Source: Thermotogaceae bacterium (GTDB lineage Bacteria; Thermotogota; Thermotogae; B21-G9; HyVt-16). From it: a stretch of DNA of 55,188 nucleotides. The stretch is from assembly GCA_029981435.1 (NCBI GenBank), contig JARRBB010000006.1, forward strand, positions 1-55,188. The letters run 5' to 3'. This document shows positions 1 through 55,188 of this stretch, piece after piece. The notes under the pieces were generated by a model, which saw only the letters and a list, made by a program, of their open reading frames with translations, had not been told where the DNA came from and searched no databases. A program made the position numbers and the translations under genes. The first letter of the stretch is position 1. The number at the start of each line of letters is the position of its first letter.

Positions 1-1196
1 AACTTGCAAGACAGGTAGCACGAGAATCTATAGTTCTTTTGAAAAACAAAGGGAATTTGCTACCTTTGAGTAAAGATATAAAATCAATTGCTCTTATAGG
101 CCCGAGTATAGACAGTAAAAGAAACCTACTAGGAGATTATGCTTACACAGCTCATCTCGCAAAGGATAAAGAATCAATACCAATTGTCAGTATTGCAGAA
201 GGAATCAGAGCAAAACTGTCGCCTGATACTGTGGTTAACTATGCAAAAGGCTGTGATATAGTAGATACTTCAAAAGAAGGTTTTGAAGAAGCTATAGAAG
301 CTGCCAAAAAATCAGATGTTGTGGTGGTTGCTGTTGGCGGTAAGTCGGGACTGTCTCATCTTTCACCTGATAATACTTGTGGTGAGGGTAACGATAGATC
401 TACGTTAAACCTCCCAGGAGTTCAGGAAGACCTCCTTAAAGAAATTCACAAACTTGGCAAACCAATGGTTGTAATACTGGTCAACGGAAGGCCTTTGGCA
501 ATAGACTGGGTAGCGGAAAATATACCAGCAATACTCGAAGTTTGGTTACCCGGTGAAGAAGGAGGAAATGCTGTTGCAGATGTTCTTTTTGGCGACTACA
601 ATCCAGGCGGTAAATTACCAATGACATTTCCAAGAAATGCAGGGCAGGAACCAATATACTATAATCATAAACCGTCAGGTATAAGAGAAAAAAAGGGCAG
701 AGACGTTGAGGAGATTTTCAAAAAAGATTATGTTGATTCTTCTACAATTCCAGTATTTCCATTTGGTCATGGGCTCAGCTATACAGAATTCAAATATAGC
801 AATCTGAAAATAGAGCCAATAGAAGTCGAAAATGATGGAACAGTATACATTTCATGTGAAATTGAAAATGTAGGGAAGGTACCTGGCGATGAAGTTGTTC
901 AGTTGTATATAAGAGACCTTTTTGCAAGTGTTGAAAGACCTGTAATGGAATTAAAAGGATTTAAAAGAATAAACTTCAAACCAGGTGAAAAGAAAACAGT
1001 TGTGTTCAGACTACCAACTGATTTGCTTGCATTCCATAATCTCGACTTGGATTTAGTAGTAGAACCTGGTACCTTTAAGGTTATGGTTGGGAGTTCATCC
1101 GAAGATATAAGGCTTGAAGGGGAATTCAAAGTAACAGGAAAAATCAGAAAAGTAGGAAGTTTTAGAAAATTTAAAACAGAGGTGGAAGTTTTTTAA
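1..1196 (+). CDS. Glycoside hydrolase family 3 (beta-glucosidase/beta-xylosidase), C-terminal part; 5' end lies outside the window
   Basis: The reading frame stays open back to base 3 (…ARQVARESIVLLKNKGNLLPL…). GH3 C-terminal alpha/beta and FnIII-like domain motifs are present. Sits next to xylA. Confidence 0.8.
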   Translation, partial: LARQVARESIVLLKNKGNLLPLSKDIKSIALIGPSIDSKRNLLGDYAYTAHLAKDKESIPIVSIAEGIRAKLSPDTVVNYAKGCDIVDTSKEGFEEAIEAAKKSDVVVVAVGGKSGLSHLSPDNTCGEGNDRSTLNLPGVQEDLLKEIHKLGKPMVVILVNGRPLAIDWVAENIPAILEVWLPGEEGGNAVADVLFGDYNPGGKLPMTFPRNAGQEPIYYNHKPSGIREKKGRDVEEIFKKDYVDSSTIPVFPFGHGLSYTEFKYSNLKIEPIEVENDGTVYISCEIENVGKVPGDEVVQLYIRDLFASVERPVMELKGFKRINFKPGEKKTVVFRLPTDLLAFHNLDLDLVVEPGTFKVMVGSSSEDIRLEGEFKVTGKIRKVGSFRKFKTEVEVF

Positions 1197-1217
1197 ACCT
1201 CAAAAGGGGGTAGTTTT

Positions 1218-2534
1218 ATGGAGTTGCTCAATATCAAGAAAATCGAATATTCTGGAAAAGAATCGAAAAATCCACTGAGCTTTAAATACTACAATCCTGA
1301 AGAGGAAATTTTTGGCACAAAAATGTCAGAACATCTGAGGTTTTCAGTTGCTTTCTGGCATACCTTCAACGCTAACGGTACCGATATGTTTGGTATTGGA
1401 ACAATGATAAGACCTTGGGACAAATATACAGATCCCATGGACAAAGCAAAGGTTAAAATTGATGCATTGATTGAGTTTACCGAAAAACTTGGTGTGAAAT
1501 ATTTCTGTTTCCATGACAGAGACATAGCACCAGAAGGGAAAACTCTCAGAGAAACTAACAAAAACCTCGATTTGATAGTGGACTATTTGAAACAAAGAAT
1601 GAAAGAAAGTGGTTTAAAACTACTCTGGGGAACTGCTAATCTTTTTTCAAATCCACGCTTTGTTCATGGTGCTGCAACTAGTTGCAACGCTGATGTTTTT
1701 GCTTATGCTGCAGCTCAGGTAAAAAAAGCTATTGAAATTACTAAAGAACTTGATGGGGAAAACTATGTTTTTTGGGGCGGAAGAGAAGGCTATGAAACCC
1801 TTTTGAATACAGATATGGAACTTGAACTGGACAATTTAGCACGATTCTTAAGCTTGGCAGTTGATTATGCTAAAAAAATTGGCTTTAAAGGTCAATTTTT
1901 GATAGAACCAAAACCAATGGAACCCACAAAACATCAATATGATTTCGATAGTGCTCATGTACTAGCCTTTTTAAGAAGATACGGACTTGAAAAGCACTTC
2001 AAATTAAATATTGAAGCGAATCATGCTACTCTTGCTGGACATACATTTAATCATGAACTTAGATATGCAAGAATAAATGGGGTTCTTGGAAGCATAGATG
2101 CAAATCAGGGAGATTTGTTCTTAGGCTGGGATACTGATCAATTTCCAACCGATATTTATGCAACAACCCTCGCAATGTATGAGATACTTAAAAATGGAGG
2201 ATTAGCTCCCGGAGGAATAAACTTTGATGCAAAAGTCAGGAGAGCTTCATTTGAACTTGAAGACCTGTTCATAGGACATATAGCAGGAATGGATACTTTC
2301 GCACTTGGTTTGAAAGCAGCAGCTAAACTTATTGAAGATGGCTTAATAGATGAATTTATTGAAGAAAGATATTCAAGTTATAAAGAGGGAATCGGCAAAA
2401 AGATAATTGATGGGGACACAACATTTGAGGAACTTGAAGAATACATAATTGATAAAGAAGAAATACAGAACAAGTCTGGGAAACAGGAATATCTTGAAAT
2501 CATCGTAAATCAAGCGATAATTTCCGTGATTTAA
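1218..2534 (+). CDS. xylA: Xylose isomerase
   Basis: 438 aa. N-terminus [27 protein letters not shown]…FWHTF and the HxGD-type motifs are typical of class II XylA. GGGG RBS upstream. Confidence 0.93.
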
Positions 2535-2593
2535 AATTTTATCAGGTCATACTTAATTAGTATGGCCTGATAGATTCAAAAGGAGAATGTATA

Positions 2594-3073
2594 TTGAAAG
2601 TATTCGATGGTTTAATTCTTATACTTATAATACCTTTATTTGCTTTTTCAATAACTTATGAGTTGTTGTCTAACGATCCCAGGGTTGCTTTTCTTGAAAT
2701 GGTTAATGAATACAGAATAGTGAAAGGATTACAACCATTCGAATGCCTTTTTAACGAAGTACCTCAGGCTTTTACAGATTTTCAAGCCAATATAGGCATC
2801 TTCCTTGGACATATAGGTTTTTCAAAAAGAGTAGAGAGAATAAAAAAGTTGATAGAAGAAAATTACGGAATGAAGGTTTCAAAAATAAGTTTTGCTGAAA
2901 ACGTAGCTTTCTTAAAAAGTGATGATATTGACTTAAAAATGGCTTTTGAAAGCTTTTTAAAGAGTAAAAGACATAGAGAAAATATCTTGTCATCCAGGTA
3001 CAGATGGACAGCAATAGGAATTACTAAAAAAAGTGATAGATTGTACATTTGTCAGATTTTTTGGAACTATTAA
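2594..3073 (+). CDS. CAP/SCP (YkwD-like) domain protein with N-terminal signal or TM segment
   Basis: 159 aa, hydrophobic N-terminus. C-terminal HRENILSSRYRWTAIGI resembles the YkwD/CAP signature GHRENIL…G(I/V)G. Confidence 0.55.
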   Translation: MKVFDGLILILIIPLFAFSITYELLSNDPRVAFLEMVNEYRIVKGLQPFECLFNEVPQAFTDFQANIGIFLGHIGFSKRVERIKKLIEENYGMKVSKISFAENVAFLKSDDIDLKMAFESFLKSKRHRENILSSRYRWTAIGITKKSDRLYICQIFWNY

Positions 3074-3076
3074 TAT

Positions 3077-3102
3077 TAAAATCCCCCATACGGGGGATTT
3101 TA
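3077..3102. terminator. Bidirectional intrinsic terminator between convergent genes
   Basis: aaaATCCCCCatacGGGGGATtttt: 7-bp GC stem flanked by A and T runs. Confidence 0.75.
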
Positions 3103-3105
3103 ATA

Positions 3106-3918
3106 TTATTGGAATTTCAAACCTATGACGGCTTCTGGTACTACCACATTGAAAGTAAAGGATTCGGTTATGAAAAATTTCAATTTTCTTCCTTCACGGT
3201 CTTCATAACCGATAGATAAATCTTGTCCTAATATTAGTTTGAAATTATCGTCAGCTTTTGAGATCAAAACAGCATCTTCAAGACGAGGAGAAGGTACAAC
3301 CCTTCCACCATTGAGTAAGTCTTCAATCCTTTTATTCAATGGATATCCAGTGCTTTTGGATAAAAGAGTTGCCCACTTCTCGGTATTTATTACAAGATGG
3401 AAAGGACCTTTTATACCATCTTCTGAGAACTTGGCAATAGACTTCAAGATACTTTGAACAAATTTTTCTTCTTCAAGTGAAGAATCGATACTTCTTTTCT
3501 CAGCGAATTTCAACAAACCGGTTATTCCTGCTTTATCGCACCCATAGAAAATAACTTTATCCTCAAACTCTGCTACTTTTGCAGCTGCTTCTTCCAATGA
3601 GGAAAGATCTATATTTTCTTTGCCTCTTTCAACATTATCAAGTTCCCAGATATCTAAAACGAAGGATACTCTAATCTCTATCAAAGGCAAAGATTTTCTC
3701 AATCCCCATTTTACTCTGTCGCCTTCATCAGATAGAATTTGCGTCTCACCTATCGGATGAGCCGAATATTTCCAGCCATAAGGTCCTTCTATTTCAATTA
3801 AACGTCTTCCATACAATTGTGTTGAAAAAATTTCAACAGCTCTTTTATCGATTTCTTCCCATGCTCTAACAGTTATAGGAGCTTTTTCTCTTTTTAAAAA
3901 GTTCACATTATTCACCAC
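3106..3918 (-). CDS. Encapsulin nanocompartment shell protein (family 1, linocin-M18-like, HK97 fold)
   Basis: 270 aa. Colinear, high-identity match to the T. maritima encapsulin sequence as I recall it (…LYGRR…VEGPYGW.Y.AHP.GE…WGLRKSLPLIE.R..F.LD.WELDN.ERGK…GQDLSIGYEDRE…). Confidence 0.93.
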   Translation of the reverse strand: MVNNVNFLKREKAPITVRAWEEIDKRAVEIFSTQLYGRRLIEIEGPYGWKYSAHPIGETQILSDEGDRVKWGLRKSLPLIEIRVSFVLDIWELDNVERGKENIDLSSLEEAAAKVAEFEDKVIFYGCDKAGITGLLKFAEKRSIDSSLEEEKFVQSILKSIAKFSEDGIKGPFHLVINTEKWATLLSKSTGYPLNKRIEDLLNGGRVVPSPRLEDAVLISKADDNFKLILGQDLSIGYEDREGRKLKFFITESFTFNVVVPEAVIGLKFQ

Positions 3919-4261
3919 CTTTCAAATTCCTTATTTTAAGGTCACCGGTTGATTTATTTCCTTCTTCTGACACTATCGCTTCTTCGATATCTGTTATCAG
4001 CTCTTCTGTGAAAAGATATGTTCGTAATGCCTCATCCCAACCAGGCATGTTTCTTCTAAGCCATTCAAGAAGCATTGCAGCATGTTCCATTTCTTCATTT
4101 CTATTATGTTCAACTATTTTTCTAACAGTTTCATCTTTTGTGGATGCCAATCTCTGATGATACCAGTTAACAGCTTCTATTTCTTCCTTAAGACTTTCCA
4201 GTATTCTACTATAGTCACGATCTATTGCTGATAATTCTTCTGCCGGTTCATGATAAGCCAT
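3908..4261 (-). CDS. Ferritin-like protein (Flp) encapsulin cargo with C-terminal targeting peptide
   Basis: 117 aa. Two E..H diiron motifs (EAVNWYHQR, NEEMEHAAML). C-terminal GDLKIRNLKGGE matches the encapsulin cargo-loading peptide consensus (GSLxIGSLKG). 11-nt overlap with the shell gene. Confidence 0.88.
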   Translation of the reverse strand: MAYHEPAEELSAIDRDYSRILESLKEEIEAVNWYHQRLASTKDETVRKIVEHNRNEEMEHAAMLLEWLRRNMPGWDEALRTYLFTEELITDIEEAIVSEEGNKSTGDLKIRNLKGGE

Positions 4262-4400
4262 TCATTTCACCTCCAAAATTAAAATTGTTTGTACAACTAA
4301 ATTATACCATAAAATTAGATTAGTAAAACACTTATTTAAAAACTATTTTTGCGCTGTTGTGATAAAATATCAAATAGGAAAAAAGGAGGTTTGAAAGCGA

Positions 4401-4987
4401 TGGGAAATTTCAACAAATTTTTGATAGTTTTGATAGTAATAATGGCTGCTATAACTGTTTTTCAGATTTTCTGGTCTTTTTCAAGGAGGCCTAATTTTAC
4501 ACAGGTTTATTACAGAGCAACCTATGTTTTTTCAAAAAACAATGAAACAACTATGGATCATATAGCAAGATTTGCTTTTAAAAAATACGAAGATTTTAAA
4601 AAAACTCTCGATAATTTTCAAAACTACTCGAAGGATGAAAAGAAAAAAGCCTATATTGATGTAATGCAGCGCTTATCTAAAGATACCGGTAAAGAAATAC
4701 AGGTTCTCTCTTACAATTCTACTGCTACTGAATATGAAGGTTTACTTCAAATACATGAATTAGGTGTGGTCAAAGGATTTATCAAGCAACTTCAAGATGG
4801 TACAAAAGAAATAAGTCTCGATGACAATGAAATAAACCTGAGTGGAGATTCGAAGATAACTTTCATATTACCTGAAAATTCACAGATTTTTGAAGTCTCA
4901 CCAGAACCCTCTGAACGCAAGGGGAATATCTTAATATGGAATCTGCAAGGAAAAATGAAGTTTCCAAAAGTGGTATACAAAGATTAA
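4401..4987 (+). CDS. Hypothetical membrane-anchored protein (single N-terminal TM helix)
   Basis: AAAGGAGG RBS at ~4382-4390 precedes ATG 4401 (MGNFNKFLIVLIVIMAAITVF…). No recognisable domain. Confidence 0.6.
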
Positions 4988-5733
4988 TCAGAAATTTTGC
5001 AGAAGAATTTATAAGATTTTTGAAAAATTCGAAATATGCAGTTGTTTTAACAGGAGCCGGTGTGAGTACAGATTCTGGAATACCTGATTTCAGAAGTGAA
5101 AATGGTTTATACTCGAAATACAATGTCAACAAGGTCTTTGATGTCGATTATTTCCTGAGAGATCCGAAGTATTTTTATAACTTTGCCAAGGAAGAAATTT
5201 TAAAAATGTTGATGGCCGAACCATCCGCAACACATTATATGCTTGCAAAACTTGAAAAAGAAAGTTTAATCAAAGCAATAATTACTCAAAATATCGATTT
5301 GTTGCATCAAAAAGCAGGTAGTCAAAATGTTATAGAACTTCATGGGAATGTGAGTAAGGCTCATTGTATACAATGCAAAAAAGAATACGATTTTATTGAG
5401 ATTTTGAATGGGCCTCAAAACACCTTTGAATGTAAAACATGTGGAGACCTTATAAAACCAGACATAGTATTCTTTGGAGAAAGTTTACCAGAAAATGAAT
5501 TGAAGAAAGCTCTTTACCTGGTGAATTCTTGTGATTTGATAATTGTTATGGGAAGTTCTCTGGTTGTACATCCAGCAGCTTCTTTACCAATATACGCTAC
5601 TAATAAAGGTGCCAAATTTCTGATAATAAATAGAGGAAAAACAGCGCTGGATAGTATATCTACGAGAAAATATGATTGCAATCTCAACGAGTTTTCCAAG
5701 ACAGTTTTAAATCTTTTGAGCCAGGAAGGATGA
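4936..5733 (+). CDS. cobB: NAD-dependent protein deacylase, Sir2 family (sirtuin)
   Basis: GAGVSTDSGIPDFRS, QNID.LH, and the CxxC…CxxC zinc ribbon (CIQCKK…CKTCGD). Colinear with Sir2Tm. The exact start is uncertain; it overlaps the upstream ORF by ~50 nt. Confidence 0.9.
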   Translation: MESARKNEVSKSGIQRLIRNFAEEFIRFLKNSKYAVVLTGAGVSTDSGIPDFRSENGLYSKYNVNKVFDVDYFLRDPKYFYNFAKEEILKMLMAEPSATHYMLAKLEKESLIKAIITQNIDLLHQKAGSQNVIELHGNVSKAHCIQCKKEYDFIEILNGPQNTFECKTCGDLIKPDIVFFGESLPENELKKALYLVNSCDLIIVMGSSLVVHPAASLPIYATNKGAKFLIINRGKTALDSISTRKYDCNLNEFSKTVLNLLSQEG

Positions 5734-5739
5734 GATTAT

Positions 5740-6330
5740 TTGATCCTATCACTTGTATTATCACTTGTGTCACTATCAGTTAGTTTGTTTGTTTTCATAT
5801 ATTATTTTTTCAATTTCAGGAAACGCTTAAACGAGATAGAATATCCATACGAAGTTGAGGAAAGAATTCTTGAACTTCTTGGAAAGTTCAAGCATGTTGC
5901 TTCTATAAAATTAGAGATGTTAGAAAAGAAAGTTGATGAACTGAAAGGATTAATCAAAGAAGCCAACGATTCCTATGCTTCGTTAAGTGTTTTATTAACC
6001 GATTTGAACAAAATTGCATACGAAATCGATAAGGATTCTAATGTTTCTATCAATCCTGAAAAAGAACAAGAACACAATATTGAACTGAAAGAAAATGAAA
6101 AAAACAGCTCTGAAGTAACTAATAGCAAAAATACTAACGACGTTTCAAGCACAAACAACGATTCCAATGACGTCCCAACTTTTGAAGATGATTCCGAAAG
6201 CCTTGAAAGGAAAATATTACGTCTGAATGAAGAAGGATTTGAAGATTTAGAAATAGCAAGAAAGCTTGGAATAGGTGTTGGAGAAGTAAAGTTAATAATA
6301 GAGCTGTTCAAAAGCCAGAACAAAAATTAA
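5740..6330 (+). CDS. Hypothetical protein: N-terminal TM helix, coiled coil, Ser/Asn-rich linker, C-terminal HTH-like segment
   Basis: 196 aa. C-terminus LERKILRLNEEGFEDLEIARKLGIGVGEVKLIIELF resembles a sigma-70 region-4/LuxR-type HTH. No confident family assignment. Confidence 0.5.
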   Translation: MILSLVLSLVSLSVSLFVFIYYFFNFRKRLNEIEYPYEVEERILELLGKFKHVASIKLEMLEKKVDELKGLIKEANDSYASLSVLLTDLNKIAYEIDKDSNVSINPEKEQEHNIELKENEKNSSEVTNSKNTNDVSSTNNDSNDVPTFEDDSESLERKILRLNEEGFEDLEIARKLGIGVGEVKLIIELFKSQNKN

Positions 6331-6366
6331 GAAAAACCTGAGGACTAATTTCCTCAGGTTTTTTCT
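6331..6366. terminator. Bidirectional terminator hairpin
   Basis: aaaaaCCTGAGGActaattTCCTCAGGttttttc; overlaps the stop codon of the minus-strand permease gene. Confidence 0.7.
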
Positions 6367-7286
6367 TCCCTTGAATAAGGTACCCCCAGCGCACTTGGTG
6401 CCCCCATGCGTTTTCTAAAATTTTCATTGAAACTGAAAATTATCATTATAATCAATGTAGTCAAATAAGGAAGCATCATTAACAAATTTGGAGAGATGTT
6501 TATTTTTCCTTCGGCCTGTAAACGCAACTGCATCGCTATTATTCCACCAAACAAATAAGAACCTATCAAAGCCCTATAAGGATTCCACATAGAGAATATA
6601 ACGAGTGCTATTGCTATCCATCCCCTCCCAGCACTCATATTCTCTATCCACATAGATGTATATGCAAGTGAAAGATAAGCACCACCTGCTGCTGTTAGAG
6701 CCCCACCTGTGATTGTCGCAAGGTAACGTGTCAGAAAAACATTTATTCCGGCTGAATCTGCAGCTGAAGGTTCTTCACCAACTGCTCTTAGATTCATACC
6801 AATCTTCGTTTTAAAAATAAAATATGCTATTCCTATAACGAGTATGTAACTGATATAAACTAACACATCATGTGAAAATAAAACTTTTCCAATTAAAGGT
6901 ATTTTGGATAAAAATGGAATTTCAATTGGTAAAAACTTCGGTGCTACTTTACCTATGTAATTTCGTCCAAGCATTCCAGACAATCCTGTTCCAAGCATAG
7001 TCAGTGCAAGTCCACTGACCGTTTGATTAGCTTTTAAGGTTATAGTCATGAATGCATGTATCAAGGAAAAAACTGCGCCTGCAATTATGGCTAAAATAAA
7101 TGCAAGATATATATTTTGAAAAATATACGCTGCCATGAATCCAAATATAGCTCCAATAAGCATTAAACCTTCTAATCCAAGATTTAATACACCACTTCTC
7201 TCTGTTATTATTTCACCGAGTGTTGCAAAAAGCAAGGGAGTACCAGATCTAATAGCTGCAGATAGTATATTTTCAAATACCTCCAT
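6354..7286 (-). CDS. Nucleoside (BMP-type) ABC transporter permease (YufQ/NupQ-like)
   Basis: 310 aa multi-TM protein, typical BMP-family ABC permease. Last gene of the riboswitch-controlled operon. Confidence 0.8.
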   Translation of the reverse strand: MEVFENILSAAIRSGTPLLFATLGEIITERSGVLNLGLEGLMLIGAIFGFMAAYIFQNIYLAFILAIIAGAVFSLIHAFMTITLKANQTVSGLALTMLGTGLSGMLGRNYIGKVAPKFLPIEIPFLSKIPLIGKVLFSHDVLVYISYILVIGIAYFIFKTKIGMNLRAVGEEPSAADSAGINVFLTRYLATITGGALTAAGGAYLSLAYTSMWIENMSAGRGWIAIALVIFSMWNPYRALIGSYLFGGIIAMQLRLQAEGKINISPNLLMMLPYLTTLIIMIIFSFNENFRKRMGAPSALGVPYSREEKT

Positions 7287-8390
7287 TCAGTTCACCACCG
7301 ATTTAGTATCATCTTTTATAAATCTCAATCTGTATTTAAAAATAGTTTCTGAAGCTAAAAGACTGAAAAGTATCAACCCTTGAAGAGCACTTATCATAGA
7401 TATCGGGAATTTCATAACAATCTGTAATTGTTCCCCGCCAACTAAAAGGCCTCCAAAGAAAAAACCTACGATAATCGCACCGATTGGATTAAGTCTCGCA
7501 AGCCATGCAACTATTATCGCGGTATATCCATATCCGGTTGAAAAACCATGTTGAAGTCTGTGTTGAACTCCCAAAACTTGTATGGAACCAGCTAAACCTG
7601 CTAAGGCACCACTGAACATCATTGCAAGGATCAAATTCTTTTCAATAGAAATCCCTGAGTATCTCGCAGCCTTCGGATTATCACCTATGATTTTTAGTTC
7701 AAATCCCCATTGTGTCTTTTTCATAATAAAGTAAACTATAAAAACTAAGATCAAAACTATTATGATTCCTATGTGTATCCCGGTGTTACCTATTTCCGGT
7801 AACCAGGAACTCTTGGGAAAAATAGCAGTAAGAGGGAAGTTAAAACCTTTCGGATCTTTCCAAGGACCGTATATTAAATAATTCAACCAATTTATGGCTA
7901 TATAATTAAGCATGAGTGTAACAACTATCTCATCAAGCTTTAAAAATGCTTTGAGTACCGCAGGAATCAGAGCCCATAAAGCACCTGCAAGAGTTCCCAT
8001 TATTAAAAGAAGTGTTATCATTATCATACTGTTGTCCAAATCTTTGAAAACAAAAAGAGCACCCCACGTCGTTGCCATAGCACCGAGGTATAACTGTCCC
8101 TCGGCTCCTATATTCCAAACTTTCATCTTAAAAACGACCAAAAGCCCAAGAGCAATTAAAGTTAAAGGCACCATTTTTAATATGGTATCAATCAGCCCAA
8201 GTTCAGGGTGAAATGGCCATGTGAACAATTCTCTGTATGCTTCGACAACATTGGAAAAGTCACCAGTGTTCAACCAAATGAACACTCCCATTATCACTAT
8301 CGAAAATATCAAAGATATCATTGATATAAAAAAATTTTCGTATTTGAAATGATCTAATCTTCTTTCTAATTTAAGCTTCAACTGCAACAC
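7287..8390 (-). CDS. Nucleoside (BMP-type) ABC transporter permease (YufP/NupP-like)
   Basis: 367 aa multi-TM. Translationally coupled to the flanking genes. Confidence 0.8.
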   Translation of the reverse strand: MLQLKLKLERRLDHFKYENFFISMISLIFSIVIMGVFIWLNTGDFSNVVEAYRELFTWPFHPELGLIDTILKMVPLTLIALGLLVVFKMKVWNIGAEGQLYLGAMATTWGALFVFKDLDNSMIMITLLLIMGTLAGALWALIPAVLKAFLKLDEIVVTLMLNYIAINWLNYLIYGPWKDPKGFNFPLTAIFPKSSWLPEIGNTGIHIGIIIVLILVFIVYFIMKKTQWGFELKIIGDNPKAARYSGISIEKNLILAMMFSGALAGLAGSIQVLGVQHRLQHGFSTGYGYTAIIVAWLARLNPIGAIIVGFFFGGLLVGGEQLQIVMKFPISMISALQGLILFSLLASETIFKYRLRFIKDDTKSVVN

Positions 8391-9870
8391 CAGCCATCAT
8401 TAAACCTAATTCATTAACTTTACTTTCTTCTGGTTCAACATACCCCATTATTTTTCCTTCAAATATTATCGCCACTCTGTCAGATATAGCAAAAACTTCG
8501 TCAAGATCGCCGGCAATCAAAAGAATAGCGACACCTTTATTTCGTGCCTTTATCAATGAATTATAAACAAACTCCATTGCCTTGACATCCAATCCTCTTG
8601 TTGGATGCTCAACTATTATCAATTTAGGTGAAAGCTCAAATTCTCTTGCAAGTACAACTTTCTGCATATTGCCCCCTGAAAGGAACTTAATCGGTTGTTC
8701 TTCACTTCTGGTAACGATTGAATACTTTTTGATTAATTCTCTGGAGTTCTTGAGCATTTTTTTCTGATTTAGAATTCTACTTTTATTCTTTTGTCTTATA
8801 AACAAGTTTTCAACTACCGACAAATTCGGACAGGTTGCCGTTTCTTTTCTATCTTGAGGCACATAAGCAATACCAAGGGACAACCTTTTTCTAACACTTG
8901 CATTCGTAATATCAAAACCACAAAACTTTATTTTTCCTTTTTCTACCTTCCTAAGGCCAACTATACTCTCTGCAAGCTCTCTTTGACCATTTCCAGCTAC
9001 TCCTGCTATTCCGAGAATTTCGCCCTCTTTTATTATCAGGTTCAGACCTTTAACAGCTAAGATTCCCTTGTCGTTTCTGACTTCAAGGTTTTCTATATTT
9101 AAAATTTCTTTCCCAGGAATATTATCTGCTTTTTGAATATTGAAAGTAAAATCTTTTCCAACCATCATACGTGCCAATCTGTTTTCATTAAATTCTTCTT
9201 TATTCAAAGTCCCAATTATTTTCCCATTTTTTAAAACTGTCACTCTATCAGAAATTTTAACAACTTCCTTCAATTTGTGGCTTATGAAGATAATCCCTTT
9301 TCCATTTTCTTTCATCAGTTCTATTGCTTTAAACAACGATTCAGACTCCTGAGGAGTCAGAACTGCCGTTGGCTCATCAAAGATTATTATCTTTGCTTCT
9401 TCATACAGAACTTTCAAAATTTCTACCTTTTGTTTTTCGCTAACTGACAACTGCCAGATTTTTGCGTTTGGGTCTATATTCATGTTATAAAGATCTGATA
9501 ATTCTTTTATTTTTCTTATAACTTTCTTCAGATTAACCCTAAAGTGTCCGGATTTTTTCATGCCAAGTGCTATATTTTCAGCAACACTAAAAGAAGGAAC
9601 CAAAGTGAAGTGTTGCTGCACCATACCTATACCATGTTCGATTGCTGAAGCTGGGGAAGTAATGTTGACTTTTTTGCCTTCAACAAAGATCTCACCATGG
9701 TCATGTCTGTATAAACCAAAAACAATATTCATCAAAGTTGTTTTGCCTGCACCATTCTCTCCAAGAAGAGCGTGAACTTCCCCAGATTTCAAATCAAAAT
9801 TAACGTCATCAAGTGCCAACACGTTACCAGGAAATCTTTTAGTTATATTTTTTAATTCAAGTAAATACAA
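8371..9870 (-). CDS. ABC transporter ATP-binding protein with duplicated NBDs (YufO/NupO-like)
   Basis: 499 aa. Two Walker A motifs (GENGAGKTT; GVAGNGQ), LSGG signatures, Walker B. Confidence 0.9.
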   Translation of the reverse strand: MYLLELKNITKRFPGNVLALDDVNFDLKSGEVHALLGENGAGKTTLMNIVFGLYRHDHGEIFVEGKKVNITSPASAIEHGIGMVQQHFTLVPSFSVAENIALGMKKSGHFRVNLKKVIRKIKELSDLYNMNIDPNAKIWQLSVSEKQKVEILKVLYEEAKIIIFDEPTAVLTPQESESLFKAIELMKENGKGIIFISHKLKEVVKISDRVTVLKNGKIIGTLNKEEFNENRLARMMVGKDFTFNIQKADNIPGKEILNIENLEVRNDKGILAVKGLNLIIKEGEILGIAGVAGNGQRELAESIVGLRKVEKGKIKFCGFDITNASVRKRLSLGIAYVPQDRKETATCPNLSVVENLFIRQKNKSRILNQKKMLKNSRELIKKYSIVTRSEEQPIKFLSGGNMQKVVLAREFELSPKLIIVEHPTRGLDVKAMEFVYNSLIKARNKGVAILLIAGDLDEVFAISDRVAIIFEGKIMGYVEPEESKVNELGLMMAGVAVEA

Positions 9871-9926
9871 GTTAAATCAACCTCCTATAATCGGGAGGAC
9901 ACTTGTCCTCCCGAAAATAATAATAA

Positions 9927-11003
9927 TTACTCAGAAGCAGATTCTGGTATTTTCCCTTCAACGTTATCAACAAACCAATTCATTGATAAGAGCTCTTCAT
10001 CGGATAGTTTTTTACCTTTCGAAACTTTTAAATTACCAGATTGATCATATATAGGACCTTGGAATGGGTCAAAAGTACCATTTATAATAGCTTTTTTAAA
10101 GATATCAACAATTGTTCTAACATTTTCAGGCACCATAGGCCCAAACGGCGCAAGGTCAACAATACCTTCTTTCATTCCAAGCCAAACGTTACCATGTTTG
10201 TAAGTGCCTTCTATGATCTCTTGCAAAACATCAGCATAAAACGCTCCCCAATTCCAAATTGGCGCAGTCAAATGAGCTTCAGGAGCGAATTCTGACATAT
10301 CTGTGTTGTATCCAACACTGTATGCTCCTCTTTCCTGGGCAGCTTGTTGAGGGGCTGGAGAATCCTGATGCTGTGCTATAACATCTGCACCGGCATCAAG
10401 TAAACTCAAAGCAGCTTCTTTTTCTGTTGCAGGATCGTACCATGTGTTGGTCCAAACAACTTTGACTTTTGCTTTTGGATTAACAAGCTTAACACCGAGT
10501 GCAAATGCATTTATTCCTCTTATTACTTCTGGAATTGGGTGTGCTGCAACGTAACCGATGATATTAGATTTTGTCATCATACCAGCAACTATTCCACTTA
10601 AAAAACGTGGTTGATACATTCGGCCAAAATAAGCTGTCATATTTTCAGCGGTTTTATAGCCTGAACAATGGAAGAAATGTATCTGTGGAAATTCTTGTGC
10701 AGCCATTAAAGTAGCATCCATATATCCAAAACTTGTGGTGAAAATAACATCGTACTTTCTCTTTGCAAGGCTTTTAATGGTATTGTAGGACTCCATACCT
10801 TCTGGAACACTTTCAATGTAAGTAGTTACTATTTTATTTCCCAGAACTTTTTCAGCATAAAGTCTTCCCTGGTCGTGAGCATATGTCCATCCAGCATCAC
10901 CAACAGGACCAATATAAATGAAAGCGACTTTCAAAGGACTGGCAGCAAGTAAACTTACTACTAAAATAAGTGCTACAAAAAGCATCAAGAAAATTTTTCT
11001 CAT
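9927..11003 (-). CDS. BMP-family (PnrA/Med-like) ABC substrate-binding lipoprotein, probable purine nucleoside binder
   Basis: The ORF-track start is a TTG that lies inside the RBS. The true start is the ATG (MRKIFLMLFVALILVVSLLAA…) 7 nt after GAGGAGGG. Signal peptide plus BMP-fold motifs. Confidence 0.85.
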   Translation of the reverse strand: MRKIFLMLFVALILVVSLLAASPLKVAFIYIGPVGDAGWTYAHDQGRLYAEKVLGNKIVTTYIESVPEGMESYNTIKSLAKRKYDVIFTTSFGYMDATLMAAQEFPQIHFFHCSGYKTAENMTAYFGRMYQPRFLSGIVAGMMTKSNIIGYVAAHPIPEVIRGINAFALGVKLVNPKAKVKVVWTNTWYDPATEKEAALSLLDAGADVIAQHQDSPAPQQAAQERGAYSVGYNTDMSEFAPEAHLTAPIWNWGAFYADVLQEIIEGTYKHGNVWLGMKEGIVDLAPFGPMVPENVRTIVDIFKKAIINGTFDPFQGPIYDQSGNLKVSKGKKLSDEELLSMNWFVDNVEGKIPESASE

Positions 11004-11056
11004 TATCCATCCCTCCTCAAAAAAATAAATCCCACCCAAGAAGCGGGGTGGGATAA
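11004..11056 (-). terminator. Guanine-riboswitch expression-platform terminator (rho-independent) immediately upstream of the SBP RBS
   Basis: Minus-strand RNA: AUCCCACCC-cgcuucuu-GGGUGGGAU then UUAUUUUUUU. The 5' arm plus loop (CACCCCGCUUCUUG) is complementary to the P1 3' strand plus flank (CAAGAAGCUGGGUG), giving an antiterminator. Confidence 0.8.
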
Positions 11057-11085
11057 TTTATTCCAAATTAAACTTCCACACCCAG

Positions 11086-11158
11086 CTTCTTGTAGTCAAA
11101 CGGTTTACGGCCGTTTGGTAGAAACTCCCAAGCCATATTCTTGGGATTATACAAGAAG
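11086..11158 (-). ncRNA. Purine riboswitch aptamer (G-box, guanine-type with C at the specificity position)
   Basis: Minus-strand RNA: CUUCUUGUA-UAAU-CCCAAGAAUAUGGCUUGGG-AGUUUCUACC-AAACGGCCGUAAACCGUUU-GACUA-CAAGAAG. It has P1, P2 with L2 AAUAUGG, J2/3 AGUUUCUACC, P3 with L3 CCGUAAA, and J3/1 GACUA (C implies guanine). Near-identical to xpt/add aptamers in the conserved positions. Confidence 0.9.
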
Positions 11159-11233
11159 CCGGTACATATTCACTTTCAACTTTATTTTATACCATAAGTA
11201 TCTCGTGAAAAATAAAATTTTGGAACAAAAATG

Positions 11234-12526
11234 TTAAAGTCCAAAACGTTCATAAATTTTGTCAACATTTCTCAAGTAGTAACCGATATCGAACAGTTCA
11301 GAAAGTTCATCTTTGTTAACAACATCCAATATTTCAGGATCATTTTCAAGTATCGATTTGAAATCAACTTCTTCTTCCCAGGATCTTAGAGCATTTTTCT
11401 GTACAAGCAAATAAGCCTGTTCTCTGCTGAGACCTTTTTCGATAAGCTTCAGCATAACTCTTTGTGAGAAAACAAGATTGTAGGAAACCATAAAGTTCCT
11501 TTTCATACGTTCAATGTTCACCACAAGATTTTGAATCAAATAATCTGCTTTTACAAGCATATAATAAATCAAATTCGTAGCATCAGGCAATACAACCCTC
11601 TCAACAGAAGAATGCGATATATCCCTTTCGTGCCATAATGCGATATTCTCCATAGCAGCTTGTGAGTAAGATCGAAGTAATCTCGCCATCCCACACAATC
11701 GTTCGCACAATATCGGATTTTTTTTATGAGGCATTGCACTTGAACCTCTCTGCCCTTTTTTAAAAGGCTCTTGCAATTCCAGGACTTCTGTTCTTTGAAG
11801 TAATCTAATCTCCAATGCTATCCTTTCAATACCAGCAGCTACGAGAGACAAAACATTTAAAAAATAAGCTATTCTATCCCTTGGAACAATCTGCGTAGAG
11901 ACTTTTTCTATTTCTAAACCAAGAATCTCAGAGACGATTTTCTCAACCTCGGGTGATATATTTGCATAATTACCAACTGCTCCGCTGATTTTCATAACCG
12001 CAACCTCATTCAACGCATTTTTTAATCTTCGGTGATTTCTAAGAGCTTCAGAATACCATGATAAAACTTTAAGACCAAAAGAAGTTGGTTCTGCATGAAC
12101 ACCATGAGTTCTTCCTACTATAGGAGTATATTTGTGTTCAATTGCCAACTTTCTAAGTGAGTCGATCAGTTTTTCAAGAGCCTCAATTATCAGTTGAACT
12201 GCTTTTTTCAAAGTTAACCCAAGGGCTGTATCTATAACATCGGATGAAGTCAATCCCAAGTGAAAATAATTTGCTTCTTCACCCATATTTTCAGTAATAG
12301 ACTTTATAAATGCTATAACGTCATGGTCAACAACCTTTTCTATTTCTTTTATCCTATCAACATTAACAATAGCTTTTTTCTTTATTTCCTGCGAAGTGCC
12401 GGCAGGAGCTATTCCAAGTTTTTCATAAGCCTCTACAACGGCAATTTCAACTTCAAGCCACCTTTTGAATTTTTCATTTTCACTCCATAATTCTTTCATC
12501 GGAGATAGTGTATATCTCTCTATCAA
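11234..12526 (-). CDS. purB: Adenylosuccinate lyase
   Basis: 430 aa. N-terminus MIERYTLSPMKELWSE…, fumarate-lyase signature region (GSSAMPHKKNP). Confidence 0.93.
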   Translation of the reverse strand: MIERYTLSPMKELWSENEKFKRWLEVEIAVVEAYEKLGIAPAGTSQEIKKKAIVNVDRIKEIEKVVDHDVIAFIKSITENMGEEANYFHLGLTSSDVIDTALGLTLKKAVQLIIEALEKLIDSLRKLAIEHKYTPIVGRTHGVHAEPTSFGLKVLSWYSEALRNHRRLKNALNEVAVMKISGAVGNYANISPEVEKIVSEILGLEIEKVSTQIVPRDRIAYFLNVLSLVAAGIERIALEIRLLQRTEVLELQEPFKKGQRGSSAMPHKKNPILCERLCGMARLLRSYSQAAMENIALWHERDISHSSVERVVLPDATNLIYYMLVKADYLIQNLVVNIERMKRNFMVSYNLVFSQRVMLKLIEKGLSREQAYLLVQKNALRSWEEEVDFKSILENDPEILDVVNKDELSELFDIGYYLRNVDKIYERFGL

Positions 12527-12614
12527 ATTTATTCCCTCCTTAACTGCACCGGTTTTTTAGTTTTCTTGGATTATACCATTTATACTATAATAAAAAATAG
12601 GTAGGTGATTATAC

Positions 12615-13553
12615 TTGGATCCTTTCTTATTGACAGTTTTGATAATATTTCTCACTACATTGATTGTAAGTTATCTTAGATCTATTATGAGTGATAGATG
12701 TTTAAAGGATTTTGAAAAATATCCTGTGATAGTTGTACTTAAAAATGGTAAATCCATATGGGGAAGAATATTTATAAAATCATCTGGTTTTTTACTCAGG
12801 TATGATGAACCTTACAACAACGTTTCACATATCGAATATGGTTTCATAGTCTATAAAAACGAATATCCCACAATTTTCAGTATAGTGCGACTATTAAATA
12901 TCCTTCCCGAGAAAGAACTGAAGAAAAGAGAAAAAAGGAAAAAATTTGTGATTTTAAGACCGCTGATTTGGGTAAGAAAAAAATTCAGAAATTTCTTTGC
13001 TGCTGTTAGAGATGCTTTTGTAGATACATTCTCGATGCTTCTTGGAAAAGCAAGTGCTAAAAGTTCTCTTATATCACAAAACAAAAAATATGTAGAAACT
13101 CTTGGGGCAAATATTATTGATTATATAGGCAATTCTTATGATCCTATACTTGAAAATTTGATAGATAGAAAGATTGTGTTTGAAATATTTGAAGATAATG
13201 AATGGAAAGAATATACAGGTATTCTTAAAAACTATTCAAAGGATTTTTTAGAAATTTTCGAAGCAGAGTTTCCTCTGAAAGTGGCCATAAAAATTCGAAA
13301 TAAACATGAAAAAATAGTCTTTTTTGGTATCGAGATCCAAAATGAAAACAATCAGATAATTTTGAAAAATAACATCAAAAACTCTGTGAAAACATGTATA
13401 GGAAGTAGCAATTACATTTTAGAACCTGGCAAAGAAATCACTATCGAACAGGAAATTCAAGTTCCAATTGAAATAACGTTAGAGTTTTTAGAAAAATCAG
13501 ATTTAATTCTGCCTCGAGCAATTGCTGTTGTAAGACATCTGGCAGAGCTCTGA
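12615..13553 (+). CDS. Hypothetical membrane-anchored protein (TTG start, N-terminal TM helix)
   Basis: 312 aa, no recognisable domain. RBS AGGTAGGTGA 6 nt before the TTG. Confidence 0.55.
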   Translation: MDPFLLTVLIIFLTTLIVSYLRSIMSDRCLKDFEKYPVIVVLKNGKSIWGRIFIKSSGFLLRYDEPYNNVSHIEYGFIVYKNEYPTIFSIVRLLNILPEKELKKREKRKKFVILRPLIWVRKKFRNFFAAVRDAFVDTFSMLLGKASAKSSLISQNKKYVETLGANIIDYIGNSYDPILENLIDRKIVFEIFEDNEWKEYTGILKNYSKDFLEIFEAEFPLKVAIKIRNKHEKIVFFGIEIQNENNQIILKNNIKNSVKTCIGSSNYILEPGKEITIEQEIQVPIEITLEFLEKSDLILPRAIAVVRHLAEL

Positions 13554-13643
13554 GCATTTTTAAAAACATTCAAACTTGTTGTATAATACTTACGTTAAAC
13601 AAATGTTTGAAGGGGAATGGGATAGGGGTAGTTAAAGAAGGGA

Positions 13644-13675
13644 AACAGGCTGGTTAAAGAACCAGCCTGTTTTTG
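13644..13675 (+). terminator. Intrinsic terminator
   Basis: AACAGGCTGGTTaaagAACCAGCCTGTTTTTG: 12-bp stem plus U tract, ~90 nt after the stop of the upstream CDS. Confidence 0.8.
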
Positions 13676-13873
13676 TGTTATAATATTTATACAACATATG
13701 AAGCAAGATTAATATTTTTATTTTATTTTTATTCCTGTTTTATTTTAATTTTATCTATTTTAAGATAATGTTCTCTGATGGTTTCCCACAAGCAATTGAA
13801 AGCTATTTAAAGGCCTTAAATAAATACTTTCAAACATCTTACATTTCTTAAGCTAAAAAGGGGGATAGAGTTT

Positions 13874-15013
13874 TTGGATAATTATAAAATTGAAATTAAT
13901 GCCTTTGGAAAGTTCCAGGTAAAGATTAATGACATTGATGTTTTTGACAATTTCTGTCGATCTGAGAAGGCAAAGGAAGTTTTCAGATATTTGTTGCTTT
14001 TCAAGGATACAAAGATAAGTAAAGAAAAGTTGCTTGACATGTTCTGGCCTGGTATGCCACTTGAAAAAGCTTACCAGAATTTGAATTCCACAGTTTATCT
14101 TATAAGAAATACTTTTGATAAGGTTTTAAAGAAGGGAATAGGAAAATCAATAGTAAAGAGCTCAAATCAGATGCTGTGGATAGTACTACCAGAAGATTGT
14201 TACTATGATGTCGAAGAATTCAAAAAATATATTGATTTAGCCATTCATGAACACGATGAACAGAAAAGAATAGATTACTGCAAAAAAGCAATAGATATTT
14301 ATAAGGGAGATATGTTCATAGAAGATGAATACTCAGAATGGAGTGCTTCATTTAGAGAAGAATATCGTGAATTACTCATAAATACCTTGATATTACTTGT
14401 AGAAACCCTGTACAAACTCAAAAAGTTTGATGAGTGCATGTATTATATACTGAAAATCTTGGAAATAGACAAGTACAATGAGAGTGCAGCATATTACAAG
14501 TTATCTGTTTTGATTTCTAAAGGTCTTTATAACCAGGCTTTAAAGTTCTATGATGAATTTGTAACCCTTTTAAAAACAGAACTTGAAATTTCGCCACCTG
14601 CAAATTTGAAATTGCTTTATCACAAAATAAAAACCCAGATCGAAAGTGAAAACTCTTCGAAATCTGAATCTGAAATTCCAAACGTTCTTAATGCTGAAGA
14701 ATTCAAGAAAATCCTGAAAATAGAAAGCAAGAAAAGAAAGACAGACTCTTCTTTAATAGAAATTCTCATTGAAAATGGGTTAATAACACGAGAAAAAATA
14801 CTTGATGAGCTGCTTTCGAAGCTCAGAGGATCAGATATAATCTCTATGATTGGCAATAGAATATACGTTTTACTATCTGGGTTAAGTAACAAAGAAGAAA
14901 GTGAAAAAATTGTAAGAAGACTAAAAGAAAAACTAAATTTGAAAGGTGCTTCACTGAGCCTGAAAAATATAAGTTTGAATAAAGCTGTTGAAACTTTGCA
15001 TGATTTTACATAA
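13874..15013 (+). CDS. SARP/BTAD-type transcriptional regulator (OmpR-like wHTH + bacterial transcriptional activation domain/TPR) with a ~130-aa C-terminal extension
   Basis: TTG start after an AAAAGGGGGA RBS. N-terminal wHTH pattern (…FRYLLLFKD..ISKEKLLDMFWPG…AYQNLNSTVYLIRNTF…). BTAD pattern (AIDIYKGDMF…EWSASFREEYREL…). The C-terminal SDIISMIGNRIYVLLSG… weakly resembles a degenerate GGDEF core. Confidence 0.65.
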   Translation: MDNYKIEINAFGKFQVKINDIDVFDNFCRSEKAKEVFRYLLLFKDTKISKEKLLDMFWPGMPLEKAYQNLNSTVYLIRNTFDKVLKKGIGKSIVKSSNQMLWIVLPEDCYYDVEEFKKYIDLAIHEHDEQKRIDYCKKAIDIYKGDMFIEDEYSEWSASFREEYRELLINTLILLVETLYKLKKFDECMYYILKILEIDKYNESAAYYKLSVLISKGLYNQALKFYDEFVTLLKTELEISPPANLKLLYHKIKTQIESENSSKSESEIPNVLNAEEFKKILKIESKKRKTDSSLIEILIENGLITREKILDELLSKLRGSDIISMIGNRIYVLLSGLSNKEESEKIVRRLKEKLNLKGASLSLKNISLNKAVETLHDFT

Positions 15014-15023
15014 GATTTAATTA

Positions 15024-15053
15024 ACTGCCCTCTTCATTTACGAAAAGGGCAGT
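15024..15053. terminator. Hairpin between convergent genes (putative terminator)
   Basis: CTGCCCTcttcatttacgaaaAGGGCAG; no strong U tract. Confidence 0.45.
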
Positions 15054-15065
15054 CAAATATTAATT

Positions 15066-16424
15066 TCAACCTGAAAAATTCTCCAGGAAAGTTTTATAAG
15101 CCAGATATGTTTCGAGTACATCTGCTTTAGAAACAAGTTCATATGGTGAATGCATCCCTAAAACAGCTGGTCCAACATCCAAAACCCATGAGCCAAGTTC
15201 CGCAAAAAACTTTGCTACAGTCCCCCCGCCACCTTGATCGACCTTTCCAAGTTCTCCCACTTGCCATGAAACATCATTTTCAATGAAGAGGTTTCTTATT
15301 TTTCCGAAAAACTCCGCACTCGCTTCACTTGTTCCACTTTTTCCTCTTACTCCTGTGTATTTAACAAGAACAGTTCCATAGCCAAGTTTTGGTGCATTTA
15401 AAGGTTCCATAACTGTTTTATACTTTGGATCTAAACCAGCTGCAACATCTCCTGACAAAACCGCGGATTTTTCTATCAGATCCTCAACATCCAGGTTCGG
15501 GTTATTGTGTTCAACAATTTTCTTAAGGACTCTAATCCAGAAACGTTCTTTTGCACCAGTATTTCCATCACTTCCTATTTCTTCTCTATCAAACAAAAGA
15601 ACTATTGAACTCCTCTTCTGAGATTTCGAGTCAATAATAGCCCTGAACGCCGTATAAGCACATACTCTGTCATCATGACCATATCCTGCTATAAGTGAAC
15701 TGTCAAGCCCAGCACCTCTTGTTTCAAAAGCTGGAACCAGCGAAAGATCAGCTCCTATAAGATCTTTTTCAGTTACCCCATATTTTTCATTCAAAAGCTT
15801 TAAGACGTAAAGCTTGACAGCTTCTTTTTCTTCATTTTCAAGTGGAATGGTTCCTGCGATTGGTGATAAATCCTCTCCAAGGAACTTTTCTGATACTTTT
15901 TTGTCTTCTTTATCGAGATGTGGTAATAAATCTGAAATTACCAGTACAGGTTCTCCCGGTGCATCACCAATAGATACTTCTACTAAACTTCCATCTGTTT
16001 TTAAGACAACACCTTTTAAGCACAAAGGGATGTTAAACCATTGATATTTTTTTATGCCGCCGTAATAATGAGTTTTCAGTAGGAGAATACCATCGTCTTC
16101 AAATAAAAATCTTGGTTTTAAATCTATTCTTGGAGAATCTATATGAGCCGTGATTATATTAAAACCGTCTTCCAAATTATCCGTGATTTTGAAAAAAGCA
16201 ACTGTTTTATCTTTGTTAATTACATAGAATCTATCAGAAAATATATCATCAGAAAAACCGAGTTTTTTTGCTACAGACACAAGGTTTTTCACCGTTAATC
16301 TTTCTGTTTTAGAATTGGTCAAAAACCCTGAATATTCACTGCTGAATTTCTCTATCTCTTCTCTCGAACGCTTTTTCCAGACAGATTCAGATTTGAAAAG
16401 CAAATTCTCGGAATTATTACTCAT
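15066..16424 (-). CDS. M18-family aminopeptidase (aspartyl aminopeptidase-like)
   Basis: 452 aa. ITAHIDSP motif, and the M18-type HSPYE metal-ligand motif near the C-terminus. Confidence 0.85.
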   Translation of the reverse strand: MSNNSENLLFKSESVWKKRSREEIEKFSSEYSGFLTNSKTERLTVKNLVSVAKKLGFSDDIFSDRFYVINKDKTVAFFKITDNLEDGFNIITAHIDSPRIDLKPRFLFEDDGILLLKTHYYGGIKKYQWFNIPLCLKGVVLKTDGSLVEVSIGDAPGEPVLVISDLLPHLDKEDKKVSEKFLGEDLSPIAGTIPLENEEKEAVKLYVLKLLNEKYGVTEKDLIGADLSLVPAFETRGAGLDSSLIAGYGHDDRVCAYTAFRAIIDSKSQKRSSIVLLFDREEIGSDGNTGAKERFWIRVLKKIVEHNNPNLDVEDLIEKSAVLSGDVAAGLDPKYKTVMEPLNAPKLGYGTVLVKYTGVRGKSGTSEASAEFFGKIRNLFIENDVSWQVGELGKVDQGGGGTVAKFFAELGSWVLDVGPAVLGMHSPYELVSKADVLETYLAYKTFLENFSG

Positions 16425-16445
16425 TGGGCACTCCTCCTTTAAATA

Positions 16446-17432
16446 TTATTCAACAGAACTGAATTTTTTAGAAAGAATTATATTAGCTATGGCACTACCT
16501 ATCAATATTATTCCCAGAGTTCCAACCTGCCAGATTGAACTTATTCCAGCAAGCTGGAGACCATTGTATAGAGCTGTTATAACAACTATCGCCATCAGCG
16601 TTCCAAGAATACTACCTTCTCCTCCCATTATATTCGTTCCTCCCAAAACTGCTATCGTTATTGCCTGCAGGTTTAATCCCGCCCCAAGATCTGGACGAGC
16701 ACTCGCAATTCTTGAAGTCATTATTAAAGCAGCGAGTCCAGCAAGAAAACCTCCGATTACATAAACAGTGAATTTAACCCTTCTAACAGGAACACTTGAG
16801 AATCTGGCAACTACTTCACTGTTTCCTGTAGCGACGAGATATCTTCCAAAAGTTGTCTTGGATAGAACAAAATGAAGCATCAGAGCTAATGGAATAAATA
16901 TAGCTATTACCTGAAATGGAATGTTGAAATATGTTTGCTGACCTATAAAGTAATAACCGTAAGGAAAGTTGGAAACAGGCATAGGATTTCCCCACTTGTC
17001 AACGGCAATCAAAAGTGCAAGTGAATCGTAAACATACATGGTAGATAAAGTTACTATCAGAGGAGGAATTCGTAGAAAACTCACAAAAAAACCATTTACA
17101 ACCCCACACAATCCGCCTGTTATTATGCCTAAAATCGATGCAATGACTATATTAACTCCTAATCTACCTGCGAGCACACCTATTACCATCGCACTCAGGC
17201 TCAATATAGAACCTATCGATAAATCTATTCCTCCACCACCAGAAATTATTATGAGAGTTTCCGCGAAAGCCAAAAGCCCTATTTCCACACCATACTTTGT
17301 CATATTCAAAACATTGTATATGGTTGAAAACTCAGGAATTATGAATGAAAAAACTACGAACATTCCTATCAGAAAAACAAACAGGAAAAAGGATCTATTG
17401 ACAGCCATTAATTTCAGGAATTTTTTCATCAT
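16446..17432 (-). CDS. Sugar ABC transporter permease (RbsC/branched-chain-type)
   Basis: 328 aa multi-TM. 4-nt overlap with the upstream permease. Confidence 0.85.
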   Translation of the reverse strand: MMKKFLKLMAVNRSFFLFVFLIGMFVVFSFIIPEFSTIYNVLNMTKYGVEIGLLAFAETLIIISGGGGIDLSIGSILSLSAMVIGVLAGRLGVNIVIASILGIITGGLCGVVNGFFVSFLRIPPLIVTLSTMYVYDSLALLIAVDKWGNPMPVSNFPYGYYFIGQQTYFNIPFQVIAIFIPLALMLHFVLSKTTFGRYLVATGNSEVVARFSSVPVRRVKFTVYVIGGFLAGLAALIMTSRIASARPDLGAGLNLQAITIAVLGGTNIMGGEGSILGTLMAIVVITALYNGLQLAGISSIWQVGTLGIILIGSAIANIILSKKFSSVE

Positions 17433-18370
17433 TCTTCACCCCTGTTTTTAATAACATCTATGGCTACAGACCCAAGAATCAGTACTCCTATTATCAATCC
17501 TTCTGTAAGAGCCGGAACGTTCAGAAGTATCAAACCATTTGAAAGAACTGCAACTAACAACGAGCCAAGTATACTTCCAACGATAGTACCCTTTCCACCA
17601 AGAATACTTGTTCCACCTAAAACAGTTGCAGCAATAACCTGAAGTTCAAAGTTATTTCCAGTGTTCGTTTGAACTATACCAGCTCTTCCAACAACTATAG
17701 CACCTGCAATCCCGTACATTAATCCTGCAAGAGCATAGACAAAAAAAAGAATGCGCTTCGTATCAACTCCTGACACCCTTGCAGCCTCTAAGCTGTTTCC
17801 AACAGCATATATATATCTTCCCAGTGGTCTGTATCTCATAAAATAGCTGAAATACGCCACCAAAATTATTGTTAACCATATTGGAACAGGGACATTTAAA
17901 ATTTTTCCTAACCCCATCCATCTAACAGCACCTGGAAGAGAAGCAATCCACCTGCCTCCCAAAAAAGTATATGCCAATGACCGCAATAAACTCATCATCC
18001 CGAGTGTAACTATTATTGGTGGAATACCCAACAACGCTATGAACGAAGCATTAACACTTCCAAGTGCCAGTCCAACGAGTATCCCCAGTATTATAGAAAG
18101 CCAAGCAGGGAAGCCATTGGTAGCTGCCTTTCCGAGGGTAACAGCTACAATACCAAGTATCGAACCAGCTGAAACATCTATTCCACCGGTTATTATAATC
18201 ATCGTCATTCCGATGCTCGCAACACCAATACTTGAAACTTGTAACAAAATATTTTTGATATTATTTGTGGTAAGAAAGCGCTCGGAAGAAAGGCTGAAGA
18301 ACACTATCAGACCTATCATAACTAATCCAACAGTTAACTCACGACTTTTTATGATTTTTTTTAATTCCAT
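17429..18370 (-). CDS. Sugar ABC transporter permease (RbsC-like)
   Basis: 313 aa multi-TM. Confidence 0.85.
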   Translation of the reverse strand: MELKKIIKSRELTVGLVMIGLIVFFSLSSERFLTTNNIKNILLQVSSIGVASIGMTMIIITGGIDVSAGSILGIVAVTLGKAATNGFPAWLSIILGILVGLALGSVNASFIALLGIPPIIVTLGMMSLLRSLAYTFLGGRWIASLPGAVRWMGLGKILNVPVPIWLTIILVAYFSYFMRYRPLGRYIYAVGNSLEAARVSGVDTKRILFFVYALAGLMYGIAGAIVVGRAGIVQTNTGNNFELQVIAATVLGGTSILGGKGTIVGSILGSLLVAVLSNGLILLNVPALTEGLIIGVLILGSVAIDVIKNRGEE

Positions 18371-18386
18371 TTTTATCCTCCTTTCT

Positions 18387-19901
18387 TCAATCTCTGGAAT
18401 ATACCATTCTGGAACCAGTTGCAGCGTTCAAAAGGTTGGTTGGTGTTATAGAATCTTTCTTATCAAATCTTCCAGTTATTCTCCCTTCATGCATGACAAT
18501 CACTCTATCTGATAATTTGATTATCTCTGGTAATTCTGAAGAAACAATTATTATCGAAATCCCACTCTCTGCAAGCCTAAGTATTTCATTATGTATTTGT
18601 GATTTTACCGCAACATCAACTCCTCTTGTAGGTTCATCAAGTATCAAAATTTTTGGTGAAGTAGCCAGCCATTTAGAAAGTAAAACTTTCTGTTGATTAC
18701 CACCACTTAAATTATTTACAAGTGTATAGATAGAAGGTGCTTTTATTTGAAACCACTTTAAATAGTTTTCGGATATTTCTCTTTCTTTATCTTTATCAAC
18801 CATTCCGAAAAATTTACTAAGTTGATCTATTATGGGTATAGTTATATTGAAGCTTATTGCCAAAGCTCTAAAAAGCCCCTGAGCTCCCCTATCTTCGGGA
18901 ACATAAGCTATCCCTATATTCATAGCACTGGCAGGATCCTTGATATTAACCTCTTTGCTATTGATCTTTATTTTTCCTGAGTCAGGTTTTATTAAACCAA
19001 ATATCGTTTGCATTACCTCACTTCTACCAGCACCGACAAGTCCGGAAAAACCAAGTATCTCACCTTTATAAAGCTTAAAACTGATATCTTGATAAAGCCC
19101 TTTTTTATTCAAATTTTCAACTTCAAGAACGACTTCTTCGTACTTTGGAGGTTTTCTATCTATCTCTTCTATAACAGCTCGTCCAGCCATGAGTTCAATC
19201 ATTTTTTCACGATTTATTTCATTCATATTGAAAGTTCCCATCACCTGGCCATCACGCATTATGGTTACTCTGTCAGCTATTTGAGGCAACTCCTCTAGTC
19301 TATGACTTATATATATTATTCCTACTTCTTTCTCCTTTAATTTTTTTATTATCGAAAACAAACGCTGAGTTTCGTGTTCAGTAAGAATAGCCGTAGGTTC
19401 ATCAAAGATAATGACTTTTGCATTGTAATTTAGAGCCTTTGCAATAAGTGCAAGTTGTTGTAAACCGGTACTGAGACTTCCCATCGGTTCATCTATAAAG
19501 TATGGATCTATATCCAGTGACTTCAGAAGTTCTCTGGTTACATCTCTCTCTTTTTTCCAATCCACATCACCATTTCTTTTCTTTATTTCATTGCCAATAA
19601 ATATGTTCTCTACAACCGATAAATGTTTATAAACAAGTGGTTCTTGGTAAACTGCAACTATACCCAATTCATGAGCTTCGCGTGGAGAATCCAACACCAC
19701 ATTTTTACCAAAATATTCTATTTCACCACTATCAGGTTGTAAAACACCCGTTAGAATTTTTATCAATGTGGATTTGCCTGCACCATTTTCTCCAACAAGT
19801 GCATGGACTTCACCAGCCAAAAGCTCAAAATCAACACCTCTAAGTGCCTTAACACCACCAAAATTTTTCACAATTTTTTTGGCTTTAAGAACGGAATCCA
19901 A
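18387..19901 (-). CDS. Sugar ABC transporter ATP-binding protein, tandem NBDs (RbsA/MglA-like)
   Basis: Two Walker A motifs (GENGAGKST; GLVGAGRS). Real start is the TTG (LDSVLKAKKIVKNFGG) 6 nt after AAGGAGGAG; the 5' extension in the ORF track is read-through of the upstream hairpin. Confidence 0.88.
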   Translation of the reverse strand: MDSVLKAKKIVKNFGGVKALRGVDFELLAGEVHALVGENGAGKSTLIKILTGVLQPDSGEIEYFGKNVVLDSPREAHELGIVAVYQEPLVYKHLSVVENIFIGNEIKKRNGDVDWKKERDVTRELLKSLDIDPYFIDEPMGSLSTGLQQLALIAKALNYNAKVIIFDEPTAILTEHETQRLFSIIKKLKEKEVGIIYISHRLEELPQIADRVTIMRDGQVMGTFNMNEINREKMIELMAGRAVIEEIDRKPPKYEEVVLEVENLNKKGLYQDISFKLYKGEILGFSGLVGAGRSEVMQTIFGLIKPDSGKIKINSKEVNIKDPASAMNIGIAYVPEDRGAQGLFRALAISFNITIPIIDQLSKFFGMVDKDKEREISENYLKWFQIKAPSIYTLVNNLSGGNQQKVLLSKWLATSPKILILDEPTRGVDVAVKSQIHNEILRLAESGISIIIVSSELPEIIKLSDRVIVMHEGRITGRFDKKDSITPTNLLNAATGSRMVYSRD

Positions 19902-19918
19902 AGGAATCTCCTCCTTTA

Positions 19919-19947
19919 TAAAGAAGGGGCATAGAATGCCCCTTCTT
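19919..19947 (-). terminator. Intercistronic stem-loop between the SBP and ATPase genes (partial terminator/mRNA stabiliser)
   Basis: Perfect 13-bp inverted repeat AAAGAAGGGGCAT-aga-ATGCCCCTTCTTT, immediately followed by the RBS of the ATPase gene. Confidence 0.6.
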
Positions 19948-19976
19948 TGTAAAAGTATGGAATAATTGTACAATTC

Positions 19977-20954
19977 TTAGAAATTGTATTTATCTATATT
20001 TTCTGGAGTGAAGACAAGTGGTGGTCCAAGAACAAGCTCTTTGGTTTCAGGATAATAAATTGGTTTTGTATCTATTCCGGGTACATCGATTGGAGTATTT
20101 GCCGGGAATTCATTTCCATCTAGCAGATATTTTGCTGCCCAGACGGTCAAATAACCAAGATTTTCTGGATCCCATAGTACAAACTTCTTAACAGAACCTT
20201 TCTTCATATGCTCTTTCATCATGCTTGGAACAGTTATACCAGTTGCCCAGATTTGTCCAACTTTTCCAGCAAGTTCTACAGCCTCAGCTACACCGGGTGC
20301 CGAGGTACTGTTCATCCCAACAATAACTTTTATATCCGGGAATGCCTGAATTACACTTAAACCAACATCGACAGCTCTTTGTACATCCTCACCTGCATAT
20401 CTGATGGTTACAAGTTCGATATCAGGATACTCAGCAAGTCTCTGCTGCAGATACATGATCCATGTGTTCAAATTCCAAGCAGTTGGCCCGCCAGAAACAA
20501 TCGCAAATTTGCCTTTGTAGTCCATTAATTCTGCAACAACATCCATAACAGTATAACCTATGTCTTTTGCTCTTGCCTGATTCACAAACAATTCTCTTAC
20601 ACCTTCTGCACCGTCAGTATCGGAAGTTAGAACTAATATCCCTTTTTCCTTAGCTTTTTTCATTATTGGAGTTATAGCAGCTGGATCATTCGGAGCAACT
20701 GCAATTGCATCCACACCCTTGGTAATAAGATTATCGATTATTTCTATTTGTTTTGCTACACTATCTGTTGTTGGACCAGTGTAAATAAATTCCACACCCA
20801 GATCTTTTGCTGCCCTTTTTCCTCCTGCTTCCATGGCATTGAAATAAGGAATACCGACAAGTTTTGGAATGAATGCGATTTTGTAAGTTGCAAAGGCTGA
20901 AACTGTTAACAGCATAACAATACCAATCAACAAATATACCCAGAGTTTCTTCAT
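19977..20954 (-). CDS. Periplasmic sugar-binding protein (RbsB-like, type I PBP)
   Basis: 325 aa. Signal peptide, then IAFIPK…GVDAIAV…LTSDTD pattern. Confidence 0.88.
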   Translation of the reverse strand: MKKLWVYLLIGIVMLLTVSAFATYKIAFIPKLVGIPYFNAMEAGGKRAAKDLGVEFIYTGPTTDSVAKQIEIIDNLITKGVDAIAVAPNDPAAITPIMKKAKEKGILVLTSDTDGAEGVRELFVNQARAKDIGYTVMDVVAELMDYKGKFAIVSGGPTAWNLNTWIMYLQQRLAEYPDIELVTIRYAGEDVQRAVDVGLSVIQAFPDIKVIVGMNSTSAPGVAEAVELAGKVGQIWATGITVPSMMKEHMKKGSVKKFVLWDPENLGYLTVWAAKYLLDGNEFPANTPIDVPGIDTKPIYYPETKELVLGPPLVFTPENIDKYNF

Positions 20955-20985
20955 GAAAATCCCCCCTTTTTAAAGTATGGCGCTC

Positions 20986-21855
20986 TCAACCATTTAATAA
21001 CTCTAAAACTATTTCTTTTTCATGTTTTAGAAAAGTAAGCCCTTTTTCTAACTCTTCATCAAGCTTTTCGGCTGGTATTTTCCCTTTTCGTGCTTCATAC
21101 GGTGAAGCTCCTTTTGGAAGTGGTTCACAGGAAACAGCTCCCTCATACTCTATATCGTAAAGAGCTCTTATTATTTCTCTCCACGGTATTGTCCCCATTC
21201 CGGGAGCTCTTCTTGTGTTGTCTGCAACATGAAGATGCTGGAACCAGTACTTTCCTGCTCTTCTTATAGCATTGGGAATACCATCTGGTTCTTCAATTTG
21301 CATGTGAAAAGTATCTCCCATTGTCCTAAAATACTCGTTATTTATATCTTTGCAGTACTCTATAGCCTCATCGAGACTATTTATCAAACCGACCTCGTAT
21401 CTATTAATAGGTTCCAAAGTAAGGAGAATACCAGTTTCTTTCGCATATTCAGCAGCTTTTACCATAACTTCTTTTGATACTTCAAGGTCTTCTTCTTTTG
21501 ACCTGAAATAAGCCGGTTGTCCCACTAAACTTGGTACAACTAAAACACTTCTTGCACCTACTTCTGCAGCTAAATCTATGCACGATTTTATGTAATCCAG
21601 TGCTTTTTGTCTTTCAGAAGGATCAGGATGGCAAGCTGCTCTTAAATCACTTTCATCTGGTCCTGGAAACATACCACAAATAGAACACACTTTTAATCCA
21701 TGAGCCTCAAGAAGACTCTTAACATAATTTGCTTTGTAAAGTTTTGGTTCTCCGACAAGTTCTATTCCATCAAAGCCTATCCTGGTAACTCTTTTTATAA
21801 CCTCTTCTATTGAAGCATCTCCAAAGATCCAATTGTTAACAAAAAATCCCATCAT
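20986..21855 (-). CDS. Sugar phosphate isomerase/epimerase (xylose-isomerase-like TIM barrel)
   Basis: Start re-placed at ATGATG (MMGFFVNN…) 5 nt after GGAGGGGA. AP-endonuclease-2/TIM-barrel family motifs. Confidence 0.75.
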   Translation of the reverse strand: MMGFFVNNWIFGDASIEEVIKRVTRIGFDGIELVGEPKLYKANYVKSLLEAHGLKVCSICGMFPGPDESDLRAACHPDPSERQKALDYIKSCIDLAAEVGARSVLVVPSLVGQPAYFRSKEEDLEVSKEVMVKAAEYAKETGILLTLEPINRYEVGLINSLDEAIEYCKDINNEYFRTMGDTFHMQIEEPDGIPNAIRRAGKYWFQHLHVADNTRRAPGMGTIPWREIIRALYDIEYEGAVSCEPLPKGASPYEARKGKIPAEKLDEELEKGLTFLKHEKEIVLELLNG

Positions 21856-21889
21856 CCCTATCCCCTCCAAATTACAGAATTCATTTTGA

Positions 21890-21919
21890 ATTATATCACT
21901 TTTTAAATTTTGAAGTCAA
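21890..21919 (-). promoter_or_regulatory. Sigma-A-type promoter for the isomerase-SBP-ABC operon
   Basis: Minus strand TTGACT-17 nt-gATATAAT, ~35 nt upstream of the RBS. Confidence 0.5.
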
Positions 21920-22046
21920 AAAACAGAATAAAAAAATATATACATATTATCTTTTTGATATCTAAATTTTATCATCATATAAAAATAAAAAGCCCTTTTA
22001 CAGGATTTAAGAACTAAAATTTTTTGATTTAACAAAAAATATCTTA

Positions 22047-23441
22047 TCAATTCATACTCCATTCAGTACCATTCGGGGTATCTTTTAAATTTATCCCTAT
22101 GTTACTCAACTCATCCCTTATTCTATCAGCCGTTGCAAAGTCTTTATTTTTTCTGAATTCGTTTCTTATATTTATTATGATTCTCAATACTTCGTCAAGC
22201 TTTTGAGTGGATACGTTTTCCTGCTCTTGCTGAGCTTCAAACAAACCAAAAATCGGCCCAAATTCTTCTCTAATAAGATAATAACCTTCTTCAAGTACAT
22301 CTCTGTCATCGGTTGAATTCAACTCTCTTATTGTGTCAAAAATTACTCCAAGGGCTTTAGGAGTATTGAAATCATCATCAAGCGCCTCGATTATCTGTGA
22401 TCTTTTTTCTTTGACCCAAAGAGATTCATTTTTCGGAATTATCAACTCTTTGTTTAAAGTCCTATAAATGCGATCAAGCGCTTCATTAACTCTTTGGGTT
22501 GCTTTCTTAGCTTCCTCTAAAAGTTCAACACTTGCATCAATAGGACTACGATAATGTTTCGATAGCAAGAAATACCTTATAGCATCTTTTCCGAAAGCTT
22601 TCAAAGATTCTCGCAAGATAACAAAATTTCCGGTAGATTTTGACATTTTCATACCTTTGAAATTTATCATTCCATTGTGCATCCAGTATTTCACAAAGGG
22701 TTTACCAGTAAGAGCTTCGGTCTGAGCTTTCTCATTTTCATGGTGTGGAAATATTAGATCATTGCCACCGGCATGTATATCAAAGGTTTTACCAAGTATT
22801 TTCGTCGACATTACCGAGCATTCGATATGCCAGCCAGGTCTTCCAGAGCTCCATGGACTTTCCCAATGTGGCTCATCAGGTTTTGCAGATTTCCATAATG
22901 CAAAGTCCAGAGGATCTTTCTTTTTTTCACCTGGTTCTATACGAGCTCCAGCAATGAGTTCATCGATATTTCTATGGGATAACTCTCCATATTTTTCGAA
23001 TTTTCTCACACTGAAATAAACGTCTCCATCTACCTCATAAGCGTAACCTTTTTCAATCAACTCTTTTATGAAATCTATTATCTCATTCACAAAATCAGTT
23101 GTCTTTGGATGAAAATTTGCTTCCCTTATCCCGAGTTTTGCTGCGTCAACTCTGTACTCTTTTATGAATTTTTCTGAGAGTTTTCTGAAATCAACACCAA
23201 GTTCCTTTGCACGATTTATTATTTTGTCATCTATATCTGTGAAATTCTGAACATAAACAACTTGGTATCCTCTGTATTCCAGATATCTCCTGAAAACATC
23301 AAAAACCACAGCCGGTCTTGCGTTTCCAAGATGAATGTAGTTGTAAACTGTAGGACCACATGTATAAATTCTGACAATACCATCTTCTACTGGCTTGAAC
23401 TCTTCTTTTTTACCGGTTAGAGTGTTATATATTTGAATCAC
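22047..23441 (-). CDS. cysS: Cysteine--tRNA ligase
   Basis: 464 aa; HIGN (HLGNARP) and KMSKS motifs. Confidence 0.95.
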   Translation of the reverse strand: MIQIYNTLTGKKEEFKPVEDGIVRIYTCGPTVYNYIHLGNARPAVVFDVFRRYLEYRGYQVVYVQNFTDIDDKIINRAKELGVDFRKLSEKFIKEYRVDAAKLGIREANFHPKTTDFVNEIIDFIKELIEKGYAYEVDGDVYFSVRKFEKYGELSHRNIDELIAGARIEPGEKKKDPLDFALWKSAKPDEPHWESPWSSGRPGWHIECSVMSTKILGKTFDIHAGGNDLIFPHHENEKAQTEALTGKPFVKYWMHNGMINFKGMKMSKSTGNFVILRESLKAFGKDAIRYFLLSKHYRSPIDASVELLEEAKKATQRVNEALDRIYRTLNKELIIPKNESLWVKEKRSQIIEALDDDFNTPKALGVIFDTIRELNSTDDRDVLEEGYYLIREEFGPIFGLFEAQQEQENVSTQKLDEVLRIIINIRNEFRKNKDFATADRIRDELSNIGINLKDTPNGTEWSMN

Positions 23442-23450
23442 TGAACCACC

Positions 23451-24902
23451 TCACTTTTTAAAGCTTTCAACTGTCAGAAGTCTTTTCAAAACCTTATCTT
23501 TTCCAAACAGATAAACGATATCCAGCAATTCCGGCCCCTCAGTCTTACCGGTCAAAATAATCCTTAAATTCATATAAAAATCCTTTTTATTCAGTTTTCT
23601 GTTTTCCTTAAGGGTTTCCCTGAAAATTCTTAGGATTTCATTTTTACTCCAGTCATCAATTTTCTTTATGTTTTCCGAGAGTTTTAAATAGGCCTCTATT
23701 AATTCCTGATTTAATTTTAAATCGTCGGGATTTAACGAAGGTTTCTCAAAATAGATTTTCAATTTTTCAGGAAGTTCTATTAGTTCTTCAACACCATTTC
23801 TAACAGAAGCTACGGCTTCTTTGAACCATTCAAAATTATTTTCAAATTCTTCTTCATCACACAATTGGGAATCAACAATGAATTTCTTTGCTATTTTAGT
23901 TAAATCTTCTATATCGTAATTTCTTATGTAATATCCGTTCATCCATCTCAATTTGTTTTCGTCGTATATCGCCGGATTAGAACTTACCCTCTCGAGTGAA
24001 AAATTATCTATCAGCTCTTCTAAAGTGAGAAGTTCCTTCCCATCAGGATGTGACCAACCAAGCAATGCAAGATAATTAACCATAGCCTCTGGAAGATATC
24101 CTCTATCTCTGTAACCTTCAACAGAAGATACACCATGTCTTTTACTGAGCTTTTTTCCATCTGGACCAAGTATCATCGACACATGAGCAAAATGTGGCAC
24201 CTCCCAGTTAAGGGATTCATACATTGCCATCTGTCTCAAAGTATTGGAAAGATGATCGTCACCACGTATAACATGAGTTATGTTCATAAAATGATCATCA
24301 ACAACACATGCGAAATTGTAAGTTGGAATACCATTACTTCTTAAAAGAACAAAATCTCCTATGGCACCTTTTCGAAATATTACTTTTCCTTTTATCAAAT
24401 CGTCTAATTCGTATTCTTTGTCTTCAAAAACAAAGAAAACAACAGGTTTTTCACCGTTATTTTTGAATTCTTCGATTCTCCTCTTCGTGTTAAATTGCTC
24501 AAGCATTTCACGATTATAATGTGGTAGCTCTCCTTTACTTAAAAGTTTTTCACGTAGTTCTTCAAGTTCTTCAGGGCGTGCATAAACTTCGTAAGCCTTA
24601 CCCTTCTCCATAAGTTCTTTTACAACGTCCCTGTAAAAGTTCAGTCTTTCACTCTGTCTGTAAGGTCCGTAGTTGCCACCAATATCAGGTCCCTCGTCCC
24701 ATTTCAGGCCAAGCCATTTCAGGGATTCCATCAATTTCAATTCGGACTCTTTTGTTGACCTTTCCAAATCTGTATCTTCTATTCTCAAAATAAATTTACC
24801 ACCTTGATTTCTGGCAAACAAAAAGTTAAATAGAGCTGTTCTCGCTCCACCAACATGTAAATAACCTGTTGGACTTGGTGCAAAACGAACCCTTACTTCC
24901 AT
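23451..24902 (-). CDS. gltX: Glutamate--tRNA ligase
   Basis: RFAPSPTGYLHVGGARTALFN. Start re-placed at MEVRV (ATG 8 nt after AGAGGTGAT); the ORF track's upstream extension overlaps the RBS. Confidence 0.92.
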   Translation of the reverse strand: MEVRVRFAPSPTGYLHVGGARTALFNFLFARNQGGKFILRIEDTDLERSTKESELKLMESLKWLGLKWDEGPDIGGNYGPYRQSERLNFYRDVVKELMEKGKAYEVYARPEELEELREKLLSKGELPHYNREMLEQFNTKRRIEEFKNNGEKPVVFFVFEDKEYELDDLIKGKVIFRKGAIGDFVLLRSNGIPTYNFACVVDDHFMNITHVIRGDDHLSNTLRQMAMYESLNWEVPHFAHVSMILGPDGKKLSKRHGVSSVEGYRDRGYLPEAMVNYLALLGWSHPDGKELLTLEELIDNFSLERVSSNPAIYDENKLRWMNGYYIRNYDIEDLTKIAKKFIVDSQLCDEEEFENNFEWFKEAVASVRNGVEELIELPEKLKIYFEKPSLNPDDLKLNQELIEAYLKLSENIKKIDDWSKNEILRIFRETLKENRKLNKKDFYMNLRIILTGKTEGPELLDIVYLFGKDKVLKRLLTVESFKK

Positions 24903-24935
24903 TTTCCTATCACCTCTTTTTTTCATATAAAAAAG

Positions 24936-24998
24936 GCGGGACAGTCTCTGTTGGGGGGTGCCTTCTCAAGGGGTATTAAAGAAGGGATACTGTCCCGC
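24936..24998 (-). other. GC-rich structured element (10-bp closing stem + internal helix) followed by a U tract, between ybeY and gltX
   Basis: GCGGGACAGT…44 nt…ACTGTCCCGC, with an internal CCTTC/GAAGG helix. Minus-strand RNA continues CUUUUUUUAUAUG into the gltX RBS. Confidence 0.5.
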
Positions 24999-25007
24999 TA
25001 ATGTAAA

Positions 25008-25454
25008 TTATGTTTTGTCTATATATTTAGTTTTTATTACATTAAATATTTCTTCCTGAATAGTGAGCATTTCCTTTGCATCTTCTGGATCATTTTCATG
25101 TTCATATCCAGCAAGATGTAAGATACCATGTATTAGCATATAAGTCAACTCTTTTTCGAAAGAATTTCCAAAATCAGGCGCTTGTAATCTTATCACTTCC
25201 GGACAAATTATAACCTCACCAAAAATTTCATCGTCTTCATCATCATAAGAAAAACTCAAAACATCTGTCTCAGAATTCTTTCCTCTAAACTGTAAATTTA
25301 AATCTTTTATCGTTTTTTTATCAACGAAAACAACGTTCATTTCCTTTTCGGCACTCAAAAGTTTTGGAGAGATCATTTTCAAAACCTCATAAATAATATC
25401 ATATATTGGAATTGCGTTAACAATCTCTTCATCTGTATCATTTATTATGTTCAC
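25008..25454 (-). CDS. ybeY: rRNA maturation endoribonuclease YbeY
   Basis: 148 aa; HGILHLAGYEHE zinc-binding motif. Confidence 0.92.
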   Translation of the reverse strand: MNIINDTDEEIVNAIPIYDIIYEVLKMISPKLLSAEKEMNVVFVDKKTIKDLNLQFRGKNSETDVLSFSYDDEDDEIFGEVIICPEVIRLQAPDFGNSFEKELTYMLIHGILHLAGYEHENDPEDAKEMLTIQEEIFNVIKTKYIDKT

Positions 25455-26886
25455 TTTCAGAATCTTCGCCTCCTTTTATTTGCAAAAGAACATTTTTAGG
25501 GCTATCTTGAGGATACTCAATTCTTTGATGATAGGTACTGACAAGGACTTTCACGAATTCCTCGATTATCAGTTCAATGTCTTTCAGTGTCAACCCTGAT
25601 TCATCAAGTTCCCTTTCGTTGTATATATCATTAACTACTTCTGTAACCATTTCTTCTATCTTTGAAGGTGTCGGATCTTTTATGCTTCTCACAGCTGCTT
25701 CGATAGAATCTGCAAGCATTATTATCCCAGCTTCTTTAAATTGTGGTTTAGGACCAGGATACTTGAAATCCTCTTCTTTTACTTCAGGATTGGTTTCTCT
25801 AGCTTTGTGATAAAAAAACTTTTGAACTCTCGTTCCATGATGCTGTTTTATTATATCTTCTATCAATAGTGGCAACCTATACTTTCTTGCAAGCTCGCAA
25901 CCAGCCTTTACATGAAAGTTTAAAACAATGTGACTCAATCCTGGATGAAGGAACGAATGTGGATTCTCCAATTGCTGATTTTCTATAAAGAATTCAGGCT
26001 TTTTTGCCTTCCCAATATCATGGAAATATGCCCCTACTCTCGCCAATATAGGGTTAACTTCTATTCTTTCTGCTGCAGCTTCAGCAAGATTTGCAAGAAC
26101 AACACTGTGATAGTAGGTACCTGGAGCCTTCATAGATAAAAGCTTCAAAAGAGGATGACTCAAATTACCGAGTTCCAAAATTCCAATGCTGGAGTAAATT
26201 CTACTTGCATATTCTATGTATGGTAATATGCCAATCGCTATTATAGAAGATATAACAGGGTTAAAGAAACCTTCCAGTATATTCCTGTAATTCGATACGG
26301 GTATGAAGAAAATTTCATTAATGAAAAAAAGAAAAGTCTGAAGTAAAGAAACCATTAGAGCTGCTCTTGCTATATCTATTCTTTTATTGATTCTTCGAGT
26401 TAAAAACACAGTGAGAATACCACTGAAAAGAAAAAAAAGAGAATATTTAAGGGAGTAATTCAACATCATGGCAGAAGAAAAAGCAAAGTAATATACAGAA
26501 GCTATTCCAGCTGTTGTTCCCATAAGCACTGTTATCAGTGACACTGGTAGAAAGACGGAAATTCCTGGATAACCGAAGTAACTGTAACTTAGGGAATTTA
26601 AAACCATTCCAACAGTCAAAATTGAGTAAAAAGTAAAATAGTAATTCTTGTGTAATTTAAAAAACCTGACTTTGCTTACATTCAATTCACAGGTTATGTA
26701 AACAAGAACCACAAGTATTGAGTATTCGATTATCGTTCTTTCAACATTGAAAAAGGCCCGAGAATATTTGATAAAAAATATAACCAAAATTTGTGAAACA
26801 AATAGATACCATTTTTTTGCGAAAAATTTTCCCAAATCTTCCAAAGCTTTTTTGATATTATTGAACATCTTGATTTTCCCTTTCAT
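25438..26886 (-). CDS. 7TM-receptor/HD-domain membrane phosphohydrolase (PgpH/YqfF-like, candidate c-di-AMP phosphodiesterase)
   Basis: 482 aa. N-terminal multi-TM region, C-terminal HD domain (HSVVLANLAE…FHDIGK). Conserved phoH-yqfF-ybeY gene order. Confidence 0.82.
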   Translation of the reverse strand: MKGKIKMFNNIKKALEDLGKFFAKKWYLFVSQILVIFFIKYSRAFFNVERTIIEYSILVVLVYITCELNVSKVRFFKLHKNYYFTFYSILTVGMVLNSLSYSYFGYPGISVFLPVSLITVLMGTTAGIASVYYFAFSSAMMLNYSLKYSLFFLFSGILTVFLTRRINKRIDIARAALMVSLLQTFLFFINEIFFIPVSNYRNILEGFFNPVISSIIAIGILPYIEYASRIYSSIGILELGNLSHPLLKLLSMKAPGTYYHSVVLANLAEAAAERIEVNPILARVGAYFHDIGKAKKPEFFIENQQLENPHSFLHPGLSHIVLNFHVKAGCELARKYRLPLLIEDIIKQHHGTRVQKFFYHKARETNPEVKEEDFKYPGPKPQFKEAGIIMLADSIEAAVRSIKDPTPSKIEEMVTEVVNDIYNERELDESGLTLKDIELIIEEFVKVLVSTYHQRIEYPQDSPKNVLLQIKGGEDSESEHNK

Positions 26887-27838
26887 ATTCTTCGTAAGCT
26901 TTTATTATCTTCTTCACGAGTGGATGTCTAACAATATCTTCTTTGTTTAAATATACAAAAGTTATACCTTCAATTCCATCGAGTATTTTAGCAGCCTCTA
27001 TTAAACCAGATGTTTTACCTTTTTCAAGATCTATTTGCGTTACATCACCAGTTATAACTGCCTTGGAATTAAAGCCAATTCTTGTCAAAAACATTTTCAT
27101 CTGCTGATGAGTGGTATTCTGTGCTTCATCAAGAATGACAAAAGCGTTGTTCAAAGTTCTACCACGCATATATGCAAGGGGAGCTATTTCTATTATCCCA
27201 CGCTCACGATAACTCTGGAATTTACTGAAACTAAGCATATCAAACATGGCATCATACAAAGGTCTTAGATACGGATCTACTTTTTCCATAAAAGTTCCCG
27301 GTAAAAAACCAAGTTTTTCACCTGCTTCTATAGCTGGTCTTGTAAGTATTATTCTCTGTACTATTCCCTTTTTCAAAGAATCTATAGCCTTCGCCACCGC
27401 AAGATAAGTTTTCCCCGTGCCCGCAGGTCCTATAGCAAAAACTATATCGCTCTTCTCCATCGCTTCCATGTACTTTTTTTGGCCAAGTGTTTTCGGTTTT
27501 ATTTTCTCGCTGAGAAGCGACGTTGAAAATATTTGTTTTGCTATACTACTTTCATATTCATCATCTTTCTCTCTAAGTTTTTCAATGAGATAATTCAATT
27601 CTCCAACATCTACAAATCCTTTAGCTCTGGTAACTTCTATCAATTCATTGAAAAGTTCAGCAGCCTGTTCGATCGATTGTTTATCATCACTTGAAATTAT
27701 TAGTTCATTATCTTCCACTTTAATTGAAACTCCAAATTCCTCTTTTATTCTTCTTATGTTTCTATCATACTGGCCTAAAAGGCCTATTAGATCAATATTT
27801 ATAGGTATTTCAAGCTTTTTTGTAAACGCTTTGACCAC
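26858..27838 (-). CDS. phoH: PhoH-family ATPase (KH-like N-terminus + P-loop NTPase)
   Basis: 326 aa; Walker A GPAGTGKTYLAVA. Confidence 0.9.
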   Translation of the reverse strand: MVKAFTKKLEIPINIDLIGLLGQYDRNIRRIKEEFGVSIKVEDNELIISSDDKQSIEQAAELFNELIEVTRAKGFVDVGELNYLIEKLREKDDEYESSIAKQIFSTSLLSEKIKPKTLGQKKYMEAMEKSDIVFAIGPAGTGKTYLAVAKAIDSLKKGIVQRIILTRPAIEAGEKLGFLPGTFMEKVDPYLRPLYDAMFDMLSFSKFQSYRERGIIEIAPLAYMRGRTLNNAFVILDEAQNTTHQQMKMFLTRIGFNSKAVITGDVTQIDLEKGKTSGLIEAAKILDGIEGITFVYLNKEDIVRHPLVKKIIKAYEEYERENQDVQ

Positions 27839-27945
27839 CTCACAACCTCTAAGATTACTCCAACCAAAATTATAACAAATAAGGATCTAAAACAGAAGCG
27901 GTAGAAATATTACATGAGAACGATTATCAGAAGGAGAGATATTAT

Positions 27946-30009
27946 ATGTCACAGAAAAAATACCTAATAATCATTCTTATAATATTTATTCTTATGTTTT
28001 TTGCCGTTTCCTGTAATCTTATATTTCCCAACAAGCCTCCTGAAATAACAAGTATAAATGTTCCAGCAGAAGTTATAGAAGGAAATAACTTTGAGTGCGA
28101 AGTAGTTGCGTTTGACGATAAAGGTATAAATTATTATAGTGTAGAATTCGATAGCATAAAAGCATCTAACACTACAGGCGTTTTCAATCTGCAAGCTCCT
28201 GATGTATCTTCGGATGAAACAAAGAAAGGAACTGTTACTGTTTATGACAACATGGGCTATAAAGCGACTGAAAACTTCTACATCATTGTTTTGGAAAGTT
28301 CTACAGCACCGTCTGTTAAGATAGTCACTCCTTCCGAAGGTTCACAAATATCTCTTGGGAGCACATTTGAGATCACAGCCAACGCAACCAACGTTGATAA
28401 AGTTGAATTTTATTTCGATTCTCAAAAGATTAGCGAGAAGAACTCCAAACCATATTCTACTACCTACAATGCAATAACGGCAAGTGACCATACAATAAAA
28501 GTTGTTGGATACAAAGGTTCAATAAAAGTGCAGGATCAAGTTAATATATCTATAGTTGAAAACACTCCTCCAAGTGCAACCATAACTTTAAGTCCTGTTG
28601 TTGAAGTGGGAGAAGAGATGTTGATAACATTAGATGCTCAGGATGAAAATGGTATAGATTCATCAACTTTGACTATAATAACCCCAACTAACAAAAGTTA
28701 TTATGTCAACTTCTCAAGTTTTCCTAAAATTTACAGTTTTGAACCAGACGAACTCGGCATTCATCAAGTAAGATTCGAAGTGATGGATTCCTATAACAAT
28801 TCAACGGTAAAAAGTAAGGATTTTATCTCTACTGACACCAGAGCACCTGATTTGACACTCAATTTTCCGAAATTCAATAATAGATCCGAAGTTTCAATTG
28901 AATGGGTAATCGATGACCCCAGCACGTGGAATGGTGTTATGAATGTTGATTCAGTAACTTTCACTTCTAACAATAAAATCGGTAGTTTTTCTCAGAACGT
29001 TTCCATAAATTTGAACGATGGTATTAACCAGGTGACTTTATGTGCGACAGACCTTTGGGGACATACTTCCACAAAGCTGGCGACACTTGTTGTCGATACT
29101 GTAACACCATCGGTTGAACTGAATATCCCTGATTTAACCTTAACAAACTCTCTAAATTTTGTTTATACAGCTTCTGATGAATGGTTCGAATATGCAACTC
29201 TTTATGTCATGGATTCACAGATACCGCTGAATGAAGCAACTGATCAGAATTTCAATGTAAGTATTCAAGAAATTGACGGCGAATCTCTGATAGCCACGCT
29301 TGTTGTCGAAGATAAAGCTGGAAACGTTTCTATAGCAACTGATAACACGTATGTTGACAACACTCTTTATTTTATCGACGCAACCTACCCAGCTACCACA
29401 GACCAGAAAAGTGCGGATATAACGGTAATTGCCGAAGACAAAAATCTCGACGAAAATTATCTTGCCTTAAATGTGAGCAGTAATATTTCATCTTATTCTG
29501 TTTCAAAGAACGTTCAAACAGCCAATGGAAGAAAACGTGCCGAGATAAATCTCAGCCTCAATTTCGCCGATACAGATTCAGTGGAAAATGTTAACATCGG
29601 AATTAAAGATACATATGGAAACACCAGAAATCTAAACCTTGAAATAACTGTTGACAACATTAAACAGCCACCTCAACCTTTGAATTCAGATTTGTATGTA
29701 AACACACAGATAGGGAGAATTGATTATGCGTTGATAAAGTTTCACGAGAAAGTGGATTTCGATGAGAACACAACAGCAGTGATGGAATACAAAAGCGGTT
29801 CATCAGTGTACAGTATAAATAATACAGCACCTTTGGAATTATATGGAGATGAACAGACAGTAATGATAAAATTCGGTGAATTAATTCCAAGTGACGTTTC
29901 AGCTGCTACAATAACAATAAATGGATTGGCCGATCTGTTCGGAAATGAACTTTCTGATCCCGTAACAGTTGATCAGATCCATTTGATAAATACTTCACCG
30001 TCAAAATAG
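27946..30009 (+). CDS. Large secreted lipoprotein with multiple Ig-like/Big-type beta-sandwich repeats
   Basis: 687 aa. Lipobox signal (…FFAVSC). Repeated ~90-aa Thr/Ser/Val/Asn-rich units typical of bacterial Ig-like surface domains. Confidence 0.6.
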   Translation: MSQKKYLIIILIIFILMFFAVSCNLIFPNKPPEITSINVPAEVIEGNNFECEVVAFDDKGINYYSVEFDSIKASNTTGVFNLQAPDVSSDETKKGTVTVYDNMGYKATENFYIIVLESSTAPSVKIVTPSEGSQISLGSTFEITANATNVDKVEFYFDSQKISEKNSKPYSTTYNAITASDHTIKVVGYKGSIKVQDQVNISIVENTPPSATITLSPVVEVGEEMLITLDAQDENGIDSSTLTIITPTNKSYYVNFSSFPKIYSFEPDELGIHQVRFEVMDSYNNSTVKSKDFISTDTRAPDLTLNFPKFNNRSEVSIEWVIDDPSTWNGVMNVDSVTFTSNNKIGSFSQNVSINLNDGINQVTLCATDLWGHTSTKLATLVVDTVTPSVELNIPDLTLTNSLNFVYTASDEWFEYATLYVMDSQIPLNEATDQNFNVSIQEIDGESLIATLVVEDKAGNVSIATDNTYVDNTLYFIDATYPATTDQKSADITVIAEDKNLDENYLALNVSSNISSYSVSKNVQTANGRKRAEINLSLNFADTDSVENVNIGIKDTYGNTRNLNLEITVDNIKQPPQPLNSDLYVNTQIGRIDYALIKFHEKVDFDENTTAVMEYKSGSSVYSINNTAPLELYGDEQTVMIKFGELIPSDVSAATITINGLADLFGNELSDPVTVDQIHLINTSPSK

Positions 30010-30013
30010 AAAC

Positions 30014-30038
30014 AATCCCCCCATATTTGGGGGGATTA
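30014..30038. terminator. Bidirectional terminator
   Basis: aATCCCCCCatatttGGGGGGATt between convergent genes; overlaps the galK stop. Confidence 0.75.
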
Positions 30039-31160
30039 AACTTCTATTTCCATTGCTCCATCTTCTGCCTGAACATCTTCAAAAGAAAGATCTATCGAAA
30101 ACCTCGCCTTGAAATTCTCTGAAAGCTCTTTTTTCAAATCTTCAACATCTTTTTTTACAAGGGCTATTACAGAACCTCCAAATCCTCCACCAACCATTCT
30201 GGCGCCTGCTATGTCTTTTTCTTTAAGAAAATCAACCACAAAATCAAGTTCCTCACACGAAACTTCGTAGAGATCTTTTAAACTATAATGCGATTGATAT
30301 AGTAATTCTCCTAACTTTTCTATCTCACCACTTTCAAGGGCTTCAACAGTTTTCAAAACTCTCTCATTTTCTGCCAAAACATGCATAGCTCTCTTTTTGA
30401 GGATCTCTGGAAGAGTATTTATTTCTTCAATCTTCAACTCTCTGAAACTCTTCTTATTTGTCAACTTCAAAACTTCTTCGCATTGTCTTCTTCTCAAATT
30501 GTATTCACCGGACGCCAATGAGTGTTTAACATTTGTATCGATTATTAGAAATCTATAATCTTTCAATTGCAGTGGTACGTATTTATATTCAAGAGTCATT
30601 GTGTCGAGGAAAATCGCATGGTTCTTTTTTCCAAAAGCACTTGTAAATTGATCCATTATTCCGCATCTGACACCCACAAATTCATTTTCAGCCTTCTGTC
30701 CCATTTTTGCCATAGTTTTTTTATCAATATCTATGTTGTTGATTGTACTAACAGCTTTCAAAACAGACATTTCTATTGCAGCTGAACTTGAAAGACCCGC
30801 ACCAACAGGAAGATTGGAATCCAAAAATATATCCATTCCTTTGAATTCGTACCCATGATTTTTGAGGACCCAGAGTATTCCCTTGGGATAATTCACCCAG
30901 AATTTCTCGCTTTTATCATTGATTTCATCCAAGGTGAATTCATCTAATTCGTTAAAAAGTGCGGAAAAAATTCTGATTTTGTCAGTATTGTTTTTTCTTA
31001 CAGCACAGAAAACAAACCTGTCAACCGCAAAAGGAAGTACAAATCCATCGTTGTAATCCGTGTGTTCACCGATTATGTTAACCCTTCCCGGAGCTCTAAA
31101 AAATCTAAAGTCTTTTACATTTCCAAAGATTTCTTTGAGTTTAGTGAGATTAATCATCAA
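30036..31160 (-). CDS. galK: Galactokinase
   Basis: 374 aa; GRVNIIGEHTDYN GHMP-kinase signature; PVGAGLSSSAA. Confidence 0.93.
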   Translation of the reverse strand: MMINLTKLKEIFGNVKDFRFFRAPGRVNIIGEHTDYNDGFVLPFAVDRFVFCAVRKNNTDKIRIFSALFNELDEFTLDEINDKSEKFWVNYPKGILWVLKNHGYEFKGMDIFLDSNLPVGAGLSSSAAIEMSVLKAVSTINNIDIDKKTMAKMGQKAENEFVGVRCGIMDQFTSAFGKKNHAIFLDTMTLEYKYVPLQLKDYRFLIIDTNVKHSLASGEYNLRRRQCEEVLKLTNKKSFRELKIEEINTLPEILKKRAMHVLAENERVLKTVEALESGEIEKLGELLYQSHYSLKDLYEVSCEELDFVVDFLKEKDIAGARMVGGGFGGSVIALVKKDVEDLKKELSENFKARFSIDLSFEDVQAEDGAMEIEV

Positions 31161-32118
31161 GGTTCACCTCGATACTTTTCAATCTATCAGCAACTTCTTT
31201 TGGAAGAGAAGGATTTATGAAATTCCATGTTCCGGTTTCAACACTTGCCATCCATTTTATTTTGTCTTTATCACGTTTTGGAGGATAAAATTCAACATGG
31301 AAATGAAAGAAATCATCGAAAACTTCATTTAAATTGAAAGGTTTCTGAAAAAAACACATCATATAAGGAAATTCTTGATCAAAGAGCTTATCATACTTCA
31401 TCGTAACCACTTTTAAGGCCCGTGCAAAATCTTCTATCTCCTTATTTACCAGATCCAAAACACTTGTGACATGTCTTTTTGGGTATATATGAACTTCATA
31501 GGGAAAGCGTGCATAAAAAGGAACTATGGCTATAAAGCTTTCGTTTTGATAAATTATTCTTTCATTTTTTTCTATCTCTTCTTCTACTATATCGCACAGG
31601 ACACATTTCTTATTCTTATGATAATAGCCTCTCATAGAATTGACTTTTACTTGTATCCTTTTGGGTAAAAAAGGAAAAGCGTAAAGCTGACCATGTGGAT
31701 GCGAGAGAGTTGCCCCAACTTCTTTACCACGATTCTCAAAAAGAAAAATGTACTTTATAAAATCGTTTCTGGAAATCTCAAACGTTCTATCACGCCAAAC
31801 AAAGATCAATTTTTCTATCTGATTCAGAGACATCCTCGGAAGTGCCGAATCATGCTCCGATGTGTACATGACAACTTCACAGACACCTTTCGATTTGATT
31901 TTTTTCAACAGTTCACTTTCCTGAACGACATCCGGTGCATCGACTTTCAAAGCTGGAAAACGATTTTCAAAGGTAGCAAGGTCATAATCCTTCTCAAGTT
32001 CCAAAACTCCTGGGCACAACGGACAGGCATTCTCAGAAGGCAAAACAGGTCTTGCGCTTCTGCTCGATGAAACCATAACCCATTCATCTGTAAGTGGATT
32101 ATACCTTGTTTCTAACAA
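31150..32118 (-). CDS. galT: Galactose-1-phosphate uridylyltransferase
   Basis: 322 aa; CPLCPG zinc motif and the HPHGQ active-site motif. Confidence 0.92.
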   Translation of the reverse strand: MLETRYNPLTDEWVMVSSSRSARPVLPSENACPLCPGVLELEKDYDLATFENRFPALKVDAPDVVQESELLKKIKSKGVCEVVMYTSEHDSALPRMSLNQIEKLIFVWRDRTFEISRNDFIKYIFLFENRGKEVGATLSHPHGQLYAFPFLPKRIQVKVNSMRGYYHKNKKCVLCDIVEEEIEKNERIIYQNESFIAIVPFYARFPYEVHIYPKRHVTSVLDLVNKEIEDFARALKVVTMKYDKLFDQEFPYMMCFFQKPFNLNEVFDDFFHFHVEFYPPKRDKDKIKWMASVETGTWNFINPSLPKEVADRLKSIEVNLDD

Positions 32119-33884
32119 TTCTCATCACCATCCCAATAATAATTAACAAGTCTATTATCATCTTTTCTCCGAGCCCTCTCCACTTTCAACTTTCTGATTT
32201 TATCTCTCACAACGACAACATCTCGAGGAGGTACAGTAATCTTCTCTTCCCTAAGACCAGTCCAAAGCTTCGCATCTTCAGGAATTTCAATCTCATATTC
32301 TTTATTTTCAAGATTTGCAACCAGAATATAGTTCCCATCAAGCAGACCTTTTACACCTATAACATACACTTTTTCATCTGTGTCCAAATTGAATACTCTC
32401 GGTTCTCCATCGCATAGTTTCAAAGACTCAACAAATGTTTGTAGGCCTTCTTCATCGACCAGTTCCATATCGTCACTTTCGATTACCATATTACTCAAAG
32501 CTGCACTCACAAATGAATAAAGCCTTCTTACATTCTCAGGTAAATTTATATCTTCTTTTCTTAACAAAAGGCAATCAGGGTCGTTGTTCCACCATCTTTT
32601 ATTCATGAAATATCTTGTTATAACATTTCGCAGTGCAACCTTCGAATTTGGAAAAGGTGCTACAATATCTTCAAACCATTCTGGTGATGTATCTGCCCCT
32701 ATTCTCATCCCATCAACTATACCGATGCTTGGTAAAAGTGGCGCACCGCATCCAAGCAAAAACGAATCGCCTATCGTATCTTTTATCGTTTTTAATCCAA
32801 CTCTGTAAGCTTCAATAGGTGTAACAATCTTCTTTCTTTTTCCGGGTATTGCACCTGCAAAGAGAAAGTCAATTTTGAAATATTCAAAGCCTTTGTTTTT
32901 CAATTCTTTAAACAAGTTTTTCAACCAGTCCAGTACTTCCTCATTTGATAAATCAAGGCCATATATGTTCTTTTCCCAGTTTCTGTAAGCTACTTTCGGT
33001 TCGCCATTCTCATCACTTATCAACCAATCTTTATGCTCTTTAAAAACAGTTGAAGTTTCAGAAACACTGAATGGGGCAAGCCAGATCCCCGGTATGAAAC
33101 CTGCATCCCTTATACTTTTCACAATTCCTTCCAATCCTTCAGGAAACTTCGAGTTTGTTTCCAGCCAGTCTCCTATATCCTTCTGATATCCGTCATCAAT
33201 CTGTACAAACTGATAAGGAATTTTCTCTTTCAAATTTTTCAGAAATTCAATGTTTTTCTTCAATTCATCATAAGTTATGTTGGTGAAGTAATGATACCAG
33301 CTGCACCAGCCAACACGAACTTTCTTATCGGCGCTAATATTATTTTTTTCTGCAACTAACGCTCCATAAGTTTCCAGAAGTTTTTCTATTTTCTTATTCT
33401 TCAGTACAACCAGTGGCTCTAAAACCAGCTTTTCTCCTGTTTCAAGCTCTTTACCAAATAAATCGACATAAGCAGAGATTGTTTTTTTGCCCTTGTCGTA
33501 TACGAAGAAGTTATGAGAAAACTCGGATTTTAAAAAGCCTATCAAAACATTTGAAAATGCTACAAAATAGTCACTCATAAGTTTGTCTTTTTCACGGAAC
33601 AACTCAGGTTCTGGTGTAAACGCCAGGACAAAATCTTTTGCGGGTGGAACCTCAAAATATTTAGAGATATCAAGACCTACAGAGAAAAAATCACAGCTTC
33701 CCCAACTCTGCCAGTTGTTTAAGAAAATCTTTTCAACATCAACCGGTAATTCAAAGAGTTTCAGTAGGTTATAAGTTTTTTTAGATGAATCGAAATTTAC
33801 AACTTCAAATTGCAGCACACAATCTTCATCAGGAAGGTTGAATTTTTCTCCCAGAACTATTCTGTATTCTTTCAAATTACTCAA
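32112..33884 (-). CDS. Alpha-galactosidase, glycoside hydrolase family 36 (GalA-like)
   Basis: 590 aa; VGWCSWYHYF, QIDDGYQ, KIDFLFAG motifs as in Thermotoga GalA. Confidence 0.88.
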   Translation of the reverse strand: MSNLKEYRIVLGEKFNLPDEDCVLQFEVVNFDSSKKTYNLLKLFELPVDVEKIFLNNWQSWGSCDFFSVGLDISKYFEVPPAKDFVLAFTPEPELFREKDKLMSDYFVAFSNVLIGFLKSEFSHNFFVYDKGKKTISAYVDLFGKELETGEKLVLEPLVVLKNKKIEKLLETYGALVAEKNNISADKKVRVGWCSWYHYFTNITYDELKKNIEFLKNLKEKIPYQFVQIDDGYQKDIGDWLETNSKFPEGLEGIVKSIRDAGFIPGIWLAPFSVSETSTVFKEHKDWLISDENGEPKVAYRNWEKNIYGLDLSNEEVLDWLKNLFKELKNKGFEYFKIDFLFAGAIPGKRKKIVTPIEAYRVGLKTIKDTIGDSFLLGCGAPLLPSIGIVDGMRIGADTSPEWFEDIVAPFPNSKVALRNVITRYFMNKRWWNNDPDCLLLRKEDINLPENVRRLYSFVSAALSNMVIESDDMELVDEEGLQTFVESLKLCDGEPRVFNLDTDEKVYVIGVKGLLDGNYILVANLENKEYEIEIPEDAKLWTGLREEKITVPPRDVVVVRDKIRKLKVERARRKDDNRLVNYYWDGDENC

Positions 33885-36256
33885 TCCTCCTTGTTGAAAA
33901 GTATATTTGAAATCAATTTTCTGGATAATTCAGTATTTTTGAGAGTGGTGATGACTTTAAATCTTCCATTTTCGTTCTTAACGTACAAAAGGCTTCCAAG
34001 TCCAAAACCCCAACCTATCAATTTGCTTATGACAGAATTTCTTGACGAAAATTTGTCTTTTGGGATAAGTATGAATTTGGATGCCAGTTTATTCAATCCC
34101 CACAATATAGCACCTATATTTATATCCCTCAAGGTGTTGAATAAAGTAAACCCACTTATCCAATCACCCTGCCAGTCAAGATTTCCAAAAATTTTTTCAT
34201 CTTCACTTATCACATAAAATTCGTTTAATTCATGATTTTCATCGTTGATCCATTTTATTTCGTAATCACAGTTTTTAGATTCCAATTTCATTATAGGATA
34301 GAAATTCCTTGATATCACTTTATCATTTTCAAATATCTCAACAAATATGTTCTGCTCATCATTTGTTTCGAACTCAAATGTTCCAAGGTTCAGCAATTCA
34401 AATGAATCGACTTTCACTTCTAATCCTTTCAAAACTCTCTTTTCTGTTCTTATAATCACTTTACCATTAATTTTTCGACTCGACATATTTGAGATAAACA
34501 AATCCATAGAATATTCCGAACTCTCAAGTAAAGAATCATGATCTTTCACAATTGCCAAAACGTCTGAATTCAAATACTTGAGATAAGAATAGAAGAATTT
34601 TGGCATTCTGTTGTAGTCGAGTAAACCGTTCGCTTCCCAGGCTATGTCTGAAAATTCGGTTATCACATATCCTACAATAGCAGGATTTAATCTTATAGTT
34701 TCAATTTGAAATTTTAATCCCATAAACTGATTTAGTTGAGTTTGCAAGATCAGGTCATCAAGATTATGAAAACCGAAAATATTTTTGATAATTTCTGCGG
34801 GTGATGAACCATCGAATTTAATCCCCATCAATGTAATTGGATAATTTGCCCAGCTGTGCTCCCATGTTTTTATATCTGGCAGTCCCCAAACTCCAAACTC
34901 AGAGAGTACCTTTGGTAATTTCTTTTCAGGCCTTTCAAAAAAAGTTCTAAATTCACCGGAAGCAAATTTCTGAACTTTTTCTTCCCAAAGTTCGTTGTGA
35001 TAAGGGAAAGAATGATAAAAATGATAATCATCTACGTCAGACACCACGTGCAAATTTCCACAGCAGGCTGAATTGTCGACAATAAGACGAGTTGGATCGA
35101 GTTTTTTTGCCTCATTGTAAAACGAAGTTATCCAGTTTTTGGTTTCTTCGTCCATGTTCTCCCATAACTTCATTCCCCAGCTTTCATTTATCAAACTCAT
35201 CATTACAAACGACGGATGATTGGCATGTCTTTGCAAAACGTTTTTTAGCAAACTCCAGAGGTATTCCTTTGATTCCTCATCAAGTTCTCGGGCATAAGGA
35301 AGATCAATCCATACGAGTATACCAAGCTCATCGGCAATCTCAAGGTAAAGGTCATCCGGAATTTTAACATGGTATCTCAGAAGATTAAGCCCTAAATCTT
35401 TCGCCTTTGTTAGTTCAGAAAGCATTTTCGTTCTACCTCTCAAAGTGTAGTGAGTATCAGGATAAAAATTCTGATCAAGGGCACCGAAAAGGTAAACTGG
35501 TTCACCGTTGAGTAAAAGTTTACCATTTTCAGCCTTTACATATCTGATTCCAAAACGTGTACTGAAGAAATCACTGTTTTTACCATCATTAAAATTGATC
35601 TGTAATGTGTAAAGTTCGGGCGTTTTAGGTGACCAAATCTTCGGATTGGGAACTTCAAACGATATCTTTCCACCGTTGAATTCTTTATTTAGAACAATCG
35701 ATCCTTGCGAATCTAATACCGTCAATTTGTATTCATGATCCAACTCATCTGAAAATTCAACAAAGCAGTTCACCGTTCTCAGATCTTCTCTTGGATACAC
35801 TCTAACCGACTTTATATGAACATCATCCACTATCCAGAGTTCGACATCCTGAATTATTCCTGCTGCATTTCCATACCAATCCTGCTTTCCGGCCACTCTC
35901 TCTGGATGTTCTGAAATATCGTAATCAGAAACCTTTACAATCAGTATATCTTCTCCATCAAATTTCAAAAAATCTGTTATTTCAACATCGAACAGATCGT
36001 ATCCGTTGGTATGTTCAAAAACTTTCATATTGTTCACAAAAATTTCCGATTGATAATCTAAACCATGAAATCTCAAAATAATCCTTTTTTTCAATGTCCC
36101 TTTAAGCTCACAAAGTTTCCGTCTGTACTCAGCGCTTAAAAAAGCAGGGTTGGGATAACTGTTAACATCAAACGGAAAATAATGAGGAATTGAAATATCT
36201 TCAATTATCTGGTCTTCATTCACAAATATCCACTTATCTTTCAATCTAATACGCAT
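33881..36256 (-). CDS. Glycoside hydrolase family 2 (beta-galactosidase-like) with C-terminal extension of unknown function
   Basis: 791 aa. GH2 sugar-binding/Ig/TIM order; acid/base region NHPSFVMMSLINESWG. 4-nt overlap (ATGA) with the GH36 gene. Confidence 0.75.
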   Translation of the reverse strand: MRIRLKDKWIFVNEDQIIEDISIPHYFPFDVNSYPNPAFLSAEYRRKLCELKGTLKKRIILRFHGLDYQSEIFVNNMKVFEHTNGYDLFDVEITDFLKFDGEDILIVKVSDYDISEHPERVAGKQDWYGNAAGIIQDVELWIVDDVHIKSVRVYPREDLRTVNCFVEFSDELDHEYKLTVLDSQGSIVLNKEFNGGKISFEVPNPKIWSPKTPELYTLQINFNDGKNSDFFSTRFGIRYVKAENGKLLLNGEPVYLFGALDQNFYPDTHYTLRGRTKMLSELTKAKDLGLNLLRYHVKIPDDLYLEIADELGILVWIDLPYARELDEESKEYLWSLLKNVLQRHANHPSFVMMSLINESWGMKLWENMDEETKNWITSFYNEAKKLDPTRLIVDNSACCGNLHVVSDVDDYHFYHSFPYHNELWEEKVQKFASGEFRTFFERPEKKLPKVLSEFGVWGLPDIKTWEHSWANYPITLMGIKFDGSSPAEIIKNIFGFHNLDDLILQTQLNQFMGLKFQIETIRLNPAIVGYVITEFSDIAWEANGLLDYNRMPKFFYSYLKYLNSDVLAIVKDHDSLLESSEYSMDLFISNMSSRKINGKVIIRTEKRVLKGLEVKVDSFELLNLGTFEFETNDEQNIFVEIFENDKVISRNFYPIMKLESKNCDYEIKWINDENHELNEFYVISEDEKIFGNLDWQGDWISGFTLFNTLRDINIGAILWGLNKLASKFILIPKDKFSSRNSVISKLIGWGFGLGSLLYVKNENGRFKVITTLKNTELSRKLISNILFNKED

Positions 36257-36343
36257 TTTTATCCCTTCCTTTCAAAAGTTTGGTTACCGTTAACGTTCAC
36301 GAAAATTATAATACCAACATTTTTTTCAGTCAAGTTTAAAGTA

Positions 36344-36384
36344 TAAAAAAACAGGGGTAATATTTTTCACTATTACCCCTGTTT
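36344..36384 (-). terminator. Intrinsic terminator (12-bp stem) downstream of the split lipoprotein gene
   Basis: ACAGGGGTAATA-tttttcac-TATTACCCCTGT; on the minus strand it is followed by UUUUUUU. Confidence 0.75.
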
Positions 36385-36457
36385 GTCCTGTTTAAAGGTC
36401 TAAAACCTTTATTCGATGTTGTTTCAAATATTAATAAGGAGGCCAAAAATCGTCCCA

Positions 36458-37027
36458 CTAGCTTACTGGTGTTGCATCTGTCCATTTTAACCTGGCGCCA
36501 TTGTAAATTACAGTGAACAAATCAGTCGCATTTTCTGTATCACTCATTTTGAGAGTAAGCCTTATGAAATTATCACTCAAGATATCACCCGTTATAACGA
36601 AAGAATTCCCAAGAGCTTCCTTTTGATCAAAAGCACTTTGAGGAGCTATATCAAGTGTGATAGTTGTAGCAGCCTGAAAAGTCGATTCGTTTATTGTCCC
36701 AACCAAAACCAATGGGAATGGACCTTCATTAATAAGCTCTATGAGTGGATTAAGAAGTTCCACAGTTATACTCGTACCAGATTGAGTTATAGTTGCACCT
36801 GAGTTGACTAATAAAATACTTCCTTCATCATAACCCACAAAATAGCTATCAAAAAGATTAAATAAAAACGTTTCACCATATAAAGACATTTTAATCACTT
36901 CTGCAGTAAGCTACCATTCCCCATTGATATCAAATGTTTGTTGTTGCTGTTGATATATAACAACACAGGATGATAACAATATAGTTGCAAGAAACACTAT
37001 TATACTGATTTTTAGTGACTTTTTCAT
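36458..37027 (-). pseudogene. Lipoprotein gene interrupted by an in-frame TAG: 39-codon signal-peptide ORF (36911-37027) + 146-aa mature-domain ORF (36458-36898) in the same frame
   Basis: MKKSLKISIIVFLATILLSSCVVIYQQQQQTFDINGEW-TAG-LTAEVIKMSLYGETF… Own extended -10 promoter (TGTATAAT) and RBS upstream; terminator downstream. Both ORFs are in frame (129 nt apart). Confidence 0.55.
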
Positions 37028-37122
37028 TTCTTCCTTATCCCCTTAATTCTTTGTTACTATTATACAATAACAATATCAGAAAAATCAAAAATCGGATTGA
37101 ATTTGATCCAAATTATTTCTTT

Positions 37123-38208
37123 TCAAAATTCAATTTCTTTTCCAAGCTCGGCAGACTTATAAGCAGACGTCAGAATTTTTATCATGGTTATACCATGGTA
37201 AGGTGTTACCTGAGGTTCTTCCTTTCCAAGTACACAATTCACAAAATGCCTTATTTGATTTTCATGGCCATTCGCCCATTTTTCTTCTTTCACTCTTGGT
37301 GTCAAATCATAAGAATGTCCATGAGATTCACCGTAAATTTTTATGAATATACCATCTGAATTCATATGATACGACAAACCAGCCTTTGTCCCGAGTAATT
37401 CAAGGAAGAAGTTTTCCTTCTCTATATTCGAAGCCCAGCTGAATTCAAATTGCAGCGACATTGAATTTTTGAATCTCATGAACCCAATCGCAAGATCTTC
37501 AACATCGAATTTTTTCTCCTTTATTGATTCGAAGTCGGTCCAACCGAAATCACTTACCTGTGAATTTTTGCCTATTTTCAAGTAAGTCGATGCACTTATA
37601 CTCTTTGGTTCTGGAAAACCCGTAACCCACATTGTCAGATCGAGTATGTGTACTCCAAGATCAATCAAAGGTCCTCCACCTGCAAGTTTTTTATCCGTGA
37701 ACCATTCTCCCCACCACGGAATACCTCTTCGCCTTATATAACCACATCTTGCAACGTAAACTTCTCCGAGTTCTCCAGAATCAACGATATCTTTCACATA
37801 TTTTGAAATTTTTCTGAATCTATTGTTTCTAATAGCCATGAGAAGTTTTTTGTTCTTTTTTGAAGCATCGTACATTTTTTGCACTTCTTCCACACTTATA
37901 GCATCAGGTTTTTCACATAGAACATTCTTACCAGCATTCAAAGCATCAACAGCAATTATTGAATGATAATAATTTGGAGTACATATATCTATTATGTCGA
38001 GTTTCTCGTTCAGCATATCTTTATAATCAGTGAAATATTTAGCTGAAAACTCTTCTGCAGCTTTTTTCGCTCTTTCTTCCTTGATATCGCAGAACGCTTT
38101 TAATTCTACTAAACCTTCCTCCTGTAATTTTTTCCATGCAGGAATGTGAGCACCATTGGCTATTCCCCCGACTCCTACAATTCCAACTTTAAGTTTCTTC
38201 CTTCTCAT
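37123..38208 (-). CDS. Gfo/Idh/MocA-family NAD(P)-dependent oxidoreductase
   Basis: 361 aa; N-terminal Rossmann GIVGVGGIANGAHIP. Confidence 0.88.
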   Translation of the reverse strand: MRRKKLKVGIVGVGGIANGAHIPAWKKLQEEGLVELKAFCDIKEERAKKAAEEFSAKYFTDYKDMLNEKLDIIDICTPNYYHSIIAVDALNAGKNVLCEKPDAISVEEVQKMYDASKKNKKLLMAIRNNRFRKISKYVKDIVDSGELGEVYVARCGYIRRRGIPWWGEWFTDKKLAGGGPLIDLGVHILDLTMWVTGFPEPKSISASTYLKIGKNSQVSDFGWTDFESIKEKKFDVEDLAIGFMRFKNSMSLQFEFSWASNIEKENFFLELLGTKAGLSYHMNSDGIFIKIYGESHGHSYDLTPRVKEEKWANGHENQIRHFVNCVLGKEEPQVTPYHGITMIKILTSAYKSAELGKEIEF

Positions 38209-38241
38209 CTAAAAACCCCTCCCAGCTTTAAATTAAAATGC

Positions 38242-39171
38242 TCAGCTTTGCTGAGCCTCCATGAATTGCGGTATCGAATCTTCAACTATTTCAATCTCTG
38301 TTTCAAGCTCTAATCCATAACTTTCAAAAACTTTTTTCTTTATAAAGTTTATAAGAAAAATAACATCTTCCGCTTTTGCGTTACCGGTATTAACAATAAA
38401 ACCGCCATGTTTATCAGAAATCATAGCATCACCGTGTTTGAGACCTTTTAATTTAAGATCTTCAACAAGCTTTCCCACATAGATATTGTTAGCAGGCCTT
38501 CTGAAAACACTCCCAGCACTTGGATAATTAAGTGGCTGTTTCTCTATACGTATTCTCATATAATTGCGCATTTTTTCCTTTATGATCTCGATCTGTGAAT
38601 GCTTCAATTTAAAATATGCCGACAGAACCAAAAGGTTTTGTTCGGCTATCAGAGATTTTCTATATCTGAAACACAACTTTTCTTTCGAGAGCCAGATCCT
38701 GTTCTCACCATCGAAAAGTTCTACTTTTTCAACCAGATCACCAATTTCCCTGCCAAAAGCTCCTGAATTCATTCTCAAAGCTCCACCGATTGTACCCGGG
38801 ATACCAAATAGTTCTTCAAATCCACTCAATGAATGTTTCAACGCTTCAACAGCAAGTTTGGTAAGTGAAACACCTGTTTCTGCAAATACCGTTTCACCAT
38901 CGAAAGAAAAATCGTTTAACTGTTCTGTTGATATAACTATACCTCTGAAACCCTGATCCGAAAACAACGTGTTTGAACCTCTTCCCAAAATGAAGAAGGG
39001 TATTTTACGCTTTTTCAGTTCTCTAACACAGAAACAGAACATCTCACGATCAAAGGGTTTTACAAAAAAGTCAGCATAACCACCTATTCTGAAGGTTGTA
39101 TGTGAACTCAAGGGTTCATTTTCAATTACTTCGCATCCAACAAGCATGAACTCTTTTATCACATCTCTCAT
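38242..39171 (-). CDS. murB: UDP-N-acetylenolpyruvoylglucosamine reductase
   Basis: 309 aa; FAD-binding PCMH domain (TTFRIGGYADFF), MurB C-terminal domain. Confidence 0.9.
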   Translation of the reverse strand: MRDVIKEFMLVGCEVIENEPLSSHTTFRIGGYADFFVKPFDREMFCFCVRELKKRKIPFFILGRGSNTLFSDQGFRGIVISTEQLNDFSFDGETVFAETGVSLTKLAVEALKHSLSGFEELFGIPGTIGGALRMNSGAFGREIGDLVEKVELFDGENRIWLSKEKLCFRYRKSLIAEQNLLVLSAYFKLKHSQIEIIKEKMRNYMRIRIEKQPLNYPSAGSVFRRPANNIYVGKLVEDLKLKGLKHGDAMISDKHGGFIVNTGNAKAEDVIFLINFIKKKVFESYGLELETEIEIVEDSIPQFMEAQQS

Positions 39172-39177
39172 GCCTAT

Positions 39178-40098
39178 TCATCTCCTAAGATAATTGTATT
39201 TTTTTCCTTGAAACGAATCTCTTTTTTCCATTTCCTCTTCTATTATTCTAACTATATCCTGTTTTTTCATACCCCAGTTTCCAAATATGGTTCCTTCTTT
39301 AGGTGGATCCGCCACTAATCTGTGGATTATAATCTCGGGACTCAGGTACTCAAGAAAAGTTATAACTCTTTCAACATATTCATGAACAGAACATATTTTC
39401 ACTTCGTTGTTCAAGAACATTTCAGCAAGTTTGGTATTTTTGACCACATATAGCGAATGAAGCTTCACACCATCTACATTCAATGCACTCAAGATTTTGG
39501 CAGTTTCAACAACGTCTTCCATGTCGTCCCAAGGTAGATTCAAGATAACGTGCGAAACAACATTAAAACTTCTTTTTTTGAGCCTCACAACAGCGTCGAT
39601 GAATTCTGAAAGTGTGTGACCTCTGTTTAGAATCTTCAAAGTCTTGTAGTTTACAGTTTGTAATCCGATTTCAACCGTCAAATCGATTTCTTTTTTCAAT
39701 TTATCAAAAACATCTATAACTTCTTCAGGAAGCAAATCTGGTCTGGTGGAGACATCCAATTCAACTATTCTTGGATCAACAAGAGCACTCTTGTATAATT
39801 TTTCAAGTTTATCCGGTGTACCATAGGTATTGGAATAAGCTTGAAAATATACAATGAACTTTTCAGCTTTGAATCTTCTCTCAGCTCTTTCAATCATACG
39901 TGATACTTGTTCTTCAATAGGAATATTAGGTCCTAAAGTCGCAAAACCGCTTCCAGAGGGATCGCAAAAAATACAACCACCTTTTGAAATCGTACCGTCT
40001 CTGTTTGGACAGGTAAAACCAGCAGACAGAGGAATTTTATGGACACGCGTACCATATTTTTCTTTTAAATACTTACTGAGTTTTCTATATCTATCCAT
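39178..40098 (-). CDS. Radical SAM protein, TIGR01212 (YhcC-like) family
   Basis: 306 aa; CPNRDGTISKGGCIFC cluster motif characteristic of TIGR01212. Confidence 0.85.
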   Translation of the reverse strand: MDRYRKLSKYLKEKYGTRVHKIPLSAGFTCPNRDGTISKGGCIFCDPSGSGFATLGPNIPIEEQVSRMIERAERRFKAEKFIVYFQAYSNTYGTPDKLEKLYKSALVDPRIVELDVSTRPDLLPEEVIDVFDKLKKEIDLTVEIGLQTVNYKTLKILNRGHTLSEFIDAVVRLKKRSFNVVSHVILNLPWDDMEDVVETAKILSALNVDGVKLHSLYVVKNTKLAEMFLNNEVKICSVHEYVERVITFLEYLSPEIIIHRLVADPPKEGTIFGNWGMKKQDIVRIIEEEMEKRDSFQGKKYNYLRR

Positions 40099-40100
40099 TT

Positions 40101-40952
40101 TTATTTTATCTGCCTTATAAACCTCCTCTTGATGCCTTCACCCAGGTAGTCAGCCAGAAATTTTTCATCTAGCTGTTTTGAGAAGTCTTCAGCGGTTTTC
40201 AAATCTGTGAATATCCCAAGAACCAGAGCGTGGAGAGTAGTGTTCTTTTGAGCAAATCTGAAAATGTAGTCGATTGCTGGATAACCTTTACCTCTAAGGT
40301 ATTTCACATATGTTTTCACTGCCTCACTACTTGGATGTGCCAATAATTGCACAGTATACCATTCATCATAATATCTAACATTCATATCCATTGGGATCCT
40401 ACCTATGGGATTTATTCCACCACGTCCTATCAGAACAAGTGAAAAATTCGTGGAATTTCTGGTTATAAAATAGGGAAGGTTGGTATCGACTATTAATCTG
40501 AAAACGGTTTCTGTCGAGTCCTTTATTACAATGAATTTTTCGCCTTCTCTCACAAAATCGGTTGATCCTTCAAAGTATTTATTAAAATCGAACTTCGCCT
40601 CTTCAACTATTTCAACACCTGTCGAAGTCGAAGCATTTAGTTTACTGTAAATCTCCGTGCTTTCTGTTGAAACTACACTCTCAACATCAGGATAAGATAT
40701 AACAGGACTCGAATAAAAAGTTACCAGAGATGCCTGAGCAGATAACTTTTCAACCCTTGTTTCAAGCTCCTGAATCAAACTCATGTATCGTTCAATTCGT
40801 GAACGAAGCATGAAAACATAACTCGCTAATCCTACACAAGCCAGGAACAACACTATTATTAAAATACCTATAAAACGTGCCTCTTTCTCAGAAAGCTCTA
40901 TCTTTCCGCGTTTTCCAGTTCTACCGGGCACATTTTTCCTCCTAATTTTCAA
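40101..40952 (-). CDS. Membrane-anchored SPOR-domain protein (septal peptidoglycan binding)
   Basis: 283 aa; N-terminal TM; C-terminal YTVQLLAHPSSEAVKTYVKYLRGKGYPA… matches the SPOR fold pattern. Confidence 0.65.
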   Translation of the reverse strand: MKIRRKNVPGRTGKRGKIELSEKEARFIGILIIVLFLACVGLASYVFMLRSRIERYMSLIQELETRVEKLSAQASLVTFYSSPVISYPDVESVVSTESTEIYSKLNASTSTGVEIVEEAKFDFNKYFEGSTDFVREGEKFIVIKDSTETVFRLIVDTNLPYFITRNSTNFSLVLIGRGGINPIGRIPMDMNVRYYDEWYTVQLLAHPSSEAVKTYVKYLRGKGYPAIDYIFRFAQKNTTLHALVLGIFTDLKTAEDFSKQLDEKFLADYLGEGIKRRFIRQIK

Positions 40953-40958
40953 TTCAAA

Positions 40959-42023
40959 TCAAGAACCTAAACCTTCAAAAAATAAGTGCTTTACTGTTTC
41001 GATTATAGAATCGATGGATATAGGTATTTCCACAATTTGTCCAGGTTTAACCAAAATAGGAATTTTAAGAGTTGAATAATTGAAAGTGCTTTCATCATAA
41101 TTCAAAACCTGGTACAGTGATTGAATATCAATGGGTAATTTGTCCAGTTTAAGGATAGAAGTAACAAAATGCTTTATTTTTCTGTATACACTTCTTTCCA
41201 GAAAACCGTAATTTGATGCTATACTTAATTCTATTATAATCCCAAGTCCAAGAGCTTTTGAGTATTTTATCATCAAGTTCGAAGCTGTTTGAATGATTTC
41301 TGCCATTTTTTCACCAACAAAAATATTTTTTCCGTAACCTATTCTAAGCCAGAGATTTTGAATCAAAAATTCTTTCAAAAGATCATCAGACCAATTTGTT
41401 ATTCCAAGTGAAATACTGTTTTCAACAAAATGGTAAAAACTGGCTTCACAAGTTAAACCAGTTGAGAGAGCAACCAAACAATCCTGGTTTAGTGAATACG
41501 CATCTTGGGTTTTGATAAAGTTTGGATCCAAAACCGTGATACTTGGAGATCCTCTGACCGATAGAAAATCTTTCTTTCTATCGAAATTTACCAGGAATTT
41601 TCCAGAAATAAAAGGCGCCAACATAGAAGAAAGAGTAGTGGGAATAAATAAAAGTGGCGTATCGCCAGAAATGGTTTTAACAGAAAAACCTACCAGATCA
41701 AGCAAAGAACCTCCCCCAACACCCACCACCGAAGCACTGGAATTAGTATTGTGGTAGAAGTACGAATATAGCTCATAGACCTTGTCGAGGGATTTAGATT
41801 TCTCATTTATATACACAGGTAAAATCGATACAGAATCATCTTTTGGTATTTTGTAAGAATGATAAAGCTTTACCTTGGAATCCAAAACAAATACAGGACT
41901 AAGACCACTCAAAAAAACCTTCGTAACTTCCATAAGGTGGTCAATTTTAAACATATGTATTTCAGTTGAAAGATCTCTACCTATGTTTACACTACCTATG
42001 TAATCATGCTGAGAGTTGTTCAT
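40959..42023 (-). CDS. Dehydroquinate-synthase-like (DHQS/Fe-ADH superfamily) protein, divergent, catalytic His motifs not evident
   Basis: 354 aa; VGVGGGSLLDLVGFSV…PLLFIPTTLSSMLAPFISGK parallels the DHQS GGG…AG…VPTTLLAQVDSSVGGK core. No HxxxH-type metal site recognised. Confidence 0.5.
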   Translation of the reverse strand: MNNSQHDYIGSVNIGRDLSTEIHMFKIDHLMEVTKVFLSGLSPVFVLDSKVKLYHSYKIPKDDSVSILPVYINEKSKSLDKVYELYSYFYHNTNSSASVVGVGGGSLLDLVGFSVKTISGDTPLLFIPTTLSSMLAPFISGKFLVNFDRKKDFLSVRGSPSITVLDPNFIKTQDAYSLNQDCLVALSTGLTCEASFYHFVENSISLGITNWSDDLLKEFLIQNLWLRIGYGKNIFVGEKMAEIIQTASNLMIKYSKALGLGIIIELSIASNYGFLERSVYRKIKHFVTSILKLDKLPIDIQSLYQVLNYDESTFNYSTLKIPILVKPGQIVEIPISIDSIIETVKHLFFEGLGS

Positions 42024-42035
42024 ATTCAGTCCTCT

Positions 42036-43049
42036 TTAAAACAAAAATTCAGAGTTCACAAACGATTTCAGAAGTTTAACAGTATTCAGGACATCGTTGT
42101 AATCTACCATTTCACTTGGGGTATGGACATATCGGGTGACTATAGAAACTGTTGCAGAAGGAACCCCTGCCTTCAATCTCTGGTAAGCTGCTGCGTCTGT
42201 TCCACCAAAAGGTAAAATTTCAATTTGATAAGGGATGTTCTCCTTTTTGGCTAATTCCTCAAGAAATTCCAGCACTTTTCTATCACTTATTGAATAGGCA
42301 TCCATAACCTTCAATGCAGGACCATCACCGAGCTTCATAGGAATCCTTTTTAAAGCTTTGGGAGTGTCACCATGTGCTGTCACATCTATAGCTATAACAA
42401 CATCCGGTTCTATATCGTAACCTGCTACCGTAGCACCTACAAGGCCTATTTCCTCCTGGACCGCAAAAACACAATAGACATCGTTCAGAGGTTCCTCCAG
42501 TTCTTTCAAGAGCTGAACCATCACCGCACAACCTATTCTATCATCCATAGCTTTTGAAACCAGCTTATCTCCTAAATCATGAAAACTGGCATCGTAAGTA
42601 CCAAAAGAACCTATTTTGACTTTCTTGAGAGCGTCTTCCTTGTTCTTAGCACCTATATCCACAAACAGAACGTCAAAGCTGAGATTTTTCATGTTTTCTC
42701 TCGAACTTCTGAAGCTCTCGCCCTCTATTCCAATGACACCCACCACATTATTCTGGAATCTCACTCTTGAGCCAACCAAAGTGTAAGGATTAACGCCACC
42801 AACAGCTTCTATCCTCAAAAAACCATTTTCATCTATGTTGGTAACAACGACACCAATCTCATCCATATGCGCATCAAGCAGGACTTTTTTACCAGTTTTT
42901 CCTTTCTTCAAAACTATCAGATTCCCAAGTTTATCTCTCCAGTATTCATCGAAATTACCATCCAGAATCTCAACGATTTTTTCGGCTATTGTGTCTTCTC
43001 TACCGCTTGGTGATGAAATTTCAGTAAGGGTTTTTATAATATCTTTCAT
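42036..43049 (-). CDS. M42-family (FrvX/CelM-like) aminopeptidase, paralog 1
   Basis: 337 aa; M42 fold motifs (HMDEIG, QEEIGLVGA). Confidence 0.88.
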   Translation of the reverse strand: MKDIIKTLTEISSPSGREDTIAEKIVEILDGNFDEYWRDKLGNLIVLKKGKTGKKVLLDAHMDEIGVVVTNIDENGFLRIEAVGGVNPYTLVGSRVRFQNNVVGVIGIEGESFRSSRENMKNLSFDVLFVDIGAKNKEDALKKVKIGSFGTYDASFHDLGDKLVSKAMDDRIGCAVMVQLLKELEEPLNDVYCVFAVQEEIGLVGATVAGYDIEPDVVIAIDVTAHGDTPKALKRIPMKLGDGPALKVMDAYSISDRKVLEFLEELAKKENIPYQIEILPFGGTDAAAYQRLKAGVPSATVSIVTRYVHTPSEMVDYNDVLNTVKLLKSFVNSEFLF

Positions 43050-44068
43050 GAAAGAATCACCTCTCCTTCTTCAAGTAAGGCTTTTAATAGATTCAAAGTA
43101 TCGAAGTAATCATCTTTATACATTACCGAACTTGGACTATGAATGTACCTGCAAGGTATTGAAACAACTCCCGCAGGTATTCCGAAAAGTCTTTTTGAAA
43201 CGCTTAAAGCATCTGTACCACCAGCAGTTCTACGTTTCAATTGATACTTAATTCCTTTTTTCTCAGCGGTATCAACTATCCATTCGTAAACTTTTTTATT
43301 AACTACATACCCTCTATGCATGAAGGTAATAGCAGGACCATCACCTATATGGGTAGCCCATTTGTATTCTTCAAGTTCAGGATTGTCACCGGCTGTTGTT
43401 GTTTCAAGCACAATCGCGATATCGGGTTTTATTTCTTCCGCAGCGACTCCACTTCCTCTTAATCCAATTTCTTCCTGAACTACAAACGCGAAATATACAT
43501 CAAAAGGCAGTTTTAGATCTTCAAATATCAAATCCATCATTAGAGAACAACCGCCTCTGTCGTCAAAAGCCTTTCCAATTAAATGTTTACTGTATTCTTC
43601 AAAAGGAACATCAAAGATGGCATAATCACCAACACTCACCAGTTTTTCAGCTTCAGATTTTTTGTTTACACCTATATCAACTTTCAAAGATTGATAACTC
43701 GGAACGTTGTCGAGGTTATCCTGTAAGTGTATTGCTTTCAATCCTACAACTCCAGGTGTACCTTTTTCGCCTATTTTCAATCTCTTACCGGGTAACAATC
43801 TTGCATCTACACCACCAACAGGATGAATGGACAACTTTCCATCTTCATTTATTCTGGTTACCATAAAACCAACTTCATCCATGTGAGCAAAAAACGCAAA
43901 TCGACCTTTTGAAGATTGTGTTTTCGATTTTTTCAAAGCTATTAAATTTCCCATCTTGTCTTCGTAGAGTTCATCGACTTTATTTTCAATAGTTTTCTTT
44001 ATAAAATCTCTTACTTTCGATTCATTCCCAGAAACACCCGCTATAGTTGAAAGTTCACTCAGGAACAA
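43046..44068 (-). CDS. M42-family aminopeptidase, paralog 2
   Basis: 340 aa; HMDEVG, QEEIGLRGS. Confidence 0.88.
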   Translation of the reverse strand: MFLSELSTIAGVSGNESKVRDFIKKTIENKVDELYEDKMGNLIALKKSKTQSSKGRFAFFAHMDEVGFMVTRINEDGKLSIHPVGGVDARLLPGKRLKIGEKGTPGVVGLKAIHLQDNLDNVPSYQSLKVDIGVNKKSEAEKLVSVGDYAIFDVPFEEYSKHLIGKAFDDRGGCSLMMDLIFEDLKLPFDVYFAFVVQEEIGLRGSGVAAEEIKPDIAIVLETTTAGDNPELEEYKWATHIGDGPAITFMHRGYVVNKKVYEWIVDTAEKKGIKYQLKRRTAGGTDALSVSKRLFGIPAGVVSIPCRYIHSPSSVMYKDDYFDTLNLLKALLEEGEVILS

Positions 44069-44083
44069 TTTGATCCCTCCAAA

Positions 44084-45087
44084 TCAGAATTTAATTATAT
44101 ATGCTGTTAAAAGCCTAACAGCTTCTTTTAAATCTTCTATGGAAACAATTTCAGCAGGAGTATGCATATATCTCAGTGGAATTGAAACCAACCCGGTTTT
44201 TATTCCTTTTTTAACCAGTTGGATGCTATCTGCATCTGTCCCACTTCTACCTGGCAGTGGTTCTATTTGATATTTTACATTGTTCTCCTCTGCTGCTTTT
44301 TTCAAAGTTTCAAAAACTTCTCTATTAACAGTTGGTCCTATACCAAGGGCGGGACCACCATCAAGTTTTATCTCTGGTTCCATAGAACCATTAACATCTG
44401 CATGTGTAACATCGAGTATTATCGCAATATCAGGTTCTATAGAAAAACTCGCAACTGTAGCACCGACACCACCTGTTTCTTCTTTTACGGAGAAAAGTGC
44501 GTAAATATCTGCATCATGCTTTATTTTTGATAAAGTTTTAAATACTTCGAAAATAACTGCACAGCTGCTTCTATTATCCAGGGCTTTACCAGTTAACAAA
44601 GTCTCTCCCAGTTCAACGACTGGTGCGTCCAAAACAGCCATACTACCTAATTCTGGCTTTTCATCGTTCATACTCACATCAACGAACAATTCATCAAAAT
44701 CTATCACTTTACCTCTATCAGAACTTTTCTGTAAGTGAGGGGCAAGCATACCCACTACTCCTCTGTACACTTTTCCATTTCTTCCAAAAATTTTCAATCT
44801 TTGTCCAGGAAGAATTTTATAATCCACACCACCCACCATATGTATTCTTACATAATCCTCATTAACGATTTTCGAAACCACCAAGCCTATTTCATCTACA
44901 TGAGCTTCCAAAAGAAGTTTACCTTTACCATTTCCTTTTTTAAAAGCTATCAGATTTCCAGAGTTGTCAGTCTTAACTTCATCTGAATACTTGCTTATAT
45001 TTTCCTGTATGATTTTAACAACATTTTCTTCATAACCGCCTGGGCCATATTCAGAAGCTATCAATTTCAAAAACTCTTTCAACTCCA
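44084..45087 (-). CDS. M42-family aminopeptidase, paralog 3
   Basis: Start re-placed at MELKEF… (ATG 5 nt after AAAGGAGGAG). HVDEIG, KEETGGVGA. Confidence 0.88.
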
Positions 45088-45104
45088 TTTTTGCTCCTCC
45101 TTTT

Positions 45105-45740
45105 TCAAACTTCAAAAATATCATCTTTGAACTGTGAGTAATCTTCTACAACTATTCTTCCATTTCTGACATGTACTATACAGGGGTAATTCTTTGGCTG
45201 CTTGTCTCTAAGAACGTACTGTCCAATTTTCAAATTGGTAGGATTGAATTCCACACACGCCACCAAAGCTCTATCGCCTATTATCTTCCCTGCCGTGACA
45301 TTTCCACGTATCGTACCGAAGACTATCAAATGTCCTCCTACTATTAATTCTGCACCAAAACTCACGTTTCCAAAAATTACCACATTTCCATTGAACTCAA
45401 ATTTCTGACCTGATCTTATATTCTTTGTCAAAAATATCGTTGGTTCTTTCTGTAAAAAAGATAGTAACTCTTTTTTATCATCCTCGAGTTGAACAACAGG
45501 TTTACCAAACTGTATTGAAAAAACCTTCAACCCATTTTCTTCAAGGGGTTTAAGTATCCTGAGTAAATCGTTCTTATTAAAATCTTCATGAAGAAGCAGA
45601 CCTATTTTGTCACCCTCTTCAAGAAGTTTTTTCAAGTTGTTTATCCTTTCTTTTATCTCCAGTATAACAGGTTCTATGTCCTCATATTTTTTTACAGACA
45701 AAAAAAGGCCCGTTTTCGTAGCAACAATTTCTGTGAACAT
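45105..45740 (-). CDS. minC: Septum site-determining protein MinC
   Basis: 211 aa; C-terminal beta-helix repeats GNVVIFGNVSFGAELIVGGHLIVFGTIRGNV. Confidence 0.85.
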   Translation of the reverse strand: MFTEIVATKTGLFLSVKKYEDIEPVILEIKERINNLKKLLEEGDKIGLLLHEDFNKNDLLRILKPLEENGLKVFSIQFGKPVVQLEDDKKELLSFLQKEPTIFLTKNIRSGQKFEFNGNVVIFGNVSFGAELIVGGHLIVFGTIRGNVTAGKIIGDRALVACVEFNPTNLKIGQYVLRDKQPKNYPCIVHVRNGRIVVEDYSQFKDDIFEV

Positions 45741-45859
45741 AACAATCTCCCCCTGTTCTATCCAAATTTATTATAACAGAATTTAAGTGCTAATTCTTTA
45801 AACACGTCAGCTGTGATAGAATTTTAATAATGAATTGAAAGTCAAAGGAGGTAACAAAT

Positions 45860-46508
45860 ATGAAGTTCTTCCTTGATACTGCCAACATAGAGGAAATAAA
45901 AAAAGGGGTTGATTGGGGCATAATCGATGGAGTTACAACAAATCCCACCCTTATTGCAAGAGAAGGGACTGTTTTTGAAAAAAGGGTCAAAGAAATATGT
46001 GAAATCGTTAAAGGCCCTGTTTCTGCGGAAGTTGTTTCCCTTGATTACAGCTCTATGATTGAAGAGGCGAGAGAACTTGCCATGCTGGACGAAAATGTGG
46101 TCGTTAAAATTCCGATGACTTTTGACGGTATCAAAGCTGTAAAAACTCTATCAAATAAAAACCAACGTAACACTTGTTTTCAATGCCATGCAAGCATTAG
46201 TTGCAGCAAAAGCAGGTGCAACTTATGTAAGCCCTTTCATAGGAAGGATGGATGATATATCCAATGACGGGATGAAAATGCTTTCAGAAATTGTGGAGAT
46301 TTTCGAAAACTATGGATTTGAGACTGAAATAATAGCAGCCAGCATCAGACATCCAATGCACGTTTTAAATGCTGCTTTAATAGGTGTGGATATAGTAACG
46401 ATGCCATTTGATGTTCTGGAAAAACTGTTCAAGCATCCAATGACCGATATAGGAATTAAAAAATTCTCCCAAGACTGGGAGAATTATATTAAGAAAATCA
46501 AAAGTTAA
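45860..46508 (+). pseudogene. tal: Transaldolase/fructose-6-phosphate aldolase-type (Tal/FsaA) gene disrupted by a frameshift in an A-run at ~46154-46162
   Basis: ORF 45860-46255 matches Tal residues 1-~95 (…[18 protein letters not shown]). The +1 frame continues the match ([33 protein letters not shown]… to the C-terminus). Both halves are colinear with Thermotoga and B. subtilis Tal. Confidence 0.7.
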
Positions 46509-46519
46509 AGATGATGATT

Positions 46520-47788
46520 TTAATTCACAGGTTTGGCTTTCGTTTCTTCGCCAAGTGGAAAAACTAAAAATCCTACAATAAGACTTATGATTGCTATTAT
46601 TGTCAGCGCCACAGACACTGATTTATCTATAAAATATCCAGTGAAATACGGTGCTATTATTCCCGCAATTCGTGCCATAGCTCCAGCGTAACCGTTTGCT
46701 GTCCCTCTAAAACTCGTTGGAAAAAGTTCTGGAGTGTACGCATAAACCATTCCCCAGACACCAAGAGTAAAAAACGATATTACCAACATCACAATCAAAA
46801 ACGAAAGGTTTCCACTTACAAAAAACAATGCCAGAGCTGAAATTCCCATACCAGAAAAATACATTGAAAGTGTCATTTTTCTTCCAATTTTTTCTATCAG
46901 ATAAGCTACCGAAAGATAACCGGGGAGTTGAGCTACATACATGAAAAAAGTGAACCATTTCGCTTGCATTATTGATATTCCAAGTTGTGAAACGAAAATC
47001 TTCGGAGCCCATGAAAACAAAGCATAGTAAACAAAGCTAACAGTGAACCATGATACAGTTACAAGCAGGGTTTTTCTTATATGTCTTCTGGTAAAAAGTG
47101 ATGCGATCGTTATTCGGGATTCTTCAATTGGTTCGATATCATCTTTTAGTTCTCCAAAAATTTTTTCAATTCGTTCCTTCCCGAATTTTTTGAAAATATA
47201 CTTTGGAGTTTCTTTCTCGGGTATAATGAAAGGAAAAATAAGCAATCCAACTAAAAATATCCAGAAATTCCATCGCCATCCAAACTCTTCAGCAATTGTG
47301 ACAGCAAACCATGCTATCAAAATGCTCCCTACAGCCCAACTCGCCTCGAGCAAGACCAGATATCTCCCTCGAATTCTTATAGAAGTATACTCAGACAGAT
47401 AAGTATTAACCGCTGGTAGTAATCCACCGTAACCTATTCCCGATAAAAAACGAAGAATTATCGCAACTTGAGGAGAATTTGAAAATCCAAATAAAAATGT
47501 GAATAAAATGGAAAATGCTAAATAAAACAGTGTGCCATTTTTTCTACCAAAGAAGTCTATCAAAATCCCCGAAGAAAGTGCGCCAATCAACATACCCATA
47601 AAAGTGGAGCTTATGATCGTGCTCATAACCGCCGTCGATACATTCCATTCTGAAATAATATCGGGTACCGCAAAAGTTAAAACCATAACGCCAGCAGCAC
47701 CGATCATCCAAGCTAAAGAGGTTATCACCAGTAATTTCATTTGCTTGCTTTTTGGAATATACATTTCTACCAGATGGTCAATCTTCAA
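46520..47788 (-). CDS. MFS transporter, candidate niacin transporter (NiaP-like), co-transcribed with niaR
   Basis: 12-TM MFS with sugar-porter-like motifs. Likely start is the TTG 5 nt after GGAGGTGA, overlapping the niaR stop by 11 nt. Confidence 0.7.
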   Translation of the reverse strand: MKIDHLVEMYIPKSKQMKLLVITSLAWMIGAAGVMVLTFAVPDIISEWNVSTAVMSTIISSTFMGMLIGALSSGILIDFFGRKNGTLFYLAFSILFTFLFGFSNSPQVAIILRFLSGIGYGGLLPAVNTYLSEYTSIRIRGRYLVLLEASWAVGSILIAWFAVTIAEEFGWRWNFWIFLVGLLIFPFIIPEKETPKYIFKKFGKERIEKIFGELKDDIEPIEESRITIASLFTRRHIRKTLLVTVSWFTVSFVYYALFSWAPKIFVSQLGISIMQAKWFTFFMYVAQLPGYLSVAYLIEKIGRKMTLSMYFSGMGISALALFFVSGNLSFLIVMLVISFFTLGVWGMVYAYTPELFPTSFRGTANGYAGAMARIAGIIAPYFTGYFIDKSVSVALTIIAIISLIVGFLVFPLGEETKAKPVN

Positions 47789-48296
47789 ACTCGTCACCTC
47801 CAACTATTAGAAATTTTTTTATTGAATTTAGAACTTTTTTCATCACTTTTTCATCAGGAGTCTCTATCGTATGAATATGAATTCCATCTGAAAGTTCCAG
47901 AAGAGGTGTCGCATTTGTTGATTTAAGTAAACTGATGAATCTCACTACATCATCCTGTGTTGATACATCTATTCGACCTTTCAATTCACCGTAAAGAGGA
48001 TGCTCAACAATAACATCCAAAATTCTTCCTCCGGCATTTACGATCGCCATCAGTTCCTCCTCGATTTCTTCAACAGAATGCTTTACCGCCACCATTTTTC
48101 TGAAAGCATTTCTTTCCTTATCAAGTACATAACCATCTCTTGTAGATATTATTGAATGACCTTCTGCTTTCAGCTGTGATATGTACTGAACTACCAGTTG
48201 TCTACTCACACCAAGCTTTTCTGCGAGTTCTTTTCCTTTAACAGGTGTGTCAGACCTTTTAAGAATTTCAAGAATCTGTATCAATCTTTTTTTCAA
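47778..48296 (-). CDS. niaR: Niacin-responsive transcriptional repressor NiaR (HTH_11 + 3H domain)
   Basis: 172 aa; N-terminal HTH (RLIQILEILKRSDTPVKGKELAEKLGVSRQ), C-terminal 3H domain with the conserved His triad. TTGACA-17-TAAAAT promoter at 48325-48353 (minus strand). Confidence 0.85.
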   Translation of the reverse strand: MKKRLIQILEILKRSDTPVKGKELAEKLGVSRQLVVQYISQLKAEGHSIISTRDGYVLDKERNAFRKMVAVKHSVEEIEEELMAIVNAGGRILDVIVEHPLYGELKGRIDVSTQDDVVRFISLLKSTNATPLLELSDGIHIHTIETPDEKVMKKVLNSIKKFLIVGGDEFED

Positions 48297-48438
48297 GTCA
48301 TCTCACCTCACTTATGCTACATATATTTTACATCTGCTGTAAGAAAATGTCAAAAATCAAACGAAAGTTGAGAGAATAAACGAGTAAATAGAGAGTCTTG
48401 CGACAAGTTTTCAGAAACAGAATGAGACGGTACAAGAG

Positions 48439-48618
48439 ATGAGCAGTGCGATGGATATGGCATCGAGGGAGATAATGAACATAGCGCAGCAGGTAGAAGA
48501 AATGACAAGAGCGGTGAAACAGCAGGTAGATTCAAGTAAGAATGTGAGGAGTTTAAGCGAAGATTTGAGTTCTATTGCTGAAATTTTGGCTGACCAAATC
48601 AAGAAATTCAAAATTTAA
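48439..48618 (+). pseudogene. Remnant of a methyl-accepting chemotaxis protein gene (C-terminal 59 codons only)
   Basis: MSSAMDMASREIMNIAQQVEEMTRAVKQQVDSSKNVRSLSEDLSSIAEILADQIKKFKI* matches the MCP signalling-domain C-terminus (…EELSS.AEEL…SKFKI). Stop codons in all frames upstream. Followed by a terminator. Confidence 0.5.
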
Positions 48619-48632
48619 ATCTCATTAATTGT

Positions 48633-48665
48633 AAAGAGGGCCAGTTTGGTGACCCTCTTTTTTTG
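48633..48665 (+). terminator. Intrinsic terminator
   Basis: AAGAGGGcc…gACCCTCTTTTTTTG. Confidence 0.65.
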
Positions 48666-48666
48666 T

Positions 48667-49422
48667 TCATAATTCCCTACTTAAAGCCTCGAGTTGAGGA
48701 AGATTACTTCCTGTTAACTCTAAGAATAGTTCCTCAAGACTTCCAGAGCCCTTCAACTTTTTGAGTTCATCAAGAGTACCAACGTACAGAAGTTTTCCTC
48801 TATTTATTATTCCAATACGGTCACAGAGTTTTTCGGCTATTTCCATAACGTGTGTTGAGAAAAAAACGGTCTTTCCACTATCAGCATGTTTGCGCATAAG
48901 TTTTTTGAGAATATAAGCTGATTCTGGATCCAGACCTATTATAGGCTCATCAAGTATCCATACGTCAGGCTCGTGAAGTAATGCAGCAATAAGCGTCAAT
49001 TTTTGTCTCATGCCGTGAGAATAAGTAGAAATTGGATCAGTTATCGAACTGGTCAATTTAAAACTTTCAAGAAGTTCGCCTATTCTTTTTGTTCTGAGTT
49101 CATAAGGAACTTCAAACACATCAGCTATGAATTTTAAATAATCTATCCCACGCAGTTTTTCCATTACCAGCGGTTCGTCTGCAACATACCCTATCATTTT
49201 TTTAGCTTTTTCAGGATAAAGATTGATATCAATATCGTTGATTTTTACTGTCCCTTCAGTTGGCTTCAAGAGTCCCACTATCATCTTTATGGTGGTCGTT
49301 TTACCAGCACCGTTAGGTCCGAGAAAACCAAATATTTCACCGTTTTCCACCGTAAGAGTTAGATTTTCCACTGCTCGGGTTGTACCAGAATAAATCTTGG
49401 TTACGTTTTCGAGTGTTATCAT
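48667..49422 (-). CDS. ABC transporter ATP-binding protein (ABC-2 type; YtrE-like)
   Basis: 251 aa; Walker A GPNGAGKTT, LSGG-like SHGMRQK, Walker B ILDEP. Confidence 0.9.
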   Translation of the reverse strand: MITLENVTKIYSGTTRAVENLTLTVENGEIFGFLGPNGAGKTTTIKMIVGLLKPTEGTVKINDIDINLYPEKAKKMIGYVADEPLVMEKLRGIDYLKFIADVFEVPYELRTKRIGELLESFKLTSSITDPISTYSHGMRQKLTLIAALLHEPDVWILDEPIIGLDPESAYILKKLMRKHADSGKTVFFSTHVMEIAEKLCDRIGIINRGKLLYVGTLDELKKLKGSGSLEELFLELTGSNLPQLEALSREL

Positions 49423-49455
49423 TTTATTTTCACCTGCCTGTTATTTAATCTTGTT

Positions 49456-51141
49456 CTATAAATCCCTTTCAAAAAGGTTTCTAACAACTTTTAAAAGAAT
49501 TCTCCAAAGATACACAGAGGAAAAGAAACCTATCAGGATGAGTAACAAAGCCCAGATAGCAGGAGATAGTATCTCTTTTGATAAATATACAAGGTATCCA
49601 ACGCCACCTGTGAAACCGAATACTATGGGTATCGAGAGGGCTACATTTAAATTCTGTTTCATAGCCCTTTGTGGATTGTCCCAATCAAGAACAGGGCGAA
49701 TTCCATCTATTATCATTTGCACCATGTTTAAAAAGTTTGTACAAGCAAACGCTCCAAAGAATATCAATAGTGCTTCAAAAAGATTTATTTTCATCAGTAT
49801 ATAAAGTGCTATTATTGATGATAAAATACCTATTACACTCACACTATTTACATGGATAAACTTCGTTTGAGTGATCAGTTTAACAGATACAGGTAACATT
49901 TTGAGCTCATTCAACAGTTTACCTTCTCTACTGAATGCAGATGAAGCAAGTGTACTCATAGAAGCAGCTAAAGTTGACAAAAGTATTCCAAAAGGCACAA
50001 TGAAATCCCTGTAAGATTCTAGAAAAATCATTATTTGGGTAAATTCTGGTGAATTTTTAAAACCAGCAAACATTATCAGAAGGACTGGAAATATTACCAC
50101 CGATGCAAGACCGTTGAAAGCAAACGATGGAACTTTTAAAAAATATCTCCACTCTCTAACTATCAAAGCTTTTTTCAAACTTGAAACCTTAAGGCCTTTT
50201 TTCAGCTCATCTGGTTTTATTTTCTCTTTTTTCGCATAGAATTCCTGTAATTCTAAGTAGGTTTGATAGTAGAATTTCTCACCGAGAAAAATTGTTAAAT
50301 AAAAGGCTCCAATATTGAAACCAACATACAGAAGAATCCACGAAAATCCCTTAATTCCACTTGAAACAAGCGCTTTAGTGGCTAAGAAGGCCGGAAAATA
50401 TATCGTGGTGAATCTGCTTAAGAATCCATCTGGATTACTCAACAATTTCAAAAACTGTTCTTCAGTATAACCTTCAAAAACCAATCTGTTAGTGTAGCTC
50501 ACAAAAAGAAGAGAAAGAATCAGAACAACAATTCCTGCTAATAAAATCATGAAATCCCTGTTCTTTTTAAACTTTAGAATCCTGGATAGAGGTAATATTA
50601 TTATCATTATTAGCGAAATAGGGAAAATCTGTGACATCGAAAAGACTAATATAGAATTTATCCAGTAGAGTAAATTTGCCTGTGATTTTACACCATAATA
50701 TATCTCAAAAGGTAGCAGCAAGATCACGGAAGCCAGAATTTGAAATATCAATACTTCGGATATTTTACCAAATACAACTTCTTTAGCTTTAATCGGTAGT
50801 GGGAAAAGAACTTCCACATTTTTTGAGAAAAACAGGCTGTTTATCGTTAAGAAAATGCCTGTGAAAAGTCCAAAAAGTCCAGCGAGGGTAACGGAATTCG
50901 CTAAAAACAGATTTTTTATCCCCAGCATTTCATACTGCCTGAAAAGTCCTGATATCAACTTTAAGTACAAGGGACCCACTGAAACAGCAAGAGTAACAAT
51001 CGAAGATAATATCAGAAAAAATTCCCATAATCTTTGTTTTTTTTGAAAATAAAGATAATTTCTGTAGGAAAAACCGTAAGTTGAATCAATCATAATCCAG
51101 GAGATTTTCAACAATCTTTTCAATCCTTTTATTTTTATCAC
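49456..51141 (-). CDS. Large polytopic membrane protein, putative ABC-2 exporter permease
   Basis: 561 aa, >12 predicted hydrophobic helices; sits between two ABC genes. Confidence 0.6.
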   Translation of the reverse strand: MIKIKGLKRLLKISWIMIDSTYGFSYRNYLYFQKKQRLWEFFLILSSIVTLAVSVGPLYLKLISGLFRQYEMLGIKNLFLANSVTLAGLFGLFTGIFLTINSLFFSKNVEVLFPLPIKAKEVVFGKISEVLIFQILASVILLLPFEIYYGVKSQANLLYWINSILVFSMSQIFPISLIMIIILPLSRILKFKKNRDFMILLAGIVVLILSLLFVSYTNRLVFEGYTEEQFLKLLSNPDGFLSRFTTIYFPAFLATKALVSSGIKGFSWILLYVGFNIGAFYLTIFLGEKFYYQTYLELQEFYAKKEKIKPDELKKGLKVSSLKKALIVREWRYFLKVPSFAFNGLASVVIFPVLLIMFAGFKNSPEFTQIMIFLESYRDFIVPFGILLSTLAASMSTLASSAFSREGKLLNELKMLPVSVKLITQTKFIHVNSVSVIGILSSIIALYILMKINLFEALLIFFGAFACTNFLNMVQMIIDGIRPVLDWDNPQRAMKQNLNVALSIPIVFGFTGGVGYLVYLSKEILSPAIWALLLILIGFFSSVYLWRILLKVVRNLFERDL

Positions 51142-51149
51142 CCACCTTT

Positions 51150-51923
51150 TTAAAACTCTCTGTTTTTAAAAATAGAGTAATCAGCAATTATTAGTAAGAT
51201 AGTAACGAAAATCAACCCAAAGGTATAGATCCAGTTGATTCCCTTGTCTAAAATTTGCACACACAGGATATACGGGTATGGATTCAAAAAACTCAAAGAA
51301 TCTATAAGTCCAAGAATGGGCAAACCAATCAATACAACTATACCAGCTATAACAGGTTTCACCTGATCATTGCTGATGATTGAAAACATTAAAAACAGTA
51401 CGAAGAAGAATGTGACACCTACTATTTCACTTAAAAGACAGGGAAACAAATATTTGAAACTTACAGAATAACCAAAAAGTTTCATAGTAAAGAACCCCAT
51501 GATTGATAAAAATATTGTGATCGATAAAAGTACCAATAAACCAGTAATGAACTTTATCTTGAAAACAGTTTTACGTTCTTTTTTTGCAAGTAGAAAATAA
51601 ATAGTTTTCTTTTCGTTTTCCTTGGAAAATATTGGAAAAGCTATCAAAAGTGAAAGCAATGGTAAGAACTGTCCAAAATTTTTTCCATGCCATTGAGTTA
51701 TCAGATAATATTCATCGTCTTTTAGCCGTGTTAATTGCTCTGGAGAACCCATTATTTTTTTAATAAATTCTGGTAATTTTTCAAATTCACTGATCAACTG
51801 ATCAAACATAGTTTCTGTGTAAGGTCTGAGAGCTATCGTTACAACAAGAGACGCGAATAACAACAAGAGAATTATAAGACTCCTTAGCTTCATATCGTTC
51901 AATTCTTTAATAAACATTGTCAT
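51150..51923 (-). CDS. ABC-2 family transporter permease
   Basis: 257 aa, 6 hydrophobic helices. Confidence 0.7.
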   Translation of the reverse strand: MTMFIKELNDMKLRSLIILLLLFASLVVTIALRPYTETMFDQLISEFEKLPEFIKKIMGSPEQLTRLKDDEYYLITQWHGKNFGQFLPLLSLLIAFPIFSKENEKKTIYFLLAKKERKTVFKIKFITGLLVLLSITIFLSIMGFFTMKLFGYSVSFKYLFPCLLSEIVGVTFFFVLFLMFSIISNDQVKPVIAGIVVLIGLPILGLIDSLSFLNPYPYILCVQILDKGINWIYTFGLIFVTILLIIADYSIFKNREF

Positions 51924-52776
51924 ACCCCCTGATTAAAACATTGAAAAATTCCTCTAAATTAACATCTTTTACTTCAGCGTCCTCGATTTCCATCATCTCT
52001 TCCCATTGTTTTTCTTCATTTGATAGTAAGAGAACAACTTCATTTTCTTGCATCACACTGAAGAAATTCTGTAAGTTAATCTCCAGTTTGCTTAGAGTAT
52101 CAACTGGTATGTAGATTACTTTAAATTTTTCTTTTATTTCATCCGTAAACCCTGAATAAAGAATTTTACCCTTGTACATTATAGATACATAGTCAGCTAT
52201 TTTCTCCACCTCTGGAATTATATGGGAAGAATAAAGTATGGTTTTACCGTCAATCACTTTCTGCCTTAAAAGTTCGAGTAAATTCGATCTTTTTATTGGA
52301 TCCAGTCCAGTTGTAGGTTCATCGAATATGTACAAATCAACATCTTGAGCAAGTGCCAGAGTTAGATAAACAGATGTTTTCATTCCATTAGAAAAGGATT
52401 TGATCTTTTTATTCAGAGGGATTTCAAAATATTCTAAAAGTCTGTAAGCCTCTTTTTCGTCGAAATTTTTAAACAGTCTTTTGCACATATTCACAGAACT
52501 TCGGGGAGTGAGGTAATCGTAGAAACTTTTTTCTTCTGGAACGAAGGCAATTCTGTCTCTAACTTTATCTATATTCTCACCTAGAACTTTTATTTCTCCT
52601 TCAAACTTTATTAAACCCAGTATTGACTTTATTGTAGAAGTCTTTCCTGCACCATTGGGTCCCAAAAGTGCGTGTACAAATTGCTCCTTAACAGTTAAAT
52701 CTATACCTCTAATAGCTTGTACACCATTGGAGTACACTTTTTGAAGATTTTTGATACTGATCACTTCTTTTTCCAT
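51907..52776 (-). CDS. ABC transporter ATP-binding protein (YtrB-like)
   Basis: 289 aa; Walker A GPNGAGKTS, signature SNGMKTS, Walker B IFDEP. Confidence 0.9.
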   Translation of the reverse strand: MEKEVISIKNLQKVYSNGVQAIRGIDLTVKEQFVHALLGPNGAGKTSTIKSILGLIKFEGEIKVLGENIDKVRDRIAFVPEEKSFYDYLTPRSSVNMCKRLFKNFDEKEAYRLLEYFEIPLNKKIKSFSNGMKTSVYLTLALAQDVDLYIFDEPTTGLDPIKRSNLLELLRQKVIDGKTILYSSHIIPEVEKIADYVSIMYKGKILYSGFTDEIKEKFKVIYIPVDTLSKLEINLQNFFSVMQENEVVLLLSNEEKQWEEMMEIEDAEVKDVNLEEFFNVLIRGYDNVY

Positions 52777-53135
52777 ATTTCTTTTATCACCTCCATGACC
52801 TCATCAACGTTAAAACCAATTTTTTTCAATCTTATAGCTTCTCCAGAAATTTTTCTTGCAAAATCCTTAAGTATAAGTTCTCTGATCTCAGATTTACCCT
52901 TCAAAACAAGATAACCGATTCCCTGCTTTGCGATTATTATTCCTTCTGATTCAAGAGCTTTATAAGCTCTTACTACAGTGTTTGGATTCACCTTCAAACT
53001 GGATGCAAGTTCTCGTATAGAAGGAAGGATATCTCCCTCTTTTAATACTCCTTTTAAAATTGATTCCTTTATTCCCATTTTTATCTGTTCATTTAAAGAT
53101 AATGGAGAGCGAATGTCGATTTTAAACCACATCAA
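52761..53135 (-). CDS. GntR-family transcriptional regulator, YtrA subfamily
   Basis: 124 aa; wHTH (LPSIRELASSLKVNPNTVVRAYKALESEGII) plus a short C-terminal dimerisation region. Overlaps the downstream ABC gene by 16 nt. Confidence 0.88.
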   Translation of the reverse strand: MMWFKIDIRSPLSLNEQIKMGIKESILKGVLKEGDILPSIRELASSLKVNPNTVVRAYKALESEGIIIAKQGIGYLVLKGKSEIRELILKDFARKISGEAIRLKKIGFNVDEVMEVIKEIWKKK

Positions 53136-53146
53136 TTGTCACCTTC

Positions 53147-53173
53147 TAACAGTTCTTACTGTACTATATCATA
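53147..53173. promoter_or_regulatory. Candidate YtrA-type operator: 10-bp inverted repeat overlapping the -10 region of the gntR-ABC operon
   Basis: TACTGTACTA-tatcata-TAATACAGTA (9/10 symmetric), 12-40 nt upstream of the gntR start. Confidence 0.5.
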
Positions 53174-53189
53174 TAATACAGTAAAAATC

Positions 53190-53218
53190 AATCCAAATAA
53201 AAATGGGACGTATAAATA
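53190..53218 (-). terminator. Intrinsic terminator of the upstream ABC-2 operon
   Basis: AAATGGGACGTAtaaaTACGTCCCATTT; the minus strand is followed by UUUUAUUU. Confidence 0.75.
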
Positions 53219-53232
53219 CGTCCCATTTCTTA

Positions 53233-54069
53233 TTATCCGTTTCTTTTCAAAAGTCCTTTTTTCTTGGCATAATTTTCCATCTTTGAAAACATGTATAGAC
53301 CTGTGGGAAGCAATACAAAACCTAAAATCAAGAGTGGAAGAGTCATGCTCCATAGTTCACCAAGTCGTGCTCCATGTAATATAGATGCCCTCATCCCTTT
53401 CAAAGCATAAGTTGCTGGTGAAAGCTTTGCTATTTGCTGCATCCAATATGGTAAGACTTCGACCTCGTAATAAACACCAGAAAACATCAAAATCAATGCT
53501 TGAACTATGTGAACAACCTGTTCACCCTTTTCAGGACTTATTAAAGGTAAAATAGCGGCCATCATCCCCAATCCTATAAACGAAAAGCTTGCGGCACCAA
53601 GTATTACCAGAGTAGCCCATAAATTCGCTTTTGATAAATCAAGATTGAAAAAGAAAGAGAGTATAAAAAGTATTGCACCACTTCTCAGTATCCCATATAT
53701 TACACTGAAAGCACAGGTACTGAGTAGATGTGTTGCCCTTCTTATAGGTGCCATAAATGTGTATTCTATAGTCTCTTCCCAACGTTCCCATGCAACTGTT
53801 TCAGCAATGACTTCAAATAAAATCGACAAATACCCCCAGAGTATGGAACCTATCAACATGTAAAGTATCAGGTACGAAGTATCAAATTTGGCGTTTCCAA
53901 AACTTTCTATTCCTTTTCCAATGAATCCCATAGTTACACTGTTAGCAACAGTATAAGCGAAGAAAACAAGCTCCCATTTCCAGTATCTTTTAATTAAATT
54001 GAAATTTCTTTCTATGAAAGCCATACTTGCTCGAAATTCTCGTTTCACTTTTCTAAAAATATATTCCAC
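53233..54069 (-). CDS. ABC-2 type transporter permease
   Basis: 278 aa, 6 TM. 15-nt gap to the upstream ATPase gene. Confidence 0.8.
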   Translation of the reverse strand: MEYIFRKVKREFRASMAFIERNFNLIKRYWKWELVFFAYTVANSVTMGFIGKGIESFGNAKFDTSYLILYMLIGSILWGYLSILFEVIAETVAWERWEETIEYTFMAPIRRATHLLSTCAFSVIYGILRSGAILFILSFFFNLDLSKANLWATLVILGAASFSFIGLGMMAAILPLISPEKGEQVVHIVQALILMFSGVYYEVEVLPYWMQQIAKLSPATYALKGMRASILHGARLGELWSMTLPLLILGFVLLPTGLYMFSKMENYAKKKGLLKRNG

Positions 54070-54084
54070 AGTACTTCCCTCCCA

Positions 54085-54888
54085 TCAATTAATAGCTTCT
54101 TCCATCTCCACCTCTTCGAATTTATAACCTGTGAAATACAAAAACACATCTTCGAGTGTGATATTTTTCTTGTGGTTTGCAGCAATGTCTTTAAGTTCCT
54201 GTGGCTTACCTGAGGCAACTATTTTTCCTTTATAAATAATCGCCACTTCGTCACATAATTTTTCAGCTTCAACCATATCATGAGTTGTGAGCAGTATGGT
54301 AGTACCAGCTTTGCGCAAATTAATTATAAATTTCTGAACTTCCAATTTTGCTCTGGGATCAAGTCCTGTGGTTGGTTCGTCTAAAAGAAGTAATCTTGGT
54401 TGTGTTAAAAATGCTCTTATTAAAGCTACTTTTTGTTGCATACCTCTCGAGAAATCTTCAAGAGGTTCATTGAGTCTTTTAATATCCAGCGCCAGCTTCT
54501 GTGCTATTTCGTAGATCCTCTGTTTAGCAACTTTTCGAGAAATACCGTATATTCCAGCCACAAAAAGTAGGTTTTCAATAGCAGAAAGTTTTTTGAAAAA
54601 GCTGGCTTCAGCGGATACGCGATTTATAAACTCTCTAACTTTCAGGTGATCTTTTATGGCATCAAATCCAAATACTTTCACTTTTCCCGTATCTGGTATA
54701 AGCAATGTCGAAATTATTCTTATCAGCGTGGATTTTCCAGAACCGTTCGGACCAAGAACGCCGTAAATCTGTCCTTTCTTAACTTTAAATGAAACATCTT
54801 CAAGAGCCTTCACAACTGTCTTACCTTTTTTGAAAATCTTGCTGATATGTTCAACTTCTAATGCAAAAGAAATTCTTTCTTGATTCAT
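54085..54888 (-). CDS. ABC transporter ATP-binding protein (DrrA/ABC-2 type)
   Basis: 267 aa; Walker A GPNGSGKST, signature SRGMQQK, Walker B LLDEP. RBS GGGGGTGAG. Confidence 0.9.
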   Translation of the reverse strand: MNQERISFALEVEHISKIFKKGKTVVKALEDVSFKVKKGQIYGVLGPNGSGKSTLIRIISTLLIPDTGKVKVFGFDAIKDHLKVREFINRVSAEASFFKKLSAIENLLFVAGIYGISRKVAKQRIYEIAQKLALDIKRLNEPLEDFSRGMQQKVALIRAFLTQPRLLLLDEPTTGLDPRAKLEVQKFIINLRKAGTTILLTTHDMVEAEKLCDEVAIIYKGKIVASGKPQELKDIAANHKKNITLEDVFLYFTGYKFEEVEMEEAIN

Positions 54889-54909
54889 GTCTACTCACCC
54901 CCAAATAAA

Positions 54910-54937
54910 AAGGCCGTGGATAATATCCACGGCCTTC
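54910..54937 (-). terminator. Leader terminator (attenuator) directly upstream of the ABC-2 ATPase RBS
   Basis: Minus-strand RNA AAGGCCGUGGAuauuaUCCACGGCCUUUUUAUUUGG then GGGGGUGAGuagacAUG. Confidence 0.7.
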
Positions 54938-54957
54938 ATTTATAACTGCAAAAATCG

Positions 54958-55065
54958 TCAGCGATTGTGAATCAAAGAAAATCTTCCCGGGCCGTGGACA
55001 GAGCAGAATAACCCCACCGAATTTTCAATGCTTATTGATAAAAGTCTGAATAAAATTCTAAACAC
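54958..55065 (-). CDS. Candidate 35-codon leader peptide ORF overlapping the attenuator (GTG start, RBS AAGGGGG)
   Basis: GTG at 55063-55065 lies 8 nt after AAGGGGG. It encodes (M)FRILFRLLSISIENSVGLFCSVHGPGRFSLIHNR*. The ORF spans attenuator segments A to B and stops ~20 nt before the terminator. Confidence 0.35.
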   Translation of the reverse strand: MFRILFRLLSISIENSVGLFCSVHGPGRFSLIHNR

Positions 55066-55188
55066 TCTGTCCACCCCCTTGATGATTCGTGATTCTGTTA
55101 ACTAAAAGTATTGAAAACTATCAAAAACTTCATTATTCTTAAAATAGGGGACACCCCCCTACAACATCTTGTAAAGGAGGTATCCCAA

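What the first reader, a model, noticed from the sequence alone, without database searches (positions are those of the whole stretch)
10991..11165. Guanine riboswitch (OFF-type, transcriptional) controlling a BMP-family nucleoside ABC importer operon
On the minus strand there is a textbook purine aptamer:
- P1 CUUCUUGUA/UACAAGAAG
- P2-L2 CCCAAG-AAUAUGG-CUUGGG
- J2/3 AGUUUCUACC
- P3-L3 AAACGG-CCGUAAA-CCGUUU
- J3/1 GACUA, with C at the ligand-specifying position, so guanine/hypoxanthine-type

About 30 nt downstream is a 9-bp GC terminator plus U7 that ends 10 nt before the GAGGAGGG RBS of the PnrA/BMP-like binding protein.

The terminator 5' arm plus loop (CACCCCGCUUCUUG) is 13/14 complementary to the P1 3' strand plus flank (CAAGAAGCUGGGUG). 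Ligand-stabilised P1 should therefore free the terminator, giving an OFF switch. That would tie purine-nucleoside uptake (four-gene ABC operon 6354-11003) to guanine levels, right next to purB.
Basis: partly seen in the sequence, partly recalled or inferred. Interest (0 to 1): 0.55.

Follow-up and report, generated by a model that had tools for sequence, protein, structure and literature searches.

The report
Guanine riboswitch before a purine importer

Summary
Rfam's purine-riboswitch model (RF00167) matches window 11174-11073 (minus strand) at 88.2 bits (threshold 37). It is the only Rfam hit in the 55 kb. All junction and loop nucleotides are canonical, and the specificity position is C (window 11095), so it is guanine/hypoxanthine class. 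A 9-bp GC-rich hairpin plus U-tract (11054-11019) follows. The P1 3' strand can instead pair with the terminator's 5' arm and loop (13/14; 0 of 20,000 shuffles).

This aptamer/antiterminator/terminator layout recurs in two other Thermotogaceae sequences. One is the orthologous purB-BMP locus. The other sits upstream of purC. Both carry compensatory changes. The downstream four genes are a BMP-family ABC importer.

The binding protein is 50% identical to AtzT (guanine Kd 110 nM) and 46% to Brucella 3S99 (adenine-bound), and far from nucleoside binders. In Clostridia its homologues lie in riboswitch-xpt-BMP-ABC operons. So "nucleoside importer" is probably wrong and "purine-base importer" more likely.

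Verdict: a new member of a well-known riboswitch class, working as a transcriptional OFF switch. Interest is low to moderate. Ligand binding, termination and transporter substrate are all untested.

The parts
11184..11211 (-). Candidate sigma-70-type promoter (TTTTCA, 16 nt, TAAAAT) between the purB stop codon and the aptamer
   Evidence: Consensus scan, 9 of 12 matches. The ATAAAAT -10-like block is invariant between the window and the orthologous locus L082. Weak evidence only. Read-through from purB is not excluded, because no terminator was found after purB.
11073..11174 (-). Purine riboswitch aptamer, full RF00167 match
   Evidence: 88.2 bits against gathering score 37, E 9.3e-15, model 1-102. 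99.6 bits with the CM built here.
11082..11162 (-). Aptamer core with extended 13-bp P1 (5' strand 11162-11150, 3' strand 11094-11082); P2 11146-11126; P3 11117-11097
   Evidence: MFE fold. Covariation over 10 distinct homologues: 94% of cells paired, 20 of 22 pairs changed on both sides, 0 of 500 shuffles as high.
11095..11095 (-). Ligand-specifying nucleotide (C74 equivalent) in J3/1
   Evidence: Read from the cmscan alignment ...UUUGACUACAAG. It is C in all 14 related aptamers.
11037..11092 (-). Antiterminator hairpin: lower stem CAAGAAGC/GCUUCUUG, middle stem GGGUG/CACCC, variable upper hairpin
   Evidence: Folds at -26.5 kcal/mol in isolation. The same three-tier hairpin forms in L082, L083 and L097 with a different upper-stem sequence. 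13/14 complementarity, 0 of 20,000 shuffles.
11019..11054 (-). Intrinsic terminator: 9-bp stem AUCCCACCC/GGGUGGGAU (11054-11029), 8-nt loop, then UUUAUUUUUUU
   Evidence: Terminator scan. -16.3 kcal/mol. Conserved in L082/83 through a register shift and in L097 through an A-U to G-U change.
11011..11018 (-). Ribosome-binding site GAGGAGGG, 7 nt before the ATG at 11003
   Evidence: Direct reading.
9927..11003 (-). BMP-family substrate-binding protein (358 aa) of the AtzT/3S99 purine-base-binding clade
   Evidence: PF02608, 233 bits. 6PI5 E 4e-110 and 3S99 E 1e-105. Pocket residues identical to 3S99.
8371..9870 (-). ABC transporter ATPase with two ATP-binding cassettes (499 aa)
   Evidence: PF00005, two stretches. 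The best NCBIfam matches are below the curated cut-offs.
7287..8390 (-). ABC permease 1 (BPD_transp_2)
   Evidence: PF02653, 155 bits.
6354..7286 (-). ABC permease 2 (BPD_transp_2)
   Evidence: PF02653, 123 bits.
11234..12526 (-). purB (adenylosuccinate lyase), upstream neighbour on the same strand. It is context, not part of the switch.
   Evidence: TIGR00928, 518 bits against cut-off 326. The purB-riboswitch-BMP order is conserved in L082-84.

Best explanation
This is a class I guanine riboswitch (RF00167, C at the specificity position) in the leader of a four-gene BMP-type ABC importer operon of an uncultured Thermotogaceae bacterium. It acts as a transcriptional OFF switch.

Proposed mechanism:
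1. When guanine (or hypoxanthine/xanthine) fills the three-way junction, P1 is locked and holds the strand CAAGAAGC.
2. The downstream segment AUCCCACCC...GGGUGGGAU then folds into a GC-rich hairpin followed by a U-tract.
3. RNA polymerase terminates just before the ribosome-binding site.
4. When purine is scarce, P1 opens. Its 3' strand plus GCUGGGUG pairs with CACCCCGCUUCUUG, which is the terminator's 5' arm and loop. This builds a long antiterminator hairpin, and the importer genes are transcribed.

The importer's binding protein belongs to the purine-base-binding branch of the BMP family. The loop is therefore most likely feedback control of purine-base salvage uptake.

Shown here: aptamer identity, mutually exclusive helices, and their conservation and covariation. 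Inferred: ligand, termination, direction of regulation, and transported substrate.
For: - Aptamer: 88.2 bits against 37, every conserved junction and loop nucleotide present, 8-nt J2/3 with no insertion, C at 11095. Helices covary across 10 distinct homologues, 20 of 22 pairs.
- Platform: terminator-like hairpin plus U-run. Antiterminator complementarity 13/14, 0 of 20,000 shuffles.
- Energetics: the P1 state (-47.5 kcal/mol) and the antiterminator state (-47.0) are near-isoenergetic when the RNA has been made up to 11037, and remain so at 65 C (-20.5 against -19.3). Ligand binding energy could therefore decide the outcome.
- Conservation: the same layout is in the orthologous locus L082-84 and in L097 upstream of purC. 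Changes that keep pairing:
  - A-U to G-U in the lower antiterminator stem.
  - The U.C mismatch becomes a G-U pair in L097.
  - The terminator is kept by a register shift in L082 and by A-U to G-U in L097.
  - The upper antiterminator hairpin has a wholly different sequence in each lineage.
- Regulon: purC and the BMP operon are typical guanine-riboswitch targets. Both copies map to the same two MAGs.
- Transporter: PF02608, two-cassette ATPase and two permeases. Closest solved structures are AtzT with guanine and 3S99 with adenine (PMC6834077). Pocket identical to 3S99.
- Independent association: a riboswitch lies upstream of homologous transporters in 7 Clostridia genomes, 6 of them with xpt between the riboswitch and the binding-protein gene.
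Against: - There is no experimental evidence of any kind.
- With the full terminator transcribed, the P1-plus-terminator state is favoured even without ligand (-54.0 against -51.2 kcal/mol at 37 C, and more so at 55-65 C). The 13-bp P1 is unusually long. The switch must work kinetically or may be leaky toward OFF.
- The promoter is only a 9/12 consensus match. The transcript may start at purB.
- Most Thermotogota relatives of the transporter (Kosmotoga, Mesotoga and others) lack the riboswitch, so the association is lineage-specific.
- AtzT was not tested with nucleosides (PMC6834077), so nucleoside transport is not excluded.
Confidence: 0.85

Rival explanations
1. The aptamer is real, but the operon imports purine nucleosides. 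Guanine derived from imported guanosine would feed back on a PnrA/NupNOPQ-like system.
For: The binding protein is in Pfam Bmp, 'PnrA-like'. The public record names the ATPase 'general nucleoside transport system ATP-binding protein'. Characterised BMP systems such as PnrA and BmpD bind nucleosides (PMC7093131). Nucleosides were not in the AtzT binding panel (PMC6834077).
Against: Similarity to the solved non-purine-base BMP proteins (pneumococcal lipoprotein, TpN38(b), BmpA) is remote, E 8e-9 to 8e-6. It is E 1e-105 to 1e-110 to the two base-liganded structures. All nine pocket positions equal 3S99. In AtzT every heteroatom of guanine is contacted and GTP does not bind (PMC6834077). Clostridial homologues are co-operonic with xpt, which uses bases.
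Confidence: 0.25
2. The switch acts mainly on translation, or on both levels, rather than by transcription termination.
For: The U-tract abuts the RBS (11019 next to 11018). The MFE fold pairs part of the U-tract with sequence around the RBS and start codon. Translational control is common for riboswitches outside Firmicutes (PMC2258182).
Against: The RBS is not complementary to any aptamer or platform strand. A GC-rich 9-bp hairpin plus U-run is present and conserved in three lineages. The U-tract/RBS pairing is A-U-rich and weak.
Confidence: 0.08
3. The element is a constitutive or nearly constitutive attenuator between purB and the transporter genes. The long 13-bp P1 and strong terminator keep it OFF regardless of ligand.
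For: The P1-plus-terminator state is the MFE without any ligand term at 37, 55 and 65 C. No terminator follows purB, so the element could simply uncouple the two units.
Against: A perfectly conserved ligand pocket and a conserved, covarying antiterminator would not be maintained in a constitutive terminator. At the decision point the two states are within 0.5-1.2 kcal/mol at 37 and 65 C, and 1.9 at 55 C. The third pair of the P1 extension is G-U, C.A or A.G in the three lineages, so the extension is interrupted.
Confidence: 0.05
4. The aptamer's physiological ligand is not guanine but another purine, such as hypoxanthine or xanthine, or a variant ligand such as 2'-deoxyguanosine or 8-oxoguanine.
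For: From established knowledge of the class, guanine-I aptamers also bind hypoxanthine and xanthine. Variants with altered specificity exist within the same fold (PMC9295807, PMC10556655).
Against: Variant classes carry changes or insertions in the junctions (PMC9295807). Here every junction nucleotide matches the RF00167 consensus and J2/3 has no insertion. Hypoxanthine as co-ligand is compatible with the main explanation and is not really a rival.
Confidence: 0.1

Closest known systems
Bacillus subtilis xpt-pbuX guanine riboswitch (guanine-I, RF00167)
   Same: Three-way junction with 7-nt kissing loops, identical junction nucleotides, C at position 74, and a terminator/antiterminator platform that shares the P1 3' strand. 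It is an OFF switch on purine salvage and uptake genes.
   Different: It controls an ABC importer instead of xpt plus an NCS2 permease. P1 can extend to 13 bp. P3 has 7 bp. It sits after purB in a Thermotogaceae genome, whereas published surveys describe the class as mainly in Firmicutes (PMC3766115).
Riboswitch-xpt-BMP-ABC operons of Clostridia found here (Marinisporobacter L003, Wukongibacter L032, Fusibacter L050, Dethiosulfatibacter L054, and others)
   Same: Guanine-type aptamer (C74) upstream of a homologous BMP binding protein (49-59% identity) and ABC ATPase. In most of them a terminator-like hairpin plus U-run follows the aptamer.
   Different: An xpt gene lies between the riboswitch and the transporter. 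The expression-platform sequences are unrelated. The phylum is different.
AtzT (PDB 6PI5) and the Brucella melitensis BMP lipoprotein (PDB 3S99), purine-base-binding proteins
   Same: 50% and 46% identity over the whole mature protein. Stacking aromatics and the Ser, Phe and Glu contacts are conserved. All nine pocket positions are identical to 3S99.
   Different: AtzT has Tyr, Thr, Asn, Asn, Asn where the window protein and 3S99 have Trp, Arg, Gly, His, Asp, so base preference may differ. Neither structure comes with transport data or a riboswitch.
PnrA/TmpC, BmpD and NupNOPQ nucleoside ABC systems
   Same: Same Pfam family (PF02608) and the same operon architecture: binding protein, double-cassette ATPase, two BPD_transp_2 permeases.
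   Different: Sequence similarity is only remote (E 8e-9 or worse). Those proteins bind the ribose moiety (PMC7093131). B. subtilis nupNOPQ is not reported to be riboswitch-controlled (own knowledge).
Adenine riboswitches (add, pbuE/ydhL) and the 2'-dG, xanthine-II, guanine-II and 8-oxoG variants
   Same: Same overall fold and the same Rfam clan.
   Different: Adenine riboswitches have U at position 74 and are usually ON switches. The other variants carry junction substitutions or insertions (PMC9295807). None of these is present here.

Membership tests
Purine riboswitch RF00167, guanine-I class | Covariance-model score above the curated gathering threshold | tested here: met
   88.2 bits against 37, E 9.3e-15, full-length match.
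Purine riboswitch RF00167, guanine-I class | Three-way junction with P1, 7-bp P2 and 7-bp P3, supported by covariation | tested here: met
   MFE fold. 94% of cells paired and 20 of 22 pairs with changes on both sides across 10 distinct sequences; slid controls give 33-43% paired.
Purine riboswitch RF00167, guanine-I class | Conserved 7-nt loops L2 (AAUAUGG) and L3 (CCGUAAA) that form the kissing interaction | tested here: met
   Both loops match the consensus exactly. The tertiary contact itself cannot be tested here.
Purine riboswitch RF00167, guanine-I class | Canonical pocket nucleotides in J1/2 (U22), J2/3 (U47, U51, A52, 8 nt with no insertion) and J3/1 | tested here: met
   UAUAAU, GUUUCUAC and AC are identical to the model consensus. 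Variant classes differ at these positions (PMC9295807).
Purine riboswitch RF00167, guanine-I class | C at position 74 (guanine/hypoxanthine) rather than U (adenine) | tested here: met
   C at window 11095. C in all 14 related aptamers.
Purine riboswitch RF00167, guanine-I class | Selective, high-affinity binding of guanine | not testable with these tools
   Needs in-line probing, ITC or fluorescence assays.
Transcriptional OFF expression platform | Intrinsic terminator downstream, plus an antiterminator that is mutually exclusive with both P1 and the terminator | tested here: met
   Terminator scan. 13/14 complementarity, 0 of 20,000 shuffles. Conserved structure in three lineages.
Transcriptional OFF expression platform | Ligand-dependent termination | not testable with these tools
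   The energy model only shows near-degenerate states at the decision point.
BMP-family ABC importer | PF02608 binding protein followed by a double-cassette ATPase and two BPD_transp_2 permeases | tested here: met
PnrA-type nucleoside-binding BMP proteins | Close similarity to nucleoside-liganded members and a ribose-binding pocket | tested here: not met
   The best similarity to the solved non-purine-base BMP proteins (pneumococcal lipoprotein, TpN38(b), BmpA) is E 8e-9 to 8e-6, against E 1e-110 and 1e-105 to base-liganded AtzT and 3S99. The ribose-contact residues themselves were not mapped.
AtzT/3S99 purine-base-binding BMP clade | Aromatic sandwich (Tyr/Trp and Trp) plus Ser, Phe-backbone and Glu contacts to the base | tested here: met
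   W39, W188, S91, F92 and E159 are conserved. All nine mapped positions equal 3S99 (residues from PMC6834077).
AtzT/3S99 purine-base-binding BMP clade | Measured binding of a free purine base | not testable with these tools
   Needs purified protein.

The most novel reading that the evidence does not exclude
The riboswitch links in two phyla (this Thermotogaceae operon and the Clostridial riboswitch-xpt-BMP-ABC operons) mark the widespread AtzT/3S99 branch of BMP ABC systems as dedicated high-affinity importers of guanine/hypoxanthine base. No paper found here reports transport data for such an importer class, and public annotation calls these systems nucleoside or sugar transporters. In addition, this Thermotogaceae lineage expanded its guanine regulon by copying a whole riboswitch, aptamer plus antiterminator plus terminator, from one operon (purC) to another (BMP), or the reverse.
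Probability: 0.5. Interest if true: 0.4.

Novelty: new member of a known kind. Interest (0 to 1): 0.25.

Why it matters
The riboswitch class, its ligand logic and its terminator/antiterminator mechanism are textbook, so the element itself adds little.

Its modest value lies in annotation. A guanine sensor in front of this operon, the xpt linkage in Clostridia and the AtzT/3S99 homology together give three independent hints. They suggest that a large, widely distributed BMP subfamily imports free purine bases. Public records currently label it 'basic membrane protein' or 'nucleoside' or 'simple sugar' transport.

It also documents the purine riboswitch in Thermotogaceae, with two closely related copies (before purC and before the BMP operon) that share an expression platform. 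That is a clean small example of regulon growth by riboswitch duplication. The long P1 could be of interest for thermostable switch design.

Tried and rejected
- A strict regular expression for the aptamer core found only 4 of the 7 Clostridial instances. It was replaced by Rfam and a purpose-built CM.
- A plain MAFFT alignment of eight 102-nt hits (A4) misplaced P3 indels. It was not used for structure counts.
It returned no Thermotogota genomes and nothing above 63% identity. Close relatives had to be fetched one by one through the look-up of encoding contigs.
- The metagenome DNA-pattern scan, with P1 fixed and P3 free, returned a single locus. Covariation in the expression platform therefore rests on only three lineages.
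- Literature searches for a purine or guanine riboswitch together with BMP or a nucleoside ABC transporter, and for BAB2_0673, returned nothing. Singh & Sengupta 2012 (PMC3499989) is not held. I cannot say whether the gene association or the Thermotogae occurrence has been listed before.
- Adenine, 2'-dG, xanthine-II, guanine-II and 8-oxoG readings were considered and rejected because the junctions are fully canonical (PMC9295807).
- A first conformer comparison that included the U-tract gave spurious pairing of the 5' leader with the U-run. It was redone on stepwise transcripts.
- Structure prediction of the binding protein was judged unnecessary, given sequence matches of E 1e-110 to solved structures.
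Full report

Yes. A scan of the whole 55,188-base window against Rfam 15 gives a single hit above threshold. It is RF00167 (purine riboswitch aptamer) at 11174-11073 on the minus strand, at 88.2 bits against a gathering score of 37, E 9.3e-15. It covers model positions 1-102 with no irregular pairs.

Every upper-case (highly conserved) consensus letter is matched:
- J1/2: UAUAAU
- L2: AAUAUGG
- J2/3: GUUUCUAC, with no insertion
- L3: CCGUAAA
- J3/1: AC, where the C (window 11095) is the nucleotide that pairs with the ligand in the guanine class

The 176-nt leader folds better than all 200 dinucleotide shuffles (z = -3.76), and the MFE structure contains the three-way junction.

**2. The expression platform**

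A consensus scan finds a hairpin of nine pairs (six G-C) with an 8-nt loop at 11054-11029, followed by UUAUUUUUUU. The hairpin ends 10 nt before GAGGAGGG (11018-11011). The ATG is at 11003.

It is not a chance feature: 20,000 shuffles of the 60 nt downstream never exceeded 12/14.

Folding shows that this pairing is the base of a longer antiterminator hairpin with three tiers (-26.5 kcal/mol alone):
- a lower 8-bp stem that uses the P1 3' strand and the terminator loop
- a middle GGGUG/CACCC stem that uses the terminator 5' arm
- an upper hairpin

Stepwise folding gives two near-equal states for the transcript that ends at 11037, before the terminator 3' arm exists. The P1 state is -47.5 kcal/mol and the antiterminator state is -47.0 at 37 C; at 65 C they are -20.5 and -19.3. 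Once the terminator is complete, the P1-plus-terminator state is favoured (-54.0 against -51.2).

This is the pattern expected of a kinetically operated OFF switch, in which ligand binding energy tips a balanced choice. It also means the energy model alone cannot prove ligand dependence.

**3. Genes**

- Downstream on the same strand:
  - a PF02608 (Bmp) binding protein, 11003-9927
  - an ATPase with two ABC cassettes, 9870-8371
  - two BPD_transp_2 permeases, 8390-7287 and 7286-6354
- Upstream on the same strand: purB, 12526-11234 (TIGR00928, 518 bits).
- No terminator follows purB.
- The 59-nt spacer holds only a 9/12 promoter-like match, TTTTCA-16-TAAAAT at 11211-11184. Its -10-like block is conserved in the orthologue.
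- Whether the leader starts there or is read through from purB is open.

**4. Source organism**

The exact proteins of the window occur in NCBI records of a MAG named 'Thermotogaceae bacterium' (MDI3472149-51) and in several metagenome assemblies. There they are annotated as 'basic membrane protein' and 'general nucleoside transport system ATP-binding protein'.

**5. Comparative evidence for the switch**

Relatives of the transporter with 59-87% identical binding proteins were fetched one by one. Only one lineage has RF00167 (86.4 bits): L082-84, with an 86% identical binding protein and the gene order purB-riboswitch-BMP-BMP-ATPase-permease-permease. Kosmotoga pacifica, Mesotoga and five other Thermotogota-like loci have none.

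A metagenome scan with a pattern that fixed the junctions and the P1 3' strand, but left P3 free, found one more locus, L097. There the same aptamer and platform precede purC (SAICAR synthetase).

Across the three lineages:
- P2 shows A-U to G-C and A-U to G-U changes.
- The lower antiterminator stem keeps pairing through A-U to G-U.
- The single U.C mismatch becomes a G-U pair in L097.
- The terminator is kept by a register shift (CCCACCC/GGGUGGG to CCACCCC/GGGGUGG) in L082 and by A-U to G-U in L097.
- The upper antiterminator hairpin has an unrelated sequence in each lineage but still forms a hairpin.

Proteins of L097 and of the L082-type locus carry accession numbers from the same two MAGs (HEW91946/7 with HEW91010; MCD6546305/6 with MCD6546173). 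So one organism most likely has both copies. That step is an inference from accession series and 90% clusters. P3 is identical in the three lineages, whereas it varies freely in Clostridia, which points to recent common descent of the copies.

**6. Wider association**

A genome scan with a profile of the binding protein returned 80 loci at 48-63% identity. A covariance model built from six aptamers found a purine aptamer upstream on the coding strand in seven of them. All seven are Clostridia/Bacillota: L003, L017, L032, L048, L050, L054 and L075. All have C at position 74.

On the 10 distinct sequences, 94% of cells pair and 20 of 22 pairs change on both sides. Slid controls give 33-43% paired.

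In six of the seven, a gene scoring above NCBIfam's cut-off for xanthine phosphoribosyltransferase lies between the riboswitch and the binding-protein gene. This is an ABC-transporter counterpart of the classic xpt-pbuX operon. In most of them a stable hairpin followed by a U-run comes after the aptamer.

**7. What does the transporter carry?**

The closest solved structures are:
- AtzT (6PI5), E 4e-110, 50% identity
- the Brucella melitensis BMP lipoprotein (3S99), E 1e-105, 46% identity

The next hits are far weaker, E 1e-24 and worse. The pneumococcal, Treponema (TpN38(b)) and Borrelia BMP proteins score only E 8e-9 to 8e-6.

AtzT co-purified with guanine. It binds guanine at 110 nM and adenine at 2.5 uM, and does not bind GTP. 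3S99 was deposited with adenine (PMC6834077).

Mapping the AtzT pocket onto the window protein gives:
- Tyr45 to W39
- Ser97 to S91
- Phe98 to F92
- Thr139 to R133
- Glu165 to E159
- Asn169 to G163
- Trp194 to W188
- Asn218 to H212
- Asn220 to D214

All nine positions are identical to 3S99. Together with the xpt linkage, this makes a free purine base the more likely substrate. The label 'nucleoside' is therefore doubtful. It is not disproved, because nucleosides were not in the AtzT panel.

**8. Comparison with what is known**

The element passes every sequence-level membership test for guanine-I riboswitches. It shows none of the junction changes that define the adenine, 2'-dG, xanthine-II, guanine-II or 8-oxoG variants (PMC9295807). 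It works like the B. subtilis xpt switch.

Known guanine-riboswitch targets listed in the papers read here are guaA, pbuG, nupC, xpt-pbuX and the purE operon (PMC5393184, PMC11477304). A BMP-type ABC importer was not mentioned in any paper I could search. A 2013 survey describes the class as ubiquitous in Firmicutes plus one or two proteobacterial lineages (PMC3766115). The most relevant survey (Singh & Sengupta 2012) is not held, so prior listing cannot be excluded.

**9. Verdict**

This is a new member of a very well-known kind. Its features are an unlisted but functionally unsurprising gene association, an occurrence in Thermotogaceae, and a paralogous copy before purC. Interest is low to moderate.

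Noticed in passing
L048:1654-1735 and L054:1535-1618: These two Clostridial aptamers upstream of xpt-BMP score lower (53 and 51 bits). They carry a 2-nt insertion after P3 and G instead of A at the position before C74 (...GUUACAGGCUAC). This could be a specificity variant or just a tolerated indel.
   Followed up: no
L081, L082-84, L089, L091, L093 (genes at about 1800-4080 in each locus); proteins P0003, P0007, P0009, P0010, P0015: Most Thermotogota-like relatives have two tandem BMP binding-protein genes in front of the ATPase, where the window has one. Several database homologues of 555-595 aa have roughly twice the normal length; one possibility is two fused binding domains.
   Followed up: partly
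L088:1-4056: In one 73% identical relative the binding-protein gene starts directly after xanthine-dehydrogenase-type genes (FAD_binding_5/CO_deh_flav_C, Fer2, Ald_Xan_dh_C-MoCoBD). This is another link of the subfamily to purine-base metabolism.
   Followed up: no
L097:9886-10748: An aptamer that differs from the window's at 4 of 81 positions, with a closely similar expression platform, precedes purC in a Thermotogaceae MAG. By accession series that MAG also carries the purB-riboswitch-BMP locus. This suggests duplication of a whole riboswitch within the lineage.
   Followed up: partly
window 11209-11239 (-): The 31 nt that begin at the end of purB (CTTTAACATTTTTGTTCCNAAATTTTATTTT) differ at one position between the window and L082. 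The rest of the spacer up to the aptamer is much less conserved. This may be promoter -35 or UP-element sequence.
   Followed up: partly
window 8371-9870 (-), public record MDI3472149.1: The public annotation 'general nucleoside transport system ATP-binding protein' (JGI: 'simple sugar transport system') is probably over-specific or wrong for this subfamily. The best NCBIfam models (putative B6 ABC transporter components) all score below their cut-offs.
   Followed up: partly
window 3106-3918 (-): An encapsulin shell protein gene (Linocin_M18, 280 bits). Neighbouring cargo genes were not examined.
   Followed up: no
window 15066-21870 (-): A second ABC importer of the same permease family (Peripla_BP_4 sugar-type binding protein, double-cassette ATPase, two BPD_transp_2 permeases). 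It is flanked by a xylose-isomerase-like TIM-barrel gene and an M18 aminopeptidase. No RNA element was detected in front of it.
   Followed up: no
L025:138-302 (-): A tandem glycine riboswitch (52 and 41 bits) lies about 2.2 kb upstream of the BMP homologue in a Bacillota MAG, on the opposite strand. It is unrelated to the finding.
   Followed up: no
L095/L096:517-2247 (-): In Mesotoga the riboswitch-less transporter operon lies next to a divergently oriented 5'-nucleotidase-family gene (5_nucleotid_C) and a ferritin gene.
   Followed up: no

What the first reader, a model, noticed from the sequence alone, without database searches (positions are those of the whole stretch)
36458..37122. Lipoprotein gene split by an in-frame TAG between the signal peptide and the mature domain
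A 39-codon ORF (36911-37027, minus strand) encodes a perfect lipoprotein signal peptide (MKKSLKISIIVFLATILLSSC) plus 17 residues including a QQQQQ run. It ends at a TAG.

The 146-aa ORF 36458-36898 follows in exactly the same frame, with only 4 codons in between, and has no signal peptide of its own.

The unit carries its own extended -10 promoter (TGTATAAT), an RBS and a strong downstream terminator, so it looks like a real transcription unit. It could be any of:
- a recent nonsense mutation (pseudogene)
- a sequencing error
- stop-codon read-through or recoding
- an intentionally separate tiny lipopeptide plus a cytosolic partner
Basis: seen in the sequence. Interest (0 to 1): 0.5.

Follow-up and report, generated by a model that had tools for sequence, protein, structure and literature searches.

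The report
Orphan lipoprotein gene broken by nonsense mutation
A small lipoprotein gene found only in one uncultured Thermotogaceae species is cut by a real TGG-to-TAG nonsense mutation; a second allele keeps TGG but has its own premature TAA nine codons upstream, so this is an ordinary decaying gene, not recoding.

Summary
On the minus strand, ATG 37027 opens a canonical lipoprotein signal peptide (lipobox LSSC). Seventeen more residues follow, then TAG (36911-36913). The same frame then stays open for 150 codons to a second TAG (36458-36460).

The TAG is not a sequencing error. Six independent metagenome assemblies carry it, one from a strain 0.33% diverged.

A variant allele (JGI 3300034520) has TGG (Trp) at this site, but also CAA>TAA nine codons upstream. 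No intact copy exists in any database searched.

Both stops are G:C>A:T transitions. They fall in the Gln5/Trp2 stretch that holds 9 of the gene's 15 such routes to a stop.

The downstream ORF has no real ribosome-binding site, and its ATG is ACG in the other allele. No RNA structure follows the TAG, and TAG ends other genes here.

The protein has no detectable family. The whole ~770-nt unit is absent from the sister species.

Between the two alleles, differences cluster in 288 nt at the 5' end. All ten coding substitutions are nonsynonymous and both indels are in frame.

Best reading: a lineage-specific, dispensable lipoprotein gene segregating as independent null alleles. Interest is low to moderate.

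The parts
37059..37088 (-). Promoter-like site TTGATT-18 nt-TATAAT upstream of the lipoprotein gene
   Evidence: One search gives 10 of 12 matches. The site is identical in all alleles. It is a consensus match only, and such sites are not enriched over shuffles.
37030..37044 (-). Shine-Dalgarno-like AAGGGGATAAGGAAG before ATG 37027
   Evidence: -7.3 kcal/mol to the 16S tail (anti-SD sequence assumed from Thermotoga). Two A>G differences in the L017/L018 allele (37038, 37032) lie here.
36965..37027 (-). Lipoprotein signal peptide, codons 1-21 (MKKSLKISIIVFLATILLSSC); lipobox LSSC with Cys21 at 36965-36967
   Evidence: It is 100% conserved in all alleles.
36914..36964 (-). Codons 22-38, VVIYQQQQQTFDINGEW: Gln-rich tether and start of the mature part. 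Codon 30 (CAA, 36938-36940) is TAA in allele L017.
36911..36913 (-). In-frame TAG (codon 39). It is TGG (Trp) in allele L017, so the inferred change is TGG>TAG, a G>A transition at window 36912.
36461..36910 (-). Remaining 150 codons of the interrupted reading frame (LTAEVIKMSLYGETF...TDATPVS). Databases annotate its last 143 codons as a hypothetical protein (MDI3472170.1, MDN5337278.1).
   Evidence: (codon usage). No family was found.
36458..36460 (-). Terminal stop of the gene, also TAG
   Evidence: It is conserved in all alleles.
36828..37115 (-). Mosaic, hypervariable tract between the window allele and allele L017. It holds 14 substitutions, a 3-nt insertion and a 12-nt deletion. The other 610 nt of the unit have no differences, and the background is 0.4%.
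36349..36384 (-). Intrinsic terminator: 14-bp stem, 8-nt loop, T-run

Best explanation
This is one gene, not two. It encodes a 189-codon lipoprotein precursor made of a signal peptide with lipobox Cys21, a Gln-rich tether and a mature part of about 150 residues that is probably beta-rich.

The gene is specific to one uncultured Thermotogaceae species. In the window's allele, codon 39 has mutated from TGG (Trp) to TAG.

Translation therefore ends after 38 codons. The product is at most a prolipoprotein that would be processed to an 18-residue lipopeptide. The 150-codon remainder is not translated, apart from background read-through or inefficient re-initiation.

The gene is dispensable and segregates as null alleles. 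A second allele retains TGG but carries an independent CAA>TAA at codon 30.

- **Shown:** the stop; its presence in many assemblies; the sense codon in the other allele; the second stop; the lack of translation signals for the downstream ORF; the absence of the unit from the sister species.
- **Inferred:** the direction of the mutations; the loss of function; the lipoprotein nature of the ancestral product.
For: - **One continuous frame.** The post-stop part has gene-like codon usage.
- **The TAG is real.** It is present in L001 and L005-L009. The exact 143-aa ORF sits on 35 contigs across 48 collection blocks.
- **A sense codon exists at the site.** Allele L017 has TGG here and TAA at codon 30. 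Its 5' part recurs in a second sample, L018.
- **Mutational target explains the positions.** Both stops are G:C>A:T transitions. Nine of the 15 such routes to a stop lie in codons 22-39, so co-location has P of about 0.36.
- **No independent start for the downstream ORF.** SD energy is -2.9 kcal/mol for GTG 36898 and -5.5 for ATG 36889. The gene-start median is -10.9 and the mean for internal codons is -3.3. The ATG is ACG in L017.
- **No purifying selection on the protein.** The ORF shows 0 synonymous to 10 nonsynonymous differences between alleles, plus 1 nonsynonymous (V>D) in L001. Flanking genes show 36 to 17. Fisher p = 6.6e-5.
- **The unit is dispensable.** It is absent from 7 sister-species contigs. 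There the oxidoreductase stop is followed 135 nt later by the conserved GH2 promoter/operator piece.
- **TAG is an ordinary stop here**. No RNA structure or Rfam family lies at the site.
Against: - No intact copy or orthologue exists anywhere. There is no outgroup to polarise TGG>TAG and no proof that the protein was ever functional.
- The differences between alleles are not spread evenly, as simple neutral decay would predict. They cluster in 288 nt, all coding changes are nonsynonymous and both indels are in frame. This fits a recombined divergent tract or past diversifying selection better than plain decay.
- The null TAG allele is the common one, on at least 36 contigs. This could also mean that it is tolerated because some product is still made.
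- Expression was not tested.
Confidence: 0.75

Rival explanations
1. Adaptive loss or on/off polymorphism. The protein is a hypervariable surface lipoprotein, for example a phage or predator target. Null alleles are repeatedly selected, and intact and null haplotypes coexist in populations and are reshuffled by recombination.
For: - There are two independent nonsense alleles.
- The 5' mature region is a divergence hot spot: 14 substitutions plus 2 in-frame indels in 288 nt, against a 0.4% background.
- Coding differences run 0 synonymous to 10-11 nonsynonymous.
- Contigs from three samples end exactly one base before polymorphic sites (L010 at 36913, L018 at 36941, L019 at 37116), so alleles coexist within samples.
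- L010 runs through CAA at 36940 and breaks at 36912. This hints at a CAA + non-TAG haplotype.
Against: - No intact allele has been seen.
- Co-location of the two stops is explained by mutational target alone.
- A result of 0 synonymous in 10-11 is only marginally different from neutrality (about 0.04-0.06, assuming 25% synonymous).
- Adjacent double substitutions suggest a few complex events or one imported tract.
- Surface exposure and any phage link are untested.
Confidence: 0.15
2. Functional low-level read-through or re-initiation. The stop throttles expression, and a small amount of full-length lipoprotein (read-through) or of a signal-less 143-146-aa cytoplasmic protein (restart) is the functional product.
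For: - The 150-codon frame is still fully open, and both alleles keep it in frame.
- TAG is followed by C, which from my own knowledge of E. coli is a comparatively weak termination context.
- A weak SD-like GAAGTG lies 5 nt before ATG 36889 (-5.5 kcal/mol).
Against: - Stop identity and position differ between alleles (TAG at codon 39, TAA at codon 30).
- There is no stimulatory structure (z = -0.01).
- ATG 36889 is not conserved (ACG in L017).
- The SD of GTG 36898 is no better than random internal codons.
- There is no purifying selection on the sequence.
- An open frame is expected anyway at 0.3-0.4% strain divergence.
Confidence: 0.07
3. Two intentionally separate genes: a tiny lipopeptide and a cytosolic partner.
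For: Gene callers and NCBI annotate the 143-aa ORF as a protein. The upstream ORF alone has a complete signal peptide.
Against: - TGG fuses the ORFs at this site in L017.
- The short ORF is 38 codons in one allele and 29 in the other.
- The second ORF has no RBS.
- Neither part has a homologue elsewhere.
Confidence: 0.02
4. Sequencing or assembly error at 36912.
For: None.
Against: Six independent assemblies from Logan and JGI samples carry an identical TAG. One of them, L001, comes from a strain that differs at 27 positions.
Confidence: 0.01

Closest known systems
Bacterial lipoproteins of the Lgt/LspA pathway (class II signal peptide with lipobox)
   Same: The N-terminus has a positively charged n-region (MKKSLK), a 12-residue hydrophobic core and the lipobox L-S-S-C, followed by a Gln-rich tether. 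This is the textbook precursor architecture.
   Different: The cargo domain is cut off by a stop 17 residues after the lipidated Cys. The mature part belongs to no known family in Pfam, NCBIfam, the PDB or 5.8 billion proteins.
Nonsense-mutation pseudogenes, including genes hit repeatedly by independent stops (for example Yersinia pestis YPO0623, PMC10713766, abstract only)
   Same: A single-base change creates an in-frame stop in an otherwise open frame. A second, independent stop exists in another allele.
   Different: No intact reference copy is known, so databases annotate the remnant as a normal hypothetical protein. Only two alleles are known, and their stops lie in a mutational hot target, the Gln5/Trp2 stretch.
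Programmed stop-codon read-through or recoding (pyrrolysine at UAG, selenocysteine at UGA, leaky stops)
   Same: An in-frame UAG separates two parts of one reading frame.
   Different: The stop is not conserved, there is no downstream RNA element, and TAG terminates other genes in the window. No Pyl machinery was seen, although only 55 kb is available.
Variable surface lipoproteins with on/off switching (Mycoplasma Vlp/Vsa and Neisseria phase-variable genes; from my own knowledge)
   Same: It is a lipoprotein with a strain-variable N-terminal mature region and alleles that are 'off'.
   Different: There is no simple-sequence repeat or invertible promoter that would give reversible switching. 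The off states are point nonsense mutations.

Membership tests
Bacterial lipoprotein precursor (class II signal peptide) | N-terminal positive n-region plus a hydrophobic h-region of 7-22 residues | tested here: met
   MKKSLK followed by ISIIVFLATILL.
Bacterial lipoprotein precursor (class II signal peptide) | Lipobox [LVI][ASTVI][GAS]C within the first ~35 residues | tested here: met
   L18-S19-S20-C21. It is conserved in all alleles.
Bacterial lipoprotein precursor (class II signal peptide) | Actual lipidation and cleavage by Lgt/LspA in this organism | not testable with these tools
   This needs biochemistry. The lgt and lspA genes were not looked for, as only a 55-kb window is available.
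Pseudogene by nonsense mutation | An in-frame stop interrupts an otherwise continuous, gene-like reading frame | tested here: met
Pseudogene by nonsense mutation | A homologue or allele carries a sense codon one mutational step away at that site | tested here: met
   TGG in L017.
Pseudogene by nonsense mutation | An intact functional counterpart exists | tested here: not met
   No intact allele or orthologue was found in 5.8 billion clusters, 1.84 billion representatives, JGI contigs or exact look-ups. The only other allele has its own stop.
Pseudogene by nonsense mutation | Relaxed constraint on the sequence | tested here: met
   0 synonymous to 10-11 nonsynonymous differences, against 36 to 17 in flanking genes; p = 6.6e-5.
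Programmed read-through / recoding site | The stop codon is conserved at the same position among homologues | tested here: not met
   L017 has TGG here and TAA nine codons upstream.
Programmed read-through / recoding site | A stimulatory RNA element lies downstream of the stop | tested here: not met
   MFE is -23.4 kcal/mol against a shuffle mean of -23.4, giving z = -0.01. There is no Rfam match.
Programmed read-through / recoding site | Protein product spanning the stop | not testable with these tools
   This needs proteomics or reporter assays.
Two independent genes (operon of small ORF plus 146-aa ORF) | The downstream ORF has its own conserved start codon and RBS | tested here: not met
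   SD energy is -2.9 and -5.5 kcal/mol against a gene median of -10.9. ATG 36889 is ACG in L017.

The most novel reading that the evidence does not exclude
The gene may not be dead. It may be a fast-evolving orphan surface lipoprotein kept polymorphic for on and off alleles by selection such as phage or predator pressure.

In this reading, independent nonsense alleles (TAG at codon 39, TAA at codon 30) and a still unsampled intact CAA+TGG haplotype coexist within samples and are exchanged by recombination. The contig break at 36913 in SRR25293831 hints at such a haplotype. The N-terminal 35 residues of the mature protein would be under diversifying selection.
Probability: 0.12. Interest if true: 0.5.

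Novelty: new member of a known kind. Interest (0 to 1): 0.22.

Why it matters
The main value is annotation hygiene. Two NCBI MAG records and many metagenome gene calls list the 143-aa remnant as a normal hypothetical protein. It is in fact the tail of a nonsense-disrupted lipoprotein gene, and because the family is an orphan no pipeline can flag it.

It is also a clean small example of three things in an uncultured thermophile:
- Independent G:C>A:T nonsense mutations hitting a Gln/Trp-rich stretch.
- A strain-variable, species-specific gene sitting between conserved genes.
- Assembly breaks that mark coexisting alleles.

It does not indicate any new genetic-code or recoding phenomenon.

Tried and rejected
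- **Homologue searches.**
  - The word-indexed search of 5.8 billion proteins found only the same gene at 99% identity.
  - Full phmmer against 1.84 billion representatives added only two spurious hits to repetitive Ig-like and DUF7507 proteins. Their scores are summed over 6-7 repeats; one is a vertebrate-type Ig protein.
  - The JGI metagenome-contig scan found nothing.
- **Family and structure searches.** Pfam, NCBIfam and PDB sequence searches gave nothing, even at E = 10.
- **Structure prediction.**
  - The 150-aa post-stop part, folded alone, gave pLDDT 39.6, which is unusable, so no fold search was run.
  - My idea that GEW-x-L is a lipocalin-like GxW first strand stays an untested recollection.
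- **Code reassignment or suppressor tRNA.** TAG ends 3 of 46 long ORFs plus this gene, and the window contains no tRNA.
- **DGR-type diversification of the variable tract.** Rejected, because the differences are not adenine-specific.
- **Intermediate lineage L020 (86% nt identity).** Its contig ends 86 nt after the oxidoreductase, and that stretch aligns no better than shuffles to either version. Presence of the unit there is unknown.
- **Exact look-ups.** Ten reconstructed intact or partial proteins were looked up and none is in the collection.
- **GH2 protein search.** I ran no further search on the GH2 neighbour. One search already shows no homologue of the lipoprotein in that collection.

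Full report
**1. The observation**

ATG 37027 opens MKKSLKISIIVFLATILLSSC. This has a positive n-region, a 12-residue hydrophobic core and L-S-S-C, which fits the lipobox [LVI][ASTVI][GAS]C. Then comes VVIYQQQQQTFDINGEW, followed by TAG at 36911-36913.

The same frame continues LTAEVIKMSLYGETF...TDATPVS for 150 codons to a second TAG at 36458-36460.

- **Terminator.** A 14-bp-stem terminator with a T-run follows at 36384-36349. The scan found 2 such sites in the region against 0.3 expected.
- **Promoter.** TTGATT-18-TATAAT sits at 37088-37059 (10 of 12 matches). Such matches are not enriched over shuffles in this AT-rich DNA. The TG abuts TATAAT, so it is not the canonical TGnTATAAT extended -10.
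- **Coding potential.** The post-stop frame scores 0.286 on a codon-usage log-odds trained on 46 long ORFs of the window. Genes score 0.326 ± 0.066. The other five frames score lower, four of them negative. The post-stop frame therefore is, or recently was, coding.

**2. Not an error, and the organism**

The exact 143-aa ORF (MSLYG...) is in NCBI as a hypothetical protein of uncultured Thermotogaceae MAGs (MDI3472170.1, MDN5337278.1). It occurs on 35 contigs in 48 collection blocks.

Five fetched loci from different Logan and JGI samples (L005-L009) are 100% identical over the unit, including the TAG. L001 (SRR23823832) comes from a strain with 27 SNPs over 8,270 nt (99.67% identity). It also has the TAG, plus one V>D change in the ORF. 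A sequencing error is excluded.

**3. The decisive comparison**

The 90% cluster holds a third member, P0005. Its contig is L017 (JGI 3300034520). L017 carries TGG (Trp) where the window has TAG. The only difference in that codon is A/G at window 36912.

L017 also has CAA>TAA at the fifth Gln codon (window 36940), nine codons upstream. Its product reads MKKSL...CVVIYQQQQ*TFDINGEWWLTAEVIKTSLEEDETF.... The two alleles are therefore each interrupted by a different premature stop.

The 5' part of the L017-type allele recurs in an independent sample (L018, SRR11566351).

No intact version exists in any of the following:
- 5.8 billion protein clusters.
- 1.84 billion representatives.
- JGI contigs.
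- Exact look-ups of ten reconstructed intact or partial proteins.

Both stops are G:C>A:T transitions. In the reconstructed ORF, 9 of the 15 such single-step routes to a stop lie in codons 22-39, the five Gln codons and two Trp codons. That both stops fall there has P of about 0.36 under that mutation spectrum, and P of about 0.03 if all substitution types are equally likely. The position 'between signal peptide and mature domain' therefore needs no functional explanation.

**4. Tests of the alternatives**

*Separate downstream gene.*
- Gene starts in this window have strong Shine-Dalgarno pairing (median -10.9 kcal/mol). I used the Thermotoga-type 16S tail from my own knowledge.
- GTG 36898 scores -2.9, like random internal ATG/GTG codons (mean -3.3).
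- ATG 36889 scores -5.5, weaker than 72% of gene starts. It is ACG in L017.

*Recoding.*
- The RNA after the stop folds no better than shuffles (z = -0.01).
- There is no Rfam match and no tRNA in the window.
- TAG ends 3 of 46 long ORFs and this gene itself.
- The stop is not conserved between alleles.

**5. Selection and mosaic structure**

Among strains, the flanking genes show 36 synonymous to 17 nonsynonymous SNPs. The lipoprotein ORF shows 0 to 10 between the window and L017, plus 1 nonsynonymous in L001. Fisher p = 6.6e-5. The protein is not under purifying selection.

The divergence is not uniform, however. L017 differs from the window by 14 substitutions, a 3-nt insertion and a 12-nt deletion within 36828-37115 (288 nt). 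It has no differences in the other 610 nt of the unit and 0.4% divergence elsewhere. Both indels are in frame.

This pattern fits a recombined tract from a more divergent allele. SNPs in the flanking genes are also clustered in tracts. Past diversifying selection on the N-terminal mature region may also contribute. Plain neutral decay alone does not explain it.

**6. Context**

The protein has no family:
- There are no Pfam, NCBIfam or PDB sequence hits, even at E = 10.
- The only distant phmmer hits are repeat-summed artefacts.
- AlphaFold on the post-stop part alone was unusable (pLDDT 39.6).

In the sister species (HyVt-16 and six other contigs) the neighbouring oxidoreductase is 91% identical at the protein level and the DNA about 76% identical. 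There the whole ~770-nt unit is missing. The oxidoreductase stop is followed by a terminator and, 135 nt on, by the conserved piece TTGGTATTATAATTTT(TT)CGTRAACGTTAACGGTA. In the window that piece lies just downstream of the lipoprotein terminator, in front of the GH2 gene.

A third lineage (L020, 86% nt identity) could not be resolved, because its contig ends 86 nt after the oxidoreductase.

**7. Mechanism, as far as supported**

The ancestral product was most likely a small membrane-anchored lipoprotein (inferred from the signal peptide). In the window allele, translation stops at codon 39. At most this leaves an 18-residue lipopeptide after processing. The rest is untranslated except for background read-through or weak re-initiation.

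The gene is dispensable: it is absent from the sister species and unconstrained. It circulates as null alleles. I put this reading at about 0.75.

The main rival is the same facts read as selected loss or on/off polymorphism of a variable surface lipoprotein (about 0.15). Three contigs end exactly one base before polymorphic sites: L010 at 36913, L018 at 36941, and L019 at 37116 with a 127-nt overlap to L017. So alleles coexist within samples.

L010 runs through CAA at 36940 and breaks at 36912. In a k=31 graph (my own knowledge of Logan assemblies) this suggests a CAA + non-TAG haplotype, possibly intact. That is a hint, not a result.

**8. Verdict**

The finding is real. It is explained by a known mechanism, a nonsense mutation in a strain-variable orphan gene, with the modest twist of a second, independent null allele.

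- Novelty: new member of a known kind.
- Interest: about 0.2.

Noticed in passing
window 36913, 36941, 37116 (ends of L010, L018, L019): Three metagenome contigs from different samples end exactly one base before polymorphic sites of the lipoprotein unit, and L019 overlaps L017 by 127 nt. This indicates coexisting alleles within samples. L010 (SRR25293831) passes CAA at 36940 and breaks at 36912, hinting at a CAA + non-TAG, possibly intact, haplotype.
   Followed up: partly
window 36285-36317 (-), with promoter-like TTGACT-17-TATAAT at 36333-36305: The piece TTGGTATTATAATTTTCGTGAACGTTAACGGTA in front of the GH2 gene overlaps the promoter's -10 element and carries a near-palindromic, operator-like CGTTAACG core. 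It is conserved in the sister species (91% over 35 nt), where it is followed by an unrelated 74-aa ORF instead of GH2.
   Followed up: partly
L002, L011-L016 (sister species), 430-660 nt downstream of the oxidoreductase: All seven sister-species contigs, from different samples and assemblers, stop within ~230 nt of each other just past the oxidoreductase. This suggests a repeat, mobile element or strain-variable junction at the place where the window carries the lipoprotein unit and the GH2/melibiase genes.
   Followed up: no
window 33078-42208 (strain comparisons L001, L017, L018): SNPs between strains come in tight clusters, for example 36149/36152/36155, 40500-40926, 41535-41829 and 33108-33780. 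They are mostly synonymous. This is the pattern expected from frequent homologous recombination tracts in this population.
   Followed up: partly
window 37087-37111 (-): The oxidoreductase gene is followed only by a weak hairpin (TTGGAT...ATCCGA plus T-run) that overlaps the lipoprotein promoter's -35. The 86%-identity lineage (L020) and the sister species both have a stronger terminator at the equivalent place.
   Followed up: no
L020 (Logan SRR13298159): This is a third related lineage, 86% nucleotide identity to the window across the DHQ synthase-MurB-oxidoreductase genes. It sits between the window species and the HyVt-16 species. Its downstream region is unassembled.
   Followed up: partly
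window 36458-36889 (-); NCBI MDI3472170.1, MDN5337278.1: Public MAG annotations list the 143-aa remnant ORF as an ordinary hypothetical protein. Neither the upstream signal-peptide ORF nor the pseudogene status is annotated.
   Followed up: yes

What the first reader, a model, noticed from the sequence alone, without database searches (positions are those of the whole stretch)
54889..55110. Novel-looking three-stem transcription attenuator with an overlapping 35-codon leader ORF upstream of an ABC-2 exporter
The minus-strand leader contains four segments:
- A, GUGGACAGAG (55066-55075)
- B, CUCUGUCCACGGCCC (54989-55003)
- C, AAGGCCGUGGA (54927-54937)
- D, UCCACGGCCUU (54910-54920)

C:D is an 11-bp terminator followed by UUUUUAUUU and then the RBS and ATG of the ABC ATPase (54085-54888, with permease 53233-54069).

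The B 3' half (UCCACGGCC) is an exact copy of D, so B:C is an antiterminator. The B 5' half pairs with A (10 bp), so A:B acts as an anti-antiterminator.

A GTG-initiated 35-codon ORF (RBS AAGGGGG, start at 55063-55065) begins immediately after A and runs through B. This layout resembles ribosome-stalling (ermC/cat-type) or trp-type attenuation.

Speculatively, a drug- or peptide-dependent ribosome stall in codons 3-17 would free B to pair with C and switch on an efflux-type ABC-2 transporter. I do not recognise a known riboswitch class here. The element is flanked by a TTGATA-type promoter around 55090-55125 on the minus strand.
Basis: seen in the sequence. Interest (0 to 1): 0.68.

Follow-up and report, generated by a model that had tools for sequence, protein, structure and literature searches.

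The report
Leader-peptide attenuator before ABC-2 exporter
The 200 bases ahead of this two-gene drug-exporter-like ABC transporter form a genuine on/off RNA switch, read by a ribosome translating a 35-codon mini-gene; the same design precedes the same transporter in many other bacteria but matches no catalogued family.

Summary
On the minus strand, A (55074-55065) pairs with B (55003-54989), and B pairs with C (54936-54926). C:D is a 13-bp intrinsic terminator 14 nt before the ATPase's ribosome-binding site. A 35-codon GTG ORF (55065-54958) has its ribosome-binding site and start codon inside helix A:B.

The main new result is comparative. I curated 27 independent leaders upstream of orthologous ATPase+permease pairs from Thermotogota, Chloroflexota and Firmicute MAGs. 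All have a Shine-Dalgarno site, an ORF of 19-35 codons, a stop codon 9-26 nt before an intrinsic terminator, and (26 of 27) one ORF segment complementary to both the start region and the terminator 5' arm. Shuffles, partner-swapping and compensatory changes support both alternative helices. Peptide sequences diverge strongly.

The best reading is a ribosome-dependent transcription attenuator, off by default, that opens when the leading ribosome lags in the first ~15 codons. The closest characterised analogue is bmrB-bmrCD. The inducer is unknown.

No Rfam, Pfam, NCBIfam or literature match was found.

Verdict: a new family of a known mechanism.

The parts
55072..55078 (-). Shine-Dalgarno site of the leader ORF (GGGGGTG), 6 nt before the GTG start. 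It is nearly identical to the ATPase SD (GGGGGTGA, 54902-54895).
   Evidence: Sequence. An SD-like site 5-10 nt before the leader start is present in all 27 curated leaders.
55065..55074 (-). Segment A (GTGGACAGAG), the 5' arm of the anti-antiterminator. The extended helix spans 55078-55063 and so encloses both the SD and the start codon.
   Evidence: A:B is -29.5 kcal/mol; 0 of 300 shuffles reach this. There is a compensatory A-U to G-C change relative to L089.
54958..55065 (-). Leader ORF: GTG start, 35 codons plus TGA, peptide MFRILFRLLSISIENSVGLFCSVHGPGRFSLIHNR. It runs through B and stops 20-21 nt before the terminator stem.
   Evidence: ORFs of 19-35 codons ending 9-26 nt before the terminator occur in 27 of 27 lineages, against about 6% per leader in shuffles.
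54989..55003 (-). Segment B (CTCTGTCCACGGCCC), the switch segment. Its 5' part pairs with A and its 3' part pairs with C. It covers codons 21-26 of the leader ORF.
   Evidence: The best A-partner and the best C-partner overlap by 13 nt.
54926..54936 (-). Segment C (AAGGCCGTGGA), the terminator 5' arm. Alternatively it pairs with B as the antiterminator (11 bp, -22 kcal/mol).
   Evidence: In one search the nascent RNA up to 54921 folds into B:C when A is masked and into A:B when A is free.
54903..54920 (-). Segment D (TCCACGGCCTT, 54920-54910), the terminator 3' arm, followed by the U-tract (TTTTTATTT, 54911-54903).
   Evidence: One search gives a 13-bp stem with 7 GC pairs and a 3-nt loop. Terminator pairs covary in 11 of 12 positions across 17 Thermotogota leaders.
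54085..54902 (-). RBS (54902-54895) and ABC ATPase gene (ATG 54888; 267 aa), DrrA-like.
   Evidence: PF00005. TIGR01188 drrA, 251.6 bits, below its 312 cutoff.
53233..54069 (-). ABC-2 permease gene (278 aa), the second and last gene of the regulated operon.
   Evidence: PF01061 and PF12698. One search gives a weak drrB-family match. One search finds orthologues at 60-83% identity across Thermotogota.
53199..53230 (-). Strong intrinsic terminator directly after the permease stop. It ends the two-gene operon. A new promoter (TTGATT-17-TATAGT) follows for the GntR/ABC cluster.
55089..55188 (.). Strain-specific sequence that replaces the native leader promoter. It is not part of the conserved element. 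It carries a plus-strand promoter-like site, a GGGGACACCCC hairpin and an outward-facing AAGGAGG.
   Evidence: eight same-species contigs diverge from the window here. A similar module lies upstream of an unrelated gene in L104.

Best explanation
This is a ribosome-dependent (leader-peptide) transcription attenuator controlling a two-gene DrrAB-like ABC-2 exporter operon.

Proposed sequence of events:
1. Transcription starts about 25 nt before a 35-codon leader ORF.
2. If no ribosome loads, A (which includes the leader's own SD and start codon) pairs with B as soon as B is made. C is then free to pair with D, and RNA polymerase terminates at the U-tract 54911-54903, before the ATPase gene.
3. 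If a ribosome loads and keeps pace with the polymerase, it is sitting on B, or between B and C at the stop codon, when C emerges. C:D forms again and transcription terminates.
4. Only when a ribosome has initiated but is still within roughly the first 15 codons are both conditions met: A is masked or A:B is sterically blocked, and B is naked. B then captures C before D is transcribed, the terminator cannot form, and the exporter genes are transcribed.

The switch therefore reports a lag or stall of the pioneer ribosome. Translation-inhibiting compounds are the most likely natural trigger, which fits a drug-exporter-type transporter.

Shown: the four segments, the ORF, their conservation and covariation, and the fold preferences.
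Inferred: the order of events, the requirement for translation, and the nature of the inducer.
For: Structure in the window
- The MFE fold is A:B plus C:D, z = -5.25.
- Constrained folds at 37, 55 and 70 C give B:C in the nascent RNA when A is masked, A:B when A is free, and the terminator when B is masked.

Comparative evidence, from 27 independent leaders upstream of orthologous ATPase+permease pairs
- The best partner of the SD/start region and the best partner of the terminator 5' arm fall on the same ORF segment in 26 of 27 leaders, against 51% in shuffles.
- A:B reaches p<=0.05 in 19 of 27 leaders, B:C in 19 of 27, and the joint test reaches p<=0.01 in 20 of 27.
- Swapping partners between loci never reaches the observed total energy, 0 of 20,000 permutations for either helix.
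- Compensatory changes occur in A:B (window versus L089, A-U to G-C) and in B:C (L025 versus L032, and the L016/L102/L093 group). The four Thermotogota/Firmicute sister groups listed first (46 B:C pairs) have no broken pair; the L016/L102/L093 group has 3 of 13 pairs broken or gapped.
- Terminator pairs covary at 11 of 12 positions.

ORF evidence
- Every leader has an SD and a start codon, 19-35 codons, and a stop 9-26 nt before the terminator. Shuffles give about 6% per leader.
- The leader RBS is nearly identical to the ATPase RBS.
- The ORF and its stop position persist even where the frame over the conserved nucleotides shifts (L037; L010 versus L020).

Transcription unit
- Strong sigma-70-type promoters lie 26-42 nt before the leader start in most lineages.
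- The operon ends at a terminator right after the permease.

Precedent
- bmrB-bmrCD uses the same three-structure, leader-ORF logic and is induced by ribosome-targeting antibiotics (PMC4191407).
Against: - There are no expression or structure-probing data for any member.
- No conserved regulatory codons or known arrest motif point to a particular signal.
- With A masked, the full-length RNA still prefers the terminator thermodynamically, so antitermination must be kinetic.
- In about a third of leaders, including the window (21 nt), B ends more than 18 nt before the stop codon. A terminating ribosome would therefore not cover B.
- The GC-rich Chloroflexota leaders are individually weak in shuffle tests (L020, L035 and L081 are not significant).
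- I chose the leader ORFs using an SD filter and a search window before the terminator, so the geometry statistic is somewhat inflated.
- The window's own copy has no recognisable promoter and may be poorly expressed or silenced in this strain.
Confidence: 0.75

Rival explanations
1. RNA-only attenuator. The three alternative helices are real, but the switch is thrown by a small molecule or an RNA-binding protein, and the ORF is incidental.
For: The B and C core nucleotides (YCACGSC / GSCGUGR) are conserved across phyla regardless of reading frame (L010 versus L020; L037 has a 1-nt shift). Peptide sequences are poorly conserved: 12 of 35 identities, counted by eye, between the window and its closest relative L089.
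Against: The 40-60-nt A-B loop, the only room for an aptamer, is not conserved even between the two closest relatives. Rfam gives no hit. An SD, a start codon and an ORF ending 9-26 nt before the terminator occur in 27 of 27 lineages, which is hard to explain without translation. A always contains the SD and start codon.
Confidence: 0.1
2. The short ORF is a real small-peptide gene, for example an exported or bacteriocin-like peptide or a transporter accessory. It has its own leaky terminator that sets the peptide:transporter ratio, as in RiPP operons.
For: A C-terminal motif recurs: VGL(V/F)C.V in Thermotogota and LPCRSAP in Chloroflexota, with synonymous third-position changes. An exporter lies directly downstream.
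Against: The peptides are otherwise highly divergent and several are hydrophilic. Pfam and NCBIfam give no match. No modification enzymes are nearby, and the neighbourhood differs in every lineage. Cys/Tyr alternation at the motif tracks G/A pairing with the start-codon U. This reading does not explain why the SD/start region and the terminator arm both covary with the same ORF segment.
Confidence: 0.07
3. Amino-acid-sensing attenuator of the trp/his/leu type.
For: It has the same four-segment architecture with a leader ORF.
Against: No run or enrichment of any one amino acid is visible by eye in the first ~17 codons of the 27 leaders (one search list). The regulated genes are an exporter, not a biosynthetic or aminoacyl-tRNA pathway.
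Confidence: 0.03
4. Temperature or initiation gate. Melting of the SD-sequestering A:B helix, as in an RNA thermometer, rather than ribosome lag decides the outcome.
For: A:B encloses the SD and start codon in all lineages. Predicted stability falls from -67.8 kcal/mol at 37 C to -21.6 at 70 C.
Against: A:B remains the MFE pairing at 70 C. Melting A:B alone frees B but also allows normal translation, which the geometry predicts to give termination.
Confidence: 0.04

Closest known systems
bmrB-bmrCD leader of Bacillus subtilis (ribosome-mediated transcriptional attenuation of a multidrug ABC exporter; PMC4191407)
   Same: Both have a short translated leader ORF, predicted anti-antiterminator, antiterminator and intrinsic terminator, and an ABC exporter operon downstream. 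In bmrB, slow or inhibited leader translation favours the antiterminator and abolishing leader translation lowers expression.
   Different: bmrB is 53 codons and contains all three structures, terminator included, inside the ORF. Here the ORF stops about 20 nt before the terminator, and the anti-antiterminator encloses the leader's own SD and start codon. BmrCD is a heterodimeric ABC exporter (from my own knowledge: each subunit a fused membrane and ATPase domain, unlike the split ATPase plus ABC-2 permease here). I did not compare the BmrB sequence with these peptides; no homology is claimed. The element here spans several phyla.
Classical leader-peptide attenuators of amino-acid operons (trpL, hisL, pheL and others; established knowledge, summarised in PMC4191407 and PMC2965389)
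   Same: Both use four-segment 1:2 / 2:3 / 3:4 logic, terminate when the leader is untranslated, and read through when the ribosome stalls early.
   Different: There are no regulatory codons here. Segment 1 is the SD and start codon rather than coding sequence. The regulated genes are an exporter.
Antibiotic-inducible leaders of ARE-ABCF and rRNA-methylase genes (vmlR PMC9226507; msrD PMC10314930; erm/cat leaders, from my own knowledge)
   Same: A short uORF whose drug-stalled ribosome remodels downstream RNA. Several use transcription attenuation.
   Different: Those regulate ribosome-protection or ribosome-modification genes and have defined stalling peptides. erm and cat act by unmasking the downstream RBS, whereas here the ATPase RBS lies outside the hairpin. 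NCBIfam and Pfam do not recognise the peptide.
whiB7 uORF attenuator of mycobacteria (PMC10274678, seen; details from my own knowledge)
   Same: A conserved uORF plus terminator that converts translation stress into transcriptional read-through of a resistance regulon.
   Different: It occurs in a different phylum, regulates a transcription factor, and shows no sequence or structural similarity.

Membership tests
Leader-peptide (ribosome-dependent) transcription attenuator (mechanistic class) | Intrinsic terminator between the promoter and the regulated gene | tested here: met
   13-bp stem plus U-tract at 54937-54903, 14 nt before the ATPase SD. Covariation at 11 of 12 pairs across 17 leaders.
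Leader-peptide (ribosome-dependent) transcription attenuator (mechanistic class) | Mutually exclusive antiterminator and anti-antiterminator sharing one segment | tested here: met
   B pairs with A (-29.5) or with C (-22.0). The same holds in 26 of 27 lineages, beyond shuffles and partner swaps. Compensatory changes are seen.
Leader-peptide (ribosome-dependent) transcription attenuator (mechanistic class) | Short ORF with an RBS, positioned so that ribosome location selects the structure | tested here: met
   SD plus GTG, 35 codons through B, stop 20-21 nt before C. This geometry is conserved in 27 of 27 leaders.
Leader-peptide (ribosome-dependent) transcription attenuator (mechanistic class) | Read-through depends on leader translation or stalling | not testable with these tools
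   Needs reporter fusions, Term-seq or toeprinting.
Amino-acid (trp/his/leu-type) attenuators | Run of codons for the sensed amino acid in the leader | tested here: not met
   No such run is visible on inspecting the window peptide or the other 26 leaders.
Riboswitch / T-box / any Rfam family | Match to a curated covariance model, or a conserved ligand-binding core | tested here: not met
   In the window no hit reaches half of its gathering score, and the hits that do appear only cover the terminator hairpin. There are no hits at gathering score in 16 orthologous loci from four phyla. The A-B loop is not conserved between closest relatives.
erm/cat-type translational attenuation | RBS of the regulated gene sequestered in the regulated hairpin | tested here: not met
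   The ATPase SD (54902-54895) and ATG lie 3' of the hairpin and U-tract and are unpaired in the MFE and centroid folds.
bmrB-bmrCD system | BmrC/BmrD-type ABC exporter (fused membrane and ATPase domains, from my own knowledge) downstream, with the terminator inside the leader ORF | tested here: not met
   The genes here are a separate ATPase (PF00005) and an ABC-2 permease (PF01061). The ORF ends 20-21 nt before the terminator. It works like bmrB but is not a member.
DrrAB (DrugE1) ABC-2 exporter family (the regulated genes) | Scores above the curated NCBIfam cutoffs for drrA and drrB | tested here: not met
   drrA 251.6 bits against a 312.45 cutoff; drrB 43.7 bits against 223. These are the best-matching named subfamilies but below threshold, so the substrate is unknown. 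There is no solved-structure relative for the permease.

The most novel reading that the evidence does not exclude
The leader and its ABC-2 exporter are an ancient co-inherited module shared by Thermotogota, Chloroflexota and some Bacillota. Its nascent peptide, with the recurrent ...G-L-(V/F)-(C/Y)-x-x-x-P / LPCRSAP C-terminal motif and the frequent M-F-(R/K) N-terminus, would be a ligand-sensing arrest peptide in the manner of TnaC, SpeFL or ErmCL. It would detect the exporter's own substrate inside the ribosomal tunnel, making this a cross-phylum, peptide-based small-molecule sensor rather than a generic translation-lag sensor.
Probability: 0.12. Interest if true: 0.8.

Novelty: new member of a known kind. 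Interest (0 to 1): 0.55.

Why it matters
Leader-peptide attenuators of efflux and resistance genes are known mainly from a few Firmicute and actinobacterial examples, and they are usually lineage-restricted.

This is a well-supported, uncatalogued family tied to one uncharacterised DrrAB-like ABC-2 exporter. It is kept through deep divergence in Thermotogota, with apparently homologous versions in Chloroflexota and Firmicute MAGs.

It offers three things:
- A ready-made hypothesis for what that widespread transporter is for, namely a response to translation stress or ribosome-targeting compounds.
- A compact design in which the sensor ORF's own ribosome-binding site is part of the switch, so only a pioneer ribosome is read.
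- About 27 natural sequence variants for testing attenuation kinetics, including thermophilic ones.

It also corrects annotation: the small ORFs that gene callers report upstream of these transporters (30-41 aa in L094-L099) include this leader ORF (30 aa in L094/L095, 35 aa in L098/L099) or lie nearby, so they are probably regulatory rather than protein genes.

Tried and rejected
- Rfam at E<=10 on the leader and at gathering score on 16 orthologous loci found no relevant family.
- Pfam and NCBIfam on 10 leader peptides found nothing credible.
- A PDB sequence search with the permease gave no hit.
- RNAalifold on a 17-sequence MAFFT alignment recovered only the terminator. The A:B and B:C registers shift by several columns between clades, so column-based pair counting was not usable. 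I replaced it with register-free duplex, shuffle and partner-swap tests and with sister-group alignments.
- I considered a conserved extra hairpin over the leader stop codon. It is present in some leaders (L020, L031, L102, L079, L089) but not generally significant, so it is not claimed.
- I considered whether C:D is simply the terminator of an upstream gene, and rejected this. In other strains the nearest upstream gene (BioY) ends 800 nt away, in other lineages the upstream gene is divergent or unrelated, and a promoter sits directly before the leader.
- I looked for the window's terminal 100 nt as a repeat or IS end. It occurs once in the window and in none of the fetched loci. One similar module was found in a metagenome contig upstream of a solute-binding-protein gene, so it looks like a promoter-region module rather than an IS end. 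This is unresolved.
- DNA for Pseudothermotoga thermarum (P0038) could not be fetched.
I recovered these partly through the look-up of encoding contigs.
- Three literature searches found no description of this leader. The library holds only open-access papers, so absence is not proof.

Full report
**1. What is in the window**

On the minus strand the stretch 55088-54889 reads as follows: GAATCATCAA-GGGGGTG (SD) -GACAGA-GTG (start), then 35 codons, TGA, 20-21 nt, the stem-loop AAGGCCGTGGAT-ATTA-TCCACGGCCTT, TTTATTT, GGGGGTGA (SD), GTAGAC and ATG (ATPase).

B and D are at the stated coordinates; A and C are each one base off.
- TCCACGGCC occurs in the whole window only at B, at D and, as its complement, at C.
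- The terminator scan calls a 13-bp stem followed by a T-run.
- The 212-nt leader folds into A:B plus C:D with z = -5.25.
- The ORF found mechanically begins at an in-frame GTG at 55074. The SD GGGGGTG at 55078-55072 sits 6 nt before the GTG at 55065, and it is nearly identical to the SD of the ATPase gene. The 35-codon reading is therefore the sensible one.
- Downstream are a 267-aa ABC ATPase and a 278-aa ABC-2 permease. Their best named match is the DrrA/DrrB subfamily, below the curated cutoffs.
- A strong terminator directly after the permease, followed by a new promoter, bounds a two-gene operon.

**2. Same-species copies and the promoter**

The ATPase protein is encoded on many metagenome contigs. 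In the eight contigs fetched, the leader from GAATCATC to the ATG is identical to the window. Upstream of about 55089 the window is unrelated to them.

Those contigs carry TTGAAC-17-TAAAGT, with a TG extension, ending 32 nt before the leader start. Where upstream sequence is available (L001-L005), BioY lies 800 nt further up.

The window instead has about 100 nt carrying a plus-strand promoter-like site, a GGGGACACCCC hairpin and an outward-facing AAGGAGG. A similar module lies upstream of a solute-binding-protein gene in an unrelated contig. No acceptable minus-strand promoter is found in the window.

**3. Comparative evidence**

The permease has orthologues at 60-83% identity across Thermotogota and about 50% in Chloroflexota and other phyla. 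I fetched loci by a genome scan and by exact-protein look-ups, then read the DNA upstream of the ATPase gene.

Nearly every Thermotogota locus, many Chloroflexota loci and several Firmicute MAGs show the same layout:
- a sigma-70-type promoter;
- an SD and a start codon;
- an ORF of 19-35 codons;
- a stop codon 9-26 nt before a GC-rich intrinsic terminator.

The genomic neighbourhood differs in every lineage, so the leader travels with the transporter pair.

I curated 27 independent leaders. In 26 of them, the ORF segment that pairs best with the SD/start region overlaps the segment that pairs best with the terminator 5' arm and loop. In dinucleotide shuffles this happens 51% of the time.

- A:B beats shuffles at p<=0.05 in 19 of 27 leaders. 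B:C does so in 19 of 27. The joint statistic reaches p<=0.01 in 20 of 27.
- When SD regions or terminators are swapped between loci, the summed energies never reach the observed value, 0 of 20,000 permutations for either helix. The partners therefore co-vary.
- Sister-group alignments show explicit compensation. In A:B, GACAGAG/CTCTGTC in the window becomes GACAGGG/CCCTGTC in L089. In B:C, U-A becomes C-G between L025 and L032, and there are two compensatory pairs in the L016/L102/L093 group. The four sister groups L001/L089, L025/L032, L010/L011/L009 and L054/L079 (46 B:C pairs) have no broken pair; the L016/L102/L093 group has 3 of 13 pairs broken or gapped.
- The terminator itself covaries at 11 of 12 pairs over 17 sequences.

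The GC-rich Chloroflexota leaders are individually weaker in these tests. They do share the ORF geometry, the GCCGTGG terminator arm and a CTCACGSC B-like core.

**4. ORF versus peptide**

The ORF as an object is conserved, but the peptide mostly is not. The window and its closest relative share 12 of 35 residues (counted by eye), while A, B, C and D are almost identical.

The conserved B nucleotides are read in different frames in different clades (L010 versus L020). In L037 a 1-nt shift changes the peptide but not the position of the stop codon. The Cys/Tyr alternation in the VGL(V/F)(C/Y) motif corresponds to G/A pairing with the U of the start codon.

This is what a ribosome-position sensor predicts. 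It argues against a functional small protein. It also argues against an RNA-only switch, because the A-B loop, the only room for an aptamer, is not conserved.

Some residual peptide-level conservation does remain open. Chloroflexota show LPCRSAP with synonymous third-position changes, and M-F-(R/K) N-termini are frequent.

**5. Mechanism**

Constrained folds give these results at 37, 55 and 70 C:
- With A free, the nascent RNA forms A:B and leaves C unpaired.
- With A masked, the nascent RNA up to the terminator loop forms B:C.
- With B masked, or at full length, the terminator forms.

Full-length RNA prefers the terminator even when A is masked. Antitermination must therefore be kinetic: B captures C before D exists.

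Because A contains the leader's SD and start codon, an untranslated leader locks itself off. The A-B loop is 40-60 nt, about one ribosome footprint plus short flanks. A ribosome anywhere in roughly codons 1-15 should therefore keep A:B open while leaving B bare. A ribosome that has advanced onto B or to the stop codon removes B from play. The stop codon always sits far enough from the terminator (9-26 nt) not to disturb it.

The predicted logic is as follows:
- no translation gives off;
- normally coupled translation gives off;
- a lagging or stalled pioneer ribosome gives on.

This is the trp/bmrB logic without regulatory codons. In bmrB-bmrCD, ribosome-targeting antibiotics and slow codons raise read-through, and abolishing leader translation lowers it (PMC4191407). 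Given a DrrAB-like exporter, translation-inhibiting compounds are the most plausible trigger, but this step is inference.

**6. Known or new**

I found no Rfam family, no Pfam or NCBIfam leader-peptide model and no paper among the open-access texts searched that describes this element. A 2010 survey noted many uncharacterised 'ABC-leaders' in general (PMC2965389).

The mechanism class is well known. The family, its cross-phylum spread with one transporter, and the SD-enclosing anti-antiterminator are what is new. I file it as a new member of a known kind, with moderate interest.

**7. Caveats**

- All functional statements are predictions.
- The leader set was curated by me with an SD filter.
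- Relatedness among leaders inflates permutation statistics somewhat.
- The window's own copy lacks an identifiable promoter.

Noticed in passing
window 55089-55188 (compare L001 5700-5800; L104 5270-5350): The window diverges from eight same-species contigs exactly at the 5' edge of the leader. The native promoter is replaced by an about 100-nt module with a plus-strand promoter-like site (TTGAAA-17-TATTCT), a GGGGACACCCC hairpin and an outward AAGGAGG RBS at the window end. A similar module precedes an SBP_bac_5-like gene in another metagenome contig. This could be a rearrangement, a mobile promoter module or an assembly chimera.
   Followed up: partly
L006 about 100-125 (upstream of the leader): A second same-species contig breaks from the others about 180 nt upstream of the leader (…CATTGGCCAGGGT|GTCTGTCTTATAGAAGG). 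Contigs L007 and L008 also end within 80 nt of the leader, suggesting that this intergenic region is a hotspot for rearrangement or assembly breaks.
   Followed up: no
L009-L014, L094-L100, L103 (between the leader terminator and the ATPase start, 160-420 nt): In many Thermotogota lineages (some of them labelled Kosmotogaceae), one to three further SD-preceded small ORFs (about 20-41 codons, mostly hydrophilic) lie between the attenuator's terminator and the ATPase gene. The window clade lacks them; there the terminator is about 20 nt from the ATG.
   Followed up: no
L020, L024, L031, L035, L037, L039, L042 (upstream of the ATPase): Chloroflexota versions carry two tandem terminators with nearly the same 5' arm (RGCCGTGGGC), 50-60 nt apart, after a leader peptide ending ...LPCRSAP(H/R/V/I).... 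That ending loosely resembles the RAPP/RAGP-type arrest motifs known to me from the literature.
   Followed up: partly
L096/L097 3599-5425: In one lineage an ABC-F-type protein (two ABC_tran domains plus ABC_tran_Xtn) is encoded directly after the permease. This is a weak hint of a link to ribosome-targeting compounds.
   Followed up: no
window 48667-53135 (minus strand): Immediately downstream, behind its own promoter, lies a YtrA-like GntR regulator (52761-53135). It overlaps an ABC ATPase and is followed by ABC2_membrane_2, ABC_tran_2 and another ATPase gene. This is a separate ytr-like transporter cluster, not part of the attenuated operon.
   Followed up: partly
window 54889-54902 versus 55065-55078: The ATPase RBS region (GGGGGTGAGTAGAC) closely resembles segment A plus its SD (GGGGGTGGACAGAG). 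In a fold with A masked, part of the B region pairs with the ATPase RBS region. This might add a translational layer.
   Followed up: no
(Pseudothermotoga thermarum, no DNA returned): In P. thermarum the ATPase gene is called as 281 aa starting 16 nt from a divergent HD-domain gene. Either the leader is absent there or the gene call has swallowed it.
   Followed up: no
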